Assembly: GCA_030628245.1 (NCBI GenBank)
Contig: DAOVRI010000001.1
Span: 1 to 36,431, forward strand
Direction of reading: 5' to 3'
Source: Dehalococcoidales bacterium
GTDB taxonomy: Bacteria > Chloroflexota > Dehalococcoidia > Dehalococcoidales > RBG-16-60-22
Length of the DNA stretch: 36,431 bases
Part shown: positions 1 through 36,431 of the stretch, one piece after another
Layout of the letters: each line of letters begins with the position of its first letter
Numbering within the stretch: position 1 is the stretch's first letter
The notes under the pieces: generated by a model
What the model saw: only the letters and a program-made list of their open reading frames with translations
What the model was told of the DNA's origin: nothing
The model's database searches: none
Made by a program: the position numbers and the translations under genes

Positions 1-219
1 CCCTTTCTGTCCGTTTAAGCAGTATTAAGACAAATCGAATCTGCAGAAATAATACACTCTGGCACTGGTTCTGGTCAAATCAGTCAGTTAGTTTACCTCC
101 TTCTATGAAAACATAGCGCCACTATCCGTGGCGCGAACCAGTAATGACCATTTTAGCTAGTTGAATTAACCTTGTCAAAGCAGTCCATCGGTGACACCTG
201 TTACCACGTAATGCGTAAT

Positions 220-248
220 TTGACAATATTTCTATTGTTTGCTAGACT
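220..248 (+). promoter_or_regulatory. sigma70-like promoter candidate (TTGACA-17-TAGACT) upstream of the DUF35/thiolase pair
   Basis: TTGACA at 220-225, a 17-nt spacer, and TAGACT at 243-248, inside a 441-nt ORF-free AT-rich leader. Motif match only. Confidence 0.3.
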
Positions 249-441
249 TGCTTGAGCTAGCCACGTTTGAGTCTTGTTTGATTGAAATTTACCATGACAA
301 ACTGATAGACTAAATGCTGGCATGGAGAGAGTACCCGCTATAGATACCCGGTGATAAGAAAGACTTCCACTCCTGCCGGTTCGATGTTACCACCTTTTTT
401 ACATGGGACATAAATAGCCAAAATTAGAAGGAGCTTTTTTC

Positions 442-879
442 ATGGAAGCTAAAAAACAGATTCCCTGTCTTGAGGGGTGGCTGACCATGCCACCGCAGGA
501 ACCTCAACTTATAGGTAACCGGTGCCAGTCCTGCGGGCATTACTTCTTCCCGAGAGTAACAACCTGCCGTAACCCCCTTTGTGAGAAAACAAAGCCTCTG
601 GAAAAAGTGCTGTTCAGCAGAAAGGGCAAGCTGATTGCTTATACTGTCAATTATTACCCGCCACCTCCACCATATCATGCGCCGGACCCGTTCGTGCCTT
701 TCGGTGTCGCCAGTATCGTACTGCCGGAGGGTATTAGAGTTGGGGGGCAGATTCCAAAGGGTGTCGACCTAAAATCACTGAAGATAGACATGGAGATGGA
801 GACGGTGAGAGAGGTACTTTATGAAGACGACCAGGGGAACGAAGTTTTAAGCTGGATGTTCCGGCCGGTCACATCATAA
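442..879 (+). CDS. DUF35-type Zn-ribbon/OB-fold protein (acyl-CoA-associated partner of SCP-x thiolases)
   Basis: SD AAGGAG lies 8 nt upstream of the ATG. Zn-ribbon CQSC-x10-CRNPLC is followed by an OB-fold-like C-terminus. A thiolase-like gene follows 69 nt downstream, which is the classic DUF35/thiolase pairing. Confidence 0.8.
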   Translation: MEAKKQIPCLEGWLTMPPQEPQLIGNRCQSCGHYFFPRVTTCRNPLCEKTKPLEKVLFSRKGKLIAYTVNYYPPPPPYHAPDPFVPFGVASIVLPEGIRVGGQIPKGVDLKSLKIDMEMETVREVLYEDDQGNEVLSWMFRPVTS

Positions 880-948
880 GGCAAAATCGTGCGTGTTAAA
901 ATCAACAAATATTAACTGAAGCTGTGAACCAGTAAAGGGGGAGAGAAC

Positions 949-2136
949 ATGAGAGAAGCCGCTATCATAGGCATAGGAATACACCCCTGGGGGAAATTCC
1001 CCGAAAAGACTGTCCACGAACTTAACCTGGAAATAGCCCAGATGGCGCTTAAGGACGCCAATATGGAGTGGAAAGATATTCAGGGGTTGTTCTGCGGGCA
1101 GGACCCGTGGGCCGGTATCCAGGGCATGCTGGCGGGCTCGGCACTGGCACAAAATCTCGGCCTGACCGGGATACCGGTAACCAATAATTATAACGCCTGT
1201 GCCACCGGCGGCTACGCTCTGAGGACAGCCCACCTTTATATCACCTCCGGCCTCATCGATACCGCCCTCGTATGCGGGGGGAGCATCTCACCGAAGGGGG
1301 CCTTCGGCACTACCAAGTATGATGAATTCGACGAGACCGACCTGGATAGCCAGAGGTTCAGAATCCTCGGCTCGGCCAATTTCACCGGGTTCGCCATGGC
1401 GGCCCAGAGGCGAATGCAGCAATACGGCCTGACTGAAGAAGACCTAGCCCTGCAAAAAGTCAAGTCCAGCAAATACGGCTCGCTCAATCCCAACGCCCGG
1501 TATCATAAAGTATACACTGTGGAAGAAATATTAGCTTCGCCTATGGTGGCTTATCCCCTGCACCTCTACCAGGTATGCGCTACCAGTGACGGCGCCGCCG
1601 CCTGCGTGGTATGCAGCACGGACGTGGCCAAGAAATATACCACCAAGCCAATTATTATCGCCGGCATCGGGGCTTCCAACCCGCAGTACCCCGCCCCCGG
1701 CATGGGCGGGTTCGGCAGCGACTTCAGTGAAGTCCCGCCTCCCAACGAGAATGATGCCGGTATAAAATCCACCTATAATGCTTACGAGGAGGCCGGCGTG
1801 GGCCCCGAGGACCTGGATGTAGCCAGTGTCTATGACCTGACCGGCGCCATGGAAATCCAGTGGTACGAAGATATCGGGCTATGCAAGGAAGGCGACGCGG
1901 AAAAACTGCTCAGGGAAGGCGCCACGTCGATGGGAGGCAGGATTCCGATTTGCACGGACGGCGGCTGCACTTCTTCAGGAGAGTGCATTCCGGCTCAGGC
2001 CCTCGCGGAAACCTATGAAATAGTAACGCAGCTGAGAGGCGACGCGGGGCCCAGGCAGGTCGAGGGCGCCAAGGTCGGCTTCTCGGTAAACTCGGGCAAA
2101 CTGGGTAATTCCTCCGCCATTGTCTACAAGAGATAA
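949..2136 (+). CDS. thiolase-like protein, SCP-x / nonspecific lipid-transfer-type
   Basis: 395 aa. Nucleophile-type motif NNYNACATGGYAL, a C-terminal QLRGDAG segment typical of SCP2-type thiolases, and a GGGGAG SD upstream. Confidence 0.8.
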   Translation: MREAAIIGIGIHPWGKFPEKTVHELNLEIAQMALKDANMEWKDIQGLFCGQDPWAGIQGMLAGSALAQNLGLTGIPVTNNYNACATGGYALRTAHLYITSGLIDTALVCGGSISPKGAFGTTKYDEFDETDLDSQRFRILGSANFTGFAMAAQRRMQQYGLTEEDLALQKVKSSKYGSLNPNARYHKVYTVEEILASPMVAYPLHLYQVCATSDGAAACVVCSTDVAKKYTTKPIIIAGIGASNPQYPAPGMGGFGSDFSEVPPPNENDAGIKSTYNAYEEAGVGPEDLDVASVYDLTGAMEIQWYEDIGLCKEGDAEKLLREGATSMGGRIPICTDGGCTSSGECIPAQALAETYEIVTQLRGDAGPRQVEGAKVGFSVNSGKLGNSSAIVYKR

Positions 2137-2141
2137 AAACC

Positions 2142-2174
2142 CCGGGTCTGCTACGGCAGGCCCGGTTTTTATTT
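2142..2174 (+). terminator. Rho-independent terminator after the thiolase gene
   Basis: 10-bp GC-rich stem CCGGGTCTGC / GCAGGCCCGG (one G-U pair), loop TACG, followed by TTTTTATTT. An A-tract lies upstream. Confidence 0.7.
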
Positions 2175-2287
2175 GGAAACAACGGAGACTGCAGGCTTTT
2201 TCTTGCTGGACTTGCCGGCAGTCCGACCTGATAAAGGGTAGACGAAATACCGCACGCAACATGCTTATGGCCTTAGGAGGATGAAGA

Positions 2288-3445
2288 ATGGATTTTGAGC
2301 TTACCCCGGAAGAAAAGGCATTCCAGAAAGAAGTCCGCGAGTTTTTAGACAAGGAATGCGATGAGAACGTTATTGCCGAGACAGAGTCTATGCTGGGGGA
2401 AGGCCCTTACTCCAAAGAACTTATCCGGAAAATGGGTGCGAGAAATATGCTGGCTCCCAGATGGCCGGAAGAGTATGGCGGTCGCGGCATGGGCTTCATG
2501 GCCGAGACTATCAAGGTGCATGAACTAACCTACCATCGCGGCCCTTTTCCCCTCGACGCCGTTGAGATAGGCAATACCCTCCTTATCTGCGGAACCGAGG
2601 AACAGAAAAATAAATACCTGCCGGGTATCGCCCGGGGAGAAATTGAGTTTGCCCTCGGCTATACCGAACCGAACGCCGGCTCCGACGTAGCCTCGGTCCA
2701 GCTCCGCGCCGTGGATAACGGGGACGAGCTTATCCTGAACGGGCAAAAGATTTACAACACCGAAGCCCACTTCTCCGACTATCACTGGCTGCTGACCAGG
2801 ACTGACCCTTCCGCTGAAAAGAAGCACCGGGGTCTGACTATGCTCATGGTTGATTTAAAGAGCCCCGGAATTACCATACGCCCGCTGGTAACCTCGGCCG
2901 GTATGAGAACCAATGAGGTCTTTTACGAAGACGTCCACGTTCCCAAAGCAAACATGGTAGGCGAGAAAAACGGGGGATGGGCGGTTATTATGAGCGCTCT
3001 CTACGGGGGCATGGGCGGAGGTTCATCCGGGGCAAGTCGGTATCATTTTGAAATGCTGGTGAAGTATCTTCTCGAGGAAAAACCAGAAATCGTGGCTGAT
3101 AACCCGTGGATTCCGGATGCCCTGGCGGACATAGATATCAAGCTCCACCTGATTGACGTGATGGGTTTCAGGGCCTCCTCCATGAGTGACCTCGGGCTGT
3201 CCACCCCCTATGACGGGCCGGTATCCCATATATTCGGAAATGAGTCCCGGCGGGATTTCTGTAACGTGGTCATGCAAATACTGGGACCCTACGGGCAACT
3301 TGCCGAGGATTCCAAATGGGCACCCCTGAAGGGCGTATTCCTGCGCCAGTATATGGATTCGCCGCGCTGGACGATTGTTCACGGCAGCAGCGAAATTCAG
3401 CGACTTGTCATTGCCACCAGGGGCCTGGGACTACCCAGAAAATAA
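2288..3445 (+). CDS. acyl-CoA dehydrogenase family protein
   Basis: 385 aa. N-terminal MDFELTPEE...FQKEVREF, central GYTEPNAGSD, C-terminal GSSEIQRLVIA signature. SD AGGAGG upstream. Confidence 0.85.
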   Translation: MDFELTPEEKAFQKEVREFLDKECDENVIAETESMLGEGPYSKELIRKMGARNMLAPRWPEEYGGRGMGFMAETIKVHELTYHRGPFPLDAVEIGNTLLICGTEEQKNKYLPGIARGEIEFALGYTEPNAGSDVASVQLRAVDNGDELILNGQKIYNTEAHFSDYHWLLTRTDPSAEKKHRGLTMLMVDLKSPGITIRPLVTSAGMRTNEVFYEDVHVPKANMVGEKNGGWAVIMSALYGGMGGGSSGASRYHFEMLVKYLLEEKPEIVADNPWIPDALADIDIKLHLIDVMGFRASSMSDLGLSTPYDGPVSHIFGNESRRDFCNVVMQILGPYGQLAEDSKWAPLKGVFLRQYMDSPRWTIVHGSSEIQRLVIATRGLGLPRK

Positions 3446-3466
3446 TACGCGGAAAGGAGTCTTACA

Positions 3467-4609
3467 TTGGACGTCAGACTCTCTGAAGAACAGGAAATAT
3501 TGAGAAAAGCAGCCCGTGACTTCTTAACCGATAAATGCCCCAAAACGCTGGTCAGGGAAATGGAACAGGACGATAAAGGCTATTCACCACAACTGTGGCA
3601 GGAGATAGCCGACCTGGGCTGGATGGGGCTGGCATTTCCGGAGAAGTACGGTGGCGGCGATATGAGTTTCCTCGACCTGGCCATACTCCTTGAGGAGATG
3701 GGGCGGGTCTGTTTCCCCGGGCCCTTTTTCTCCACGGTAATTCTCGGGGGCCTGCCCATACTGGATGCCGGAAGCGACGAGCAAAAACAGAAGTACCTGC
3801 CCGAGATAATCAGCGGCAAGGCTATCTTCACCTTGGCCCTGACCGAGGCCAGCGGCAAATACGATGCCGCCTCGGTTAAAGCCAGGGCTAACGCCGATGG
3901 CGACGGCTATGTCATCAACGGCACCAAGCTCTTCGTCCCCGATGCCAACGTTGCCGACTACCTGCTATGCGCGGCCAGAACCGATGATAAGGCCAGGGCT
4001 GAAGACGGTATCACCGTTTTCATCGTCGACGCCAGGAGTCCGGGTATCAGCCATACCGTGTTAAAAACCATCGCCAGAGATAAACAATGCGAGGTGGTTT
4101 TCAACGGGGTGAAAGTGCCCAAAGAAAATATCCTCGGTGAGTTGAACCAGGGGTGGAGTGAGATGCAGAAAATCCTCGAACGCGCCACCATCGCCAAGTG
4201 CTGTGAGAGTGTTGGAGGTATGCAGGCGGTGCTGGATATGACCGTGCCCTACGTTAAAGAAAGAGTACAATTTGGCGTTCCTATCGGTGTCTTTCAGGCG
4301 ATACAGCACCACTGCGTCAATATGCTGGTATACGTGGAGAGCGCCAGGGTAATTGCTTACGAAACGGCCTGGAAGCTGAGTGGCGGCCGCCCTTACTCCA
4401 AGGAAGCCGCCATGGCCAAAGCCTGGGTAAGCGATGCCTACCAGCGCGTCGTGGCTCTAGGCACGCAGTCGCACGGGGGCGTCTCTATTATGGAGGATCA
4501 CGATATGCCGCTTTATTACCGGCGGGCCAAGGCCGCCGAGCTTGTCTTTGGTGACGCCAGGTTTCACAGAAAAACGGTAGCCCGAAATCTCGGGTTTGAG
4601 GTAGCCTGA
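3467..4609 (+). CDS. acyl-CoA dehydrogenase family protein (second, tandem copy)
   Basis: 380 aa with a TTG start after AAGGAG. LSEEQEILRKAARDF, ALTEASG, and overall ACAD architecture. Lies 21 nt after the previous ACAD gene. Confidence 0.85.
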   Translation: MDVRLSEEQEILRKAARDFLTDKCPKTLVREMEQDDKGYSPQLWQEIADLGWMGLAFPEKYGGGDMSFLDLAILLEEMGRVCFPGPFFSTVILGGLPILDAGSDEQKQKYLPEIISGKAIFTLALTEASGKYDAASVKARANADGDGYVINGTKLFVPDANVADYLLCAARTDDKARAEDGITVFIVDARSPGISHTVLKTIARDKQCEVVFNGVKVPKENILGELNQGWSEMQKILERATIAKCCESVGGMQAVLDMTVPYVKERVQFGVPIGVFQAIQHHCVNMLVYVESARVIAYETAWKLSGGRPYSKEAAMAKAWVSDAYQRVVALGTQSHGGVSIMEDHDMPLYYRRAKAAELVFGDARFHRKTVARNLGFEVA

Positions 4610-4632
4610 ACACTTCAGGAAATGTGTCTAAC

Positions 4633-4661
4633 TTGATTTTTAACCAGATGGGTATTAAAAT
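4633..4661 (+). promoter_or_regulatory. sigma70-like promoter candidate (TTGATT-17-TAAAAT)
   Basis: TTGATT at 4633-4638, a 17-nt spacer, and TAAAAT at 4656-4661, in the 98-nt gap before the M24 gene. Motif match only. Confidence 0.35.
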
Positions 4662-4707
4662 CACGTTGCCGTAAAGATATCATTATTATCGGCGAAGGAG
4701 GAGGCTA

Positions 4708-5928
4708 ATGACGAAATTTGCGGTAAGACCGTTCGGCGGACCGGAGGCAGTGGACTGGTCTGAGAGGATAAACACCGCTCGCATGAGAGAGGAAAGGCTG
4801 GCCAAAGCCCAGGCTTCCCTGAAGAAAAATGGTATCGCCGCCTGCCTGCTAATGCGACCCGAGAACATGCGTTATGTGACCAGCACCAAGGCGGTGAACT
4901 TTATTGACCAGCTCAGATACTCCGTAGCCTTTGCGGAACACGACCCCATAGTTTATGAGTTACCGCCCGGCAACCTCTTCGGGGTGTGCCCCTGGATTAA
5001 GCCGGAGAACCTCAAACTCGCCATACTCTGGGCGGACGAAGCCTGCGGGCCGGCCGCCACCTGGGAAAGGGCCCAGAAATTCGCCCGGTCCATCAAGCAG
5101 GACTTGAAAGAAAAGGGACTGGAAAAGGAAAAGCTAGGCATTGATAAGCTTGACGAACCCGCCCAGCAGGCGCTGAGGGAGGCGGGGATAGAGACCGTTG
5201 ACGTTATGCCGGCAATGCTGGAAGCGCGGGCGGTAAAGACGGAAGACGAGATTAACTGCCTGATGATGGCGGTAGCCATATCCGAGGTAGGCTGGTATGC
5301 CCTGTATGAAGCCCTCAAGCCGGGCGTGCTGGGTCGAGACCTTATCGCCGCCGCCAATAAAGCCATGTACAGCGCCGGGGCTGAAGACGTCTGGGGAGTC
5401 CTGGGAGGCGCACGTAACACCGGTATTGTACAGGTGGGCGACGTCATCACCGTTGACTTCTGCCGCATTACCTACCTGGGATACAATACCTGCTACTATC
5501 GCAACATCATCGTCGGCCGGAAGCCCAACCAGAAAGAGATGGATATGCATAAGAGGATCTACGAGCGGGTGTACAATGTTATCGATGCCATCAAGCCCGG
5601 GGCCACCACCGCCGATGCCGCCAAACACTGGCTGCCCGCCAAGGAAAGGGGCTACCCCACCGAGGAGTATACCTGGTGCGAGGATTTAGCCCACGGCCTG
5701 GGCCTGTGGCTCTACGAATACCCGCTCATCAACCGGCTCTGGTCGTTCGATCACCCCATGACCCTGGAAAAGGGAATGACCATGGCCGTGGAGGCTATGG
5801 AGTTCGACCCGGCGGTCGGCAGGACCAAACTGGAGGAGATGATAGTGGTCGGCGATAAAGGCGCCGAGGTTATGACCAAGATGCCGGCTAAGGACATGAT
5901 GATAGCCAGCCCCATAATTACAGCCTGA
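4708..5928 (+). CDS. M24 (creatinase/prolidase, pita-bread fold) family hydrolase
   Basis: 406 aa. Creatinase_N-like N-terminal half, then GDVITVDF...GYNTCYYRN, AHGLGL, MAVEAME and KLEEMIVV blocks matching the M24 catalytic-domain layout. SD AAGGAGGAGG upstream. Confidence 0.7.
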   Translation: MTKFAVRPFGGPEAVDWSERINTARMREERLAKAQASLKKNGIAACLLMRPENMRYVTSTKAVNFIDQLRYSVAFAEHDPIVYELPPGNLFGVCPWIKPENLKLAILWADEACGPAATWERAQKFARSIKQDLKEKGLEKEKLGIDKLDEPAQQALREAGIETVDVMPAMLEARAVKTEDEINCLMMAVAISEVGWYALYEALKPGVLGRDLIAAANKAMYSAGAEDVWGVLGGARNTGIVQVGDVITVDFCRITYLGYNTCYYRNIIVGRKPNQKEMDMHKRIYERVYNVIDAIKPGATTADAAKHWLPAKERGYPTEEYTWCEDLAHGLGLWLYEYPLINRLWSFDHPMTLEKGMTMAVEAMEFDPAVGRTKLEEMIVVGDKGAEVMTKMPAKDMMIASPIITA

Positions 5929-5978
5929 CAAGCCCGATAGAGGCTCTTAAGATTGGTATTTAGAAAGGAGGTAATCTC

Positions 5979-7376
5979 GTGACTTACTCGCAAGTTCCCA
6001 AAAAGTGGGATGGTGAAGCTGATGTCATTGTAGTTGGTGGTGGCAATACCGGTATACCGGCCGCCATTACCGCACATGATAAGGGGACCAAGGTTATCGT
6101 ACTGGAGGCTTCAAATGGAATGGCCAGCAGTCTGGCCATGATTGCCGGGGGAACGCCGTTTACCGGTACCGACCTGCAGAAAGCCGAGGGTATTGAGGAT
6201 TCCCCTGACAAACTGTATGAGGAAGCCGTCAAGGTTAGCGGTGGTGACCCGGAGCTCTGGAGAGCACTGGCAGACCGTCAGGAGGAAGTCTACGAATGGC
6301 TTAAATCCCTGGGTGCCAAACCAGAAAAAGTACTTCTGGCGCCGGGACACAAGGTAAGACGCTCTATTAAATTTGAAGGCCATGGCCCCGCTCTCTGCAA
6401 CATTCTCCGGAACGCCCTGAAAAAGTCGGGGATTGATGTCCGGTACAAGCATCGCGCCAGAAAACTGATCGTCGATAACGGCCGGGTCATCGGCATCACT
6501 GCCGAGTCTGGTGACAAAACTAATAGCTTCAAGGCCAGGAAAGCGGTTATTCTCGCCACCGGTGGCTTTTGTCAAAACTTGGACATCGTGAAGGAGTTTG
6601 GGCCGCAGTATGCTGATTTAGTTCCCACAGCGCCTAAAACCCATCAGGGTGACGGCCTGAAAATGGCTATGGCCATCGGCGCAGGGACGGATGGTCTGGG
6701 CTTGGCAGTATGTCCGTCCATGCCCGTAGGCGCCGAGACTCTTCAATTCGTAAATGCGGGCATACAGGGCGGCATTACCGTGGACAGGTACGGGAAGAGA
6801 TTCGGTAATGAGGCGACAGAAGAACTAGGCACCTACACTGAAAAGCATAAGATATGTCTGGATCATGACCCAACCGGTCTGCACATTACTGTTTCCGACC
6901 AGGCGATAAAGGACCTCAATGAGCCGCCATCAACCACTACTCGCGAACCGATTTACAGGGTAGACACTATTGAGGAACTGGAGAAACAGCTCGGCATTCC
7001 CGCCGGAAACCTGAAGGCGACCGTTGACGAGTATAACTCGGATATCAAGAAGTACGGTTATGACAGGAAGTTCGGCCGGCGCCTGCAAGGAATGTACTGG
7101 CCGGATTTGCCGGTGATGAAACTGGATCACCCTCCGTTCTATGCTGTTAAAAACAAGATTTGCCTGACTTCGATGAAGGGCGGCTTGAAAATCAACGCGA
7201 AGTGCCAGATAATCGACCAGTTCGGCGATGTTATTCCAGGACTCTACGCAGCCGGGGAGATAGCCGGAGGCTTGGAGCGCATACCCCACCATTACTACAC
7301 CGGAAGAATGACGATGCAAGCCTTCACCCAGGGAAGAATCGCCGGAGATGTCGCCGCCGACGAACCCGGCAGTTAA
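5979..7376 (+). CDS. soluble FAD-dependent oxidoreductase, fumarate-reductase/3-ketosteroid-dehydrogenase-like flavoprotein (FAD_binding_2 type)
   Basis: 465 aa with a GTG start after AAAGGAGG. Dinucleotide fold DVIVVGGGNTGIPAAITA...VIVLE, and a C-terminal GLYAAGEIAGG motif. Confidence 0.75.
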   Translation: MTYSQVPKKWDGEADVIVVGGGNTGIPAAITAHDKGTKVIVLEASNGMASSLAMIAGGTPFTGTDLQKAEGIEDSPDKLYEEAVKVSGGDPELWRALADRQEEVYEWLKSLGAKPEKVLLAPGHKVRRSIKFEGHGPALCNILRNALKKSGIDVRYKHRARKLIVDNGRVIGITAESGDKTNSFKARKAVILATGGFCQNLDIVKEFGPQYADLVPTAPKTHQGDGLKMAMAIGAGTDGLGLAVCPSMPVGAETLQFVNAGIQGGITVDRYGKRFGNEATEELGTYTEKHKICLDHDPTGLHITVSDQAIKDLNEPPSTTTREPIYRVDTIEELEKQLGIPAGNLKATVDEYNSDIKKYGYDRKFGRRLQGMYWPDLPVMKLDHPPFYAVKNKICLTSMKGGLKINAKCQIIDQFGDVIPGLYAAGEIAGGLERIPHHYYTGRMTMQAFTQGRIAGDVAADEPGS

Positions 7377-7437
7377 GCATCCGTATGAAACACAGCATCG
7401 CCGGGTGTTTAAGGCGAGATAAAGAAATAAGATAATA

Positions 7438-8799
7438 ATGAAGTGGCAGGATAAGTACCGCGATAAGTTAATAACGGCCAAAGAAGCGGCTGAACTGATA
7501 ACCTCCGGCTCTGATGTCATCTTTGCTATGATGGACCAGCCCAAGGATATCATGGTAGAAACCGCCAGGCGATGCGGGGAGCTGGAGAATGTAACCCTGA
7601 CCTCTCACTGGGTCGAGGACTTCCCCTTCCTTCACCCCAGCCAGTATCCCGAAATGGAAAAAGCGTTCCGTATCGTAGACCCCATGACCCTGAGGACCAC
7701 CCGGGAAGAGGTACGTAATAAGAAAATCGACTGGCAACCGACCGTCTTCGGGCTGAGCAACGGCGAGAGGCAGGAGTGCGCCGACCGGGGGCGGCTGTAC
7801 CACTATAAAGATTTCTTTTTCTTCAAGCTGACCCCACCCGACGAAAACGGCCGCTGCAGCTTCGGGCCGCATCCCTGGTACACGCCGACTACCTGCAGGA
7901 CCGCCAAAGTCAAGATTGCCGAAATCGACCCCCGCCTGACGTGGGTGCACGGTGAATACGTCAACATCGATGACATAGACTACCTTGTCGAAGCACCCGA
8001 AGAGAAAGAACTAAGAGGCAAGGAAATCCTGGGGATGACGCCGTCCCCCGAAGAGTGGGAGCTATCCCAAGTCATCGGTGCCAATGCCGCCTCCCTGATT
8101 AACGATGGCGATACCATACAGATCGGGGTGGGGACTGCCGCCGAGGCGATTATGGGCTTCATGGCTGAGAAAAACGACCTCGGCATCGATAGCGAGGTAA
8201 TCTATTCCCAGACGATAGACCTGGTCAAGCGCGGCGTTATCACCGGCAAAAGGAAAACTCACGATACCGGGAAGGTAACCGCCGCCAACCTTCAGCTCTA
8301 CGGCTACGATGAGCCTGTCAGTATCGAGTCCCGGGAGTATGTCAGGGAAAACCCGGCATTTTTATTCCGGGATATCTCCACCCAGTGTCACGTCCCCAGA
8401 ATCGCCGCACAGGACAACATGGTAGCCATCAACAATATCCTGTCGGTAGACCTTCTGGGGCAGGTTGTCATCACTCACCTCGGTTCAACGCCAATCACCG
8501 GTCCCGGGGGACAGGTGGACTTTTGCATCGGCGCGCACTATTCTAAAGGGGGGCGCTCCATATCCATGTTGAAGTCTACCGCCCTTGACGGTAAGGTATC
8601 CCGGATAGTGCCCAAGTTCGATGCAGGCACGGTGATAATGATTCCCATGGTTTACCTCGACTACCTGGTGACCGAGTATGGAATCGCCAACCTCGATTGC
8701 AAGAGCCGGCGGGAGAGGGCGGAGGCTGTTATCTCGGTAGCCCACCCCGGTTTTCGGGATGAGTTGAGGCAAGCCGCCAGGGAAATGTTCTACCCGTAG
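7438..8799 (+). CDS. acetyl-CoA hydrolase/transferase family protein, 4-hydroxybutyrate CoA-transferase (AbfT/Cat2)-like
   Basis: 453 aa. N-terminus MKWQDKYRDKLITAKEAAELITSG, with GVGTAAEAI...GIDSEV, GGQVDF and YLVTEYGIANL blocks. These are collinear with my recollection of Clostridium aminobutyricum AbfT. Confidence 0.8.
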   Translation: MKWQDKYRDKLITAKEAAELITSGSDVIFAMMDQPKDIMVETARRCGELENVTLTSHWVEDFPFLHPSQYPEMEKAFRIVDPMTLRTTREEVRNKKIDWQPTVFGLSNGERQECADRGRLYHYKDFFFFKLTPPDENGRCSFGPHPWYTPTTCRTAKVKIAEIDPRLTWVHGEYVNIDDIDYLVEAPEEKELRGKEILGMTPSPEEWELSQVIGANAASLINDGDTIQIGVGTAAEAIMGFMAEKNDLGIDSEVIYSQTIDLVKRGVITGKRKTHDTGKVTAANLQLYGYDEPVSIESREYVRENPAFLFRDISTQCHVPRIAAQDNMVAINNILSVDLLGQVVITHLGSTPITGPGGQVDFCIGAHYSKGGRSISMLKSTALDGKVSRIVPKFDAGTVIMIPMVYLDYLVTEYGIANLDCKSRRERAEAVISVAHPGFRDELRQAAREMFYP

Positions 8800-8860
8800 T
8801 ATTATGACGTGAGGCGTCATAGTGCTAATATATGAAGGGTTAGATATGTAAATATACTGT

Positions 8861-8889
8861 TTAACATTGTCCCCGGGTAACACTATAAT
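8861..8889 (+). promoter_or_regulatory. sigma70-like promoter candidate (TTAACA-17-TATAAT) for the core operon
   Basis: TTAACA at 8861-8866, a 17-nt spacer, and TATAAT at 8884-8889, in the AT-rich 136-nt gap upstream of the FAD/Fe-S/FAD trio. Confidence 0.4.
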
Positions 8890-8935
8890 TACCTGAGAAT
8901 CTTTTATCCGGTAAAAACTGAGGAGGTAGGAAATA

Positions 8936-10396
8936 GTGCAGATAAAACAAGCTTTAACCAAGATAGTCGGCGCGGAAAATGTCTCCGATGACCCCGAAGC
9001 GCTTCTATCTTATTCCAAGGACTGTAGTCTCAGTACTCCTCGCGCCCCCAATTATGTAGCCAGGCCGAAGAATACAGATGAGGTACAGAAGGTCGTCAAG
9101 CTGGCCAACGAAAGCAGGATACCCGTTGTGCCCTGCAGCTCCGGCATCCACTTTTACGGAAACACGATTCCGAATCTGGGCGGGATAATGCTGGATTTAG
9201 GGCGGATGAACAGGATTCTGGAGTTTGACCTGTACAACAAAATGGTAAGAGTGGAGCCCGGTGTCACCTGGGGGCAACTGCAATCTGAAGCACCCAAGCA
9301 CAAGATGATGGGACTCGGCCCGCTACTGCCCCATCCATTGAAGTCGGTACTGACCAGCCACCTGGAGAGAGAGCCCATGTTGATACCGAAATTCGAGTAT
9401 GCCGGCAGTATGGTAACCATAGAAGCGGTTCTGCCCGACGGTGAGGTGTTCCGAACCGGCTCCGCCTGTGTGCCCGGTTTTCCTGATAAGAGCCTGGCCG
9501 AAGGCGTTAATCCCGGAGGCCCGGGGTACTTATCCTATAACTGGCTTCTGCAGGGCGCCCAGGGCACCATGGGGGTGGTAACCTGGGCCAAGGTCAAGCT
9601 GGCACCCAGGCCTAAAATAGACAAGACTTTTTTTATTCCCTTTGAACAGCTCGAGGATGCTGCCCAGCTGGTTTACAATGTGCAGCGGCGCATGATAGGT
9701 GAAGAGTGCCTCATATTAAACAGCGTAAACCTGGCAGCTATCCTGACCAAAAAATGGCCTCAGGATTATGATAATCTCAGGAGAATATTAGCACCCTGGA
9801 CCGTTATCCTGGTCTCCGGCGGAGGCTGGAGACGCCCCGAGGAGAGAATAGAATACGAGGAGGACGGGCTACGCGAGGCAGCCAACGAGCTACATATTCC
9901 GGAACTGCCGACGTCCCTGCCCAGCTTACCGGGCATCGAAAGAGACCTGCCGGGAATGCTTCGTAACGCCTGGCCCGAGAAGAAGACCTACTGGAAGTTC
10001 GCCAGCCAGGGTGCCTGCCAGGATGTTTTCTTCTACACCACGCTGAACAGGGCGTCCGAATTCGTCTCGGTTATGAGCCAGGTAGCCGCCGAGAATGGCT
10101 ACTGCATCGATGATATAGGCTTCTACGTACAACCCATGGAGTACGGACGTTCCTGTCATTTCGAATGCAACTTTCCCTACAACCCGGGTAATCCCGATGA
10201 CGTGGCGATGATTTACAACCTGCATGCTGAGGCTGCCGAGGCCGCGATAGATATGGGCGGCTACTTTTCCAGGCCGTACGGCGTGGTAGCGGATATGGTT
10301 TACGATAGAGCCGCAAGCTATACAACGGCCTTGAAAAAGGTCAAACAACTGTTCGACCCCAATAATATCATGTCGCCCGGCAGGCTATGCTTCTAG
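8936..10396 (+). CDS. FAD-linked oxidase (GlcD / D-lactate-dehydrogenase-like), subunit 1 of trio 1
   Basis: 486 aa with a GTG start after GAGGAGG. FAD_binding_4-type N-terminal half (IVGAENVSDDPE...) and a C-terminal FDPNNIMSPGRLCF tail typical of FAD-linked oxidases. Confidence 0.85.
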   Translation: MQIKQALTKIVGAENVSDDPEALLSYSKDCSLSTPRAPNYVARPKNTDEVQKVVKLANESRIPVVPCSSGIHFYGNTIPNLGGIMLDLGRMNRILEFDLYNKMVRVEPGVTWGQLQSEAPKHKMMGLGPLLPHPLKSVLTSHLEREPMLIPKFEYAGSMVTIEAVLPDGEVFRTGSACVPGFPDKSLAEGVNPGGPGYLSYNWLLQGAQGTMGVVTWAKVKLAPRPKIDKTFFIPFEQLEDAAQLVYNVQRRMIGEECLILNSVNLAAILTKKWPQDYDNLRRILAPWTVILVSGGGWRRPEERIEYEEDGLREAANELHIPELPTSLPSLPGIERDLPGMLRNAWPEKKTYWKFASQGACQDVFFYTTLNRASEFVSVMSQVAAENGYCIDDIGFYVQPMEYGRSCHFECNFPYNPGNPDDVAMIYNLHAEAAEAAIDMGGYFSRPYGVVADMVYDRAASYTTALKKVKQLFDPNNIMSPGRLCF

Positions 10397-10426
10397 TCCA
10401 AATTAGATAAGGTGAGTAGGTGAAAA

Positions 10427-11689
10427 ATGTTGAAAGTTGAAGAATATAAACATCAAGCCGAAACATGTGTGAGGTGCAGCTACTGCAAGTTTGTCGACCT
10501 CAACTGGGTTAAAAGCTCCCGGTTTTCCCGGCAGTGCCCGATAGACACGAGGTACCGATTCAATCTATATTCGGCGCATGGTTTACTGCACTCAGCCCTA
10601 GCTGAGCTGTCCGGCAAGCTGGAGTTCACCCCGAAACTCATGGATGCTTTGTGGCATTGCACCCTCTGCGGCGGTTGTGACACGAAGTGCAAACGAAACC
10701 TGGATGTCGAGGTGCTGCAGGTAATCGAGACGCTGAGATGCCGGTGCGTGGAACAGGGCAAGGGCCCCTTACCCGAGCATAAGATGCTGGCGGATAACGT
10801 TAAGTCCAGTCACAACATCTACGGCGCCGACCCCAAGGAGCGCCTGAACTGGCTGCCGCCGGACATCAAGCCGGCCAAGAAAGCTGACATCCTTTATTTC
10901 GTCGGTGACCCCATGTCTTACCGGTGGCCGGAACTTGCCCAAGCTACCGCTAAGATTTTGGGAAAAGCCGGAGCCAAATTCATGGTTCTGGAGGATGAAT
11001 GGAGCAGCGGCCATGAGCTGTTTGCCACCGGCCAGCTGGCACCGGCGAAGGAGATGGCCGACCACAACACAAAGGCTATCAAGGACTCAGGCGCCAAGAC
11101 GGTGATAACCAGTGACGCCGAATGCTACAAGACACTCAAGGTGGACTATCCCAAGATAATGGAAAAGTCCACCGAAGATATGCCTTATACCGTCCTGCAC
11201 ATAACGGAGTATATCGACCAGTTGATGCAGGACGGCAAATTCAAATTCAACCGGCGCGTTCCCATGAAGGTAACCTACCATGACCCGTGTAACCTGGGCA
11301 GGCTTGCCGAGCCGTGGTACCACTGGGAACCAAAATATGAGCCGCCCAACATTGCCGTGGGTAAGACATGGCGACGCGGGGAAAAAGGCGTTTATGAGCC
11401 GCCGAGGAATATCCTTAAAGGAATCCGGGGGCTGGAGCTTATCGAAATGGAAAGAATCTGGGATAATGCCTGGTGCTGCGGTTACGGCGGTGGCGTCGGG
11501 ACAGCCTTCCCGGACTTTGCCCTGTGGACAGCCGGCGAAAGAATCGAGGAGGCCATAACAACCGGCGCCGAGGCCATAGTAAGCAGCTGCCCCCACTGTA
11601 AAGACATCCTCGGCAGAGCCGCTGATGCTAATAACACCGGTATCAAGGTTTATGACATTACCGAAGTAATGCTTCGGGCAATCAGGTAG
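10427..11689 (+). CDS. (Fe-S)-binding protein, GlcF/HdrD-like, with two ferredoxin-type Cys motifs and two CCG domains (the first degenerate)
   Basis: 420 aa. CVRCSYC...CP and CTLCGGCDTKC motifs. The C-terminal CCG domain is intact (YHDPCNLGR, WCCGYGGG, SSCPHC). The N-terminal CCG domain reads GD / SSG / TSDAEC. Confidence 0.85.
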   Translation: MLKVEEYKHQAETCVRCSYCKFVDLNWVKSSRFSRQCPIDTRYRFNLYSAHGLLHSALAELSGKLEFTPKLMDALWHCTLCGGCDTKCKRNLDVEVLQVIETLRCRCVEQGKGPLPEHKMLADNVKSSHNIYGADPKERLNWLPPDIKPAKKADILYFVGDPMSYRWPELAQATAKILGKAGAKFMVLEDEWSSGHELFATGQLAPAKEMADHNTKAIKDSGAKTVITSDAECYKTLKVDYPKIMEKSTEDMPYTVLHITEYIDQLMQDGKFKFNRRVPMKVTYHDPCNLGRLAEPWYHWEPKYEPPNIAVGKTWRRGEKGVYEPPRNILKGIRGLELIEMERIWDNAWCCGYGGGVGTAFPDFALWTAGERIEEAITTGAEAIVSSCPHCKDILGRAADANNTGIKVYDITEVMLRAIR

Positions 11690-11710
11690 AAAAAGTTAAA
11701 GGAGATAGCG

Positions 11711-13189
11711 ATGAGCATACCTAGAGAAGCTTATCAGACACTGCAATCTATTGTCGGACCCGAATGGGTTAGCGACGACCCGGCAATCTGTGAGGCCGAC
11801 CGCTATTGCAGTCTGTCCAGTCCTTCTGATGAACAACGCAGACCCGGGTGCAGCATCGAACCGGCCAGCACCGAGGAGGTGCAGGCAATCGTCAAGGTAG
11901 CCAACAGGTACAAGATACCCTACGTCTGCACCAGCACTTTCTACAGCGCCGGTACTTATGCCAGAAAGGACGACTCCATCCTCATCGACCTGAAGAGGAT
12001 GAACGAGATTGAGATAGATGAGAAGAACCTGTACGCTATCGTCGGGCCGGGGGTAGCCTTCTCGGCACTTCAGGCCGACCTGCTCAAGAGGGGTCTCATC
12101 ACCTTTGTCCCGGGGTGCGGCGGCAACTCTTCGGTGCTAGCCAATACCGTTAATATGGGTGATGCCCCTATCGGGTGGAGATACGGCCTTGGTTACCAGC
12201 GGTTATTGGGCGTCGAGTGGGTGCTCCCCGATGGTGAGATGCTGAAGATGGGTTCTCTATCGATGTCAGATGATTACTTCTGGGGCGAAGGACCCGGCCC
12301 CGACCTTCGCGGTCTTTTGAGGGGATGCGCCGGGCATCAGTCGAGACTCGGGATTGTCACCAAGATAGGGGTAAAGATATTCCCCTTCGTCTCCGAGGAG
12401 CTTGAGCCGATGGGCTGGGCATTCCATTCGTTCATGAAGCTACCGCCGAACAGGTTTAAGTGGTATAATATCAGGTTCTATTCCCGGGAAGATGCCATCA
12501 ATGCCATGTTTGAAATCGGCAGGTCTGAGATAGGTCTGGTGGTGATGACGGTGCCACCGATATTCCGGAGTGTTGCCAGGACCAGGGGAGTTGGCTGCGG
12601 CGGCTTCTGGGAAGCCTGGAAAGAAAACGGCCCTAAAATTAAGCCGAACCAGGAAGACCTCCGCGTACTGCTGTACGGTATCGGCTCCGACAAGCGCCTG
12701 GAATACGAGGAGAAGGTTTTACTGGACATAGTCAAGGATTTCGGCGGTTCCCCACGTGAAGCTCCCTGTCGCGATGAAACGAATTTCATGGCTGCCGATG
12801 CCATCTGCGCCAACGTTGTCGGGGGCAGGTTCTCTTCCGAGGTATCCTACGAATCCATCAACCAGGCCGTCAGGTACAGCCGGGTTGTTAATGAGATAAC
12901 GGAAAAGTACAAACCTCGGATACTGGAGGACTACGGCACCACGAACTGGGTCTGCCCCTACGAACTGGGCTACATCGCCAAGATGGAATGCCTCCGCATG
13001 TCTTCTGTGGAAAACAGGGATGCACTGGACAAGTGGCACGACGACGTCCACAAGTTTTGTGCTACGGGAGGTGGTTCTACTATATTCCCCGAAGATGAAA
13101 TATTCGGGCCCGTCTGGGGTAACTACCCTGAAAAGGAAGCTAAAATCAGGGCACTCTTCGACCCGAACCATGTTTCCGCCCCTCAATAG
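11711..13189 (+). CDS. FAD-linked oxidase family protein (GlcE-like position, long form), subunit 3 of trio 1
   Basis: 492 aa. N-terminus YQTLQSIVGPEWVSDDP, LLGVEWVLPDGEMLKMGS, and C-terminus IRALFDPNHVS. SD AAAGGAG upstream. Confidence 0.8.
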   Translation: MSIPREAYQTLQSIVGPEWVSDDPAICEADRYCSLSSPSDEQRRPGCSIEPASTEEVQAIVKVANRYKIPYVCTSTFYSAGTYARKDDSILIDLKRMNEIEIDEKNLYAIVGPGVAFSALQADLLKRGLITFVPGCGGNSSVLANTVNMGDAPIGWRYGLGYQRLLGVEWVLPDGEMLKMGSLSMSDDYFWGEGPGPDLRGLLRGCAGHQSRLGIVTKIGVKIFPFVSEELEPMGWAFHSFMKLPPNRFKWYNIRFYSREDAINAMFEIGRSEIGLVVMTVPPIFRSVARTRGVGCGGFWEAWKENGPKIKPNQEDLRVLLYGIGSDKRLEYEEKVLLDIVKDFGGSPREAPCRDETNFMAADAICANVVGGRFSSEVSYESINQAVRYSRVVNEITEKYKPRILEDYGTTNWVCPYELGYIAKMECLRMSSVENRDALDKWHDDVHKFCATGGGSTIFPEDEIFGPVWGNYPEKEAKIRALFDPNHVSAPQ

Positions 13190-13217
13190 GTAGCAACCCT
13201 TTGGGAAGGAGGATGAT

Positions 13218-14684
13218 ATGTTAAAGACAGCACGCGAGTATACCGAAAGCCTGCGCCATCTGAAACTGAATCTTTACCTGCTTGGCGAAAAGGTCGAGGA
13301 CTGGGTTGATAACCCCATCATCAAGCCGTCAACCAATGCGGTGGCCATGACCTATAAGCTCGCCCACGAACCCGAAATCGAATCCCTGGCCGTCACGGAG
13401 TCCATGCTCACGGGGAAGAAGGTCAACAGGTTCATCTCCCTCTTCAAGAGCCCCGATGATATGGTCAGAAAAATTAAACTGCAGAGAGAGCTGGGACAGA
13501 GAACAGCCTGCTGCTTCCAGAGGTGTGTCGGCATGGACGGCATCAATGCCACCTTCAGTACCACTTATGAAATTGACGAAAAGCACGGCACCGATTACCA
13601 TCAGAAGTTCCGGAAATGGCTGGAATATATCCAGGAGAATGACCTGACTGTCGCCGGGGCCATGACCGATGTCAAGGGACACCGCGGCGTGGCGCCGAGC
13701 CAGCAGAAAGACCCGGATATGTTCGTCCATATCTCCGAACGCCGGGATGACGGTATAATCATAAGGGGGGCCAAGGCCAACATCACCGGAACGGTGAACT
13801 CCCACGAAATGCTGCTCATGCCCACCCTCAGGATGCGCGAGGATGACAAAGACTACGCCGTCTGCTGCGCCGTACCCACCGATGCTCAAGGAATAACCCA
13901 TATCTACGGCAGACAGTCCTGCGATACACGCAAGTTCGAGGAGGGGGACATCGATGTCGGCAACTACGGCTTCGGCGGCCAAGAGACCCTGAGTATCTTT
14001 GATGACGTATTCGTCCCCTGGGACCGTGTCTTCATGAGCGGGGAATATGATTTCGCCATCATGCTGGTAGAGCGGTTCGCCGCTTATCACCGGCAGAGCT
14101 ACGGCGGCTGTAAACCCGGCATTGCTGACGTCCTCATCGGCGCCGCCGCCGCCATGGCCGATTACAACGGCGTACGCCGGGCCGCCCATATCAGGGAGAA
14201 AATCGGGGAGATGATTCACCTTTCCGAGACAATACACGCCTGCGGCCTGGCCAGCGCCTACCAGGGCTGGAAAACCAGGGCGGGCAACTACCAGGCTCAT
14301 ATACTTCTGGCTAACGTCTGCAAGCACAACACGACCAGATTTCCCTACGAAATTACCCGACTGGCTGAGGATATAGCCGGCGGTATCCTGGTCACCACCC
14401 CCTCCGAGAAAGACTTCAGACACCCGGTAATAGGTAAAATCATTGATAAATACCTGAAAGGCGACCCCGCCTATTCCACCGAGGAACGCTACCGCATGCT
14501 ATCGCTCATCCATGCCATGTGCTTCGGCGTGGTTGCCCCCAGCTATCACACCGAGTCCATGCACGGCGCCGGTTCACCGCAGGCGCAGAAGATAATGATT
14601 GAGCGCGAGACCGACATGGATGCCAAGCAACGCTTTGCCCGCAGTATCGCGGGCATTGATAAACGAGAAAACCCACTGGATTAA
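13218..14684 (+). CDS. abfD: 4-hydroxybutyryl-CoA dehydratase / vinylacetyl-CoA isomerase
   Basis: 488 aa. By my recollection it is collinear with C. aminobutyricum AbfD along the whole length (QRCVGMD, FGGQE, YHRQSYGGCK, ESMHGAGSPQAQ). Cys99, Cys103, His291 and Cys298 sit at the [4Fe-4S] ligand positions. Confidence 0.85.
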   Translation: MLKTAREYTESLRHLKLNLYLLGEKVEDWVDNPIIKPSTNAVAMTYKLAHEPEIESLAVTESMLTGKKVNRFISLFKSPDDMVRKIKLQRELGQRTACCFQRCVGMDGINATFSTTYEIDEKHGTDYHQKFRKWLEYIQENDLTVAGAMTDVKGHRGVAPSQQKDPDMFVHISERRDDGIIIRGAKANITGTVNSHEMLLMPTLRMREDDKDYAVCCAVPTDAQGITHIYGRQSCDTRKFEEGDIDVGNYGFGGQETLSIFDDVFVPWDRVFMSGEYDFAIMLVERFAAYHRQSYGGCKPGIADVLIGAAAAMADYNGVRRAAHIREKIGEMIHLSETIHACGLASAYQGWKTRAGNYQAHILLANVCKHNTTRFPYEITRLAEDIAGGILVTTPSEKDFRHPVIGKIIDKYLKGDPAYSTEERYRMLSLIHAMCFGVVAPSYHTESMHGAGSPQAQKIMIERETDMDAKQRFARSIAGIDKRENPLD

Positions 14685-14706
14685 ACCCGGGAAAAGAGGC
14701 GACAAT

Positions 14707-15897
14707 ATGTCTTACTTTCTGAGTCCGAAAAAAATCCTGTTCGGTAAAAATATGCTGAGGAGGTTGGGAGCCGAGCTTGAAGGCCGCGGCAATAAAGCCG
14801 CACTGATTACCGATAAAAACATGGTTAAGCTCAGCGGAGAACTTGTTGAAACGGTTAAGGGCGCCGGGTACGAAGTTAAAATCTGGGACGGAGCGGAGCC
14901 GGAGCCTTCGACGGCAGGTGCTATCGAGGCCAGCAAAATGCTTAAAGAGTTCCAACCCCAGCTGGTCATCGGCTTCGGCGGAGGCTCGGTCCTGGACACG
15001 GCCAAGGCAGCCTGGGTGCTCTATGAGAACCAGGAAATCGCTCCCGACGAGATTACCTCCGTTAACGTAAAGACCAAGCTGAATCCGCAGAAGAAAGCCA
15101 GGTTCATGACTGTCCCTACCACCAGCGGCACCGGCTCGGATGTCACCTGGGCCATCGTGCTCGCGGAGGCCGCCGAACACCGCAAGGTTGGCTTCGCCAA
15201 CACGGAAATAGTGCCCGATATTACGCTGCTGGTTCCCGAGTTTACGTCCGGCATGCCCAGGGCATTGACGGCCAGCACCGGCCTTGACGTTCTGGGCCAC
15301 GCCCTCGACGGGTATACCGCCCGGCAGCAGACAGATTTCAGTGACGGACTCTGCCTGCAGGCCATGAAGCTGGCCTTTGAGTGGCTTCCCAGGGCATGCG
15401 CCGATGGAGCCGACCTCGTGGCCAGGGAGAAAATGCAGAATGCCGCCACCATCGCCGGACTGGGATTCGGCAACAGCAATACGTCACTCTGTCACGCCCT
15501 GGCGCATACCCTCGGGGCTACCTTCAGCATACCTCACGGGCGCTCCGTAGGCATAACATTACCTTATTCGCTGGAATATATCGCCTCGAATCCTGCCATT
15601 GAAGGCGCCCCCGACCCCGTGGAGAGGCTCAGCACCGCCGCCAGGTTTGTCGGGATTAAAGCTGAGTCGGACCAGGAAGCCATCAAAAAGCTGATTCAGA
15701 AGCTAAGAGACCTGGCGAAGGAAACGGGTGAGCCTCTGAGCCTGAAGGAAGCCGGCATCACGGAGCAGCAGATGAACGATAAGCTGGATACCCTGATGGC
15801 TCTCGTCAGCAAGGATGTCAACATGTTCTCCAGTCCCTGCGAATGCAAGGACGAAAAGCTCCGCCAGCTTTTCCAGGACATCTGGGCCGGCAGGTAA
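14707..15897 (+). CDS. iron-containing (group III) alcohol dehydrogenase, possibly 4-hydroxybutyrate dehydrogenase-like
   Basis: I moved the start to the ATG at 14707 (MSYFLSPKKILFG), which has an AAGAGG SD. The longer ORF from 14599 would overlap abfD. Motifs GFGGGSVLDTAKA and CHALAHTLG support the family call. Confidence 0.85.
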   Translation: MSYFLSPKKILFGKNMLRRLGAELEGRGNKAALITDKNMVKLSGELVETVKGAGYEVKIWDGAEPEPSTAGAIEASKMLKEFQPQLVIGFGGGSVLDTAKAAWVLYENQEIAPDEITSVNVKTKLNPQKKARFMTVPTTSGTGSDVTWAIVLAEAAEHRKVGFANTEIVPDITLLVPEFTSGMPRALTASTGLDVLGHALDGYTARQQTDFSDGLCLQAMKLAFEWLPRACADGADLVAREKMQNAATIAGLGFGNSNTSLCHALAHTLGATFSIPHGRSVGITLPYSLEYIASNPAIEGAPDPVERLSTAARFVGIKAESDQEAIKKLIQKLRDLAKETGEPLSLKEAGITEQQMNDKLDTLMALVSKDVNMFSSPCECKDEKLRQLFQDIWAGR

Positions 15898-15936
15898 CAG
15901 CCTGCACACGGAAAATTGAACAAACGAGGTACTGAT

Positions 15937-16797
15937 ATGCCGGTTTGCCAGTTTGGTGGCATCAACATAAATTATAAAGTATTTGGAGAGGGGTTCCCCC
16001 TGGTCTTAATCCATCCGTTCTCAGCCAGCCTGGAGTTTTGGGCACCGCAAATTGAAAAACTGTCACCCAAATACCAGATTATCGCCTATGACGTCCGCGG
16101 CCACGGCTTGTCCTCGGCGCCGGCCGGTGAGGAGAACTACACCCTGGATATCCTCGTGGAAGACCTGCATCACCTGCTCGAACACCTGGGGGTGGCCAAA
16201 GCCTATATCGGCGGCCTTTCTCTCGGCGGCGCCATATCGCTGGGTTACGCCGGCCGCCACCCCGATACGGTAAAAGCCCTGCTTATCTGCGATATTCACG
16301 GCGGCTTCCAGCCGCCTTCCGACCCCGCTATACAGGCCGCCATGGACGAGGGGCGGGAAAAGGGTGAAAGGTATGCCCGGGAGAGAGGCATGGCCGATTT
16401 CGCCCGGCGCCAGATTGCCACCGGAACCGCTTTCCCTCCCGTCCCGAAGGACGAAGCCCTTCAGGAGCAGCATGTCGAGAGAATGGCCAGATTCCCGGTT
16501 AATGGATATATCGGCGTAGGCCGGGCCAGGCCCTGGGAGGCTGAATGGCAGCGCCAGGCTGCCGATAATATTAATGTGCCCACCCTGATAACCGTCGGCA
16601 GTGACGACCTGCCCATGGTAGTATCGGGTACGAGAATATTGCACGAGCATATCAAGGGCTCACGCTACGTGGTAATAAAAGGCTCAGTTCATGAAACAGC
16701 GCGGTGGCGCCCCGATTTGTTTACCCAGGCTGTTATTGAGTTTCTCGAGGCGGTAGAGGCGGGCAAACCGGTAGCGGGAGAAATAACCGTAGGCTAA
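15937..16797 (+). CDS. alpha/beta-fold hydrolase (enol-lactonase / C-C hydrolase-like)
   Basis: Nucleophile elbow GGLSLGG, a PLVLIHPF oxyanion region, and a C-terminal GSVHE His motif. The ATG at 15937 has a GAGG 7 nt upstream. An alternative TTG at 15916 lacks an SD. Confidence 0.75.
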   Translation: MPVCQFGGININYKVFGEGFPLVLIHPFSASLEFWAPQIEKLSPKYQIIAYDVRGHGLSSAPAGEENYTLDILVEDLHHLLEHLGVAKAYIGGLSLGGAISLGYAGRHPDTVKALLICDIHGGFQPPSDPAIQAAMDEGREKGERYARERGMADFARRQIATGTAFPPVPKDEALQEQHVERMARFPVNGYIGVGRARPWEAEWQRQAADNINVPTLITVGSDDLPMVVSGTRILHEHIKGSRYVVIKGSVHETARWRPDLFTQAVIEFLEAVEAGKPVAGEITVG

Positions 16798-16906
16798 GGG
16801 GCTGGCAGTCGTCAGCTTAAGAGTTTGGACTTACCGATTAGATATCGGTGCAAACAGGCGCCCGGTTATGATAATATAAAGCAAATTTGAAACCTGTGGA
16901 GGCAAA

Positions 16907-19549
16907 ATGGTACTGAAAAAGGATAACCCCGTAAAAGCAGCCAAGGGTGAAAAAAGCGTCTGTAAAGGGCTTGGTTTCTGCTCAATATCGGGGGACGCGA
17001 ATTCCTCCGTTATTGATGTCAAAGATGGGAGAATCGTCAGGGTCAGACCGCTGCACTACGACTGGAAATATAAACCTGAAGAATTCAACCCATGGAAGAT
17101 GGAGTCACGCGGTCAGGTCTTTGAGCCAAGCATGAAATCACTGATAGGACCTTTCAGCCTGGCCTATAAGAAGCGGGCTATGTCCCTCAACAGGATTCTA
17201 CATCCGTTAAAAAGAGTCGATTGGGACCCCAACGGAGAAAGAAACACGCAGAACCGGGGCAAGAGCGGCTATGTCAGAATCTCCTGGGACGAGGCCCTGG
17301 ACATCATCGCCAGCGAGATAAAGAGGGTAAACAAGAAGTACGGGCCTTACACGATACTTGCTCAGGCGGATGGTCACGGGGAAACGAAAACCGTACACGC
17401 TCCCCACGGCTGCCAGAGAAGGCTCCTCGACCTTCTGGGGGGATATACCATACAGATGAGGAACCCGGACAGCTGGGAAGGCTGGTACTGGGGTGCCAAG
17501 CATACCTGGGGATGTGAAAATCTGGGTCAACAGTATCCTTTAACCAATGTAATCCCGGATATAGCGGATTACTCGGAGCTGGTGCTGTTCTGGGGTTGCG
17601 ACGTGGAAACCACCCCCTGGGGCTGGCAGGGCCAGCTGCCGAGTCGGCTGTGCTACTGGTTCACCGACCTGGGAATAAAGCAGGTATATATCTGCCCGGA
17701 CCTGAACTACGGAGCGGCGGTTCATGCCGATAAATGGATACCTATATGGCCCAATACCGACGCGGCTATGCGACTGGCCATCGCCCATGTCTGGCTCACC
17801 GAAGGAATCTACGATAAGGATTACGTGGCGAATCACGCCTTTGGATTTGACAAGTTTGCCGAATACGTTCTGGGTAAGGAAGACGGAGTCGCCAAGACCC
17901 CCAAATGGGCGGAGGAGAAATGCGGGGTCCCATCCCGGATTGTCAAAGCCCTGGCCAGGGATTGGGCATCAAAAAAGACATCCATAGCGCATGGCAACGG
18001 CGGTTCTTCTATCAGGGGGCCTTACTCGACAGAGCCCGCCCGGATTGAGGTCTGCCTGCTGGGCATGCAGGGACTGGGTAAGCCCGGCGCGCACTTTGTA
18101 AAAATGATTGAATGGGGCCTGTTTTTTGACCCGGGCTGGCATCCCCTGCCCCGGGCGACAGAGCTACCGGACGTAAATGCCGCCGGTCGCGGGCAGCGGG
18201 TAGGCAGTCCGGCTGTGCAGAGAGGTCTGGCGGCGGATGGTGAAAAGGAGGACATGCAATTCCCCAAGCAGTTCATACCCAAGACCCTCATTCACGATGC
18301 CATTCTTAATCCTCCCCTCACCTGGTACGGTACTACCAGTGCCGGGTTCCCGCGTGACGACCAGTTCGTTCAGTACAAGTACCCGGTAGACGGGTGCTCT
18401 GAAATACACATGATATGGTCCGATACGCCCTGTTTGCTGACGTGCTGGAATGACAGCAACAGCACCGCCAGAGCGTACCAGAGCCCTAAAATCGAGTTCA
18501 TGCTGGTGCAGCACCCCTGGATGGAGAACGACTGCCTCTTCGCCGATATCCTCCTGCCCGTCAATACCAAGTTCGAGGAAGAGGATATCGCCACCGATAA
18601 CTTCAGCGGCCAGTTCAATACCGTGATGTATGAGGACCAGTGCATAGAGCCCAGAGGCGAGTCCAAGACCGACTACGAGGTAGTCTGCATGATAGCCGAA
18701 AGGCTGGGCCTGCTGAAAGAGTACACCAGGGGCCGGTCTGTCAAGGATTGGATAGAGTTCGGCTTTGACCACTCGGAAGTAGCCCCTCTGATCAGCTACG
18801 AGGAACTCAAAGAGAAAGGCTATTATGTTGTGGCCACCGACCCGGACTGGAAGAAACACAAGCCCGGCTTGAGCGGCTTCTGTGAAGACCCGGAGAAAAA
18901 CCCCCTGAAGACCCCTTCCGGGAAGATAGAGTACTATTCCCAGTCTCTGGCGCAGCACTTCCCCGATGACGAGGAGAGGCCGCCGGTTCCTCACTGGATT
19001 GAAAAGGGTGTGAGTCACGATGAAAGCCTTTCCAGCCAGAGAGCCAGGAACTATCCCCTGCTCATAATGTCCAACCACGGCCGGTGGCGGGTGCACGCCA
19101 ACCTTGATGACATAAGCTGGTTCCACGAAATTAAAACCTGCAAGGTTATCGGGGCGGACGGCTACCACTATGAGCCCATCTGGATTCACCCGGCGGACGC
19201 TGAAAAGAGGGGTATCGCCAACGGGGACGTGGTTAAGGTATTCAACGAGAGGGGTGGGGTCCTCGTGGGCGCTTACGTGACGGAGAGAATAATGCCCGGC
19301 GTGGTATATGTCGACCACGGTGCCAGGTACGACCCGATAATCGTGGGCGAGCTTGATAGAGGCGGCGCCATTAATACCATCAGTCCGCATAATTGTACCT
19401 CCAAAAACTGCGCGGGGATGGCGACCAGCGGTTACCTGGTAGAGGTAGGGCGTACCGACCTGGACGAAATGAGGAGACAGTACCCCGAAGCCTTCAACAG
19501 GCCGTACGATAAGGCAACCGGGCAACTTATAGAGCGAGTCATGGTTTAA
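16907..19549 (+). CDS. molybdopterin (bis-MGD) oxidoreductase catalytic subunit, pyrogallol-phloroglucinol transhydroxylase (AthL) / resorcinol-hydroxylase-like
   Basis: 880 aa. There is no N-terminal 4-Cys Fe-S motif and no twin-arginine signal. DPNGERN, ISWDEALD, NPDSWEGWYWG, GFDKFAEYVLGKEDGVAKTPKWAEEKCGVP and the C-terminal molybdopterin-binding barrel (IWIHPADAEKRGIANGDVVKVFNERGGV) match my recollection of AthL. Confidence 0.8.
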   Translation: MVLKKDNPVKAAKGEKSVCKGLGFCSISGDANSSVIDVKDGRIVRVRPLHYDWKYKPEEFNPWKMESRGQVFEPSMKSLIGPFSLAYKKRAMSLNRILHPLKRVDWDPNGERNTQNRGKSGYVRISWDEALDIIASEIKRVNKKYGPYTILAQADGHGETKTVHAPHGCQRRLLDLLGGYTIQMRNPDSWEGWYWGAKHTWGCENLGQQYPLTNVIPDIADYSELVLFWGCDVETTPWGWQGQLPSRLCYWFTDLGIKQVYICPDLNYGAAVHADKWIPIWPNTDAAMRLAIAHVWLTEGIYDKDYVANHAFGFDKFAEYVLGKEDGVAKTPKWAEEKCGVPSRIVKALARDWASKKTSIAHGNGGSSIRGPYSTEPARIEVCLLGMQGLGKPGAHFVKMIEWGLFFDPGWHPLPRATELPDVNAAGRGQRVGSPAVQRGLAADGEKEDMQFPKQFIPKTLIHDAILNPPLTWYGTTSAGFPRDDQFVQYKYPVDGCSEIHMIWSDTPCLLTCWNDSNSTARAYQSPKIEFMLVQHPWMENDCLFADILLPVNTKFEEEDIATDNFSGQFNTVMYEDQCIEPRGESKTDYEVVCMIAERLGLLKEYTRGRSVKDWIEFGFDHSEVAPLISYEELKEKGYYVVATDPDWKKHKPGLSGFCEDPEKNPLKTPSGKIEYYSQSLAQHFPDDEERPPVPHWIEKGVSHDESLSSQRARNYPLLIMSNHGRWRVHANLDDISWFHEIKTCKVIGADGYHYEPIWIHPADAEKRGIANGDVVKVFNERGGVLVGAYVTERIMPGVVYVDHGARYDPIIVGELDRGGAINTISPHNCTSKNCAGMATSGYLVEVGRTDLDEMRRQYPEAFNRPYDKATGQLIERVMV

Positions 19550-19646
19550 TAGTCCCACCCATTGCCCCGAGTAAATCCGGACGATGCTTAACGAGAACGG
19601 GCAACGCCGGGCTTACTATGTCTTTTATTTACGGGGAGGATGTAGA

Positions 19647-20222
19647 GTGATATTAATTATCGGGATAACCGGGGCTTCTGGAGCGATATACGGCATCCGG
19701 CTGCTCGAGGTATTATCGTCCAATAAAGAAGTGGAAACACACCTTATCATTTCTGAAGTCGGAGAAGAAATTATAAGGCATGAGACCGATTGGGGGCTGG
19801 AGCAGGTAAGAGCCCTGGCGGATGTCTGCTACGACATCAACGATATCGGGGCCAGGCTTTCCAGCGGCTCGTTCAAGAGGGACGGCATGGTGATTGCCCC
19901 CTGCAGCATGAAGACCCTTTCGGCACTGGCGAACTCATACACGGATAACCTGATTACCCGCGCCGCCGATATCGCATTGAAAGAGAGAAAGAGGCTGGTT
20001 TTGCTGGCGAGAGAGACCCCGCTTCATCTGGGTCACCTGAGAAACATGGTAAAGCTGACGGAGATGGGCGCTATTGTCTTTCCGCCGATTCCCGCCTTTT
20101 ATCATAAACCGGAGACAATCCGGGACCTCGTCGACCACACGGTCGGTAAGGTTCTGGACGTATTTGATATCAAGCACGACCTCTTCAAAAGATGGGAGGG
20201 CCTGAACAGCGAAGATAAGTAA
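19647..20222 (+). CDS. ubiX: flavin prenyltransferase UbiX (prFMN synthase)
   Basis: The GTG at 19647 lies 7 nt after GGAGG and gives VILIIGITGASGAIYG. The APCSMKTLSALA and LKERKRLVLLARETPL motifs are also present. The longer ORF from 19584 adds an atypical N-terminus. Confidence 0.9.
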   Translation: MILIIGITGASGAIYGIRLLEVLSSNKEVETHLIISEVGEEIIRHETDWGLEQVRALADVCYDINDIGARLSSGSFKRDGMVIAPCSMKTLSALANSYTDNLITRAADIALKERKRLVLLARETPLHLGHLRNMVKLTEMGAIVFPPIPAFYHKPETIRDLVDHTVGKVLDVFDIKHDLFKRWEGLNSEDK

Positions 20223-20233
20223 GTCTACTCCTG

Positions 20234-20671
20234 TTACCTCTTAAGAAACGAGCCCAATTTTTCCAGGCGGTTCCCCCTTTTCCTGGCTACCATCGTAAAA
20301 GCCCGGGGAACATCTGCCATCAGAGACCTTGATTGTTCGGCTGCATCCGTATAAAAGTTGATAATCGTCTTTTCTATCTCCACAGCCTGTTTTAAAATAT
20401 CGGCGTAGTCCGTCCCGTCCGGTACCGCCGTCTTTAAGGTGTAGTCGTCCGGGTCGATATTAAACGCAAAACAGCCCTCAATGGCATCGGTGATAACTCC
20501 ATAGTAGGCCCTCTCAACCTGGACTACATTTTTCTTGTTCTCTCCGGCAAAAGAGAGGAAAATCTCGGCATCTTCCGCGTTTCGCTGAGCCAGATTCTCG
20601 TAGAACTCCGCCGAGTCATTTTCGAGTTTCCTGGCAAAGGTGATGCCCTCGGATGCTGTGTGTAATATCAT
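20234..20671 (-). CDS. small ferritin-like / rubrerythrin-fold four-helix protein of unknown function
   Basis: 145 aa. The helical repeat pattern (LENDSAEFYENLA, VQVERAYY, AVEIEKTIINFYTDAA) resembles ferritin-like domains, but no ExxH motifs are visible. It lies 19 nt downstream of the ALDH gene. Confidence 0.4.
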   Translation of the reverse strand: MILHTASEGITFARKLENDSAEFYENLAQRNAEDAEIFLSFAGENKKNVVQVERAYYGVITDAIEGCFAFNIDPDDYTLKTAVPDGTDYADILKQAVEIEKTIINFYTDAAEQSRSLMADVPRAFTMVARKRGNRLEKLGSFLKR

Positions 20672-20690
20672 CTATTTTTTTATTCCCTTA

Positions 20691-22184
20691 TTAAAACCAC
20701 CTTTGAATAACGACCTTGCTTTCCGTGAAGAAGCGAACCGCCTCCCGTCCCTGTGTGTGCAGCACTCCGAAGAATGAATCCTTCATGCCGCTGAACGGGA
20801 AGAAGGCCATCGGCGCGACGATACCGATGTTGATACCGACGTTGCCGCTAATAATGTTGTACTGATACTCTCTGGCGCTTTTGCCACTTGTCGTAAAGAT
20901 GGAGTCGCCATTGCCGTATGGGTTGGCATTGGCAATCTCTATCGCTTCGTTCAGGTCTTTCACCCGTATGACACTCATTACAGGGCCAAAAATTTCTTCG
21001 GAACCTATTCTCATATCCGGTGTGACGTCCTCGAAGATAGTTGGGCCAAGAAAACATGTTTCCGGATAGTCGCCCACAATCTTGATATCTTTTCTGCCAT
21101 CAAGTCTGATTTTCGCCCCCTGTTTTATACCGCTTTCTATATAACTTATGATGTTATCCTTTTTCCCCTTGTCCCGCACCGGCCCCATTTGCACCGATTC
21201 ATCAAGTCCGTAACCAATCTTTATGTTGGAGGTTTGTTCGACAACCCTGTCCATGAAACTCTTGTAGAAGGCGTCGTCTTCACCGACAATAACGGCATTG
21301 GCCGCCGATAGGCATCGCTGACCGGTATTACCGAAAAACGAAGTCATCATGGCCGTCACGGTCCTTTCTACATCGCAGTCGGGCATGATGGTCATGAAGT
21401 TCTTCGCACTAGCCTGAGCAATATACTTCTTGCCTGTCTCACCGCACTTCTTACAAATAACTTCTTTTGCTGTTGAAGTGCGCCCGACGAAGGTTATTCC
21501 CTTAACATCCGGATGCTCCAGCACGCGGCCGACAACAGCTCTTTCGCCATTGACTACGTTCCATACTCCGGGAGGGAAACCGGCTTCTTCCACTAGCTCG
21601 GCCAGTTTCATTTGACTGTTGGGGACCTCCGGCGATGGTTTTACTATCACGCAGTTGCCGGTAGCTACGGCATACGGCGCCGACCAGAGCGGAATCATAA
21701 ACGGGAAGTTGAAAGGACCTATAATACCGAAAACCCCCAGGGGTGTGGGAATTACCCACTCGTCGATGCCATGGGCAATATCCTCGGAATAATATCCCTG
21801 CATTAACGTAGGGATACCGCAGGCGACCTCCACGTTTTCGATGCCGCGCCGGGTCTCGCCCCTCGACTCATCTATGGTCTTGCCATGTTCCTGTGTCTGG
21901 ATTCTGCTGACTTCCTCAAAATTCTCTTCCAGTAACTCTTTCAATCGGTAGAGATACCTCGCCCTGGCTACCGGAGTCGTCCTCCGCCAGTCGGGGAATG
22001 CCGCTTTGGCGGCTTCCACGGCGGCATCCATTTCTTCGCCGGTCGAGATAGGTACTTTAGCAATTGTCTGGTATGTAGCGGGGTTTACCACGTCGACGAC
22101 TTCACCTTTAGATTCCACCCACTCTCCGTCGATATAATTTTTAAGGGTTCTGACCTCTTTTATTGGTTCTTCCAGAAGAGCCAT
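20691..22184 (-). CDS. mmsA: CoA-acylating methylmalonate/malonate-semialdehyde dehydrogenase family aldehyde dehydrogenase
   Basis: 497 aa. LKNYIDGEWVES...VVNPAT, GKTIDESRGETRRGIENVEVACG, catalytic GQRCLSA, and a C-terminal PMAFFPFSGMKDSFFG block characteristic of MmsA/IolA. SD GGAGGAG upstream. Confidence 0.85.
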   Translation of the reverse strand: MALLEEPIKEVRTLKNYIDGEWVESKGEVVDVVNPATYQTIAKVPISTGEEMDAAVEAAKAAFPDWRRTTPVARARYLYRLKELLEENFEEVSRIQTQEHGKTIDESRGETRRGIENVEVACGIPTLMQGYYSEDIAHGIDEWVIPTPLGVFGIIGPFNFPFMIPLWSAPYAVATGNCVIVKPSPEVPNSQMKLAELVEEAGFPPGVWNVVNGERAVVGRVLEHPDVKGITFVGRTSTAKEVICKKCGETGKKYIAQASAKNFMTIMPDCDVERTVTAMMTSFFGNTGQRCLSAANAVIVGEDDAFYKSFMDRVVEQTSNIKIGYGLDESVQMGPVRDKGKKDNIISYIESGIKQGAKIRLDGRKDIKIVGDYPETCFLGPTIFEDVTPDMRIGSEEIFGPVMSVIRVKDLNEAIEIANANPYGNGDSIFTTSGKSAREYQYNIISGNVGINIGIVAPMAFFPFSGMKDSFFGVLHTQGREAVRFFTESKVVIQRWF

Positions 22185-22327
22185 TTTTAAAAACTCCTCC
22201 TTATCAAATTTTACCTGTTCCGGGTATTAATCGCCGTATGCTACCAGTACGTATCAGGGTATATAAATCATGCCTGAATTCCCAGTTTTCCTGTCAAAGA
22301 GGGTTATGCTTACGGTCAGGCACGTTG

Positions 22328-24001
22328 TTACTCAATCGGGTCGTCTAGGGTACGGTAATATCCATCACCGAGGTCATTGGGATTGAAGGTCTCCTTAAAC
22401 TTACGCTGGTAGCGAAACGCCTCCGGTTGCGCCGCCGCCCCGAGTATGCGGTCGCGTATTTCCTTGGGGGTTGTTTTGCCATCGGTCCACCTGGCGTAAT
22501 CGTTCATTTTCTCCATACCGGGACCAAAGCCTTTTTCCATACCGTACTTGTCGGTAGCATTAAAGAATTCGAAGGTTCCTTCCGTTGATGCCTTATCAGC
22601 CGGGTCGAAATGGGTGAAGTTCTCCCAAAGGGCGTGGCCTCCGCCTCCCATACCACCTATTCCTCCCATCATGGCGTCACCACCACAGGCGACAACATTG
22701 CCCTTCTTCTCCCATTCAACCTTGAATGCCGTTGCCTGTTCAACACGCGGTGGTTCTCCAGAAGCCCCGAAGTCCGGAGTCCCTCCCAGTCCGAAACAGC
22801 CGTCATAGCCGCCTCCATAAACGAGGTTCAGATTCTTGTGCCCCAGCCTTATCATGTAAAGTAGAGACCAGTTATACAGGTCGGGTTCCAGCATCGCCTT
22901 TACCTTCCAGCCTCCGGTCTCTTCCAGTATCTTATCCAGAGCTTTGTCCTGCCATTCGATATCCCCCGGGGTCATGCCCGCCAGGACAATCTGGTAATCG
23001 CGCTTCATATCCTCGGTCATTTTCTGTACTTCCGGGTCTTTCAGCAGTTCCTCAATGTCGGAAAGCGTTTTGGTGGGGTCGGACAGTATCCTGACCATGG
23101 CACCCTTCAGGTCTCTGCCGAACATGCTGAACTGCCGGTGAGCGACGTAGCCGATTCCCGCGTCGAAAATCAGGTAACAGGAATCAGCCCACGCCTTCCA
23201 GGCCGGGAAGCCCAGGGTATATACCCTGAAGTTGTCCGGCAGCACCGCTTTGTAGGCGGGCGGCTTCCCCTCGACCGGTAGCGGGGCCGGTCCGGGCCAG
23301 GGGTAGAGTTTGATGGCGCACTTGGTGAATACGCCCATCGCCCCGTTAGTACCTATCATTCCCCGGACGAGTCCTTTCAGACTGGGTCCCGGCCCGTCAC
23401 AGCAGAACCAGCCCAACCCGGAGCCCACCGAGCCTACCCTCAGGACTTCCCCATCAGGCATGACCCATTCCACGCCGAGCAGATTCTCATTGTGATGACC
23501 CATGTAAAGGGTATCCGGTCCAAGTCCTCCCAAGGCAGTAGCACTGGCGAGGCAGGAACAGCTGGCGCCGGGCCCATGGATGTGGGTATTCAGTCCCACC
23601 TTCATCGCTTCAGCCTGAAGTGTCGCCCCGATGACATGCGGCTCAACCACGGCAAAATTGTTCTTATCATCAATCTCCAGGATTCGGTCCATCCGCCTCA
23701 TATCCAGCTGGATGGTGTCATCCTCTAAAGGAAACCCCCAGGCCGACCAGAACGTACTGGAAGGCTTAAATTTTACCCTGTATTTGTTGCATAATTTGAC
23801 GATGCCCTGGACCTCTTCGGCGCTTCCCGGCAGCAGGACAGCCGCCCCCCTGGGCGTGTATACCCGGTAATAGGGGCCGATGTGAATGGCGGTATGAGAC
23901 AGCGGGTACCGGTAACAATCCAATAATGCCGGGTCGTCGGATATGTTCTCCTTGCCCACAATTCCTTCTAGTTCCCGATAGGCTTCTCTCGATAGTGCCA
24001 T
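22328..24001 (-). CDS. FAD-linked oxidase family protein, subunit 3 of trio 2 (paralog of 11711-13189)
   Basis: 557 aa. YRELEGIVGKENISDDP and LLGVEWVMPDGEVLRVGS are collinear with the 492-aa paralog. It carries an extra Gly/Met-rich segment, GGDAMMGGIGGMGGGGH. Confidence 0.8.
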   Translation of the reverse strand: MALSREAYRELEGIVGKENISDDPALLDCYRYPLSHTAIHIGPYYRVYTPRGAAVLLPGSAEEVQGIVKLCNKYRVKFKPSSTFWSAWGFPLEDDTIQLDMRRMDRILEIDDKNNFAVVEPHVIGATLQAEAMKVGLNTHIHGPGASCSCLASATALGGLGPDTLYMGHHNENLLGVEWVMPDGEVLRVGSVGSGLGWFCCDGPGPSLKGLVRGMIGTNGAMGVFTKCAIKLYPWPGPAPLPVEGKPPAYKAVLPDNFRVYTLGFPAWKAWADSCYLIFDAGIGYVAHRQFSMFGRDLKGAMVRILSDPTKTLSDIEELLKDPEVQKMTEDMKRDYQIVLAGMTPGDIEWQDKALDKILEETGGWKVKAMLEPDLYNWSLLYMIRLGHKNLNLVYGGGYDGCFGLGGTPDFGASGEPPRVEQATAFKVEWEKKGNVVACGGDAMMGGIGGMGGGGHALWENFTHFDPADKASTEGTFEFFNATDKYGMEKGFGPGMEKMNDYARWTDGKTTPKEIRDRILGAAAQPEAFRYQRKFKETFNPNDLGDGYYRTLDDPIE

Positions 24002-24019
24002 GTCTCAATCCTTCCGTTG

Positions 24020-25291
24020 TTATATTGCCTGTTTGACGAGGTCGGTAACATCAAAGACCTTCAATTTTTCGCCAGCGGCATTAATGGCATCGATAAAGTT
24101 CCGCTCACACCACGGGCAGGCGCTCACTATTGCCTCAGCGCCGGTGGACTTCGCCTCCTCAATCCTTTCCGTAGCCGTCCAGCTGGAAAAGTCAGGGTAG
24201 GCTTCTTTTACCCCACCCCCGGCGCCACAGCACCAGGCATACTCCCTGATTCTCTCCATCTCCACCAGTTCCAGACCGGGGATACTCTTAAGCACGTCTC
24301 TCGGCGGGTCATAGACACCCCAGGCCCCGTTGTACCTCGGCCTTCTCGGCTCATAGACCACTATTTGATTCTTGACTTTCTTCTCTTTGCCTTCCCAGGG
24401 TACATAGGGCTCTCCCTGACGGCCCAGATGACAGGGGTCGTGGTAGGTAACGCGCATGGGTATAGTTTTGCTGAACTTAATCTTGCCTTCCTTAATCAGG
24501 CGGTCGAAATACTGCACGGTATGGAGAATCTCGAACTTCGCTCCCAGGGGAGGATAAAGGCGTGAAAAGGCGCGAAAGCAATCGGCGCAGGGGGTTACCA
24601 CCGTCTTGACACCGGCCGCAGTCCAGGCCTTGATAGTATTCTCCGCAAGCCTGGTGAATTCTTCTTTATAGCCCATGTCATAGGCTCTGCCGCCGCAACA
24701 GGACTCGTCTACCCCCATGATGCCGATATCAACGCCGGCATTTTTAAGAAGGGTTACGGCCGACCTGGCTGTTTCCTGCAGTTCTTCATCGTAGCTGAAC
24801 CGGCAGCCGGCATAGAAGAGCACTTCCGCCGACTCACCGGGGATACGCTTGACGTCCAGGCCTTCAGCCCAATCGCCGCGGTTGGCTCCGGATTTCATCA
24901 TCATGTTGTTTTCTTTACCGAGATGCTCGATAACAGCGGTAAGCTGCGGCAGCACCTGACCATCCTCAACCAGCCTGAATTTTAACTCATGTATCATCTC
25001 CAGCGGTTCCAAGTTGTAGCGGCAAATCTTATCGGAAACGTCACAGGACCCGCAGGTCGTGCATTTATAAACTATATCCACCACCCTATCGGAATAAGTG
25101 CTCTGGCCGTTCAGGAGCGACAGGGCGACAGCGTACCTGCCGCGCGCGGAGTAACTCAGGAAGTTATTATAGGCAATACTGGGACATCCCTTGGCAAACC
25201 TCCAGCTCTTTACCTGGTCAAATGGAATCCACTTGCAGTACGAGCACTGGCTGCACCTCTCCATATCAACTTTATAGTCTTCTAGCGCCAA
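24020..25291 (-). CDS. (Fe-S)-binding protein, GlcF/HdrD-like, both CCG domains intact (paralog of 10427-11689)
   Basis: 423 aa with a TTG start. CSQCSYC...CP and CTTCGSC motifs. CCG domain 1 reads AGCRF, SCCGG, TPCADC. CCG domain 2 reads YHDPCHLGR, WCCGAGGG, SACPWC. Confidence 0.85.
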   Translation of the reverse strand: MALEDYKVDMERCSQCSYCKWIPFDQVKSWRFAKGCPSIAYNNFLSYSARGRYAVALSLLNGQSTYSDRVVDIVYKCTTCGSCDVSDKICRYNLEPLEMIHELKFRLVEDGQVLPQLTAVIEHLGKENNMMMKSGANRGDWAEGLDVKRIPGESAEVLFYAGCRFSYDEELQETARSAVTLLKNAGVDIGIMGVDESCCGGRAYDMGYKEEFTRLAENTIKAWTAAGVKTVVTPCADCFRAFSRLYPPLGAKFEILHTVQYFDRLIKEGKIKFSKTIPMRVTYHDPCHLGRQGEPYVPWEGKEKKVKNQIVVYEPRRPRYNGAWGVYDPPRDVLKSIPGLELVEMERIREYAWCCGAGGGVKEAYPDFSSWTATERIEEAKSTGAEAIVSACPWCERNFIDAINAAGEKLKVFDVTDLVKQAI

Positions 25292-25325
25292 TTTCTGATG
25301 CCTTCTTTCTTTGTTTTTCTTGCGC

Positions 25326-26789
25326 TTAAAAGCATAGCTTACCCGGGTTCATCACGTTGTTGGGGTCGAATATTCCCTTAAGCTTCTTTAGTACCATCGT
25401 AGTCTGCGCATCCCGACCGTATGCCAGATCTGCCCAGATGCCATAGGGTCGCGAGAAGAAAGCCCCCTGCTCAATCAGCTCTTCACTGGCTATAGTCAGG
25501 AGCTGCTGCATCCTGGTTGCCTCTTCCGGATTGTCCCGGTCGAAGGGGAGGATAAACTCGCAATGGACATTGGCTCCCTGGTGCAGCGGCTGGATGTAAA
25601 CGCCGATATCCGAGGCCGGGTACCCGCTTGCTTCGGCCACCGAGTTCATTGTCTTGATAAATTCCGGCGTCCTGTTGAGGGTGGTCAGGAAGAGGATATC
25701 CTGGTATCCCCCCTTTAAGTCGAGTTTCCAGTAGGGCTCCCGGGACGGGTTGAGTATCGCTTTCAGTACTTCATCGCTCCCGGCTCCGGGGATTTCCGAC
25801 ACGAGCTGCTGGCCGAATTTCCCGGCAATATCCGCGATGTCCTTCTCCTGATACGCAACCCTTTCCTCGGGGAGTATACTGCGTCCGGCTATGCCCACCA
25901 GGACAACCCAGGGTGGGAGTTCTTTCATCAGGGCTTTGATATGGTCGGCTCCGTTTCCAAGGATAGCTGCCAGGCTCGCGTTGTTCAATAACAAAAGCTC
26001 GTCGGCAAATCTGAACTTCAGGAGCTGGTAAGTAAAATCAAGCAGGTCATCAGGCCTCTGGGCCGGCACGAAGAAGAGCTTGTGGAGGGCGGGTAATATC
26101 TCGCATTTTACCGATGCCCAGGTCACAATGCCCATGCTCCCCTGGGCGGCGGAAACAAACCTGTAGAAATCCGCCTGCCCCGGACCCGTAGCACCTGCCG
26201 GGGCCTGTTTCCTCTCCCAGGCCTCTTCAAATGAGGACCAGTTACCGGCGTCGCCGGTTACCAGCTTGTGACCGTCTCCCCAGATAATTTCATTACATCG
26301 CAACGGGTCGAGTGACGCCCACAGTTGCCGGGGAATCAGGGTAGGCTCCCTCTCCAGGAGACTGGCTACCACCGACTTGCTGGCCCGCGGGAGCAACGGC
26401 GTCGTAAGCCTCAGGCCTTCCCTGGCCAGTTCTGGCTGGAGTTCGGAGTAGGTTACCCCCGGCTCAACCATTGCCACCCTGTTTCTGCGGTCAATCCTCA
26501 TGACCTTCTTCATTCCGCTCAGGTCTACGATGACCGCTCCCGGTACGCCGGGAACAGTATCACCGTGGAAGCGCGGCGGCCCCGAACTCACCGGAACCAG
26601 CGGTGTGGCAGTCTGATTAGCCCACCTGACCAGCGCCTGAACCTCATCAGCGCTCCCGGGCTTTACCACTACCCGGGGTTTCACAGGTTTGACGAAGCTA
26701 AAATCCCTGGAATAGGCGTCCAACGTTTCAGGGTCATCAAAAACATTTTCCGAACTCACGATACCGGCCAATTCTTCTTTTAAAGCCAT
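25326..26789 (-). CDS. FAD-linked oxidase (GlcD-like), subunit 1 of trio 2 (paralog of 8936-10396)
   Basis: 487 aa. IVSSENVFDDPE, LEREPTLIP, and the C-terminal FDPNNVMNPGKLCF. SD GGAGGAAGG upstream. Confidence 0.85.
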   Translation of the reverse strand: MALKEELAGIVSSENVFDDPETLDAYSRDFSFVKPVKPRVVVKPGSADEVQALVRWANQTATPLVPVSSGPPRFHGDTVPGVPGAVIVDLSGMKKVMRIDRRNRVAMVEPGVTYSELQPELAREGLRLTTPLLPRASKSVVASLLEREPTLIPRQLWASLDPLRCNEIIWGDGHKLVTGDAGNWSSFEEAWERKQAPAGATGPGQADFYRFVSAAQGSMGIVTWASVKCEILPALHKLFFVPAQRPDDLLDFTYQLLKFRFADELLLLNNASLAAILGNGADHIKALMKELPPWVVLVGIAGRSILPEERVAYQEKDIADIAGKFGQQLVSEIPGAGSDEVLKAILNPSREPYWKLDLKGGYQDILFLTTLNRTPEFIKTMNSVAEASGYPASDIGVYIQPLHQGANVHCEFILPFDRDNPEEATRMQQLLTIASEELIEQGAFFSRPYGIWADLAYGRDAQTTMVLKKLKGIFDPNNVMNPGKLCF

Positions 26790-26964
26790 CCTTCCTCCGC
26801 CTACTCCTTTCAGATATTTAATGCCCTATTCTCAAGTCTTTATATGGTCTGTGATGGTCATTTTTAATCACGTTCATCTGCAGCGGGAGATACTTGACTG
26901 GACTGCAACAAAACGATAGTGTGGTGTTTTCGAGTACTTTTTGGACAAATGCTCAAGCTATGAA

Positions 26965-26994
26965 ATTGTACACACCGATATTGGTATTTGTCAA
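26965..26994 (-). promoter_or_regulatory. sigma70-like promoter candidate (TTGACA-18-TACAAT) for the trio 2 operon
   Basis: On the minus strand, TTGACA is at 26994-26989 and TACAAT at 26970-26965. Motif match only. Confidence 0.3.
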
Positions 26995-27052
26995 ACCACT
27001 TCATTCCGCCAACTGAAGTTAAAAATTAAGTAGAACCTGGCAATCAGATGGG

Positions 27053-27081
27053 TTGACCAGGTGACCTTGTGGGTTTATAAT
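27053..27081 (+). promoter_or_regulatory. sigma70-like promoter candidate (TTGACC-17-TATAAT) for the lipoprotein gene
   Basis: TTGACC at 27053-27058, an exact 17-nt spacer, and TATAAT at 27076-27081, about 40 nt upstream of the start codon. Confidence 0.45.
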
Positions 27082-27119
27082 TCATGTAATCTTAAAAAGT
27101 CACGTGGGAGGAAATGAAT

Positions 27120-27608
27120 ATGAAAGTAAAAGTAATTATGGCAGGTCTGATGGTTCTTCTGGCACTGTCCCTGCTCGCCTGCTCATCGGGGCCAACGGGA
27201 GACTCTACAGAGCCTGAAAAGCCCGCCACAAAGCCAAGTACAACCAGTTACGCAGCCGCGACCACTGTGGAGTTTTATACGTGTAACGATTTTGCGGATG
27301 AGCCAAATATCACGGATGAAATTGAATTTACAGCTAACAAGGGAGTAACGGTAATACTGTGCTCTAATCGGACAACCGGCTTCCAGTGGAATGAAGAGGC
27401 ACAGATAAGTGACACATCAGTAGTAGAGCAGACAGGCCATAGTTATGCCGCACCCTCTGCCAGCAAGGTTGGAGCTGCGGGAACGGAAAAGTTTGTCTTC
27501 ACGGGGGTCAACCCGGGCACGGCCACGGTATCTCTGGAATACAGCCGGGACTGGGAAGGCGGCGAGAAGGCCGAATGGACATGTACCCTGACCATCACTG
27601 TGAAGTAG
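27120..27608 (+). CDS. lipoprotein, chagasin/ICP-like (MEROPS I42) cysteine-peptidase inhibitor
   Basis: Signal peptide with lipobox LSLLAC. NRTTGFQW, GAAGT and SRDWEG resemble the three chagasin loop motifs (NPTTG, GxGG, RPW). The ATG at 27120 is 8 nt from GGGAGG; the ATG at 27114 is only 2 nt away. Confidence 0.6.
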   Translation: MKVKVIMAGLMVLLALSLLACSSGPTGDSTEPEKPATKPSTTSYAAATTVEFYTCNDFADEPNITDEIEFTANKGVTVILCSNRTTGFQWNEEAQISDTSVVEQTGHSYAAPSASKVGAAGTEKFVFTGVNPGTATVSLEYSRDWEGGEKAEWTCTLTITVK

Positions 27609-27632
27609 GTAGCTTTCAGGAGTAGTAATAAC

Positions 27633-27679
27633 GGCAAAATGCTGGGGCCCCTGAATAAGAGGTTCCCCAGCATTTTGCC
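27633..27679. terminator. bidirectional hairpin terminator between convergent genes
   Basis: Perfect 15-bp inverted repeat GGCAAAATGCTGGGG / CCCCAGCATTTTGCC with a 17-nt loop, located between the lipoprotein stop (27608) and the UbiD stop (27701). The U-tracts are weak. Confidence 0.55.
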
Positions 27680-27700
27680 TGTATAACCCATGTTGTACTG

Positions 27701-29155
27701 TTACAGGTTGTATTCCTTCCATCTCCTCTTCACCAGTTCCTCGGTCTCCGGCCGAGAATAGTGACATTTCGGAGGAAATCTCTGATTACCCCACTCCGCG
27801 CGCACGGGGTGGAGCTCCCAATCCGTAGTGGCATCGATCAGTAGTTTACTGGCTACGGCCGCCCCGTATTCAAGTTCCGCCCTCAGGTCATAGGCGACGC
27901 TGACGTCAATAGGCGACCCCATATATAAGGGGTAGACAACCAGGTCCCTGTCAAAATCCACCTTATTGTGCATGGCGCCCATGAGCGCCGCGGGGTTGCG
28001 AATGTCCACATCCTCTTCCACTACCATCAATATATTGAAGGGGTGACCGGCGAACTTGGAGCCCCATAAGGCAGCGGCTATTTGCCTCGGCTGTCCCTGA
28101 TACGTTTTATGAATTTTAACCGCTGATATCGGCCCCGTGGTAACATCAAGCACTCCGGGAATTTCGTGGGCTTCCAGGGTATTCCAGTTAACCACCGACA
28201 TCATAGTACTGACGGCTGCCCTTATCTCGGTAACGCCTTCTCTGGTACCCACCAGAGAACCACGGTAAATGGCATCGTTTCTGTGGGTGATGCAGCTGAC
28301 TTCCACCACCGGTCTCTTTCTCGCTTCCCCGTAAAACCCTGACCCCTCACCGAAGGGCCCTTCTATTTCGTAAGTGCTTGGGTCAGGGGACATAGTGCCC
28401 TCAACCACTATTTCGGCGGATGCGGGCACTTCAATATCGGAAGTCTCACATTTAACAAGCTCGACAGGCTCCTGCCTCAGCGCCCCGACCAGTTCATACT
28501 CAGGCCCGATAACAGGGCTGCCGGCGACAACTATTAAGGTGGGGTCCCAGCCGTAGACGAATGCCACGGGCATGGGTTTGCCCATCTCCTGGTACTTACT
28601 ATAAGTGATACCCCAGTCCTTCATTGGCATCAAAAGCACGCCTATCTTGTTCTTACTTAATATCGTGCCCCGGTAAACACCTGCATTGTTTTGCCCGGTA
28701 TCGGGGTTCCTAGTGACGGTAGCGTTAAATGTGTTGATATAGCGTCCGTTATCAAGCGGGTGCCACTTGGGGACCGGGAGCTGGAAAAGGTCCACGTCTT
28801 CACCCTTAACGATGTTTTCCTTGACCGGCCCCGTTTTGACCTTCACCGTCTCCAAAGGCTTCTTCATCCTGTTTCTAATCGTCTGAATAGTCTCTGTAGT
28901 GGGCGTATCTTTGGGCAGGCCGAGCATGAGGTTGACACGGGAGCGCGTTCCCAGGCCATTGGTAAAAAGCTTTCTGGAAAGCGTAGCTTCGTGGTCTTTG
29001 ATATTCTCAAATAGAAGCGCCGGGCCTTCTTGTACATAGACCTTTCTTATGATTTGAGATATCTCGTCATCCCAGTCCACCCTGGCTGTTACTCTCTTTA
29101 ACTCACCCTCAGCATCCAGCTGGGCCATCCATGCTCGCAAGTCTCTATCTGGCAC
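27701..29155 (-). CDS. UbiD-family (prFMN-dependent) reversible aromatic/enoic acid decarboxylase
   Basis: 484 aa with a GTG start 8 nt after AGGAGG. Shows the UbiD layout and the characteristic EGPFGEGSGFYG block. Confidence 0.9.
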   Translation of the reverse strand: MPDRDLRAWMAQLDAEGELKRVTARVDWDDEISQIIRKVYVQEGPALLFENIKDHEATLSRKLFTNGLGTRSRVNLMLGLPKDTPTTETIQTIRNRMKKPLETVKVKTGPVKENIVKGEDVDLFQLPVPKWHPLDNGRYINTFNATVTRNPDTGQNNAGVYRGTILSKNKIGVLLMPMKDWGITYSKYQEMGKPMPVAFVYGWDPTLIVVAGSPVIGPEYELVGALRQEPVELVKCETSDIEVPASAEIVVEGTMSPDPSTYEIEGPFGEGSGFYGEARKRPVVEVSCITHRNDAIYRGSLVGTREGVTEIRAAVSTMMSVVNWNTLEAHEIPGVLDVTTGPISAVKIHKTYQGQPRQIAAALWGSKFAGHPFNILMVVEEDVDIRNPAALMGAMHNKVDFDRDLVVYPLYMGSPIDVSVAYDLRAELEYGAAVASKLLIDATTDWELHPVRAEWGNQRFPPKCHYSRPETEELVKRRWKEYNL

Positions 29156-29198
29156 TGTTTTACCTCCTGAAATATGAAAATCTCAACCCGTTAAGAAC

Positions 29199-30533
29199 CT
29201 ATTTATATATACCGTATTCCTTGGTAAAATCAATCATTGCTTTAAGGTTTTCTGGCTTGACCCTGTCAATGGCAGCCCCATTGGCCATGATATAACCGCC
29301 GCCGGGGGCGCAGGTATCGATGAGCTGGCGGCATCTTTCCTTCACCTGCTCGGTTGTGCCGGTAATCAGCAGCGAGGAAGACACGTTGCCACTTATGCAG
29401 GCAACATCACCCAGTATTTTCTTCACCCTGGCCATGTCTGTCACGTCGAACGTCCATGCAGTCTTGGCTTTAGGCACGTCCCTGATAACTTCCAGACGCG
29501 AGTTATAGCTGCCCTCAACAAAGGGAAACGGTACGCAGCCCTCTTCAATCAAGCCCATGAAAACCTTTCTCAAGGTGGGCCAGTAGTAGGTCTTGAACTG
29601 TTCATCGGAGAGGAAACCGTCGGCCCCTTTATGCAGCGGCATAAACACCAGGGGATTTCCGTTCATCTTTGACATGGACACCCCCATCTTAATCATGAAC
29701 GGCGTTATTACCTCCAGAGCCTGGAGGAGTTTGGCGGGCTGCCGATACATATCCACCATTACCCCTTTGGTGCCTCTGAGAGTATCACCAATAACATCAA
29801 AAGGTGCCTTGGCAAGGCCACCGAGGAAGCCGGGAAATCCGGCGGCGGCCATCTCATGACTGAAACCACTGACAACCCCCATCCATTTCATGGTTTCAGC
29901 CCCTGCCTCAAAAAGAGTTTTATAGGCAGCCTGAACGTCGGGCATAGCGAACGGCATGACAAAAGCACCGAACGAACCCTCCTGGACGTTGGTGGGACTT
30001 TGCAGCATCTTCAAGGGCTCCAGGGCTCCGCATATGCGAGGTAAGTAGGTGCTGTTCCAGAAATGTGACGGGTCCTGAATCAAGGCCTCATATTCATCCG
30101 CCATCATGTATTCGCCTTCAATGCACTGGTAGGTATTTTCGGGCGCGACTCCATGCCCGGGCCAGGCATATAACTTGACGTCAAGAATTTCAAAGAGCCT
30201 TCCCGAGCCAGCGAAAAACGCGCCTGGGTTCACATCCGGCTCGAAGTCCAGGACGTATTTCCTGATGGTGGTGGTGAGCTTTTCGTAGTCATACATCATA
30301 TCATGAGGGGTCAGGCCTGCATAGTAAGCGGGGAAAAAGTTAACAATGTTAAAGATAGGCACCCTGTCCGGCGTTTTCTTCAACTGGACCGCATCTTTTA
30401 CCCGTGTTACTCTCTCCTTGTATGACTTCTCGGCCTCGGGGCTGGTAAACTCTATGCCCTGTGGCGAAAGCCACGAATCAAACATCGCCTCCTGCTTTTC
30501 ATCCAGTAATAACCCCGCCTGTTGCTCTTCCAT
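29199..30533 (-). CDS. uroporphyrinogen-decarboxylase (URO-D) fold protein, either MtaA/CmuA-like methyltransferase or decarboxylase
   Basis: 444 aa. N-terminal PDRVPIF motif and C-terminal PGGGYIMANGAAID block, both typical of the URO-D family. SD GGGAGG upstream. Lies 43 nt upstream of the UbiD gene. Confidence 0.7.
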   Translation of the reverse strand: MEEQQAGLLLDEKQEAMFDSWLSPQGIEFTSPEAEKSYKERVTRVKDAVQLKKTPDRVPIFNIVNFFPAYYAGLTPHDMMYDYEKLTTTIRKYVLDFEPDVNPGAFFAGSGRLFEILDVKLYAWPGHGVAPENTYQCIEGEYMMADEYEALIQDPSHFWNSTYLPRICGALEPLKMLQSPTNVQEGSFGAFVMPFAMPDVQAAYKTLFEAGAETMKWMGVVSGFSHEMAAAGFPGFLGGLAKAPFDVIGDTLRGTKGVMVDMYRQPAKLLQALEVITPFMIKMGVSMSKMNGNPLVFMPLHKGADGFLSDEQFKTYYWPTLRKVFMGLIEEGCVPFPFVEGSYNSRLEVIRDVPKAKTAWTFDVTDMARVKKILGDVACISGNVSSSLLITGTTEQVKERCRQLIDTCAPGGGYIMANGAAIDRVKPENLKAMIDFTKEYGIYK

Positions 30534-30678
30534 TTTTGTTTACCTCCCGTACATTTTTTGCAGGGATTTTTTACTTAACGCCTGCCCCTTTTTCGGCAAG
30601 CAATACCACTAATACTACGAGGCCCGGGATAATGCACTCTCCACTGGCAAAACGGCTTCCTGCATCGCCCTTGTCAGA

Positions 30679-30707
30679 ATATTACATAGGCGGCACCTGG
30701 CTGTCAA
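30679..30707 (-). promoter_or_regulatory. sigma70-like promoter candidate (TTGACA-17-TAATAT) for the URO-D-like/UbiD operon
   Basis: On the minus strand, TTGACA is at 30707-30702 and TAATAT at 30684-30679. Motif match only. Confidence 0.35.
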
Positions 30708-30830
30708 TTCTCCATCCCAGAGCCAGGCATTAGCCACCCGAGAGGCGGGCCATACACCACCATCTATAATAGTTATCGACTGTCATTACCGGCCAAGCGC
30801 CCCAGTCGATACATAGTTTGATTAACTCTA

Positions 30831-30872
30831 TGAAAGAAAAGGCTCCGGAGGCAGTAAACCCTCCGAAGCCTT
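30831..30872 (-). terminator. Rho-independent terminator after dctP
   Basis: The minus-strand RNA forms a 13-bp stem AAGGCUUCGGAGG / CCUCCGGAGCCUU (one G-U pair) with an 8-nt loop, followed by UUUUCUUUCA. It begins 26 nt after the dctP stop. Confidence 0.7.
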
Positions 30873-30897
30873 TCTATCCCGCTAATAGTCTGAAGGC

Positions 30898-32082
30898 TTA
30901 TTTCTGAGTGGTATATTCTTCTATCAGAGACTTCCAGGTCGCGAGGACCCTGTCGGTAACCTCTTCGCTGTAACCCAGGTCATGACACATATCTGCCCAG
31001 GTAGGAAACGCGTATGTTACAGCTGCTTCATCCCACAGGGCCGACTGCTCCGGGGTGGGGGTGTTGATAGTGATGCCCGATTCTATAATAGCGGGTTCAC
31101 TATGTACGGTCTCGTCATACATACCCTGGGCGCATACTATCAAGGCATCTTCCCAAGTAGCATCGAATATCGCCTGGTCTTCCGGCGGCAGGGAGTCATA
31201 GAATTCGTGGCTCGTCAGGATGAGCAGGGTCCCGGCGCCGAAGGTCTGTTTCAAGATGTAGTCACAAAGTTCGAACATGTTGTAAGGGCCTATCATGGCA
31301 TAGGTCATGATAGCGGCATCGGTTACCCCTTTCTGCATGTTATCGTACGCCTGAGGAGGTATCTGGAAGACGCCGGCAGCGCCGAAAGCACTCATCATAT
31401 CTGCCAGAGCGCCCAGTGCCCCGCCGACCTTGAGGCCTTCAAGGTCTTCCGGCACGATTACCTCTTTATTCGCACTAATAAGGTAACCCGGGTCTATTGC
31501 AAGGGCTTTAATCAAATGATAGGGTTCGAACTCGGCTGCAACTTCCGGTACCTTATAGAATTCTTTCACGGCATCGAATGATGCGAGGAACTCCTCCATG
31601 CTAACACCCTTCTTGTGAAACGACAGCGTGGGGAGATCGCCAACCGCGGCTAATGGGAAATCGGCCATTTTGCTTCCGGTAGAGGTCATGACGATTTCAC
31701 AGACACCTTGTTTTACCGCGTCCAGAGAGCCTGCATCGTCTAATAAGGCCGAAAATCCATAAGTCTCCACGATGTAGCGACCGTCCGTCCGTTTCTCAAA
31801 CTCATCCGCCCACCACTCGTAGCCCACACCTACGGCTGAAAACGGGGGCATCGTGTAGTTAAATTTAATCGTCCTGACCTCTGGCGCTGGTGCTGGTTCC
31901 GGTGCCGGAGCTGGTGCTGGCTTTTCTGGTTCCGGAGCTGGTGCTGGAGCTGGTGCTGGCTTTTCCGGTGCTGGTGCTGGTGCCGGGGCTGGTGCCGGGG
32001 CTGGCTCGGCACAGGCAGACAGTAGCAGCGATGCCAGTAAAACTACAGTGAGTACTGCAATCATCCAGTTTCTTTTCTTCAT
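30898..32082 (-). CDS. dctP: TRAP transporter solute-binding protein (DctP-type), lipoprotein with Pro-Ala-rich tether
   Basis: 394 aa. Signal peptide with lipobox LLSAC, a 44-residue (PA)n/EK linker, then a DctP-like periplasmic-binding domain. SD AAGGAGG upstream. Divergent from dctQM. Confidence 0.8.
   Translation of the reverse strand: MKKRNWMIAVLTVVLLASLLLSACAEPAPAPAPAPAPAPEKPAPAPAPAPEPEKPAPAPAPEPAPAPEVRTIKFNYTMPPFSAVGVGYEWWADEFEKRTDGRYIVETYGFSALLDDAGSLDAVKQGVCEIVMTSTGSKMADFPLAAVGDLPTLSFHKKGVSMEEFLASFDAVKEFYKVPEVAAEFEPYHLIKALAIDPGYLISANKEVIVPEDLEGLKVGGALGALADMMSAFGAAGVFQIPPQAYDNMQKGVTDAAIMTYAMIGPYNMFELCDYILKQTFGAGTLLILTSHEFYDSLPPEDQAIFDATWEDALIVCAQGMYDETVHSEPAIIESGITINTPTPEQSALWDEAAVTYAFPTWADMCHDLGYSEEVTDRVLATWKSLIEEYTTQK
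31879..32010 (-). repeat. in-frame GC-rich tandem repeat encoding the Pro-Ala(-Glu-Lys) linker of DctP
   Basis: The plus strand shows reiterated GCTGGTGCTGG units, including two near-identical GGAGCTGGTGCTGGCTTTTC(T/C)GG copies. It translates to AEPAPAPAPAPAPAPEKPAPAPAPAPEPEKPAPAPAPEPAPAPE. Confidence 0.85.
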
Positions 32083-32209
32083 TTTTCCTCCTTTTCAGTT
32101 AAGTTAAAATTTATATAGCTGCTCACACGGCTATACATTTACACTTCAACACCTCCTTTTGCTAGATTTAAATTTAAAAATAGAATGGATATGTTAAGTT
32201 AATTCACAC

Positions 32210-32237
32210 TTTATAATTTATTTCCTATTTCTGTCAA
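32210..32237 (-). promoter_or_regulatory. sigma70-like promoter candidate (TTGACA-16-TATAAA) for dctP
   Basis: On the minus strand, TTGACA is at 32237-32232 and TATAAA at 32215-32210. Motif match only. Confidence 0.3.
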
Positions 32238-32362
32238 CCCCTATTCAGCCTCCTGTGTAAATAGCATCGTAAAATTCGAAAAATACGTATGGTACAATCT
32301 GAGAGAGGTAGGGGGGTAGGGTATACGTGACCGGGCTGCCATCGCAGAAGTTGCAGGAGGTC

Positions 32363-32392
32363 TTGCTTATTTTATGGGGCGGGGTGTATAAT
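32363..32392 (+). promoter_or_regulatory. sigma70-like promoter candidate (TTGCTT-18-TATAAT) for dctQM
   Basis: TTGCTT at 32363-32368 and TATAAT at 32387-32392. This would leave a leader of about 200 nt. Motif match only. Confidence 0.3.
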
Positions 32393-32598
32393 TTCGTCAA
32401 CCAGCCAATTTATGTATTTTAGCAACAAGAAATGAGGTATATCAGTATATAAAAAAATATGAAGAGGCTTTACCTGTCACTGCGTAATCCGTCCCCCGGT
32501 GACGTTGAATATTCTTAGTCTACTTAGTATATTAATGAGGAACTCTGCTATATTCTCCCAGCCCGACCCGTCCAATAACATGCGATACAGGAGGTGAG

Positions 32599-33126
32599 TT
32601 GCTACAGCAAGAGGAGCGAGTATTATTACGACATGGTAAGGTAATACTGATAATTAGCAGGGTGATGGCGGTAATTGCGGCCGGAGTGCTCGGTGTCATG
32701 ATGATTCTCACCGTTGCCGATGTAGCCGGCCGCAATCTTTTTCTTAAACCGATAGAGGGTACCTACGAACTAGTCGGCATTATGCTGGTGATAGCCGGCT
32801 CCCTGGGGCTGGGCTATTGCCAGCTTAATCTGGGGAATATCAGGATTACGGTATTATCTGACCTCTTCTCCGCCAGAGGGCAAGCTATCATTTTTCTCGT
32901 TGCTTATATTATAGCCGCCGTGACAACCGGCATGGTATGCTGGCAGGGGGGAATAAGAGCCTGGGACTATATCTTTAAAACGCTTGGCGGTATTATAGTA
33001 ACTTTACGTTTACCGTTATGGCCCTTCATGATGCTGCTGGCTGTAGGTTTCGGCTGGGCATGTATAATATTTCTGATTGATATTTATCTCACGGCTAAAG
33101 AGGTATTCAGGCATGGGTCAGACTGA
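32599..33126 (+). CDS. dctQ: TRAP transporter small permease (DctQ-type)
   Basis: 175 aa with a TTG start just after AGGAGG. Four hydrophobic segments. Its end overlaps the dctM start. Confidence 0.75.
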   Translation: MLQQEERVLLRHGKVILIISRVMAVIAAGVLGVMMILTVADVAGRNLFLKPIEGTYELVGIMLVIAGSLGLGYCQLNLGNIRITVLSDLFSARGQAIIFLVAYIIAAVTTGMVCWQGGIRAWDYIFKTLGGIIVTLRLPLWPFMMLLAVGFGWACIIFLIDIYLTAKEVFRHGSD

Positions 33127-34408
33127 AGTAGGTTTAATCGGCATAGCCGTTCTTTTGGTAATCCTGATAATGGGAGTGCATGTCGGTTTTGGTTTAATTC
33201 TCATCGGTTTTATCGGTTATGGGATCATAGGCGGCTTTCAGGGCGCCATTGCCAATCTGGCCATACTGCCGTTTGATAGACTGAACAATTACCATTTTGC
33301 CGTGCTGCCGCTCTTCCTGCTTATGGGCTCATTCGTCGCTAATAGCGGTGTAGGCAGGGAGGCATATGAGATGGCCCGTTCCTGGCTCGGGCATCTGAAA
33401 GGCGGCCTGGGTATGGCCACGGTTTTTGCCTGTGCAATGATTGCCGCCTGTGCCGGTACCAGCGCCGTCGGTGCGATACTCATGGGCCAGGTGGCTTACC
33501 CGGAGATGAAAAAAATGGGGTATAGTAGACAGTTAGCCTCCGGGTGTATCGCGGCCGGGGGCACCATGGGGATTTTGATACCGCCGAGCATGGGGTTTGT
33601 CCTTATCGGTATCCTCACGGAGTTGTCTATCGGCAAGCTTTTTATCGCCGGGATAATACCCGGTGTTCTCGAGGCTTTATTTTATGTGCTAACCATTTTC
33701 CTCTTGTGCAGGTTTAATCCGAAACTGGCCCCGGCATCGTTTAAAACGACCTGGAGAGATAAGGTGTTTTCCCTGAAGCTTACCTGGCCGGTAGTCCTTC
33801 TCTTTATCCTGATAATGGGAGGTATTTACGGCGGCATCTTTACACCAACAGAGGCCGGCGGCATCGGAGCCTTCGGGGCGCTGGTTATCGGTCTGGCCAA
33901 GAGAAAGCTAGGCCTTCACGGCGTCTGGGACTCCCTGATGGAGTGCGCGAGGTTGGTCGCCATGATTGTCGTCATGCTGATTGGCGCCTATATGTTTAAT
34001 GCCTTCCTAGCCATTACCCAGATTCCAACTACCATCAGTGAGTTTATCTCAGGACTGCCGGTACCACCTCTGGTTATCCTGGTTGCTGTCCTCATCTTTT
34101 ATATTATATGCGGCATGTTCTTTGATGTTCTTGCCGTACTTATCCTCACCATTCCTATCATGTACCCCTTGATGGAATCGCTGGGGTTCGACCTGATATG
34201 GTACAGCGTGCTCATGGTAAGGATTATCGAGATAGGAATGGTCACGCCGCCTTTCGGCATTAACCTGTTTATCCTTACCGGAGTTATTAATGAGCCTCTT
34301 GGCGTCCTCTACCGCGGTATAATACCATTCGTCATTGCCGACATATGCCATGTTGCCCTGCTGGTGGCTGTTCCTTCGCTCAGCACTTTCTTACCCAGTC
34401 TGATGTGA
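33113..34408 (+). CDS. dctM: TRAP transporter large permease (DctM-type)
   Basis: Polytopic membrane protein of about 431 aa. The ATG at 33113 (MGQTEVGLIG...) is preceded by AAGAGG and overlaps the dctQ stop. The ORF-track start at 33077 lies deeper inside dctQ. Confidence 0.9.
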   Translation: MGQTEVGLIGIAVLLVILIMGVHVGFGLILIGFIGYGIIGGFQGAIANLAILPFDRLNNYHFAVLPLFLLMGSFVANSGVGREAYEMARSWLGHLKGGLGMATVFACAMIAACAGTSAVGAILMGQVAYPEMKKMGYSRQLASGCIAAGGTMGILIPPSMGFVLIGILTELSIGKLFIAGIIPGVLEALFYVLTIFLLCRFNPKLAPASFKTTWRDKVFSLKLTWPVVLLFILIMGGIYGGIFTPTEAGGIGAFGALVIGLAKRKLGLHGVWDSLMECARLVAMIVVMLIGAYMFNAFLAITQIPTTISEFISGLPVPPLVILVAVLIFYIICGMFFDVLAVLILTIPIMYPLMESLGFDLIWYSVLMVRIIEIGMVTPPFGINLFILTGVINEPLGVLYRGIIPFVIADICHVALLVAVPSLSTFLPSLM

Positions 34409-34445
34409 CCTGTTACTCTCCCAAGAGATACCCGTTTTTAAAGCT

Positions 34446-34490
34446 AAAATCCCTCGAATCGATAAAGAGATTTCGGGGGATTTTACTTTT
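34446..34490 (+). terminator. Rho-independent terminator after dctM
   Basis: 13-bp stem AAAATCCCTCGAA / TTCGGGGGATTTT (one G-U pair) with a 13-nt loop, running into TTTTACTTTT. Confidence 0.55.
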
Positions 34491-34502
34491 ATACCGACCA
34501 GG

Positions 34503-34531
34503 TTGATAGCAGGGCCCATCACGAGTAGAAT
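34503..34531 (+). promoter_or_regulatory. sigma70-like promoter candidate (TTGATA-17-TAGAAT) for the aor gene
   Basis: TTGATA at 34503-34508, a 17-nt spacer, and TAGAAT at 34526-34531, immediately after the dctM terminator. Confidence 0.4.
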
Positions 34532-34569
34532 ATAGACATATTTCGGGATTGACCATGAAAGGAGCTTCA

Positions 34570-36384
34570 ATGACTGGAGGATACATGGGGAAACTCCTGT
34601 TCGTGAATCTCTCCACCGGAGAGATGAAAGAGGAGACGCCAAACGAAAGCCTGTGCCGGGATTTCATCGGGGGTTACGGCATCGGGGCCAGGATTCTTTA
34701 TAGTCGGCAGAGAGGTGGCGTAGACCCCCTGGGACCGGAAAATACTCTCGGCCTGATTACCGGCCCGCTCACCGGTACTCCGGCCACTCTTGGCTGCCGT
34801 TATGTAGCCGTGGCGAAATCACCCCTTACCGGCGGCTGGGGCGATGCCAATTCCGGAGGTCAATTCGGACCTTACCTTAAATTTGCCGGCTACGACGGGG
34901 TATTCTTTACCGGCGTTTCTGAAAAGCCGGTTTGCCTTTATGTCAACAATGGTAAAGCCGAACTGAGAGAGGCCACTCATATCTGGGGAAAGAGTACCTT
35001 CGAAACCGATGATACGCTGCAGGCCGAATACGGTAAGGCTGCCAGGTTCGTCAGCATCGGTCCGGCCGGTGAGAAACTCTCCCTCGTATCCTGCCTTATG
35101 AACCATGGAGGCGACGCCGCCGGGCGCTCAGGACTGGGGGCGGTCATGGGTTCCAAAAAGCTGAAGGCGGTGGTGGTAAAGGGAGATATGAAGGTCCCCG
35201 TAGCCGATATCGAAAGGGCCAACCGGGCGAGGCAGGAGCATATAGCCGAGATAAAGGGGCCCGGCCTCGAAATCTTTCACAAGTACGGCACCGGCGTACA
35301 TACCGACGAATCGGTCCATAGCGGCGACACGCCCGTGAAGAACTGGGGTGGCGTCGGTGTCATTGAACTACCCGATGTCTCCGGTTTTAACAAGGACCTG
35401 ATTGCCGCCAACGTGGAGAGCCGAACCGGCTGCTGGCACTGTCCCGTAGCCTGCCGCGGCACGCTCAAGGCGGGCGCCGGCGATTATAAATACCCGGCCG
35501 GCACTCATCGGCCGGAATACGAAACCATGGCCGCTTTCGGAGCGATGTGCTGTAATAATAACGCCGAGGCGATAGCCATGGCGAACCACGTCTGCAATAG
35601 CTACGGACTGGATACTATCTCCACCGGCACCATTATCGCCTTCGCCATGGAATGTTATGAGCACGGCATTATCTCCAAGAAAGATACGGACGGCATTGAG
35701 CTTACCTGGGGCAACCACCGGGCTATGGTAAAGTTGACCGAGAAGATAGCCCGGCGGGAGGGCTTCGGTGATGTCCTCGCCGACGGAGTCAGGGTTGCCG
35801 CCGGGAAAATCGGCAAGGCCGCCGAACAATATGCGGTACAAATCGGTGGGCAGGAACTCGGCCTGCACGACCCCAAGTTCGATTTCCCGTTTTTCAGGGG
35901 TAAGCCGACCGCTGCCAGGTACCAGATGGACGCAACCCCCGGCCGGCACACGGCTGGCTTCGGACCCAGCCAGTTTCTGGACCATGTAGTTAATGCCGCC
36001 GGATTCTGCCTGCACAGTGATACCCTTGTGGCTGAGCCCGGCAGGTATCTGGCGGGATTTATCAGCGCCGTGACCGGTTGGGAACGTTCCGCGGATGAGC
36101 TGCTCAAATACGGCGAGAGGATTGCCAATATAAGGCATGTCTTCACCCTGCGCGAAGGTATTAACCCTCGGAAGCTCAGGGTGCATGGCCGGATAATCGG
36201 TCGCCCTCCCCATAAAGAGGGCCCGCTGGCCAGTGTATCATCAGATATTGAGACGCAGATAGACGAGAACCTTGACGCCCTCGACTGGGACCGCGTAACC
36301 ACGAAACCGAGTAAGAAAAAACTCCTGGAACTGGGCCTGGATGATGTAGCCGAGGAGCTATGGCCCCCGCAGGGTACTCCTTGA
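34570..36384 (+). CDS. aor: tungsten-type aldehyde:ferredoxin oxidoreductase (AOR family)
   Basis: The ATG at 34570 lies 5 nt after AAAGGAG and gives MTGGYMGKLLFVNLSTGE. The GLGAVMGSKKLKAVVV block, the [4Fe-4S] motif CWHCPVAC and a later Cys in GFCLH support the AOR call. Confidence 0.9.
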   Translation: MTGGYMGKLLFVNLSTGEMKEETPNESLCRDFIGGYGIGARILYSRQRGGVDPLGPENTLGLITGPLTGTPATLGCRYVAVAKSPLTGGWGDANSGGQFGPYLKFAGYDGVFFTGVSEKPVCLYVNNGKAELREATHIWGKSTFETDDTLQAEYGKAARFVSIGPAGEKLSLVSCLMNHGGDAAGRSGLGAVMGSKKLKAVVVKGDMKVPVADIERANRARQEHIAEIKGPGLEIFHKYGTGVHTDESVHSGDTPVKNWGGVGVIELPDVSGFNKDLIAANVESRTGCWHCPVACRGTLKAGAGDYKYPAGTHRPEYETMAAFGAMCCNNNAEAIAMANHVCNSYGLDTISTGTIIAFAMECYEHGIISKKDTDGIELTWGNHRAMVKLTEKIARREGFGDVLADGVRVAAGKIGKAAEQYAVQIGGQELGLHDPKFDFPFFRGKPTAARYQMDATPGRHTAGFGPSQFLDHVVNAAGFCLHSDTLVAEPGRYLAGFISAVTGWERSADELLKYGERIANIRHVFTLREGINPRKLRVHGRIIGRPPHKEGPLASVSSDIETQIDENLDALDWDRVTTKPSKKKLLELGLDDVAEELWPPQGTP

Positions 36385-36431
36385 TTTGGGTTTAGATAAT
36401 ATTCCTTACTTCTATGCGAGAAGGGAGAAAG

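Follow-up and report, generated by a model that had tools for sequence, protein, structure and literature searches.

Described relatives of the triplet

Neither GlcDEF nor GlpABC possesses an anchor subunit, yet both feed quinone at the membrane. In 2026, the same three-protein architecture that is analyzed here was reported for the proteins that bacteria degrading benzene anaerobically make in the largest amounts, and that flavoprotein was proposed to start anaerobic benzene breakdown, on the basis of proteomics, labelling, and modelling only (PMC13416013, PMC13101534). The proteins in question, BzS1_12970/80/90 and the ORM2a proteins #24 to #26, have the domain architectures, gene order, and sizes of the triplet described below (PMC13416013 section 3.5; PMC13101534). 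By AF3, GlcDEF is the closest characterized complex to the ORM2a proteins, according to Toth et al. (PMC13101534). Homologues in NaphS2 and Desulfosarcina variabilis confer no benzene use (PMC13416013).

The window, that is, the complete 36,431-nucleotide stretch of Dehalococcoidales DNA that was analyzed, encodes such a triplet (Table 1). SPD72886.1, which matches BzS1_12980 with 40% identity (E = 8e-118; Table S4, PMC13416013), proved to be subunit 2 of the triplet in locus L034 and is 44% identical to subunit 2 of the window. The Table S4 match thus places the benzene-degrader flavoprotein and the triplet in one family, to which, judged by sequence comparison, both belong. Because a similar enzyme was described in benzene degraders in 2026 (PMC13416013, PMC13101534), the triplet is less unprecedented than the preliminary description presumed.

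Table 1. Features of the window that are discussed in the text
Feature	Position	Strand	Description
Conserved upstream genes, part 1	442..8799	+	DUF35/ChsH2-OB, SCP2-type thiolase, two acyl-CoA dehydrogenases (Pfam)
Conserved upstream genes, part 2	442..8799	+	M24/creatinase-like hydrolase, FAD_binding_2 flavoprotein, 4-hydroxybutyrate-type CoA-transferase (Pfam)
Imperfect palindrome	8804..8820	+	ATGACG-tgagg-CGTCAT, directly 3' of the CoA-transferase stop codon
Sigma-70-like promoter match	8861-8889	+	TTAACA-17-TATAAT, 11/12 positions
Subunit 1 gene	8936-10396	+	GTG start, 486 aa; VAO/PCMH-fold flavoprotein, likely catalytic
Subunit 2 gene	10427-11689	+	420 aa; HdrD/GlcF-like Fe-S protein
Subunit 3 gene	11711-13189	+	492 aa; divergent full-length paralogue of subunit 1
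Conserved downstream genes	13218..20222	+	AbfD, Fe-ADH (probable start, 14707), alpha/beta hydrolase, AthL-like Mo subunit, UbiX
Aldehyde dehydrogenase	20691..22184	-	Pfam Aldedh, E = 5e-135; directly downstream of module B
Module B	22328-26789	-	Second, paralogous triplet; 33-38% identity to the first
Module B subunit 3	22328..24001	-	557 aa; 33% identity over N-terminal 364 residues; FAD_binding_4 only
Module B subunit 2	24020..25291	-	423 aa; 38% identity; both CCG motifs intact
Module B subunit 1	25326..26789	-	487 aa; 38% identity, full length; Pfam domains
TRAP system DctP/Q/M	30898-34408		Only transporter genes in the window

The three co-directional genes, their close spacing, and the upstream promoter match were all confirmed: the gaps are 30 nt between subunits 1 and 2, 21 nt between subunits 2 and 3, and 28 nt to the next gene, and the promoter match is the top plus-strand one within positions 1 to 20000, with promoter-like sites overall about twice as numerous as in shuffled sequence (28 versus 13.8 ± 3.8). 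A GAGGAGG ribosome-binding site lies just upstream of the GTG of subunit 1. The palindrome, which may be an operator or a hairpin, is semiconserved together with the surrounding 136-nt spacer in four closely related loci of Dehalococcoidales (L006, L007, L014, and L017), and the -10-like box and the "acctgagaat" after it recur among close relatives. This promoter-bearing gap is restricted to the closest Dehalococcoidales (L001, L003, and L016 lack the spacer, their gap measuring 13 to 24 nt); the triplet can be said to head the operon there, but in other relatives it occupies the middle of a ~15-gene cluster.

The absence of an adjacent membrane anchor, cytochrome, or permease was borne out as well: no protein of the triplet contains a hydrophobic segment, the CxxCH motif is absent from all proteins of the window, and the TRAP genes are 18 kb away. 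That the complex is soluble, as had been suggested, does not follow, given the anchorless GlcDEF and GlpABC.

The subunits and their distinction from GlcDEF

Subunit 1 (Pfam FAD_binding_4 and FAD-oxidase_C) is nearest to the p-cresol methylhydroxylase/vanillyl-alcohol oxidase (PCMH/VAO) group by profile and by predicted fold. The best PDB match of its family profile is PchF, over the full length (E = 2e-34), followed by VAO-type enzymes (1e-31), LctD (5e-28), and LDHD (6e-27), and the family HMM gives PchF 129.8 bits versus 70.9 for E. coli GlcD. In a Foldseek search with the AF2 model of subunit 1 (pLDDT 78.8; all AF2 models here are of single chains and moderately confident, with low-confidence loops near the presumed flavin site), the top 39 matches were all 4-phenol oxidoreductases (TMq 0.77 to 0.82), compared with 0.72 to 0.73 for LDHD. 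The identity of subunit 1 to any solved enzyme is only ~21%.

About 20 polar residues of the subunit 1 substrate domain are kept across subfamilies; the conserved polar residues of this protein include S68, S69, E144, R145, K221, E257, N262, Y352, W353, K354, Y397, Q399, H408, E410, R446, and C485. Arg474, His436, and Pro155 of PchF correspond to the near-invariant R446, H408, and P132. The PCMH/VAO triad that binds phenolate is incomplete: Ser or Thr takes the place of Tyr473, and the position of Tyr95 of PchF, which aligns with Y74, is variable in the family (Y, H, R, N, or Q). Neither covalent-FAD residue of the known enzymes is kept at its known position in subunit 1, and the FAD is probably not linked through tyrosine or histidine as it is there. 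Subunit 1 is likely the catalytic subunit.

Subunit 3 (Pfam FAD_binding_4 only) aligns with subunit 1 over 438 columns (hhalign, A3 versus A4; probability 100, E = 1e-45), and its AF2 model (pLDDT 83.3) has a two-domain VAO fold. To judge from this alignment, it is a paralogue of subunit 1 that has kept its full length but degenerated: three residues are missing from the FAD pyrophosphate loop, and loop and active-site mapping found none of the PCMH-type active-site residues. The C-S-S-G of subunit 1 (residues 67 to 70) and the T-S-T-F of subunit 3 (residues 73 to 76) are present as initially described, but the R-G-x-G-T-S loop to which they had been compared is the GlcD form, from which PCMH/VAO enzymes differ (S-T-G-R-N-F-G-Y-G); the pyrophosphate loop of subunit 1, S-S-G-I-H-F-Y-G, is of the PchF type.

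Subunit 2 (Pfam Fer4_8 and two CCG domains) resembles HdrD. Its two ferredoxin-type four-cysteine motifs retain all 8 cysteines, and its second CCG motif (CCG2) is intact; the first (CCG1) is without its cysteines, which are gone in every subunit 2 orthologue (alignment A1; cysteine table, 49 triplets). This loss had been overlooked in the preliminary description. Opposite CCG motifs are lost in different branches (same cysteine table; Fig. S13 legend, PMC13101534), which is hard to reconcile with a single fixed electron exit site.

The resemblance to GlcDEF raises the question of whether the triplet is a divergent 2-hydroxy-acid dehydrogenase of that type, acting on glycolate, D-lactate, or D-2-hydroxyglutarate and feeding quinone. 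The three-part cofactor architecture is alike, GlcF can be aligned over the whole length of subunit 2, some sources name the homologues "glycolate oxidase," and the AF3 comparison of the ORM2a proteins points in the same direction. However, scores against the NCBIfam equivalogs fall well under the cutoffs (bits/cutoff, 104/568 for GlcD, 24/284 for GlcE, and 77/278 for GlpC), BLASTP identity to the E. coli proteins is 23% for GlcD and 21% for GlcF, and E. coli GlcE is matched by neither flavoprotein, whether by BLASTP or by the family HMMs. The His/His/Glu metal triad of GlcD/LDHD is absent from the triplet, and in place of the H-x-G-D-G-N-x-H and G-E-H-G motifs of GlcD, subunit 1 has Q399...H408 and R446-P447-Y448-G449. 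PCMH/VAO enzymes rank first in both profile and fold searches, and no glycolate or lactate genes were found in the cluster, in line with the earlier reading of its context. By profile scores, none of the subunits falls within GlcDEF, which, like the synteny with AbfD and AthL-like genes described below, upholds the description of a distinct flavin/Fe-S enzyme, and a divergent GlcDEF-type enzyme appears very unlikely. "E-position subunit" is a misnomer for subunit 3, which is paralogous to subunit 1 and unrelated to GlcE. Identity with GlcDEF or D-lactate dehydrogenase was rejected on the grounds of the sub-cutoff NCBIfam scores, identities of ≤23%, and the missing metal triad.

The order 1-2-3 with short gaps is kept in 55 triplets from many phyla (the groups represented include Dehalococcoidia, Desulfobacterota, Actinomycetota, and Bathyarchaeia), and pairwise distances are correlated among the three subunits (r = 0.93 to 0.94). 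The three subunits coevolve as one unit, and the triplet is a real, widely conserved flavin/Fe-S enzyme of strict anaerobes.

The surrounding gene cluster

The triplet lies inside a conserved cluster for the breakdown of aromatic compounds. The upstream genes are ordered near-identically in L001, L003, L004, L006 to L008, L010, L014, and L017, and domain searches confirmed the downstream series. AbfD is bona fide: it matches 1U8V (E = 1e-200), and its cluster ligands are all in place. It is syntenic with the triplet in all 14 distinct orthologous loci whose contig reaches far enough. No gene of the cluster names the substrate of the triplet; the cluster would channel carbon, as CoA esters, toward 4-hydroxybutyryl-CoA and crotonyl-CoA.

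The AthL-like protein matches 4v4c_A (E = 7e-140), and its gene accompanies the triplet in 8 of the 9 far-reaching orthologous loci (L001, L003, L006, L007, L011, L013, L014, and L016). It had been suggested that the triplet is the redox partner of this beta-less Mo enzyme, and a dedicated electron-transfer partner that replaces the missing Fe-S subunit and itself acts on no organic substrate would fit this synteny, the lack of an AthS-like (beta) gene within the window, and the cytoplasmic location of the Mo subunit, which has no Tat signal. However, in the ninth locus, L010, the cluster is complete except for AthL; in L001, an AthS-like gene follows 3 kb downstream; AthL is missing from every other triplet subfamily (module B, BzS1/ORM2, L085, and L086 among them), and most triplet subfamilies lack any nearby Mo enzyme; and subunit 1, with its conserved polar residues, has a strongly conserved catalytic-type site of its own. 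The characterized transhydroxylase, moreover, catalyzes a net reaction without external electron transfer. The suggestion is weakened accordingly, and we regard it as unlikely.

The two acyl-CoA dehydrogenase (ACAD) genes, with no etfAB in the window, raise another option, namely, that the triplet serves as their electron sink in place of ETF and ETF:quinone oxidoreductase, neither of which the cluster encodes. HdrD-like CCG proteins act as ETF:menaquinone oxidoreductases in syntrophs, and ACAD genes recur next to distant triplets. Still, protein-to-protein electron carriers are not known among VAO-fold flavoproteins, ACAD genes are lacking around module B and many other triplets, and the conservation of cap-domain residues in subunit 1 favors a small-molecule site. 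This is the least probable of the readings considered.

Proposed function and a second triplet

The triplet is most likely a cytochrome-independent dehydrogenase for a phenolic or aromatic-derived intermediate, and we lean slightly toward one obligate heterotrimeric flavo-Fe-S dehydrogenase of the PCMH/VAO type that acts on such a substrate within a catabolic cluster. As to the direction of catalysis, substrate class, and electron acceptor, we infer that subunit 1 would move hydride from a substrate C-H bond onto FAD, the substrate most likely being a phenolic, benzylic, or other aromatic-derived intermediate of the surrounding pathway; that subunit 2 would pass single electrons via its two cubane [4Fe-4S] clusters to the one CCG-type cluster left; and that these would continue to a general acceptor for which no gene lies nearby, be it quinone, ferredoxin, or thiol/disulfide. 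Subunit 3 would form a pseudo-dimer with subunit 1, like GlcE with GlcD, and the shape of the substrate site may depend on its variable cap. The triplet would in effect be a PCMH counterpart that needs neither a cytochrome nor O2. Its role may instead be redox-neutral or reductive.

Homology to BzS1_12970-90 and ORM2a #24 to #26 brings in chemistry other than simple dehydrogenation, akin to that proposed for these relatives: an aromatic ring or unreactive carbon could be added to a C3-C5 cosubstrate, or flavin-based bifurcation could take place, with the product passing to the neighboring CoA-transferase, acyl-CoA dehydrogenases, and thiolase. In the benzene degraders, too, the triplet occurs with CoA-transferases and beta-oxidation-type enzymes (PMC13416013 section 3.5.2; PMC13101534 Table 2), and a plain dehydrogenase leaves two flavoprotein-like subunits and a noncanonical Fe-S subunit unexplained. 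Against this stand the identity of only ~40%, the unproven benzene chemistry itself, the homologues in NaphS2 and D. variabilis, and a window context of oxygenated aromatics (UbiD/UbiX, AthL, a uroporphyrinogen decarboxylase [URO-D]-like gene, and ALDH), for which ordinary dehydrogenation is enough. Such chemistry is thus the foremost of the alternatives, albeit still an unlikely one.

Under the preferred dehydrogenase reading, module B, a second triplet overlooked in the preliminary description, would probably, next to the ALDH, generate an aldehyde by oxidizing a compound of the benzyl-alcohol or alkylphenol type. ALDH adjoins B-type triplets in L011, L072, L080, and L082, and URO-D-like genes accompany them along with ALDH. 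Among the neighbors of 26 distant triplets, no acceptor gene recurs; ACAD, thiolase, AMP-ligase, FAD_binding_2, AFOR, and B12-binding genes are enriched. The L085 triplet neighbors BKACE, 3HCDH, and SDR genes, and that of L086 neighbors O-demethylase parts, ADH, ALDH, and two enzymes of the xanthine-dehydrogenase family.

A conserved three-gene unit

The three co-directional genes of module A, encoding in turn a FAD-linked flavoprotein, a CCG-domain Fe-S protein and a second flavoprotein-like subunit, were confirmed as open reading frames, together with the short gaps between them (30 and 21 nt) and the promoter-like match upstream. A further 28 nt separates subunit 3 from the next gene, and the GTG of subunit 1 is preceded by the ribosome-binding site GAGGAGG. 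Searches against Pfam and NCBIfam likewise confirmed the genes downstream, namely, an AbfD-type gene, an Fe-ADH, an alpha/beta hydrolase, an AthL-like Mo subunit and UbiX. No hydrophobic segment was found in any module A protein and no CxxCH haem motif in any protein of the window, consistent with the absence of a membrane anchor or cytochrome noted in the preliminary description; the label "soluble" given there to the enzyme was not borne out.

Features of the window and of comparison loci from other genomes and metagenomes
Feature	Sequence	Positions	Strand	Remarks
Terminator-like hairpin	window	2142-2165		strong; 10 pairs, 8 G-C, then T-run; just 3' of SCP2-type thiolase gene
4-Hydroxybutyrate-type CoA-transferase	window	7438-8799
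Spacer upstream of subunit 1	window	8800-8935		136 nt
Palindrome ATGACG-n5-CGTCAT	window	8804-8820		within the spacer
Promoter-like TTAACA-17-TATAAT	window	8861-8889	+	11/12 positions; top + strand match in first 20 kb
Module A subunit 1	window	8936-10396	+	GTG start, 486 aa; Pfam FAD_binding_4 + FAD-oxidase_C
Subunit 1 C-terminus	window	10390-10396		G-R-L-C-F
Module A subunit 2	window	10427-11689	+	420 aa; Pfam Fer4_8 + two CCG domains
Module A subunit 3	window	11711-13189	+	492 aa; Pfam FAD_binding_4 only
AbfD + Fe-ADH region	window	13218-15897
Probable Fe-ADH start	window	14707		ATG; listed ORF extends 86 nt into AbfD
UbiX	window	19584-20222
Aldehyde dehydrogenase	window	20691-22184	-	directly after module B; plus small ferritin-like ORF
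Module B subunit 3	window	22328-24001	-	557 aa; 33% identity to module A counterpart
Module B subunit 2	window	24020-25291	-	423 aa; 38% identity; both CCG motifs intact
Module B subunit 1	window	25326-26789	-	487 aa; 38% identity to module A subunit 1
Chagasin-family peptidase inhibitor (I42)	window	27114-27608	+	strongly hydrophobic N-terminus
UbiD-family decarboxylase, URO-D-like protein, TRAP transporter DctP/DctQ/DctM	window	27701-34408		-
Tungsten-type AFOR	window	34549-36384		AFOR_N + AFOR_C, 611 aa; end of contig
AthS-like Fe-S beta-subunit	L001	20378-21196		Fer4_11 + CarboxypepD_reg; 3 kb downstream of AthL-like gene
L085 triplet	ENA contig, 2.47 Mb	6325-20947 (triplet and neighbors)		with 3-hydroxyacyl-CoA dehydrogenase, BKACE, SDR, cupin and enoyl-CoA hydratase genes
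L086 triplet	JGI metagenome contig	348-20540 (triplet and neighbors)		with corrinoid O-demethylase-type parts (Pterin_bind, B12-binding, URO-D), Zn-ADH, ALDH; two sets of xanthine-dehydrogenase-family Mo enzymes (FAD_binding_5, Fer2, MoCoBD)

Module A had been described as heading an operon, a placement that does not hold in general. In relatives, the triplet lies in the middle of a cluster in which DUF35, an SCP2-type thiolase, two acyl-CoA dehydrogenases, an M24-type hydrolase, a FAD_binding_2 protein and a CoA-transferase precede it and AthL-like gene(s), AbfD, Fe-ADH, the hydrolase and UbiX follow, all co-directional; partial conservation of the spacer with the promoter-like site is confined to the nearest Dehalococcoidales loci. 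The semi-conserved block of this spacer ("gctaatat," a -10-like box and "acctgagaat") is missing from more distant orthologous clusters, and the gap before the triplet is 13 to 24 nt in the loci L001, L003 and L016. The spacer, which includes a palindrome, may be a regulator-binding region, and the promoter-like site may be a lineage-specific internal promoter; matches of this kind are about twice as frequent in the region as in shuffled sequence (28 versus 13.8 ± 3.8). Given the terminator-like hairpin that follows the thiolase gene, the first two genes of the window may form a separate transcript.

The window spans an entire NCBI contig of 36,431 bp. In the genome collection, the Dehalococcoidales MAG L006 comes nearest to it, with 91 to 98% protein identity across the cluster. 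Homologs of subunit 1 number more than 3,000 at an E value of ≤1e-10; more than 120 of the subunit 1 clusters are at least 60% identical, nearly all at 486 aa, and those that are named belong to Dehalococcoidia/Chloroflexota. For subunit 3, a scan of one genome per species yielded 428 relatives, the best 80 of which come from Dehalococcoidia, Desulfobacteraceae, Desulfarculus, Actinomycetota, Bathyarchaeia/Hecatellales, Spirochaetota and others, and 152 matches at an E value of ≤1e-30 were obtained among 1.84 billion 50%-identity representatives. The gene order 1-2-3 with short gaps is kept in all 55 triplets recovered from relative loci, and the pairwise distances of the three subunits are correlated (r = 0.93 to 0.94 over 49 nonredundant triplets). 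This constant order and covariation demonstrate a family in which the three genes are passed on together, the pattern that an obligate complex should show. Genes resembling subunit 3 also occur, in tandem or singly, without subunits 1 and 2 (L066 and L073 in Actinomycetota; L087), and relatives of subunit 3 may therefore work outside the triplet as well.

Affinities of the subunits and the predicted enzyme

By both profile and fold, subunit 1 is closest to the 4-phenol group (PchCF, VAO, eugenol oxidase and vanillyl-alcohol dehydrogenase). Its family profile matched PchF (1dii/1wve) best among PDB entries, over the full length (E = 2e-34), followed by VAO-type proteins (1e-31), LctD (5e-28), LDHD (6e-27) and a "glycolate oxidase" entry (1e-20). 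When the AF2 model (pLDDT 78.8, pTM 0.81) was searched with Foldseek, the best 39 matches were all 4-phenol oxidases/dehydrogenases (TMq 0.77 to 0.82), with LDHD ranking after them (0.72 to 0.73), and the family HMM scored PchF at 129.8 bits versus 70.9 for Escherichia coli GlcD. The pyrophosphate loop of subunit 1, S-S-G-I-H-F-Y-G, compares with S-T-G-R-N-F-G-Y-G in PchF and R-G-A-G-T-G-L-S-G in GlcD; the sequence of this loop had been read correctly beforehand, but what had seemed odd in it is the PCMH form.

Residues of PchF were mapped onto subunit 1 with two alignment methods, which agree, and conservation was assessed over 49 triplets. The counterparts of Arg474 (R446, 48/49), His436 (H408, 47/49) and Pro155 (P132, 47/49) are kept. 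That of Tyr95 is Y74, at a position that varies in the family (Y16/H12/R8/N5/Q3), and that of Tyr473 is S445, Ser or Thr in the family. Tyr384, which binds FAD covalently in PchF, corresponds in both alignments to F355, a variable position three residues after the conserved Y352-W353-K354. Identity to the 4-phenol group is ∼21%, and neither the covalent Tyr of the PCMH type nor the covalent His of the VAO type (His422) appears to be conserved. Thus, with the Arg, His and Pro retained, the Tyr473 counterpart replaced by Ser/Thr and the Tyr95 position variable, the scaffold is PCMH-like and the triad that binds the substrate phenolate (Tyr95, Tyr473 and Arg474 in PchF) appears incomplete. About 20 polar residues of subunit 1 are kept across all subfamilies, so that subunit 1 is likely the catalytic subunit and subunit 3 its variable partner. 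One of these residues, C485 near the C-terminus, is kept in 47/49 triplets and in all subfamilies; it has no equivalent in PchF or GlcD and might either lie at an interface or serve as a cluster ligand.

Subunit 3 is a full-length paralog of subunit 1 (hhalign probability 100, E = 1e-45, 438 columns), modeled by AF2 as a two-domain VAO fold (pLDDT 83.3), and its family HMM also scores PchF above GlcD (102.7 versus 73.4 bits). In all 49 sequences, the pyrophosphate-loop residues G-R-N are deleted; the PchF active-site residues have all been lost, and the cap domain conserves structural residues only.

Subunit 2 matches HdrB and HdrC structures and, like TfrB, GlpC, HdrD and HdrB, combines an N-terminal two-cluster ferredoxin domain with two CCG domains. 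Unlike them, it scores below the family cut-offs (TfrB, the best NCBIfam match, 160 versus 385; GlpC, 77 versus 278) and has one full CCG motif. All eight ferredoxin-type cysteines are kept, and CCG2 is complete (C288, C350-C351, C388-x-x-C391), whereas CCG1 reads "FVGDP," "EWSSGHE" and "SDAEC" in place of the "AGC," "ESCCGG" and "PCADC" of the paralog; in all module A orthologs examined, this motif consists of D161, S193, S194, D230 and C/V/A/T233. Because only one motif keeps five cysteines, the paired noncubane HdrB site cannot form in subunit 2. Both five-cysteine motifs are intact in most triplets, and in a sister group (L021, L022, L027 and L085) CCG1 has two or three cysteines and CCG2 one or two; in L085, both motifs are degenerate. 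The loss of opposite motifs in different branches argues against a two-cluster HdrB-type reaction site as a shared essential feature and would fit an electron transfer role better.

A GlcDEF-type 2-hydroxy-acid dehydrogenase would have a broadly similar composition, with two VAO-superfamily proteins, a Fer4/CCG Fe-S protein and no membrane-spanning subunit. Nevertheless, the order in module A is D-F-E as opposed to D-E-F in E. coli GlcDEF, the CCG1 cysteines are lost, and identity does not exceed 23% (subunit 1 versus E. coli GlcD, 23% over 237 residues; subunit 2 versus GlcF, 21%, E = 9e-6). In NCBIfam, the GlcD model scores subunit 1 at 104 bits (cut-off 568) and subunit 3 at 65 bits, the GlcE model reaches 24 bits (cut-off 284), and no GlcF model is among the matches of subunit 2. 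Neither flavoprotein matches GlcE by BLASTP (E = 0.014 and 3.2) or through its family HMM. Subunit 3, full length where GlcE has 350 aa, shows no detectable relation to it (E = 3.2; missed by the HMM) and was rejected as its ortholog. The GlcD metal-binding motifs H-x-G-D-G-N-x-H and G-E-H-G are replaced in subunit 1 by Q399...H408 and R446-P447-Y448-G449, conserved in 47 to 48 of the 49 family members. Distinctness from GlcDEF is thereby demonstrated, and a GlcDEF-type activity for module A is very unlikely.

The two-subunit GlcD-like/HdrD-like D-lactate dehydrogenases of sulfate reducers and the fused D-2-hydroxyglutarate dehydrogenase YdiJ likewise couple a VAO-superfamily flavoprotein to a CCG Fe-S module, and a weak NCBIfam match to YdiJ was obtained. 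These enzymes, however, lack a third, paralogous flavoprotein-like subunit, and they belong to the 2-hydroxy-acid group, the motifs of which are absent from module A. The LUD/DUF162 domains of LutB/LutC were found in none of the window proteins scanned against Pfam, which sets module A apart from LutABC. Hence, the distinctness from glycolate oxidase and D-lactate dehydrogenase proposed in the preliminary description was upheld by scores far below the cut-offs, the absent GlcE relation and the missing metal motifs.

Taken with the PCMH-like scaffold, these features lead us to favor, at slightly better than even confidence, a predicted heterotrimeric flavo-Fe-S dehydrogenase acting on a phenolic, benzylic or aromatic-derived substrate, for which we infer the direction of catalysis, the substrate class and the acceptor. 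Subunit 1 would transfer a hydride from such an intermediate to FAD, with subunit 3 as its pseudo-dimer partner, and subunit 2 would relay the flavin electrons to a general acceptor by way of two cubane clusters and one cluster of the CCG type. The whole enzyme would be an anaerobic equivalent of PCMH that works without a cytochrome. The acceptors listed for 4-phenol oxidases/dehydrogenases are only O2 or c-type cytochrome (PMC7617285); in module A, the partners are instead an HdrD-like Fe-S protein and a degenerate paralog. A literature search for a PCMH/VAO enzyme with an Hdr-like partner returned only two 2026 papers on benzene degradation as relevant.

Relation to the flavoproteins of benzene degraders

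Anaerobic benzene activation is a decades-old problem for which just one enzyme is currently a candidate, a heterotrimeric flavoprotein from a few Desulfobacterota/Pelotomaculum genomes. In the sulfate-reducing benzene degrader BzS1, the proteins BzS1_12970/80/90 (54.5, 46.5 and 65.8 kDa) account for roughly a fifth of the proteome that was detected; they are encoded in the order FAD-binding oxidase (PCMH-type and FAD-linked-oxidase domains), Hdr-like Fe-S protein and FAD protein with a PCMH-type domain only, and homologs with 23 to 42% identity in strain NaphS2 and Desulfosarcina variabilis "likely serve other metabolic functions" (Musat et al. 2026, PMC13416013). Their orthologs in ORM2a, the "Magic" proteins #24 to #26 (WAC08368-70), are the three most abundant ORM2a proteins and were modeled as a GlcDEF-like heterotrimer, with identity to GlcDEF no higher than 23%; the Fe-S subunit was noted to lack cysteines (Toth et al. 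2026, PMC13101534), and according to the legend of Fig. S13 that subunit (#25) has four to five cysteines in the first motif and only two in the second (PMC13101534). For both organisms, the role in benzene activation is a proposal based on proteomics, labeling and modeling (PMC13416013, PMC13101534).

Module A can be linked to these proteins transitively. SPD72886.1, which shares 40.2% identity with BzS1_12980 over 425 residues (E = 8e-118; PMC13416013, Table S4), was located by exact look-up in L034 (uncultured Desulfobacterium sp.), where two triplets lie in tandem and this protein is subunit 2 of the first; it is 44% identical to subunit 2 of module A (E = 4e-131). On the strength of these alignments, module A is assigned to the BzS1/ORM2 family as a distant member of a different subfamily. 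The gene order and domain architectures are the same, subunits 1 and 2 are of similar size (∼486 to 488 and ∼420 to 431 aa), cysteine motifs are incomplete in the Fe-S subunit, and genes for CoA-ester processing lie nearby. Conversely, subunit 3 has 492 aa compared with ∼577 aa, the degenerate motif is CCG1 rather than the CCG2 of ORM2a, the host is a member of the Dehalococcoidales rather than Desulfobacterota/Pelotomaculum, and the neighbors are AthL, AbfD and UbiX as opposed to type III CoA-transferases and MaoC dehydratases. Module A falls outside the benzene-linked "core" clade (63% identity or more, with the beta-oxidation genes of those clusters in synteny), as it stands at ∼40% via SPD72886.1 and has other neighbors. 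A non-dehydrogenase chemistry such as that proposed for benzene would agree with this shared architecture, but module A has no benzene link, and we consider such chemistry rather unlikely for it.

Thus, this kind of enzyme was recognized in 2026, and what is new here is the subfamily, its host group, its genomic context and the different degenerate CCG motif. The wide distribution of the triplet family is absent from both papers (PMC13416013, PMC13101534). Table S4 of PMC13416013 contains no Dehalococcoidia or Chloroflexota match, nor the subunit 1 accessions of the Desulfarculus and L034 triplets. The benzene activation candidate belongs to a large, modular and diversified family. Expression and assay should be less difficult for members acting on oxygenated aromatics than for the benzene enzyme, and the conserved residues and variable CCG motifs offer targets for mutagenesis and spectroscopy.

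Gene contexts and their functional implications

The A-cluster, the catabolic genes around module A, is a conserved cluster of 15 genes, and it points to a Dehalococcoidia catabolic pathway ending in 4-hydroxybutyryl-CoA dehydratase chemistry. With its match to 1U8V (E = 1e-200) and its retained cluster ligands, Cys-x3-Cys and His...Cys, the AbfD protein is a genuine enzyme of the 4-hydroxybutyryl-CoA dehydratase/vinylacetyl-CoA isomerase type. A 4-hydroxybutyrate-type CoA-transferase and the Fe-ADH flank it, and the three together make up the classic pathway that converts 4-hydroxybutyrate to crotonyl-CoA. The Mo subunit, which lacks a Tat signal, gives a full-length match to pyrogallol hydroxytransferase (E = 7e-140); genome surveys of the Dehalococcoidia cluster so far record only "pyrogallol transhydroxylase present." Several substrates were considered for the cluster. 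The routes from gallate via pyrogallol to phloroglucinol and those through hydroxyhydroquinone, resorcinol, gamma-butyrolactone/tetrahydrofuran and phloretin each fail to cover all genes, and no substrate is claimed. The M24/creatinase-like gene was rejected as a ring hydrolase of the phloroglucinol pathway, as dihydrophloroglucinol cyclohydrolase belongs to another family, the "cyclase" family (PMC10470551).

Synteny with AbfD and the Mo enzyme recurs elsewhere, in agreement with the core proposal of a distinct flavin/Fe-S enzyme in such a setting: the cluster is conserved in relatives, with AthL in 8/9 informative orthologous loci. Neither nesting among the GlcDEF or D-lactate dehydrogenase clades nor a lack of this synteny was found. 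The triplet had also been suggested as the redox partner of the Mo enzyme, which appeared to lack a beta subunit, and the frequent co-occurrence with AthL would suit a dedicated partner. However, in L010 the whole orthologous cluster is present without the AthL gene, other triplet subfamilies have no Mo enzymes beside them, and L001 encodes an AthS-like beta subunit of its own, although no AthS-like gene occurs in the window. These exceptions weaken the suggestion, and a dedicated partnership is judged unlikely.

The window carries a second, paralogous triplet, module B, that had been overlooked; its order and architecture are those of module A. The pairing of such a B-type triplet with aldehyde dehydrogenase and URO-D-like genes recurs in the Spirochaetota and Anaerolineae loci L072, L080 and L082. 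Farther along the contig, the URO-D-like protein is a possible O-demethylase-system methyltransferase, and the UbiD-family decarboxylase, URO-D-like protein and TRAP transporter, together with UbiX, suggest uptake and decarboxylation of an aromatic acid. The neighbors of the L086 triplet form a layout that resembles the p-cresol/4-hydroxybenzyl (4-hydroxybenzoate) route to benzoyl-CoA, with the triplet in place of PCMH. The neighbors of L085 recall, by analogy, the phloroglucinol pathway (PGR, TfD and TAL; PMC10470551).

Across 26 distant triplets, 125 neighbors were surveyed, among which FAD_binding_2 proteins, acyl-CoA dehydrogenases, thiolases, AMP-ligases, AFOR (beside 4 of the 26), B12-binding and TetR proteins were the commonest. 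A role as electron sink for the acyl-CoA dehydrogenases is regarded as the least plausible of those considered. As for an electron acceptor recurring beside the triplets, no ETF, ferredoxin or membrane-subunit gene appears among the 25 commonest neighbor families. The contexts of the family are readable (aldehyde dehydrogenase with O-demethylase genes, 4-hydroxybenzoyl-CoA-reductase-like enzymes, phloroglucinol-type genes), and their common theme is anaerobic aromatic/phenolic catabolism via aldehydes and CoA esters.

A broader and distinctly speculative proposal is that triplets constitute a general O2- and cytochrome-independent class attacking aromatic rings or benzylic carbons in anaerobes. 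The benzene enzyme would be one branch of this class, and the branch of module A in Dehalococcoidales would process polyhydroxybenzenes together with the AthL-like Mo enzyme, for instance, by oxidizing hydroxyhydroquinone or regenerating a tetrahydroxybenzene cosubstrate. If true, this would imply a new route from polyphenols to 4-hydroxybutyryl-CoA/crotonyl-CoA in one of the most abundant subsurface bacterial groups.

Finally, two further genes were observed beyond module B. A tungsten-type AFOR gene closes the contig, and a chagasin-family peptidase inhibitor gene stands alone between the catabolic genes, to which it seems unrelated.

Follow-up and report, generated by a model that had tools for sequence, protein, structure and literature searches.

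The window analyzed here, a stretch of 36,431 nucleotides, contains a gene for a protein that resembles AthL, the large (alpha) subunit of pyrogallol-phloroglucinol transhydroxylase, and no gene for the Fe-S (beta) subunit. The locus raises the question of how this alpha protein (hereafter the query) is supplied with a partner, if it needs one at all. Three possibilities were put forward in the initial annotation: a stand-alone catalytic subunit, a subunit served by the neighboring FAD/CCG module, and a beta gene located outside the window.

The query is an 880-residue protein encoded on the forward strand at positions 16907..19549, as had been described. Its reading frame is intact and starts with the ATG at 16907, and a GGAGG ribosome-binding site (16898..16902, forward strand) is situated 4 nt before it. 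Orthologs with 75-96% identity are likewise intact in at least ten contigs. All three Pfam domains, which lie on the forward strand, score above their cut-offs: an AhtL-like N-terminal domain lacking the FS0 four-Cys motif (PF21423, residues 38-88, 17018..17170; 38.6 bits, cut-off 27), the molybdopterin oxidoreductase domain (PF00384, residues 96-599, 17192..18703; 93 bits) and the molybdopterin dinucleotide-binding domain (PF01568, residues 754-829, 19166..19393; 68.6 bits). The N-terminus has only Cys19 and Cys25, with neither an RR motif nor a four-Cys motif, and no Pfam match to the TorD/NarJ chaperone family was found among the 27 proteins of the window. The initial annotation was correct about these absences, but they are not peculiar to the query: AthL itself lacks the four-Cys motif and the Tat signal, and the canonical athL-bthL locus has no chaperone gene either. 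As judged from its sequence, the query is a cytoplasmic Mo-bisMGD catalytic (alpha) subunit.

The top PDB match by sequence is AthL of Pelobacter acidigallici (4v4c_A; E=7e-140, residues 35-854 aligned), with 38% identity over 779 aligned columns. The same chain is the rank-1 structural match of the AF2 model of the query (pLDDT 75, pTM 0.81), with a TM-score of 0.82, so that the resemblance to the transhydroxylase large subunit holds for both sequence and fold. The two proteins share the four-domain MopB fold, the AhtL-type N-terminal domain, a cytoplasmic location and the Ser ligand of molybdenum within the motif NPDSWEGW. The second-best structural matches are the single-subunit enzymes DorA, TorA, BisC and MtsZ (TM 0.72-0.76). 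Like the query, these have a Ser ligand and a catalytic subunit devoid of Fe-S clusters, but they lack the AhtL-type N-terminal domain, and their periplasmic members carry Tat signals. The query falls well below the NCBIfam cut-offs for bisC_fam (367 versus 1017.55 bits) and torA (291.7 versus 1465), and also below that for TIGR02166 of the Ynf/Dms type (354 versus 778 bits). Catechol dehydroxylases, which were also considered, belong to a different MopB clade.

The architecture, the Ser ligand and the lack of FS0 and Tat features place the query in the superclade of AthL-like proteins, the MopB proteins with an AhtL-type domain 1. Within it, the query belongs to clade B ("DGHGE"), the group of AthL-like alphas as defined in this analysis. 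This is shown by its identity of at least about 54% to members across phyla, by the motif, and by its placement in a neighbor-joining (NJ) tree, in which clade B forms a very large, deep clade separate from AthL and sister to it. A literature search found no characterization of clade B.

In the alignment, Asp188-Ser189 of the NPDSWEGW motif (17468..17473, forward strand) correspond to Asp174 and the Mo-ligand Ser175 of AthL, and they are invariant in 73/73 grouped alphas, the groups having been drawn from 101 aligned sequences. The earlier doubt about the Mo-ligand Ser, which arose from the segment ILAQADGHGE, can be put aside. This segment aligns to ILSTPSSHHM of AthL and thus holds the equivalent of His144, namely His157. 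The motif D155-G-H157-G-E159 (17369..17383, forward strand), aligned to S142-S-H144-H-M of AthL, is specific to the clade, and in the query AthL's SSHHMW has become DGHGET. Its His is invariant in all alpha groups; the D, G, G and E occur in 41-43 of the 43 beta-linked alphas and in 13-17 of the 17 other solo alphas of clade B. Trp190 is a further conserved Mo-site residue alongside Ser189, Asp188 and His157.

The rest of the pocket is different. We take the substrate and cosubstrate pocket of AthL to consist of His144, Asp174, Arg153, Tyr404, Trp354 and Tyr560. The roles assigned to these residues, which reportedly go back to the 2004 paper on the AthL structure, also draw on the conservation pattern across the aligned alphas. 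Only the equivalents of His144 and Asp174 are kept by the query, which sets it apart from AthL/PgtL in the strict sense. Throughout clade B, Arg153 is replaced by Pro, Trp354 by Gly and Tyr404 by Val, and Tyr560 is deleted; the AthL-clade residues His145 and Trp147 are also replaced or deleted. In contrast, a class of alphas co-resident with clade B, termed alpha', retains Arg153, Trp354, Tyr404, Tyr560, His145 and Trp147. Four active-site residues of the AthL clade are lost in the whole of clade B, so that the label "AthL-like" is sound as a statement of homology but probably wrong as a statement of function. The query is probably not a pyrogallol-to-phloroglucinol enzyme.

No BthL-like reading frame was found in the window with a beta HMM (no match at E<=1e-5), with tblastn (best E 1.2) or with a scan for Cys motifs. 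In P. acidigallici bthL follows athL after 50 bp, in a gene context different from that of the query. The beta genes of resorcinol hydroxylase RhLS and 3,5-dihydroxybenzoate hydroxylase DbhLS also adjoin their alpha genes. These AthL-family enzymes, from Azoarcus anaerobius and Thauera aromatica AR-1, respectively, are alpha-beta Mo hydroxylases of meta-dihydroxy aromatics and not transhydroxylases (PMC10100899).

The apparent absence of the Fe-S partner is largely an effect of the window and contig edge, since partner genes are found about 20 kb away beside a second alpha copy. The window starts with a divergent intergenic region (1..441). On the source contig, another AthL-like gene, alpha2, begins 8 bp outside position 1; it occupies 2-2209 of the contig on the minus strand, and its product is 64% identical to the query. 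The source contig and five other contigs with an identical DUF35 gene all break inside alpha2; an identical DUF35 protein is also encoded in MAG GCA_023128425.1. Each of the alpha2 orthologs with 89-95% identity (loci L013, L020, L091 and L092) has a beta gene directly after it. On the collinear contig Ga0315541_1000184, which has 93-94% DNA identity to the window, the query ortholog is situated at 27245-29887 (96.5% amino acid identity) and an array alpha2-beta-alpha3-alpha'-beta'-beta at 10010-1, the nearest beta being 19.9 kb from the query ortholog. This JGI metagenome contig corresponds to L174, and the 96.5% ortholog is also present in the MAGs GCA_034430675.1 (L173) and GCA_964402025.1 (L175). 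The beta protein of the collinear contig is, like the betas of the family in general, a BthL homolog (4v4c_B, E=1e-57); it has Fer4_11 and CarboxypepD_reg domains. Judging from this relative, on which the beta genes were seen, rather than from the window's own contig, a beta gene would be expected about 3 kb to the left of the window, past the contig end and directly after alpha2. The same syntenic cluster at the sister locus L007 still includes a beta gene, which lies 3.3 kb away from the alpha, and another MAG, with an 88% query ortholog (L018), has beta genes elsewhere in its genome. The claim that no beta gene is nearby therefore stands for the window itself but probably not for its surroundings, and the third of the original possibilities, a beta gene elsewhere, gains support.

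The relation between alphas and betas was surveyed in the DNA fetched around each of 172 full-length clade-B alphas. A beta gene is found directly downstream of 78 of these, directly upstream only of 11, and elsewhere in the locus of 21; for 45 there is none in the DNA fetched, and 17 are undetermined. In total, 203 alpha and 112 beta reading frames were counted in the surveyed loci. Beta copies within a genome are 100% (L013) or 95% (L007/L012) identical as proteins, whereas the alphas flanking near-identical betas are 60-70% identical. This does not mean that beta is generically the more conserved subunit: mean identity across all phyla is 59% for beta versus 58% for alpha, and beta is more conserved only within genomes. 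Since the alphas outnumber the betas and the beta copies are near-identical within a genome, several alphas probably depend in trans on a single kind of beta.

It is therefore rather probable, on the evidence of linkage, gene excess and beta identity, that the query is a paralogous catalytic subunit borrowing a shared beta. Its genome, from the Dehalococcoidales, encodes several diverged alpha paralogs including the query, whose nearest beta would lie some 20 kb away, directly after alpha2 and outside both the window and the contig. Binding of the query to the alpha2-linked beta is suggested by the same three lines of evidence. A comparable arrangement exists in E. coli, where YnfE and YnfF stand in tandem ahead of one YnfG, which they share. 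As in YnfEFGH and DmsABC, tandem paralogous MopB catalytic subunits outnumber the betas in clade B, here in alpha-alpha-beta-alpha arrays. However, the Ynf/Dms alphas belong to a different clade, possess FS0 and Tat signals, and rely on a membrane anchor. Two observations count against sharing. Alphas and betas encoded side by side diverge in concert across phyla (r=0.76), which would fit dedicated better than promiscuous pairing, and the persistence of beta-less clades across phyla would be easier to understand if beta were dispensable.

The latter observation bears on the possibility, to which we give a minor but real share of belief, that the query works without any Fe-S partner, either in a redox-neutral reaction or by receiving electrons directly at the pterin, as do DorA, TorA, BisC and MtsZ. 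Beta-less alphas form stable, intact clades, 16 of their members having at least 5 kb of flanking DNA on both sides, and one such clade spans Dehalococcoidales, Thermoleophilia and Gaiellales, i.e. Chloroflexota and Actinomycetota. The next-best structural relatives, at a TM-score of about 0.74, are single-subunit enzymes, and to our knowledge no catalytic role has been demonstrated for the Fe-S clusters of AthL/BthL. The conservation pattern nevertheless shows no sign of a lost beta interface. Solo alphas were compared with beta-linked alphas at the 253 columns in which the latter are at least 90% conserved, and they preserve 239 of these. The test covers only such columns and is blind to less conserved interface residues. 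A comparison of rate shifts and indels between solo and beta-linked alphas revealed two relaxed columns (588 and 740), with no relaxed patch and no distinguishing indel. Furthermore, the orthologous locus has beta genes in linkage with it, the sister locus L007 retains its beta in the same cluster, and the identity of betas within genomes points to a shared module. The first of the original possibilities thus keeps the stability of the beta-less clades in its favor, while the loss of conserved surface or the indel that might have marked such proteins is missing. A bolder version of it, which we regard as somewhat more doubtful still, is that the query and the other beta-less alphas, about one third of the family, are beta-independent AthL-type enzymes with a remodelled site (DGHGE, no Tyr404) that perform a new anaerobic hydroxylation or hydroxyl transfer feeding a 4-hydroxybutyryl-CoA route in sediment Dehalococcoidia.

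The gene neighborhood was examined next to the subunit question. The flanking genes are those for an alpha/beta hydrolase and UbiX, in agreement with the initial annotation. An upstream block (3467..16797, forward strand) is retained with the query alpha across orthologs (L002, L003, L004, L123 and L173-175). It contains an acyl-CoA dehydrogenase, an M24 hydrolase, a fumarate-reductase-like flavoprotein, a CoA-transferase and 4-hydroxybutyryl-CoA dehydratase (13218-14684, forward strand), and it also keeps an Fe-ADH and/or an alpha/beta hydrolase. The conserved neighbors of the query constitute a 4-hydroxybutyryl-CoA module. The query would be likely to hydroxylate, or to transfer a hydroxyl group to, a phenolic or related substrate, and the product would feed the route of the CoA-transferase, the 4-hydroxybutyryl-CoA dehydratase and the beta-oxidation-like genes.

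The second of the original possibilities, that the query is wired to a neighboring FAD_binding_4 / Fer4_8+CCG / FAD_binding_4 module replacing beta as the electron conduit, has become very improbable. Two such GlcD-GlcF-GlcE-like modules flank the query in the window, and L003, L004, L007 and L173-175 have retained one of them. However, the module within the upstream block (8936-13189, forward strand) is optional: at the ortholog locus L002 (85% identity) both modules are missing from the surrounding 10 kb, and L123, with 84% identity, lacks the upstream one. An obligate partnership is rejected because of these two loci. The modules are, moreover, complete units of the 2-hydroxyacid-dehydrogenase type by themselves, and we know of no case in which a CCG protein docks onto a MopB subunit.

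Least probable of all is a genuine pyrogallol-phloroglucinol transhydroxylase acting in a route from gallate via pyrogallol (UbiD/UbiX) to phloroglucinol: AthL is the nearest characterized homolog, UbiD/UbiX, a TRAP transporter and an MtaA-like methyltransferase are encoded close by, and Chloroflexi homologs have been annotated as this enzyme (PMC3971608, PMC4959651), but the identity to AthL is low, the pocket residues kept by the co-resident alpha' class are lost clade-wide, and the conserved neighbors belong to the 4-hydroxybutyryl-CoA module. The window encodes no phloroglucinol reductase, cyclase-family DPGC or BKACE lyase and hence no canonical phloroglucinol pathway, and the adjacent beta gene of AthL/PgtL in the strict sense is likewise missing.

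With the puzzle of the missing beta largely resolved, the remaining interest lies at the level of the family rather than in this particular locus. In subsurface Dehalococcoidia, few oxidoreductase families have expanded as much as the AthL-like genes, whose routine annotation as "pyrogallol hydroxytransferase" underpins claims of plant-polyphenol fermentation by these bacteria. The dominant clade, clade B, lacks the transhydroxylase-specific pocket, occurs in arrays of many alphas and fewer betas, the latter near-identical within a genome, and is found here inside a 4-hydroxybutyryl-CoA pathway. For these reasons, the annotation of clade B is probably wrong, and its subunit logic, a shared beta, probably differs from that of the three characterized enzymes.

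Some minor features of the locus may be added. No Rfam match to a Moco riboswitch or other RNA was obtained, a scan for promoters and terminators around the query gene gave nothing exceeding chance, and a record look-up for the AOR protein at the right end of the contig returned none. The idea of furan-dicarboxylate metabolism, suggested by UbiD/UbiX, was dropped, as UbiD matches HmfF weakly (177 bits). The alignment also reveals a 16-residue loop insertion in the query (residues 435-450; 18209..18256, forward strand), which is specific to its ortholog clade.

The query gene at 16907-19549 (+), which encodes an AthL-like molybdenum catalytic subunit (alpha), is an intact ORF of 880 aa with an ATG start, preceded by GGAGG at 16898-16902. 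An AhtL-like first domain (residues 38-88), a molybdopterin oxidoreductase domain (residues 96-599) and an MGD-binding domain (residues 754-829) are all found above the Pfam cut-offs, and the bisC, dmsA and torA models of NCBIfam are all matched below threshold (bisC_fam with 367 bits against a cut-off of 1018). The large subunit of pyrogallol hydroxytransferase (AthL; 4v4c_A) is by far the best match in the PDB sequence search, with E=7e-140 and 471 bits over residues 35-854, as against about 265 bits for DMSO and TMAO reductases. It is also closest (TM 0.82) to the AlphaFold2 model of the query, which was calculated from a 33-sequence alignment (mean pLDDT 75.3, pTM 0.81); the single-subunit enzymes MtsZ, DorA and TorA follow with TM 0.72-0.76. 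The homology to AthL proposed in the initial annotation is thus real in both sequence and fold.

The N-terminus, MVLKKDNPVKAAKGEKSVCKGLGFCSISGD..., lacks a twin-arginine motif and contains just two cysteines. The lack of an RR signal and of a four-cysteine motif had been recorded correctly, but it is no anomaly, because AthL is likewise cytoplasmic and without an FS0 cluster. The canonical athL locus, recovered through an AthL homolog of 96% identity, consists of athL followed after 50 bp by a 274-aa Fer4_11/CarboxypepD_reg gene for the BthL-type Fe-S subunit (beta), and contains no TorD/NarJ-type gene. The initial annotation had doubted the molybdenum-ligating serine and proposed an alignment to the sequence of the AthL structure. 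In this alignment the ligand is present as Ser189, in RNPDSWEGWYW, the counterpart of Ser175 in NPDSWEGW of AthL; the suspected segment, ILAQADGHGE, pairs with ILSTPSSHHM, which is the His144 region and not the serine ligand. When 101 alpha sequences are aligned, no group shows any variation at Ser189, Asp188, Trp190 or His157.

An HMM for beta, built from the approximately 275-aa Fe-S ORFs that follow relatives of the query gene, has no match at E<=1e-5 in the window, and the best tblastn match of one such beta has E 1.2, confirming for these 36 kb the earlier statement that no beta gene is present. The window is, however, a part (bases 2217-38647) of a 41.7-kb metagenome scaffold (ENA ERZ23498673 scaffold_317; locus L083). 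Positions 2-2209 (-) of this scaffold encode the first 736 residues of alpha2, a paralog with the same domains and 64% identity to the query, divergent from the DUF35 gene at window 442-879. All six contigs with an identical DUF35 gene (L085-L090) end inside alpha2, so that its downstream side is invisible in the window's sample. Assemblies evidently break at paralogous Mo-enzyme/beta repeats, which will systematically hide betas from window-based scans. The orthologs of alpha2 in L013, L020, L091 and L092 (89-95% identity) all four have a beta immediately downstream.

The decisive case is the 66.4-kb JGI contig Ga0315541_1000184, which is collinear with window positions 38-29400 at 93-94% nucleotide identity. 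Its query ortholog (P0246, 27245-29887) is 96.5% identical, falls into the same 90% cluster and has the same neighbours. Across the DUF35/thiolase block from it lies an array of alpha2 (875 aa), beta (272 aa), a further paralog alpha3 (871 aa), a second class of alpha termed alpha' (839 aa), the beta of the latter (beta', 274 aa) and, at the contig end, the start of a third beta. The distance from the query ortholog to the nearest beta is 19.9 kb. The array betas are true BthL homologs (4v4c_B, E=1e-57) with a Fer4_11 and a CarboxypepD_reg domain, and share 41% identity with the BthL-type protein encoded at the canonical locus. The MAG JAUWGD01, which carries an 88% ortholog of the query (L004), has a further contig (L018) with a beta fragment, an alpha, an alpha' and another beta fragment. 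The suggestion that a beta gene lies elsewhere is supported by both cases, and the absence of beta at the query is mostly an effect of the window and the contig edge.

The query family comprises more than 5,800 proteins at E<=1e-20, with 64-87% identity to the query among the best 120. When species-representative genomes were scanned, 598 loci were located. The hosts include Dehalococcoidia, Anaerolineales, Actinomycetota (Gaiellales, Thermoleophilia, Eggerthellaceae/Gordonibacter), Desulfobacteraceae, Peptococcaceae and Sporomusa acidovorans. Among 172 full-length alphas of the query's clade in 160 fetched loci, the nearest beta is directly downstream of 78, directly upstream only of 11 and elsewhere in the locus for 21; 17 are interrupted by a contig end before its position can be read, and 45 have no beta in the locus (for 16 of these, the fetched DNA extends 5 kb or more beyond the gene in both directions). 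The same 160 loci contain 203 alpha-like ORFs against 112 beta ORFs, and arrays of the alpha-alpha-beta-alpha-alpha' type are common (L009, L013, L025, L043).

That the query alpha uses a beta shared with other alphas appears rather probable to us, and that it is a true stand-alone catalytic subunit somewhat doubtful, since three observations favor a shared beta and two oppose it. Beta copies within a genome are almost identical and the adjoining alphas are not. The two betas of L013 (2030-2854 and 9118-9945) are 100% identical in protein and 99.5% in DNA over 844 bp, the likeness being confined to the gene, and their flanking alphas are 64-70% identical; on one Chloroflexia contig the orphan beta of L007 (15885-16703) and the beta of L012 (9053-9895) are 95% identical and the alphas 60-66%. 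The pattern points to gene conversion, or to a recent duplication, of the beta only. The betas of the non-Chloroflexi loci L024 and L038 are as diverged as their alphas, showing that the near-identity is a lineage feature. Furthermore, alphas without a beta in the fetched DNA give no sign of a lost conserved surface: 239 of the 253 columns conserved to at least 90% in beta-linked alphas are equally conserved in these solo alphas, relaxation is confined to positions 588 and 740, and no indel distinguishing the two sets was found. The third observation is the physical linkage of beta genes to the query locus. On the other hand, adjacent alpha-beta pairs co-diverge over the whole data set (r=0.76), and one beta-less clade of the neighbour-joining tree spans two phyla, both of which speak against a shared beta. 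Solo alphas form several clades in this tree, nested among alpha-beta clades. The query's neighbours (L003, L004, L002, L005) are all beta-less, and their group is sister to L007, where the same syntenic cluster (ACAD, M24, flavoprotein, CoA-transferase, FAD4-CCG-FAD4, alpha) keeps a beta 3.3 kb downstream.

The window holds two complete GlcD-GlcF-GlcE-like FAD_binding_4 / Fer4_8+CCG / FAD_binding_4 modules, at 8936-13189 (+) and 22328-26789 (-), whose presence varies among orthologous loci. As obligate companions of the query alpha they are ruled out by L002 (85% ortholog), with neither module within 10 kb, and L123 (84%), in which the upstream module is missing.

True AthL, 38% identical to the query, belongs to a distant clade with two beta-linked genes (L043, L082). 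In the query's clade S142-S-H-H-M-W147 of AthL becomes D-G-H-G-E-T, Arg153 becomes Pro or Ala, Trp354 becomes Gly, Tyr404 becomes Val or a gap, and Tyr560 is deleted. The AthL residues replaced reportedly serve substrate and cosubstrate binding, according to the 2004 structure paper. These replacements in the pocket and beside the catalytic histidine occur in every member of the clade, beta-linked or not. The query is an alpha of the AthL superclade whose pocket is re-modelled, set in an arrangement of many alphas and fewer betas, and is probably not a pyrogallol-phloroglucinol transhydroxylase. A better candidate for the true transhydroxylase in these genomes would be alpha' (about 840 aa, 40% identical to the query), which is situated in the same arrays and keeps the AthL signature (SSHH.W, Tyr404, Tyr560). 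It is found at 16202-18721 (+) of L091, 5642-8185 of L013, 3177-5696 of L017 and 3304-5823 of L018. A beta' of its own comes immediately after it in L013, L017 and L091. In L018 the array is broken off by the contig end, and in L009 and L035 no beta stands immediately downstream of alpha'. The window contains no phloroglucinol reductase, no cyclase-family dihydrophloroglucinol cyclohydrolase and no BKACE lyase of the kind described in PMC10470551.

Chloroflexi AthL-like genes have previously been read as pyrogallol hydroxytransferases, both in operons with small subunits in RBG-2 and RBG-1351 (PMC3971608) and in DEH-C11, which has three copies (PMC4959651). Our literature search found no biochemical characterisation of the query's clade. 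The gut catechol dehydroxylases belong to a different MopB clade.

An acyl-CoA dehydrogenase, an M24 hydrolase, a fumarate-reductase-like flavoprotein, an acetyl-CoA-hydrolase-family CoA-transferase, a 4-hydroxybutyryl-CoA dehydratase and an Fe-ADH and/or PcaD-like alpha/beta hydrolase are kept with the query alpha across orthologs. The wider neighbourhood includes UbiX, UbiD, an MtaA/CmuA-like protein, a TRAP transporter, an aldehyde dehydrogenase and a tungsten AOR. The "HpaB" gene at 13218-14684 (+) is a 4-hydroxybutyryl-CoA dehydratase/vinylacetyl-CoA isomerase (PDB 1u8v, E=1e-200). Together with the CoA-transferase (7438-8799), the Fe-ADH (14707-15897; 396 aa, with the start called on the source contig) and the aldehyde dehydrogenase (20691-22184, -), it makes up a module from 4-hydroxybutyrate to crotonyl-CoA that surrounds the molybdenum gene. 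To our knowledge, AthL-type enzymes have not been seen in this context. The query would use Mo to hydroxylate, or to transfer a hydroxyl group on, a phenolic or related compound, the carbon of which would end in 4-hydroxybutyryl-CoA/crotonyl-CoA. The mechanical ORF of the Fe-ADH (14599-15897, +) has a TTG start and shares 86 bp with the dehydratase gene; the start at 14707 is more plausible.

UbiX (19584-20222, +) is directly downstream of the molybdenum gene, but its partner UbiD (27701-29155, -) is 7.5 kb from UbiX on the opposite strand. UbiD is distant from characterised decarboxylases, its best PDB match being 7pda with 207 bits (HmfF, 177 bits). The 444-aa URO-D/MtaA-CmuA-like protein (29199-30533, -) matches its family in the C-terminal 200 residues only, and its N-terminal 235 or so residues match nothing. 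A chagasin-family (I42) peptidase-inhibitor gene (27114-27608, +) is situated between catabolic operons and has the same position in L004, L173 and L174. The 145-aa protein at 20234-20671 (-), which has no Pfam or NCBIfam match, is kept beside the aldehyde dehydrogenase in L003, L004, L006, L123 and L173-175.

What the first reader, a model, noticed from the sequence alone, without database searches (positions are those of the whole stretch)
22328..26789. Second, diverged copy of the FAD/Fe-S/FAD trio in inverted orientation, extended by a CoA-acylating semialdehyde dehydrogenase
Seen:
- The same gene order, subunit 1 (487 aa), Fe-S protein (423 aa), subunit 3 (557 aa), is read on the minus strand.

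Shared blocks with trio 1:
- LEREP(M/T)LIP.
- A C-terminal LKK(V/L)K..FDPNN(I/V)M(S/N)PG(R/K)LCF.
- VTYHDPC(N/H)LGR.
- LLGVEWV(L/M)PDGE(M/V)L(K/R)(M/V)GS.

Divergence and context:
- The DNA is clearly diverged, so this is an old duplication and not a recent repeat.
- Subunit 3 of this copy is 65 aa longer and carries a Gly/Met-rich stretch, GGDAMMGGIGGMGGGGH (nt 22634-22684), absent from the paralog.
- After a 143-nt gap the operon continues with an MmsA/IolA-type dehydrogenase.
- The two trios are transcribed convergently and bracket the AbfD/ADH/hydrolase/Mo/UbiX core.

Inference: these are two substrate- or acceptor-specialised versions of one complex. Each is coupled to an aldehyde- or alcohol-level enzyme: Fe-ADH with trio 1, MmsA-like with trio 2.
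Basis: partly seen in the sequence, partly recalled or inferred. Interest (0 to 1): 0.7.

Follow-up and report, generated by a model that had tools for sequence, protein, structure and literature searches.

The report
Second flavin/iron-sulfur dehydrogenase trio with aldehyde dehydrogenase
The window really carries two old, diverged copies of an uncharacterised three-protein flavin/iron-sulfur enzyme, with the same architecture as the complex recently proposed to start anaerobic benzene breakdown, and the second copy belongs to a widespread subgroup that repeatedly sits next to aldehyde-oxidising enzymes.

Summary
On the minus strand, 25326-26789, 24020-25291 and 22328-24001 encode FAD protein (487 aa), Fe-S protein (423 aa) and FAD protein (557 aa). 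They are 38/38/33% identical to trio 1. A 143-nt gap separates them from a genuine MmsA/IolA-type CoA-acylating dehydrogenase.

The two trios are not a local duplication. A neighbour-joining tree puts them on opposite sides of the deepest split of a large family found in at least 491 species genomes.

An aldehyde dehydrogenase lies beside the trio in 16 of 49 loci of this subgroup and 0 of 33 other loci. A conserved alcohol dehydrogenase plus aldehyde:ferredoxin oxidoreductase pair flanks others.

Trio 2 keeps both HdrB-type cysteine motifs. Trio 1 has lost one.

The architecture matches the 2026 "Magic"/BzS1_12970-90 flavoprotein of benzene degraders. It is not GlcDEF: the GlcD active-site motif is replaced and subunit 3 is not GlcE.

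The most likely function is a cytoplasmic dehydrogenase that makes an aldehyde for the neighbouring enzyme. The substrate is unresolved.

The parts
25326..26789 (-). Trio 2 subunit 1: two-domain VAO/PCMH-fold flavoprotein, 487 aa
   Evidence: It carries FAD_binding_4 and FAD-oxidase_C. The AF2 model has pLDDT 75, and the best Foldseek matches are 4-phenol-oxidising VAO/PCMH enzymes at TM 0.75-0.79. The motif R447-P448-Y449 is invariant in 69 of 69 family members and replaces GlcD's G-E-H.
24020..25291 (-). Trio 2 Fe-S subunit, HdrD/GlcF-like, 423 aa, TTG start
   Evidence: It carries Fer4_8 and two CCG domains. All 18 cysteines are present: two ferredoxin-type motifs and two complete five-cysteine CCG motifs.
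22328..24001 (-). Trio 2 subunit 3: second full-length VAO-fold protein, 557 aa
   Evidence: Pfam sees only FAD_binding_4. hhalign against the subunit-1 family gives E 6e-43 over the full length. The AF2 model (pLDDT 74) matches VAO/PCMH and LDHD folds. It is at least 57% identical across Dehalococcoidia, Anaerolineae, Spirochaetota and Desulfatiglandaceae.
22634..22684 (-). Gly/Met-rich loop GGDAMMGGIGGMGGGGH (residues 440-456) of subunit 3
   Evidence: It is conserved as GGD[AC]MMG.IGG.GGGG...WENF in orthologs from several phyla. It aligns with the subunit-1 loop YIQPLHQGANVHCE. That subunit-1 loop in turn aligns with the GlcD loop HAGDGNMH. It is absent from trio 1.
22185..22327 (.). 143-nt spacer between subunit 3 and the aldehyde dehydrogenase
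   Evidence: It ends in GGAGG eight nt before the ATG. The scan of 19500-27800 found no terminator-like site on the minus strand within the spacer.
20691..22184 (-). CoA-acylating methylmalonate/malonate-semialdehyde dehydrogenase (MmsA/IolA type), 497 aa
   Evidence: TIGR01722 scores 502.7 bits against a cut-off of 448.5. B. subtilis MSDH (1T90) scores 452 bits over the full length, while the best non-MSDH aldehyde dehydrogenase scores 237 bits. The R-C, RGIENVE and AKN motifs are conserved.
20234..20671 (-). 145-aa helical protein of unknown function, co-conserved with the dehydrogenase
   Evidence: Only a sub-threshold ferritin-like Pfam hit was found. It lies next to the MSDH ortholog in 14 loci, including loci in the inverted arrangement.
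26965..26994 (-). Promoter-like site upstream of trio 2
   Evidence: TTGACA-18-TACAAT matches 11 of 12 positions. Promoter-like sites are not enriched over shuffled sequence in this region.
27701..32082 (-). Co-directional upstream genes: UbiD-family decarboxylase, URO-D/MtaA-like protein, TRAP solute-binding protein
   Evidence: Assignments come from Pfam and NCBIfam. The order DctP-UROD-UbiD-trio 2-ALDH-p145 is conserved in Dehalococcoidales relatives L009-L013 and L018.
8936..13189 (+). Trio 1: paralogous FAD / Fe-S / FAD genes (486, 420, 492 aa)
   Evidence: Domain content and pairwise identities are. The first CCG motif is degenerate. The conserved context is thiolase-ACAD-ACAD-FAD_binding_2-M24-CoA transferase-trio 1-Mo enzyme.

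Best explanation
Trio 2 encodes a cytoplasmic three-subunit flavin/iron-sulfur dehydrogenase. It belongs to the uncharacterised VAO/PCMH-fold family that also holds the 'Magic'/BzS1_12970-90 proteins of anaerobic benzene degraders. Subunits 1 and 3 are full-length paralogous flavoprotein folds. The HdrD-like subunit, with two ferredoxin-type and two intact CCG cluster motifs, carries electrons away to an unidentified acceptor. I infer that the complex oxidises a hydroxyl-bearing (or benzylic) carbon of an imported organic acid to an aldehyde. The aldehyde is taken over by the co-transcribed CoA-acylating semialdehyde dehydrogenase, or in other phyla by an alcohol dehydrogenase plus aldehyde:ferredoxin oxidoreductase pair. 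For this window the most likely substrate is a 3-hydroxy acid (3-hydroxypropionate or 3-hydroxyisobutyrate), giving (methyl)malonate semialdehyde and then acetyl- or propionyl-CoA plus CO2. I put that substrate at about 0.3 and the general mechanism at 0.55. Trio 1 is an anciently diverged sister complex. It has a reduced Fe-S module and is embedded in a different, CoA-thioester-centred gene set. Shown: gene content, folds, motifs, conserved gene neighbourhoods. Inferred: subunit assembly, direction of electron flow, substrate, acceptor.
For: - Architecture and tight spacing: the gaps between the three genes are 34 and 18 nt.
- The order subunit 1 - Fe-S - subunit 3 is kept in nearly all of about 85 loci from bacteria and archaea.
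- Both flavoprotein models match VAO/PCMH and LDHD folds. Subunit 3 aligns with subunit 1 over the full length, E 6e-43.
- A conserved catalytic core exists in subunit 1: SRPYG in 69 of 69 sequences and H409 in 67 of 69.
- The Fe-S subunit has all 18 cysteines.
- No transmembrane or signal segments were found.
- Aldehyde link: an aldehyde dehydrogenase lies beside the trio in 16 of 49 Gly-loop loci and 0 of 33 others, p = 1e-4. It appears downstream and co-directional in L009-L018, L022, L024, L028, L042 and L051, and divergent upstream in L043, L045, L047 and L048.
- A Zn-ADH plus AOR (plus C_GCAxxG) module, 72-82% identical across phyla, flanks the trio in other loci. L022 carries ADH-AOR-GCAxxG-trio-MSDH-p145 in one array.
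- The dehydrogenase keeps the MSDH-specific Arg-Cys pair, the RGIENVE arginine and Asn in place of the general-base Glu (residue roles from my knowledge of B. subtilis MSDH). This points to a beta-carboxylated aldehyde.
- Subunit 3 is the most conserved subunit within the ortholog group: 64% against 51% for subunit 1. It is the most diverged between subgroups: 37.5% against 49%. That pattern fits a specificity-determining role.
Against: - No member of the family has been assayed, so the chemistry is inferred from context alone.
- No VAO/PCMH enzyme known to me oxidises 3-hydroxy acids.
- Recurrent UbiD and URO-D/MtaA-like (plus B12-binding) neighbours, and the closest structural matches, point to phenolic or methoxy-aromatic substrates instead.
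- FAD binding by subunit 3 is uncertain. Its pyrophosphate-loop region is shortened (SST---FWSA against SSGPPRFHGDT) and modelled at low confidence.
- No electron acceptor is encoded nearby.
- Many loci are cut by contig ends, so the adjacency counts are lower bounds and include related species.
Confidence: 0.55

Rival explanations
1. Trio 2 is an oxygen-independent, Fe-S-linked counterpart of the 4-phenol-oxidising VAO/PCMH enzymes. It would hydroxylate or dehydrogenate the benzylic position of lignin-derived phenols, for example vanillyl or syringyl alcohol or 4-alkylphenols, to aromatic aldehydes. AOR or an aldehyde dehydrogenase then oxidises the aldehyde. O-demethylation (URO-D/B12), decarboxylation (UbiD/UbiX) and a pyrogallol-transhydroxylase-like Mo enzyme follow.
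For: - The best profile and fold matches of subunit 1 are vanillyl-alcohol dehydrogenase, eugenol oxidase, 4-ethylphenol oxidase and PCMH: E about 1e-27 against 1e-20 for LDHD, and TM 0.75-0.79.
- The invariant Arg447 and Tyr449 lie in the segment that aligns with the EYRT stretch of vanillyl-alcohol dehydrogenase 8s7t. I take that stretch, from memory, to be the phenolate-binding Tyr-Arg pair of VAO.
- URO-D/MtaA-like neighbours occur in 8 of 49 loci and UbiD in 9 of 49. L002 also has a B12-binding protein.
- The window has UbiD, UbiX and an AthL homolog scoring 471 bits against 4V4C.
- Holophaga foetida, which I recall as a degrader of methoxylated aromatics, carries a member.
Against: - The phenolate triad is not conserved in order or position. 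Phe-Phe aligns with the Tyr-Arg pair, and His75 sits at the position I take to be VAO Tyr108.
- The MSDH-type neighbour with both carboxylate-binding arginines has no obvious role with aromatic aldehydes.
- LDHD scores almost as well in fold search.
- Aromatic-catabolism neighbours may simply share a catabolic island.
Confidence: 0.2
2. Trio 2 is an ordinary GlcDEF-type D-2-hydroxyacid (glycolate or D-lactate) dehydrogenase, as the automatic 'glycolate oxidase' labels say.
For: - It has the same subunit composition as GlcDEF.
- hhalign of the subunit-1 family against E. coli GlcD gives probability 97% and 23% identity over the full length.
- The Fe-S subunit is weakly similar to GlcF, E 6e-6.
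- JGI names homologs 'glycolate oxidase'.
- A GntR/FCD regulator lies next to the Desulfatiglandaceae copy.
- Glyoxylate, the product of glycolate oxidation, is itself an aldehyde.
Against: - GlcD's SGEHG motif, whose Glu and His I recall as metal ligand and catalytic residue in this enzyme class, is SRPYG in all 69 family members.
- NCBIfam GlcD scores are 49-68 bits against cut-offs of 568-897.
- Subunit 3 is a 557-aa full VAO fold with no meaningful match to the 350-aa GlcE, probability 10.8%.
- The gene order is D-F-E rather than D-E-F.
Confidence: 0.1
3. Trio 2 works like the proposed benzene-activating 'Magic'/BzS1 flavoprotein. It would be a flavin-based radical or electron-bifurcating/confurcating machine that activates an unreactive C-H bond or couples a substrate to a co-substrate.
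For: - The gene order, domain content and sizes match: 487/423/557 aa here against 488/431/at least 577 aa in BzS1.
- Two flavoprotein subunits plus an Hdr-like subunit is a layout compatible with bifurcation.
- Trio 1 sits among CoA-transferase, AbfD-like and beta-oxidation genes, much as the Magic trio sits among CoA-ester enzymes.
Against: - Both papers state that distant homologs in non-benzene degraders probably have other functions.
- The Magic neighbours (AMP-ligase, hot-dog hydratase, class III CoA-transferase, BamQ) are absent.
- The Fe-S cysteine pattern differs. ORM2a Protein #25 has a degenerate second CCG motif; trio 2 has none degenerate; trio 1 has a degenerate first motif.
- The benzene mechanism itself is unproven.
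Confidence: 0.07

Closest known systems
BzS1_12970/80/90 (Musat et al. 2026, PMC13416013) and 'Magic' Proteins #24-26 of Ca. Anaerobenzenivorax ORM2a (Toth et al. 2026, PMC13101534)
   Same: The three-gene order is FAD protein - Fe-S protein - FAD protein. The first protein has FAD_binding_4 and FAD-oxidase_C, and the third has FAD_binding_4 only. The middle protein has Fer4 plus two CCG motifs. Sizes are similar. Both are predicted to be cytoplasmic heterotrimers, and neither has a characterised relative.
   Different: Sequence identity could not be measured because the benzene-clade sequences were not obtainable. The papers report 23-42% identity for non-benzene homologs. The neighbours differ, the Fe-S cysteine degeneration pattern differs, and the host is a Dehalococcoidales MAG with no link to benzene.
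Escherichia coli glycolate dehydrogenase GlcDEF
   Same: It has two FAD_binding_4 subunits plus a Fe-S subunit with Fer4 and two CCG motifs. Subunit 1 is a detectable GlcD homolog.
   Different: The gene order differs. The active-site motif is SGEHG in GlcD and SRPYG here. GlcE (350 aa) is not matched by the 557-aa subunit 3. All NCBIfam scores are far below the cut-offs.
4-phenol-oxidising VAO/PCMH flavoenzymes (vanillyl-alcohol dehydrogenase 8S7P, eugenol oxidase 5FXD, 4-ethylphenol oxidase 7PBG, p-cresol methylhydroxylase 1DII)
   Same: They are the best structural and profile matches for both flavoprotein subunits, with the two-domain fold.
   Different: Identity is 18-22%. The electron partner is an HdrD-like Fe-S protein, not O2 or a c-type cytochrome. 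The phenolate-binding triad is not conserved as such.
Bacillus subtilis methylmalonate-semialdehyde dehydrogenase IolA/MmsA (PDB 1T90), as the nearest relative of the downstream gene
   Same: The match covers the full length at 452 bits. The Arg-Cys pair, the second substrate arginine and Asn in place of the general-base Glu are conserved.
   Different: Here it is paired with a 145-aa orphan protein and a flavin/Fe-S trio, not with inositol or valine catabolic genes.

Membership tests
GlcDEF glycolate dehydrogenase | Three subunits: two FAD_binding_4 proteins plus a Fe-S protein with Fer4 and two CCG domains | tested here: met
   Pfam domains of the three proteins.
GlcDEF glycolate dehydrogenase | GlcD active-site motif S-G-E-H-G (Glu and His roles from my knowledge of this enzyme class) | tested here: not met
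   hhalign places SRPYG opposite GlcD SGEHG. R-P-Y is invariant in 69 of 69 family members.
GlcDEF glycolate dehydrogenase | Curated equivalog scores for GlcD and GlcF | tested here: not met
   TIGR00387 scores 49.4 and 68.4 bits against a cut-off of 567.9. The GlcF model scores 25.6 against 333.
GlcDEF glycolate dehydrogenase | Short GlcE-type second flavoprotein and gene order D-E-F | tested here: not met
   Subunit-3 family against GlcE gives probability 10.8% over 70 columns. The order here is D-F-E, against glcD-glcE-glcF in E. coli.
'Magic'/BzS1_12970-90 heterotrimeric flavoprotein family (broad sense) | Syntenic FAD - Fe-S - FAD genes, with the C-terminal FAD-oxidase domain recognised only in the first protein | tested here: met
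   compared with the descriptions.
'Magic'/BzS1 benzene core clade | At least 60% identity to the ORM2a or BzS1 subunits | not tested
   The sequences (WAC08368-70, MCD6261936-38) could not be fetched. The single genome scan kept only the 80 closest loci.
'Magic'/BzS1 benzene core clade | Neighbouring AMP-ligase, hot-dog hydratase, class III CoA-transferase pair and BamQ | tested here: not met
   The window genes are listed. None of these neighbours lies next to either trio.
'Magic'/BzS1 benzene core clade | Fe-S subunit with a degenerate second CCG motif (2 of 5 Cys) and 7 of 8 N-terminal Cys | tested here: not met
   Trio 2 has 18 of 18 cysteines. Trio 1 loses the first CCG motif instead (against the Fig. 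S13 legend).
VAO/PCMH 4-phenol-oxidising subfamily | Two-domain VAO fold | tested here: met
   Foldseek gives TM 0.75-0.79 for subunit 1 and 0.62-0.65 for subunit 3.
VAO/PCMH 4-phenol-oxidising subfamily | Phenolate-binding Tyr/Tyr/Arg triad and a covalent His or Tyr flavin link (from my knowledge of VAO and PCMH) | tested here: inconclusive
   A low-confidence HMM alignment puts Phe-Phe opposite the Tyr-Arg pair. The invariant Arg447 and Tyr449 lie three residues further on. H409 aligns with a His of 8S7T.
HdrB/HdrD CCG proteins | Two five-cysteine CCG motifs | tested here: met
   Trio 2 has C163, C198, C199, C235, C238 and C287, C354, C355, C392, C395. In trio 1 the first motif is D, S, S, D, C.
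CoA-acylating (methyl)malonate-semialdehyde dehydrogenase, for 20691-22184 | TIGR01722 above its cut-off, plus Arg-Cys, the second arginine and Asn replacing the general-base Glu | tested here: met
   TIGR01722 scores 502.7 bits against 448.5. The alignment to 1T90 shows the three motifs.

The most novel reading that the evidence does not exclude
The Gly-loop clade (trio 2 type) is a previously unrecognised, multi-phylum class of oxygen-independent flavin/Fe-S dehydrogenases. Its members generate aldehydes, either from 3-hydroxy acids or from lignin-derived phenols. In this class the variable active-site loop of the third subunit, not subunit 1, sets the chemistry. If so, the benzene 'Magic' enzyme would be one specialised offshoot of a general substrate-activating platform. 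The cultured Holophaga foetida would then offer a tractable model for the whole family.
Probability: 0.3. Interest if true: 0.75.

Novelty: new variant of a known kind. Interest (0 to 1): 0.6.

Why it matters
Two 2026 proteogenomic papers single out a FAD/Fe-S/FAD heterotrimer as the best candidate for the long-sought anaerobic benzene-activating enzyme. [quoted passage not shown]

This window shows that the architecture belongs to a very large family: at least 491 species genomes, and 211 clusters at 50% identity (E-value at most 1e-30). The family has clearly separable subgroups:
- They differ in the Fe-S cofactor set.
- They differ in a loop of the third subunit.
- They have different conserved partner enzymes.

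The trio 2 subgroup brings three useful things:
- a testable functional hook, the co-conserved aldehyde-oxidising enzymes;
- a family-wide signature, SRPYG in place of GlcD's SGEHG;
- a cultured host, Holophaga foetida DSM 6591.

It also corrects the routine 'glycolate oxidase' annotation carried by many of these proteins.

Tried and rejected
- I could not obtain the BzS1, ORM2a, Pelotomaculum or NaphS2 sequences for a direct comparison.
  - Ten length-matched cluster representatives gave Actinomycetota, Geothermincolia, Sphingobium and Christensenellaceae, or no name at all.
  - The supplements of both papers hold accession tables but no sequences.
- Literature searches for a characterised member, or for the ADH/AOR/MSDH context, found nothing beyond the two 2026 papers. 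One search was rejected for syntax.
- Rfam found nothing in the window.
- The promoter and terminator scans were not above shuffled expectation.
- PDB sequence searches gave no close solved relative for any subunit.
- I rejected 'recent repeat', because DNA similarity is limited to short patches of about 70% identity.
- I rejected 'the Gly/Met stretch is low-complexity noise or an insertion', because it is conserved across phyla and replaces a loop of equal length.
- I rejected 'membrane complex', because no hydrophobic segment was found.
- I considered a C_GCAxxG_C_C protein as the disulfide partner of the CCG subunit. It flanks the trio in eight fetched loci, six after removing duplicate fetches, but it was not among the Pfam matches of the window's major ORFs.

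Full report
**Observation**

The window is a metagenome contig: ENA ERZ23498673, scaffold_317, 41.7 kb. Its closest genome relative is a Dehalococcoidales MAG, N3_157, at 96% identity for subunit 3.

The minus strand carries three tightly spaced genes.
- 25326-26789 encodes subunit 1, 487 aa, with FAD_binding_4 and FAD-oxidase_C.
- 24020-25291 encodes the Fe-S protein, 423 aa, TTG start, with Fer4_8 and two CCG domains.
- 22328-24001 encodes subunit 3, 557 aa, with FAD_binding_4 only.

Trio 1 (8936-13189, plus strand) has the same order and domains. DNA similarity is reduced to a few patches of about 70% identity.

The Gly/Met stretch is residues 440-456, which is nt 22634-22684. A 143-nt spacer with a GGAGG site precedes the next gene. 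That gene is a genuine MmsA/IolA-type enzyme.
- TIGR01722 scores 502.7 bits against a cut-off of 448.5.
- B. subtilis MSDH (1T90) scores 452 bits over the full length.
- The Arg-Cys pair, the RGIENVE arginine and Asn in place of the general-base Glu are conserved.

A 145-aa orphan protein follows 19 nt later. One correction applies: the Gly/Met stretch replaces a loop of equal length and is not what makes the protein longer.

**What the proteins are**

Profile comparison shows that subunit 3 is a full-length paralog of subunit 1, E 6e-43 over 445 columns. AlphaFold models of both have pLDDT 74-75. They match the two-domain VAO/PCMH fold.
- The best hits are 4-phenol-oxidising enzymes: vanillyl-alcohol dehydrogenase, eugenol oxidase, 4-ethylphenol oxidase and PCMH.
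- TM-scores are 0.75-0.79 for subunit 1 and 0.62-0.65 for subunit 3.
- Mouse D-lactate dehydrogenase follows closely.

Against E. coli GlcD, fetched, the subunit-1 family aligns end to end at 97% probability and 23% identity. However, GlcD's SGEHG motif is SRPYG here. R447-P448-Y449 is invariant in 69 of 69 family sequences, and H409 is present in 67 of 69.

Subunit 3 has essentially no similarity to GlcE, probability 10.8%. The Fe-S protein is only distantly like GlcF, 21% identity and E 6e-6. The widespread 'glycolate oxidase' label is therefore not justified. None of the six trio proteins has a hydrophobic segment or a signal peptide.

**Fe-S subunits differ**

Trio 2 keeps all 18 cysteines: two ferredoxin-type motifs and two complete five-cysteine CCG motifs. 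Trio 1 and its orthologs in L007, L008 and L015 replace four of the five cysteines of the first CCG motif with D, S, S and D. In the benzene degrader ORM2a it is the second CCG motif that is degenerate, with 2 of 5 cysteines left. The electron-output module has thus been remodelled independently in different subgroups.

**Size and structure of the family**

- A full HMMER scan found 211 clusters at 50% identity at E-value at most 1e-30 for subunit 3, and 774 at 1e-10.
- A scan of GTDB species genomes found at least 491 genomes with relatives. They include Dehalococcoidia, Anaerolineae, Spirochaetota, Desulfobacterota, Actinomycetota, Bacillota, Holophaga foetida DSM 6591, Bathyarchaeia, Asgard archaea and Ca. 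Methanolliviera.
- Among the 80 closest loci plus ten others, the order subunit 1 - Fe-S - subunit 3 is almost universal.

The Gly-rich loop divides the family.
- 49 loci carry GGD..MG......GGGG...E[NQ]F.
- 33 loci carry a DD..DN.WGG.YE......H.EE loop.
- Trio 1 types carry a third form.

In a neighbour-joining tree of 124 subunit-3 sequences rooted on subunit 1 and GlcD, the trio 1 and trio 2 clades are each monophyletic. Their common ancestor is the root of the sample (no bootstrap was run). Consistent with this, trio 2 subunit 1 is 44-57% identical to archaeal and actinobacterial homologs but only 38% identical to trio 1. The duplication is as old as the family, not a lineage-specific event.

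**Synteny**

- Trio 2 with the upstream DctP-UROD-UbiD genes and the downstream MSDH-p145 genes is conserved in Dehalococcoidales (L009-L013, L016-L018).
- Both trios occur together, convergently, in L015 and L017.
- L009/L010 keep the whole core but lack trio 1 and Fe-ADH. There the CoA-transferase directly abuts AbfD.
- L007 and L008 carry trio 1 in a conserved array: thiolase, two acyl-CoA dehydrogenases, FAD_binding_2, M24, CoA-transferase, trio 1, Mo enzyme. Trio 2 is absent from these loci.
- A Spirochaetota MAG (L037) has two Gly-loop trios in tandem with an aldehyde dehydrogenase between them.
- L059 has two subunit-3 genes in tandem.
- Several MAGs carry two or three separate loci.

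Paired trios are therefore common, but the two modules are separable.

**Functional clue**

An aldehyde dehydrogenase lies beside the trio in 16 of 49 Gly-loop loci and 0 of 33 others, Fisher p = 1e-4.
- MSDH orthologs at 66-98% identity occur in Dehalococcoidales, Anaerolineales, other Chloroflexota and one Bathyarchaeia MAG.
- They appear downstream and co-directional in some loci and upstream and divergent in others. In 14 loci they are accompanied by p145.
- Holophaga and the Spirochaetota MAG L037 carry aldehyde dehydrogenases about 42% identical to the window's beside the trio. The L037 gene is among the 16 counted. The Holophaga gene is split into two ORFs and was missed by the count.

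In Anaerolineales, Spirochaetota and Desulfatiglandaceae the trio is instead flanked by a Zn-alcohol dehydrogenase plus aldehyde:ferredoxin oxidoreductase pair, often with a C_GCAxxG_C_C protein. These are 72-82% identical across phyla. L022 has ADH-AOR-GCAxxG-trio-MSDH-p145 in one array. URO-D/MtaA-like genes (once with a B12-binding protein) and UbiD genes also recur.

Within the WENF-type ortholog group (below 80% identity), subunit 3 is more conserved than subunit 1, 64% against 51%. Between subgroups it is the most diverged, 37.5% against 49%. This hints that subunit 3 sets specificity.

**Interpretation**

I conclude that trio 2 is a cytoplasmic flavin/Fe-S dehydrogenase whose reaction is tied to an aldehyde.

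The neighbouring MSDH retains both arginines that, in B. subtilis MSDH, bind the substrate's carboxylate. This is established knowledge of that enzyme, and the residues are seen. The simplest pathway is therefore 3-hydroxy acid, then (methyl)malonate semialdehyde, then acyl-CoA plus CO2. ADH and AOR could supply the hydroxy acid from a diol where they are present.

The main rival is a phenolic substrate, that is an anaerobic VAO/PCMH analogue. The fold matches and the UbiD, URO-D and AthL-like neighbours favour it.

A classical GlcDEF role is unlikely because of the motif replacement. A benzene-type radical or bifurcating role cannot be excluded but has no specific support here.

**Relation to what is known**

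Musat et al. 2026 (PMC13416013) and Toth et al. 2026 (PMC13101534) describe BzS1_12970/80/90 and 'Magic' Proteins #24-26. These have the same gene order, domain pattern and sizes, and make up about one fifth of the detected proteome on benzene. The authors note distant syntenic homologs (23-42% identity) in non-benzene degraders that 'likely serve other metabolic functions'.

Both trios fit that broad family by architecture. I could not obtain the benzene-clade sequences to measure identity. Neither paper describes the Gly-loop subgroup, its aldehyde-enzyme partners, the SRPYG signature or the differing CCG degeneration. No biochemical characterisation of any member was found.

**Verdict**

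The finding is real. It is a new variant within a very recently recognised, still uncharacterised kind of enzyme. Interest is moderately high because it gives comparative and experimental handles on a family at the centre of an open question.

Noticed in passing
window 16907-19549 (+): The 880-aa Mo enzyme is a full-length homolog of the large subunit of Pelobacter pyrogallol-phloroglucinol transhydroxylase (4V4C, 471 bits, E 7e-140). It has no Tat-like N-terminus. No beta-subunit gene was seen among the window's annotated ORFs. L007 has a Fer4_11/CarboxypepD_reg protein of 272 aa 3.3 kb downstream of its copy.
   Followed up: partly
window 442-8799 and 13218-16797 (+); L007, L008: Trio 1 sits in a conserved array: DUF35/thiolase, two acyl-CoA dehydrogenases, an M24 creatinase-like protein, a FAD_binding_2 protein and a 4-hydroxybutyrate-type CoA-transferase. 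Then come trio 1, the Mo enzyme, an AbfD-like dehydratase and Fe-ADH. This looks like an unassigned anaerobic catabolic pathway built around CoA esters.
   Followed up: partly
L009/L010 (JGI Ga0209427_10000026, 116 kb): An 84%-identical relative keeps the whole cluster but lacks trio 1 and Fe-ADH, so the CoA-transferase directly abuts AbfD. It is a natural one-trio version of the locus.
   Followed up: yes
window 27114-27608 (+): A chagasin-family (I42) peptidase-inhibitor lipoprotein gene is inserted, on the opposite strand, between UbiD and trio 2. It is present only in the closest relatives (L011-L013, L018) and absent from L009, L015 and L017.
   Followed up: partly
L002, L005, L021, L022, L025, L027, L029: A Zn-ADH / AOR / C_GCAxxG_C_C module is 72-82% identical across Anaerolineales, Spirochaetota and Desulfatiglandaceae and lies next to the trio. 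This suggests horizontal spread of a larger cassette. The C_GCAxxG protein could be a redox partner of the CCG subunit.
   Followed up: partly
L056 (Holophaga foetida DSM 6591, NZ_KI912269.1 350686-372305): A cultured bacterium carries a Gly-loop trio at 51/57/44% identity. It is followed by an aldehyde dehydrogenase split into two ORFs (11834-12763 and 12693-13433). An IS21 IstB gene lies further downstream.
   Followed up: partly
L037 and L059: L037 (Spirochaetota) has two Gly-loop trios in tandem with an aldehyde dehydrogenase between them. L059 (Dehalococcoidia) has two subunit-3 genes in tandem after one subunit 1 and one Fe-S gene.
   Followed up: no
window 14599-15897 (+): The longest Fe-ADH ORF (TTG at 14599) overlaps the end of AbfD by 86 nt. 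The gene called on the source contig is 396 aa, which puts the likely start at 14707.
   Followed up: partly
window 20234-20671 (-): The 145-aa helical protein matches no curated family; it has only a sub-threshold ferritin-like hit. It travels with the MSDH ortholog in 14 loci, whatever the orientation relative to the trio.
   Followed up: partly

Follow-up and report, generated by a model that had tools for sequence, protein, structure and literature searches.

Introduction

The described MT-I group of methyltransferases comprises MtvB (Moorella thermoacetica), OdmB and VdmB (Acetobacterium dehalogenans, Desulfitobacterium hafniense), MtoB (Methermicoccus shengliensis) and CdmB (A. dehalogenans, 9rui). 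CdmB is a UroD-like TIM barrel with extra N-terminal and inter-strand helices, and its closest structural neighbour is human UROD (PMC13222342). Neither CdmB nor MtvB contains zinc (PMC13222342). Homologues of CdmB occur in Asgard archaea from marine sediments, and haloalkane use was suggested to have arisen several times in the superfamily (PMC13222342).

In anoxic sediments Chloroflexota of the Dehalococcoidales type are common, but they are uncultured, and the carbon sources they use are largely a matter of guesswork. The DNA analysed here (the window) is a stretch of 36,431 nucleotides from a 1.67-Mb MAG of Dehalococcoidales that is 81% complete. An earlier annotation of this DNA, referred to below as the original prediction, had drawn attention to a URO-D-fold gene (P0001) next to a UbiD gene (P0002). 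P0001 is considered here to be probably, though well short of certainly, the MT-I of a four-component cobalamin-dependent O-demethylase that has lost its own corrinoid protein (CP) gene, works with partners in trans and feeds the UbiD.

Genetic organization of the locus

Open reading frames were read from the sequence. The two genes form a minus-strand unit in which the 444-aa URO-D-fold gene (29199..30533) is followed by a 43-nt spacer (29156..29198) and by the 484-aa gene of a UbiD-family prFMN-dependent (de)carboxylase (27701..29155, GTG start), as had been predicted. The spacer contains AGGAGG, read as the UbiD ribosome-binding site, 7 nt before the GTG; it was searched for a terminator-like site and none was found. 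The upstream neighbour is a gene for a TRAP solute-binding protein, DctP (30898..32082, minus strand, Pfam DctP 88.7 bits). A terminator hairpin on the minus strand at ∼30837..30874 (15-bp stem, −29.5 kcal/mol, z −4.9, with a U-run behind it) parts dctP from the MT-I/UbiD unit, in agreement with the predicted position directly downstream of a terminated dctP gene. Its stem was kept with compensatory changes in 5 related loci. The TRAP membrane subunits DctQ (32599-33126) and DctM (33077-34408) are encoded on the plus strand at 32599..34408, divergent from dctP, were identified by the corresponding Pfam models, and have kept their synteny in relatives. dctP lies upstream of MT-I in L009, L010/L011, L013, L041, L025, L046, L051 and L052.

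The TTGACA-17-TAATAT site of the original prediction was present on the minus strand upstream of the MT-I gene (30679..30707) with 10/12 matches in a consensus scan. By itself the site is at chance level, with 11 such sites in the region against 6.7 ± 2.9 in shuffles, but its hexamers were kept in the orthologous dctP-MT-I spacers of 4 related contigs (conserved in L009, L010 and L013, partly in L041). The site is regarded as a conserved, promoter-like candidate for transcription of the MT-I gene. A strong hairpin with a 15-bp stem follows the UbiD stop codon on the minus strand (∼27633..27679); the 91-nt stretch that contains it (27610-27700) has a folding energy of −38.1 kcal/mol (z −5.4 relative to shuffles). 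This hairpin is likely to be a terminator between convergent genes.

Family placement of the URO-D-fold protein

P0001 matched Pfam URO-D with 74 bits. Its DRVP and GGGYIM motifs occupy residues 56-59 and 411-416, and D56, R57, P59, G412 and G413 are invariant across 42 family members, which confirmed the predicted 444-aa URO-D family protein. The nearest solved relative was CdmB (9rui, E 4.5e-37, 131 bits), a distant match of partial length that covers residues 31-101 and 195-441; the comparison covered the structure database, in which CdmB is the sole MT-I of its clade. HemE ranked second among solved matches (E 3.3e-4, 23 bits), 10^33-fold worse than CdmB. The AF2 model (pLDDT 94.3, pTM 0.92) is a UroD-like TIM barrel, for which Foldseek returned UROD (TMq 0.54-0.58) and MtaA-like proteins as best folds, with ∼100 extra residues in P0001. 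In length and barrel P0001 fits the MT-I pattern of ∼410-450 aa and additional helices at the N terminus and between strands.

Assignment to HemE was rejected, as P0001 scored 24 bits with TIGR01464 (cut-off 302.95) and aligned by its C-terminal third alone. Assignment to the MtaA/MtbA/CmuA zinc enzymes was rejected with TIGR01463 (45.7 vs 235.4) and NF040654 (30.4 vs 400). The H-x-C-x(n)-C zinc motif, which had been put forward as a means of separating MtaA-type enzymes from HemE, was looked for in P0001; after the nearly invariant His301 comes K-G instead of x-C, and the sole nearly invariant cysteine of the family is C379. Because P0001 reads H301-K-G and CdmB and MtvB are themselves without zinc, the motif is not diagnostic.

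The original prediction had divided URO-D-fold proteins into HemE and MtaA/MtbA-type enzymes. A third class exists, the MT-I of O-demethylase and chloromethane systems, and P0001 was placed there: on profile and sequence comparison it is most likely an MT-I of the MtvB/OdmB/VdmB/MtoB/CdmB clade, and neither a HemE nor an MtaA-type zinc enzyme. The statement that the window holds no MT-I gene was accordingly dropped, the URO-D-fold gene itself being of MT-I type, and the hemE model and the CdmB and HemE scores gave no grouping with true HemE. The label ‘uroporphyrinogen decarboxylase’ on such MT-I genes is a frequent annotation error. The dN/dS of the P0001 gene was 0.09-0.19 and that of the P0002 gene 0.08-0.14; both genes are under purifying selection (0.08-0.19).

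Candidate corrinoid partners

Domain searches of the window found no B12-binding domain and no RACo activase, as had been predicted. Corrinoid proteins were found in the genome, on other contigs. P0001 has 10 paralogues in the same MAG at 39-57% identity. Six of them stand in tandem on contig C43, in the order MFS - CP - 6x MT-I - Pterin_bind MT-II - DUF169, and one is found on contig C89 in the order LysR - CP - MT-I. The CPs of the genome bear the DxHxxG motif. The pterin-binding methyl-THF MT-II of C43 passed NF005719 (291.7, cut-off 259), and C47 encodes a RACo-type activase with Fer2 and RACo linker, middle and C-terminal domains. Wood-Ljungdahl genes are present (MTHFR (x4), AcsB/CdhC and FTHFS).

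Homologues of P0001 at 57-80% identity, one of them from an Asgard archaeon, mostly sit 20-40 nt behind a gene for a 209-210-aa CP; genes for a 229-aa protein and RACo often come next. Linkage to CP, MT-II or activase genes is absent at the P0001 locus and present for the C43 and C89 paralogues, for these homologues, and for the MT-I of 410-type that precedes a UbiD orthologue.

The complex of P0001 with the C89 CP was predicted with a score of 0.70, against 0.00 for the best of three controls. The 0.70 mark is reached by 58/80 solved complexes and 2/110 mismatched pairs, a calibration that applies only roughly, since the alignments were custom-made; close cousins of the true corrinoid protein would pass too. 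The runs shared at least 97% of contacts, the partner pLDDT was at least 84, and in the model the CP DxHxxG loop (residues 96-101) faces the barrel mouth. The predicted interface residues of P0001 were not more conserved than the remainder (0.66 vs 0.64, p 0.37). A physical interaction of P0001 with a corrinoid protein is at this stage a structural prediction only.

UbiD and UbiX

P0002 contains the Pfam domains UbiD_N, UbiD and UbiD_C (PF20695, PF01977, PF20696) and scored 285 bits with TIGR00148 (cut-off 244.85). The second gene is a UbiD, as predicted. No equivalog or exception-level model was reached: scores were 268.9 vs 650 for VdcC, 233 vs 496 for mena_SCO4490, 229 vs 469 for phenyl_P_beta and 189 vs 788 for UbiD PRK10922. 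The nearest solved structures were PhdA (7pda, E 6.6e-60) and HmfF; AroY matched at E 1e-27. The motifs GVYR (159-162) and EGPFGE (265-270) are presumably the counterparts of Fdc1 R173, E277 and E282. P0002 was the only UbiD found in the genome. Members of its clade occur solely in Dehalococcoidales-type MAGs, where they are linked to TRAP, MT-I and AthL-like genes; from sequence comparison the clade is proposed as an uncharacterised UbiD subclade and a new candidate (de)carboxylase for a phenolic substrate.

UbiD enzymes need the prFMN cofactor made by UbiX. A UbiX flavin prenyltransferase is encoded at 19584..20222 on the plus strand (NCBIfam UbiX family, 281.8 bits, cut-off 188). It lies 7.5 kb from UbiD here and is syntenic with UbiD orthologues in many loci.

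Conservation of the gene pair

Seventeen species-level loci were counted that encode a UbiD at least 76% identical to P0002 and have upstream sequence available. A P0001-type MT-I was directly upstream of UbiD in 5/17 and an MT-I of a different subclade in 4/17. The two subclades (444-type and 410-type) are ∼47% identical to each other and interleaved on the UbiD tree. The UbiD orthologue of L027 (77% identical) shares one operon with a complete O-demethylase set headed by a 39%-identical DctP-like gene; the order in L027/L060, one of these loci, is DctP-like - CP - MT-I - 229 aa - RACo - MT-II - UbiD - SDR.

Decay was observed on both sides of the pair. In L047 the UbiD gene is intact and a remnant of 41 residues is left of the MT-I before it; in L082 and L083 the MT-I is intact and is followed by UbiD remnants. 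L041 encodes an MT-I at 82% identity with no UbiD after it, and seven close UbiD orthologues are without MT-I upstream. Because of these remnants, losses and unaccompanied orthologues, MT-I and UbiD are not obligate partners. Among UbiD homologues at 40-56% identity, and among those outside Dehalococcoidales, no MT-I was found nearby. Comparison of L051 with the window gave discordant dS values (MT-I 0.14, UbiD 0.69), which implies a breakpoint between the two genes. The linkage of UbiD to MT-I is recurrent but labile. The conservation of the pair put forward in the original prediction held in part: the pair is kept in close relatives and replaced by a functionally equivalent pair in others, but was lost in several.

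Discussion

The original prediction had offered two alternatives, O-demethylation with a corrinoid partner encoded elsewhere and a cassette of two decarboxylases. The partner genes on other contigs, the CP-linked homologues and the L027 operon argue for the first. In the proposed pathway a methoxylated aromatic carboxylate would be imported by the adjacent TRAP transporter, and MT-I would offer the methoxy group of this acid to Co(I) of a corrinoid protein of 210 aa encoded on C89 or C43; the RACo-type reductive activase (C47) is a further component. The pterin-binding methyl-corrinoid:THF methyltransferase (C43) would pass the methyl group to tetrahydrofolate and so to the Wood-Ljungdahl genes. 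The freed hydroxy-aromatic acid would then be decarboxylated by the co-transcribed prFMN-dependent UbiD, with cofactor supplied by the UbiX 7.5 kb away. Family placement, the partner genes in the genome, operon anatomy and the recurrent linkage of the UbiD clade to MT-I form the basis of this proposal; what class of substrate is used, which reaction comes first and which corrinoid protein takes part were inferred.

The order of reactions could be reversed, with UbiD first decarboxylating a methoxy-hydroxy-benzoate (e.g. vanillate-type to guaiacol-type) and MT-I then demethylating the neutral methoxyphenol. Vanillate and syringate already have the free para-hydroxyl used by phenolic-acid UbiD enzymes of the VdcC/AroY type. 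Veratrole and guaiacol are among the neutral methoxyphenols that characterised MT-I enzymes take (PMC13222342, PMC10989822). The genes, however, run MT-I then UbiD, and in L027 a whole O-demethylase set precedes UbiD; it is MT-I and not UbiD that keeps the tight link to the carboxylate-binding DctP (L041, UbiD absent), and UbiD is not close to VdcC (269 bits vs 650) or AroY (E 1e-27). The reversed order is regarded as unlikely. Somewhat less likely still is an incidental adjacency, in which the dctP-ubiD spacer would be a recombination-prone slot that gains and loses MT-I paralogues with substrates unrelated to that of UbiD. Such a slot would account for the occupation of one position by both interleaved MT-I subclades, for remnants that show either gene deleted independently and for the breakpoint implied by the L051 dS values. 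Against it, with ∼11 MT-I genes in the 1.67-Mb genome, which we take to hold ∼1,500-1,700 genes, a chance upstream neighbour is expected at less than 1%, and MT-I was seen in 9/17 orthologous loci; at least two MT-I subclades, and in one case a complete O-demethylase operon, have become associated with UbiD, and both genes here share one promoter-terminator unit with a 43-nt gap.

Two further readings concern the chemistry of P0001 itself and are both very improbable, the second slightly more so. P0001 could be a haloalkane (chloromethane) dehalogenating MT-I, in keeping with CdmB as best solved relative and with the close P0001 homologues held by Asgard MAGs, a group in which CdmB homologues were reported (PMC13222342). 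CdmB, the nearest characterised relative, uses chloromethane and not methoxy-aromatics (PMC13222342), a point that tells against the preferred O-demethylase reading. The match is nevertheless distant (131 bits over partial length) and to the only MT-I of the clade with a solved structure, and chloromethane, a gas, needs no TRAP solute-binding protein and is unconnected with aromatic-acid decarboxylases; the neighbours conserved here are DctP and UbiD. The second is the two-decarboxylase cassette, in which P0001 would be a cofactor-less HemE-like decarboxylase with a carboxymethyl or second carboxyl group as its target, either ahead of UbiD or after it. The UROD fold matches and the lack of a corrinoid gene in the window would suit it. 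The fold match is what an MT-I should give, since human UROD is likewise the closest structural neighbour of CdmB (PMC13222342). The hemE equivalog score (24 bits vs 303), the 10^33-fold poorer match to HemE than to CdmB, the family members adjoining corrinoid proteins across bacteria and archaea, and the predicted corrinoid-protein complex (0.70 vs 0.00) argue against this cassette, and it was set aside.

On the preferred reading, in which P0001 demethylates before UbiD acts, the locus would be a concrete module of TRAP uptake, B12-dependent O-demethylation and prFMN-dependent decarboxylation, in which the Wood-Ljungdahl pathway takes up the methyl group, and would tie Dehalococcoidales-type bacteria to lignin-derived methoxylated aromatic acids. 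An MT-I gene without a nearby corrinoid partner should then not be read as a HemE or as a broken system. More tentatively, uncultured sediment Dehalococcoidales might possess a hub-and-spoke O-demethylase, in which one CP/MT-II/activase hub serves about a dozen MT-I spokes detached as exchangeable cassettes into substrate-specific catabolic operons. Here the cassette, placed between the TRAP binding protein and the new UbiD clade, would give a module that treats lignin-derived methoxybenzoates by ‘demethylate, then decarboxylate’, and the choice of methoxy-acid passed on to the one decarboxylase would depend on whether a 444-type or a 410-type paralogue fills the slot. The exchange of MT-I subclades before one UbiD clade offers a natural experiment on the evolution of O-demethylase substrate range.

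Comparison with known systems

Like the described MT-I, P0001 is a UroD-fold TIM barrel with extensions, within the ∼410-450 aa range and with CdmB as its best solved match; its paralogues and orthologues occur in CP/MT-II/activase clusters, and in the predicted complex its barrel mouth receives the cobalamin face of a corrinoid protein. It shares with CdmB and MtvB the lack of the MtaA-type zinc motif (PMC13222342). Unlike the described MT-I, this copy is without an adjacent CP, MT-II or activase gene and stands in a transcription unit with UbiD, behind a TRAP binding-protein gene, and its subclade, as yet uncharacterised, is highly conserved, with 64% identity between members from Dehalococcoidales and from Asgard archaea.

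P0002 resembles the UbiD enzymes PhdA (7pda), HmfF (6h6v), E. coli UbiD, BsdC/VdcC and AroY in its three domains, its motifs and a UbiX nearby. It differs from them in being without an equivalog match, PhdA at E 6.6e-60 being the best, and without an adjoining gene for a small VdcD/LpdD-type subunit. With HemE/UROD, P0001 shares the overall TIM-barrel fold (TMq 0.54-0.58), but it is ∼100 residues longer, has no heme-pathway context and belongs to a family tied to corrinoid proteins. With MtaA/MtbA/CmuA it shares the URO-D fold, at TMq 0.57 for the M. mazei methyltransferase 4ay7/4ay8, and a weak profile similarity in the C-terminal half; unlike in those systems, the MT-II role in P0001-type clusters is filled by a pterin-binding protein.

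Assignment of P0001 to the O-demethylase-type methyltransferases

The 444-aa URO-D-fold protein, P0001, was compared with curated models of the two classes into which the original prediction had divided this fold, HemE and the MtaA-type zinc methyltransferases. It fails all of them, scoring 24 bits with the hemE model (cut-off 303), 45.7 bits with the MtaA/CmuA model (cut-off 235) and 30.4 bits with the MtaA model (cut-off 400). Its only strong match among solved structures is CdmB of Acetobacterium dehalogenans (PDB 9rui, E 4.5e-37), with HemE next (E 3.3e-4). CdmB is the substrate:corrinoid-protein methyltransferase (MT-I) of a three-component corrinoid system and, within the UroD superfamily, shares a clade with the MT-Is of O-demethylases, MtvB, OdmB, VdmB and MtoB; human UROD is its closest fold, and zinc is absent from CdmB, likewise from MtvB (PMC13222342). 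As a division of the fold, the two classes therefore left out a third, MT-I. P0001 reads H301-K-G at the H-x-C zinc position, so the H-x-C-x(n)-C signature is absent, as in the zinc-free CdmB and MtvB. Membership of the third class accounts for the failed zinc test and does not imply a decarboxylase.

An AlphaFold2 model of P0001 (pLDDT 94.3, pTM 0.92) was searched against the PDB with Foldseek. Only UROD/HemE, MtaA-like and MetE folds were returned, the best matches being UROD and an MtaA-like enzyme (TMq 0.54-0.58). The structure library ends in April 2026 and does not hold 9rui, so this search cannot separate MT-I from HemE for P0001; the same picture, with UROD best, was reported for CdmB. 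By sequence, P0001 is assigned to the O-demethylase-type MT-Is, a known enzyme class, as a member of an uncharacterised subclade. The alternative that P0001 is a second, cofactor-less decarboxylase, forming a two-decarboxylase cassette with UbiD, was rejected on the low hemE score, on CdmB as nearest solved relative and on the linkage of its family to corrinoid protein (CP) genes.

The only short URO-D-family match in the genome is a 332-aa ApcE-like protein on contig C95 (L008, region 4915-7999), whose gene adjoins an ApcD-like gene (635 bits, cut-off 1500). With this character and neighbour it was ruled out as a true HemE, and none was found in the 81%-complete MAG.

Operon structure

The MT-I gene (29199-30533, minus strand; ATG start, Pfam URO-D) is followed by ubiD (27701-29155, minus strand; GTG start, 484 aa, Pfam UbiD_N, UbiD and UbiD_C). 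The genes are separated by 43 nt, with AGGAGG 7 nt 5' of the ubiD GTG. The DRVP and GGGYIM motifs of P0001 are residues 56-59 and 411-416; D56, R57, P59, G412 and G413 are invariant across 42 relatives. A consensus scan located a promoter-like TTGACA-17-TAATAT at 30707-30679; the region holds 11 sites of this type against 6.7 +/- 2.9 in shuffles, so that a single match is not above chance. Both hexamers are retained in the orthologous spacers of three related loci (L009, L010, L013) and partly in a fourth (L041). Upstream, dctP (30898-32082, minus strand) ends in a 15-bp hairpin and U-run (-29.5 kcal/mol, z -4.9), the stem of which carries compensatory changes in relatives, and a second hairpin lies 3' of ubiD. 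Neither hairpin was called by the consensus terminator scan; they came to light when the sequence was read and folded. An Rfam search of the window gave no match and the ~145-nt leader is therefore read as lacking a riboswitch. The reading frames, the 43-nt gap with AGGAGG, the promoter-like site and the flanking hairpins together define a self-contained two-gene operon, which confirms the transcription unit originally proposed behind a terminated dctP.

A chagasin-family peptidase inhibitor (I42) gene (27114-27608, plus strand) converges on the end of ubiD, and its position is kept in L009, L010, L013 and L041, even where UbiD is missing. No ligand could be assigned to DctP, given its weak matches to solved TRAP binding proteins (best E 1.6e-17).

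The UbiD protein

The ubiD product, P0002, passes the UbiD family model and reaches no subfamily model. Its nearest solved structures are PhdA, as which 7pda was identified (PMC10850782), and HmfF. The GVYR and EGPFGE motifs are present, and a bona fide UbiX is encoded 7.5 kb from ubiD. No other UbiD was found in the 81%-complete MAG, and almost all orthologues at 56-96% identity belong to MAGs of Dehalococcoidales or Chloroflexota. A phthaloyl-CoA-decarboxylase-type reading, built on TRAP, CoA-transferase and UbiD/UbiX, was set aside as it left the MT-I unexplained.

AthL-like genes are frequent in the vicinity of UbiD orthologues (L028, L053, L063), in agreement with a possible polyphenol-processing route. 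The SDRs near related loci and the L028 Amidohydro_2 protein received no specific name from NCBIfam and are accordingly uninformative on substrate. The genome carries six or more genes for AthL-like molybdopterin subunits (contigs C22, C60, C127, C115 and C216, and window 16907-19549). Some adjoin a BthL-like Fe-S/CarboxypepD_reg subunit gene (e.g. L038:950-1762); the window copy has none adjacent.

Corrinoid components encoded elsewhere in the genome

No B12-binding domain was found on the window contig, C210, in line with the original statement that it holds no CP gene. All O-demethylase components are encoded in the 1.67 Mb, 81%-complete MAG, as is UbiX; related contigs carry the label Dehalococcoidales or Dehalococcoidaceae. 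Twelve URO-D matches were located, 11 of the long type (P0001 and 10 paralogues at 39-57% identity) and the ApcE-like one. Six paralogues (44-52% identical to P0001) stand in tandem on contig C43 (L001 3603-13524) in the order MFS - CP (210 aa) - 6x MT-I - pterin-binding MT-II (methyl-corrinoid:THF methyltransferase) - DUF169, a predicted multi-substrate O-demethylase array. With the methyl-THF:corrinoid methyltransferase model this MT-II scores 291.7, above the cut-off of 259. The closest paralogue (57%) is on contig C89, behind a second 210-aa CP and under a LysR gene. Both CPs carry the DxHxxG motif. A gene for a RACo-type reductive activase is on contig C47, and four MTHFR genes, AcsB/CdhC and FTHFS would provide an outlet for the methyl group. 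The ratio in this incomplete assembly is 11 MT-I : 2 cognate-type CPs : 1 MT-II : 1 activase. Once P0001 is read as an MT-I, these CP, MT-II and RACo genes lend support to the O-demethylation step with a CP encoded elsewhere that had been offered as one of two alternatives.

The same small genome also encodes MttB-family methyltransferases together with 227-232-aa CPs of their own (L003, contig C194, 47-2901; L004, contig C70, 207-3172). They make up a second set of corrinoid methyltransferases, whose substrates are probably quaternary amines or methylamines. A conserved protein of ~229 aa is encoded 3' of the MT-I in many CP-MT-I(-RACo) clusters (L002:3621-4313 on C89, L027:5398-6087, L031, L032, L036). 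Its similarity to the methionine-synthase activation domain (Met_synt_B12) is faint (E 0.003), and a weaker relative adjoins the MttB/CP pair on C194.

Folding P0001 together with the C89 CP gave a score of 0.70, whereas the highest of three controls scored 0.00. Among solved complexes 58 of 80 attain this value, compared with 2 of 110 mismatched pairs, counts only roughly valid here as custom alignments were used. Runs shared at least 97% of contacts, with partner pLDDT at least 84. In the model the DxHxxG loop of the CP faces the barrel mouth of P0001, where the invariant MT-I residues G128, Q136, E139, F307, S309 and Q312 lie. The predicted interface residues as a set are no more conserved than the remainder of P0001 (0.66 vs 0.64, permutation p 0.37). 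The model supports, short of proof, the binding of P0001 to a CP and does not distinguish which of the two.

Gene contexts and conservation of the pair

The P0001 family comprises at least 6,975 clusters at E <= 0.001, with members from Dehalococcoidia and Asgard archaea; the best 120 of these are all at least 62% identical to P0001 and 437-465 aa long. At 87-94% identity the entire neighbourhood is syntenic with the window, in the order DctQM / DctP - MT-I - UbiD - I42 inhibitor - flavoprotein trio - ALDH - UbiX - AthL-like. At 84% (L040) the context is unrelated; at 82% (L041) the MT-I stands behind DctP, and UbiD and the trio are missing. Linkage to a TRAP binding protein is recurrent, as is that of UbiD to MT-I genes. 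At 80% identity or below, the MT-I is usually directly 3' of a 209-210-aa CP gene (L012, L015, L016, L017 from an Asgard contig, L031, L032, L036), often followed by the 229-aa protein and RACo. In a tree of MT-Is, which included one stray UbiD sequence to be disregarded, the copies linked to UbiD group in one tip clade surrounded by CP-linked copies, so that the arrangement in the window derives from an ordinary CP-MT-I unit.

Of 41 species-level loci annotated, 17 combined usable upstream sequence with UbiD identity of 76% or more. Upstream of UbiD, five carry an MT-I of the P0001 subclade (444-type; L044, L046, L051, L052, L074) and four one of a different subclade (410-type; L045, L053, L054, L060), the latter 62-68% identical to each other and 45-48% to P0001. 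In one, all that is left of a 444-type MT-I between dctP and an intact UbiD is its final 41 codons (L047:2485-2605), and seven have no MT-I (L048, L049, L050, L056, L057, L058, L059). No MT-I was found around UbiD homologues that are further removed (40-56% identity) or come from outside Dehalococcoidales. An MT-I of either type thus precedes UbiD in 9/17 close loci, and the answer on conservation of the pair in other genomes is mixed: it is kept in close relatives, exchanged for an equivalent pair in others and lost in several.

The most telling locus is L060/L027, with the order DctP-like - CP - MT-I - 229 aa - RACo - MT-II - UbiD - SDR; opposite this operon are counterparts of the window's ALDH (80% identical) and 145-aa gene. 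Intact 410-type MT-Is occur with UbiD fragments at L082:4929-5413 and L083:8001-8162, and these remnants, with that in L047, show independent decay of either partner. In the UbiD tree the genes linked to 444-type MT-Is intermingle with those linked to the 410-type, at modest support (0.6-0.95). Between L051 and the window dS is 0.14 for the MT-I (95% aa identity) and 0.69 for UbiD (87%), which suggests a recombination breakpoint between the genes. Both are under purifying selection (dN/dS 0.08-0.19). For a gene family of ~11 copies per genome the association greatly exceeds what chance would give. At least two MT-I subclades have formed it; it is confined to one lineage, in which either partner can be lost.

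Proposed pathway

No description was found of an MT-I detached from its own system and co-transcribed with UbiD behind a TRAP binding protein, with MT-I subclades exchanged in the slot. A limited search found no literature linking O-demethylases with UbiD, which is weak evidence of novelty, and a flavoprotein paper makes no mention of UbiD, corrinoid protein or TRAP transporter (PMC13416013).

For phenolic-acid UbiD enzymes, demethylation could unmask the ring hydroxyl needed by the decarboxylase, a plausible rationale for coupling MT-I to UbiD in that order. The reverse, in which UbiD would decarboxylate before the MT-I demethylates, is considered less likely. With demethylation first, the TRAP system would import a methoxylated aromatic carboxylate, and the MT-I would present its methoxy carbon to Co(I) of a CP encoded in trans. 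The C43 MT-II would then pass the methyl group to THF, with the RACo activase repairing oxidised cobalamin, and UbiD would decarboxylate the freed hydroxy-acid. These steps are modelled on the general four-component O-demethylase scheme (PMC10989822, PMC13222342).
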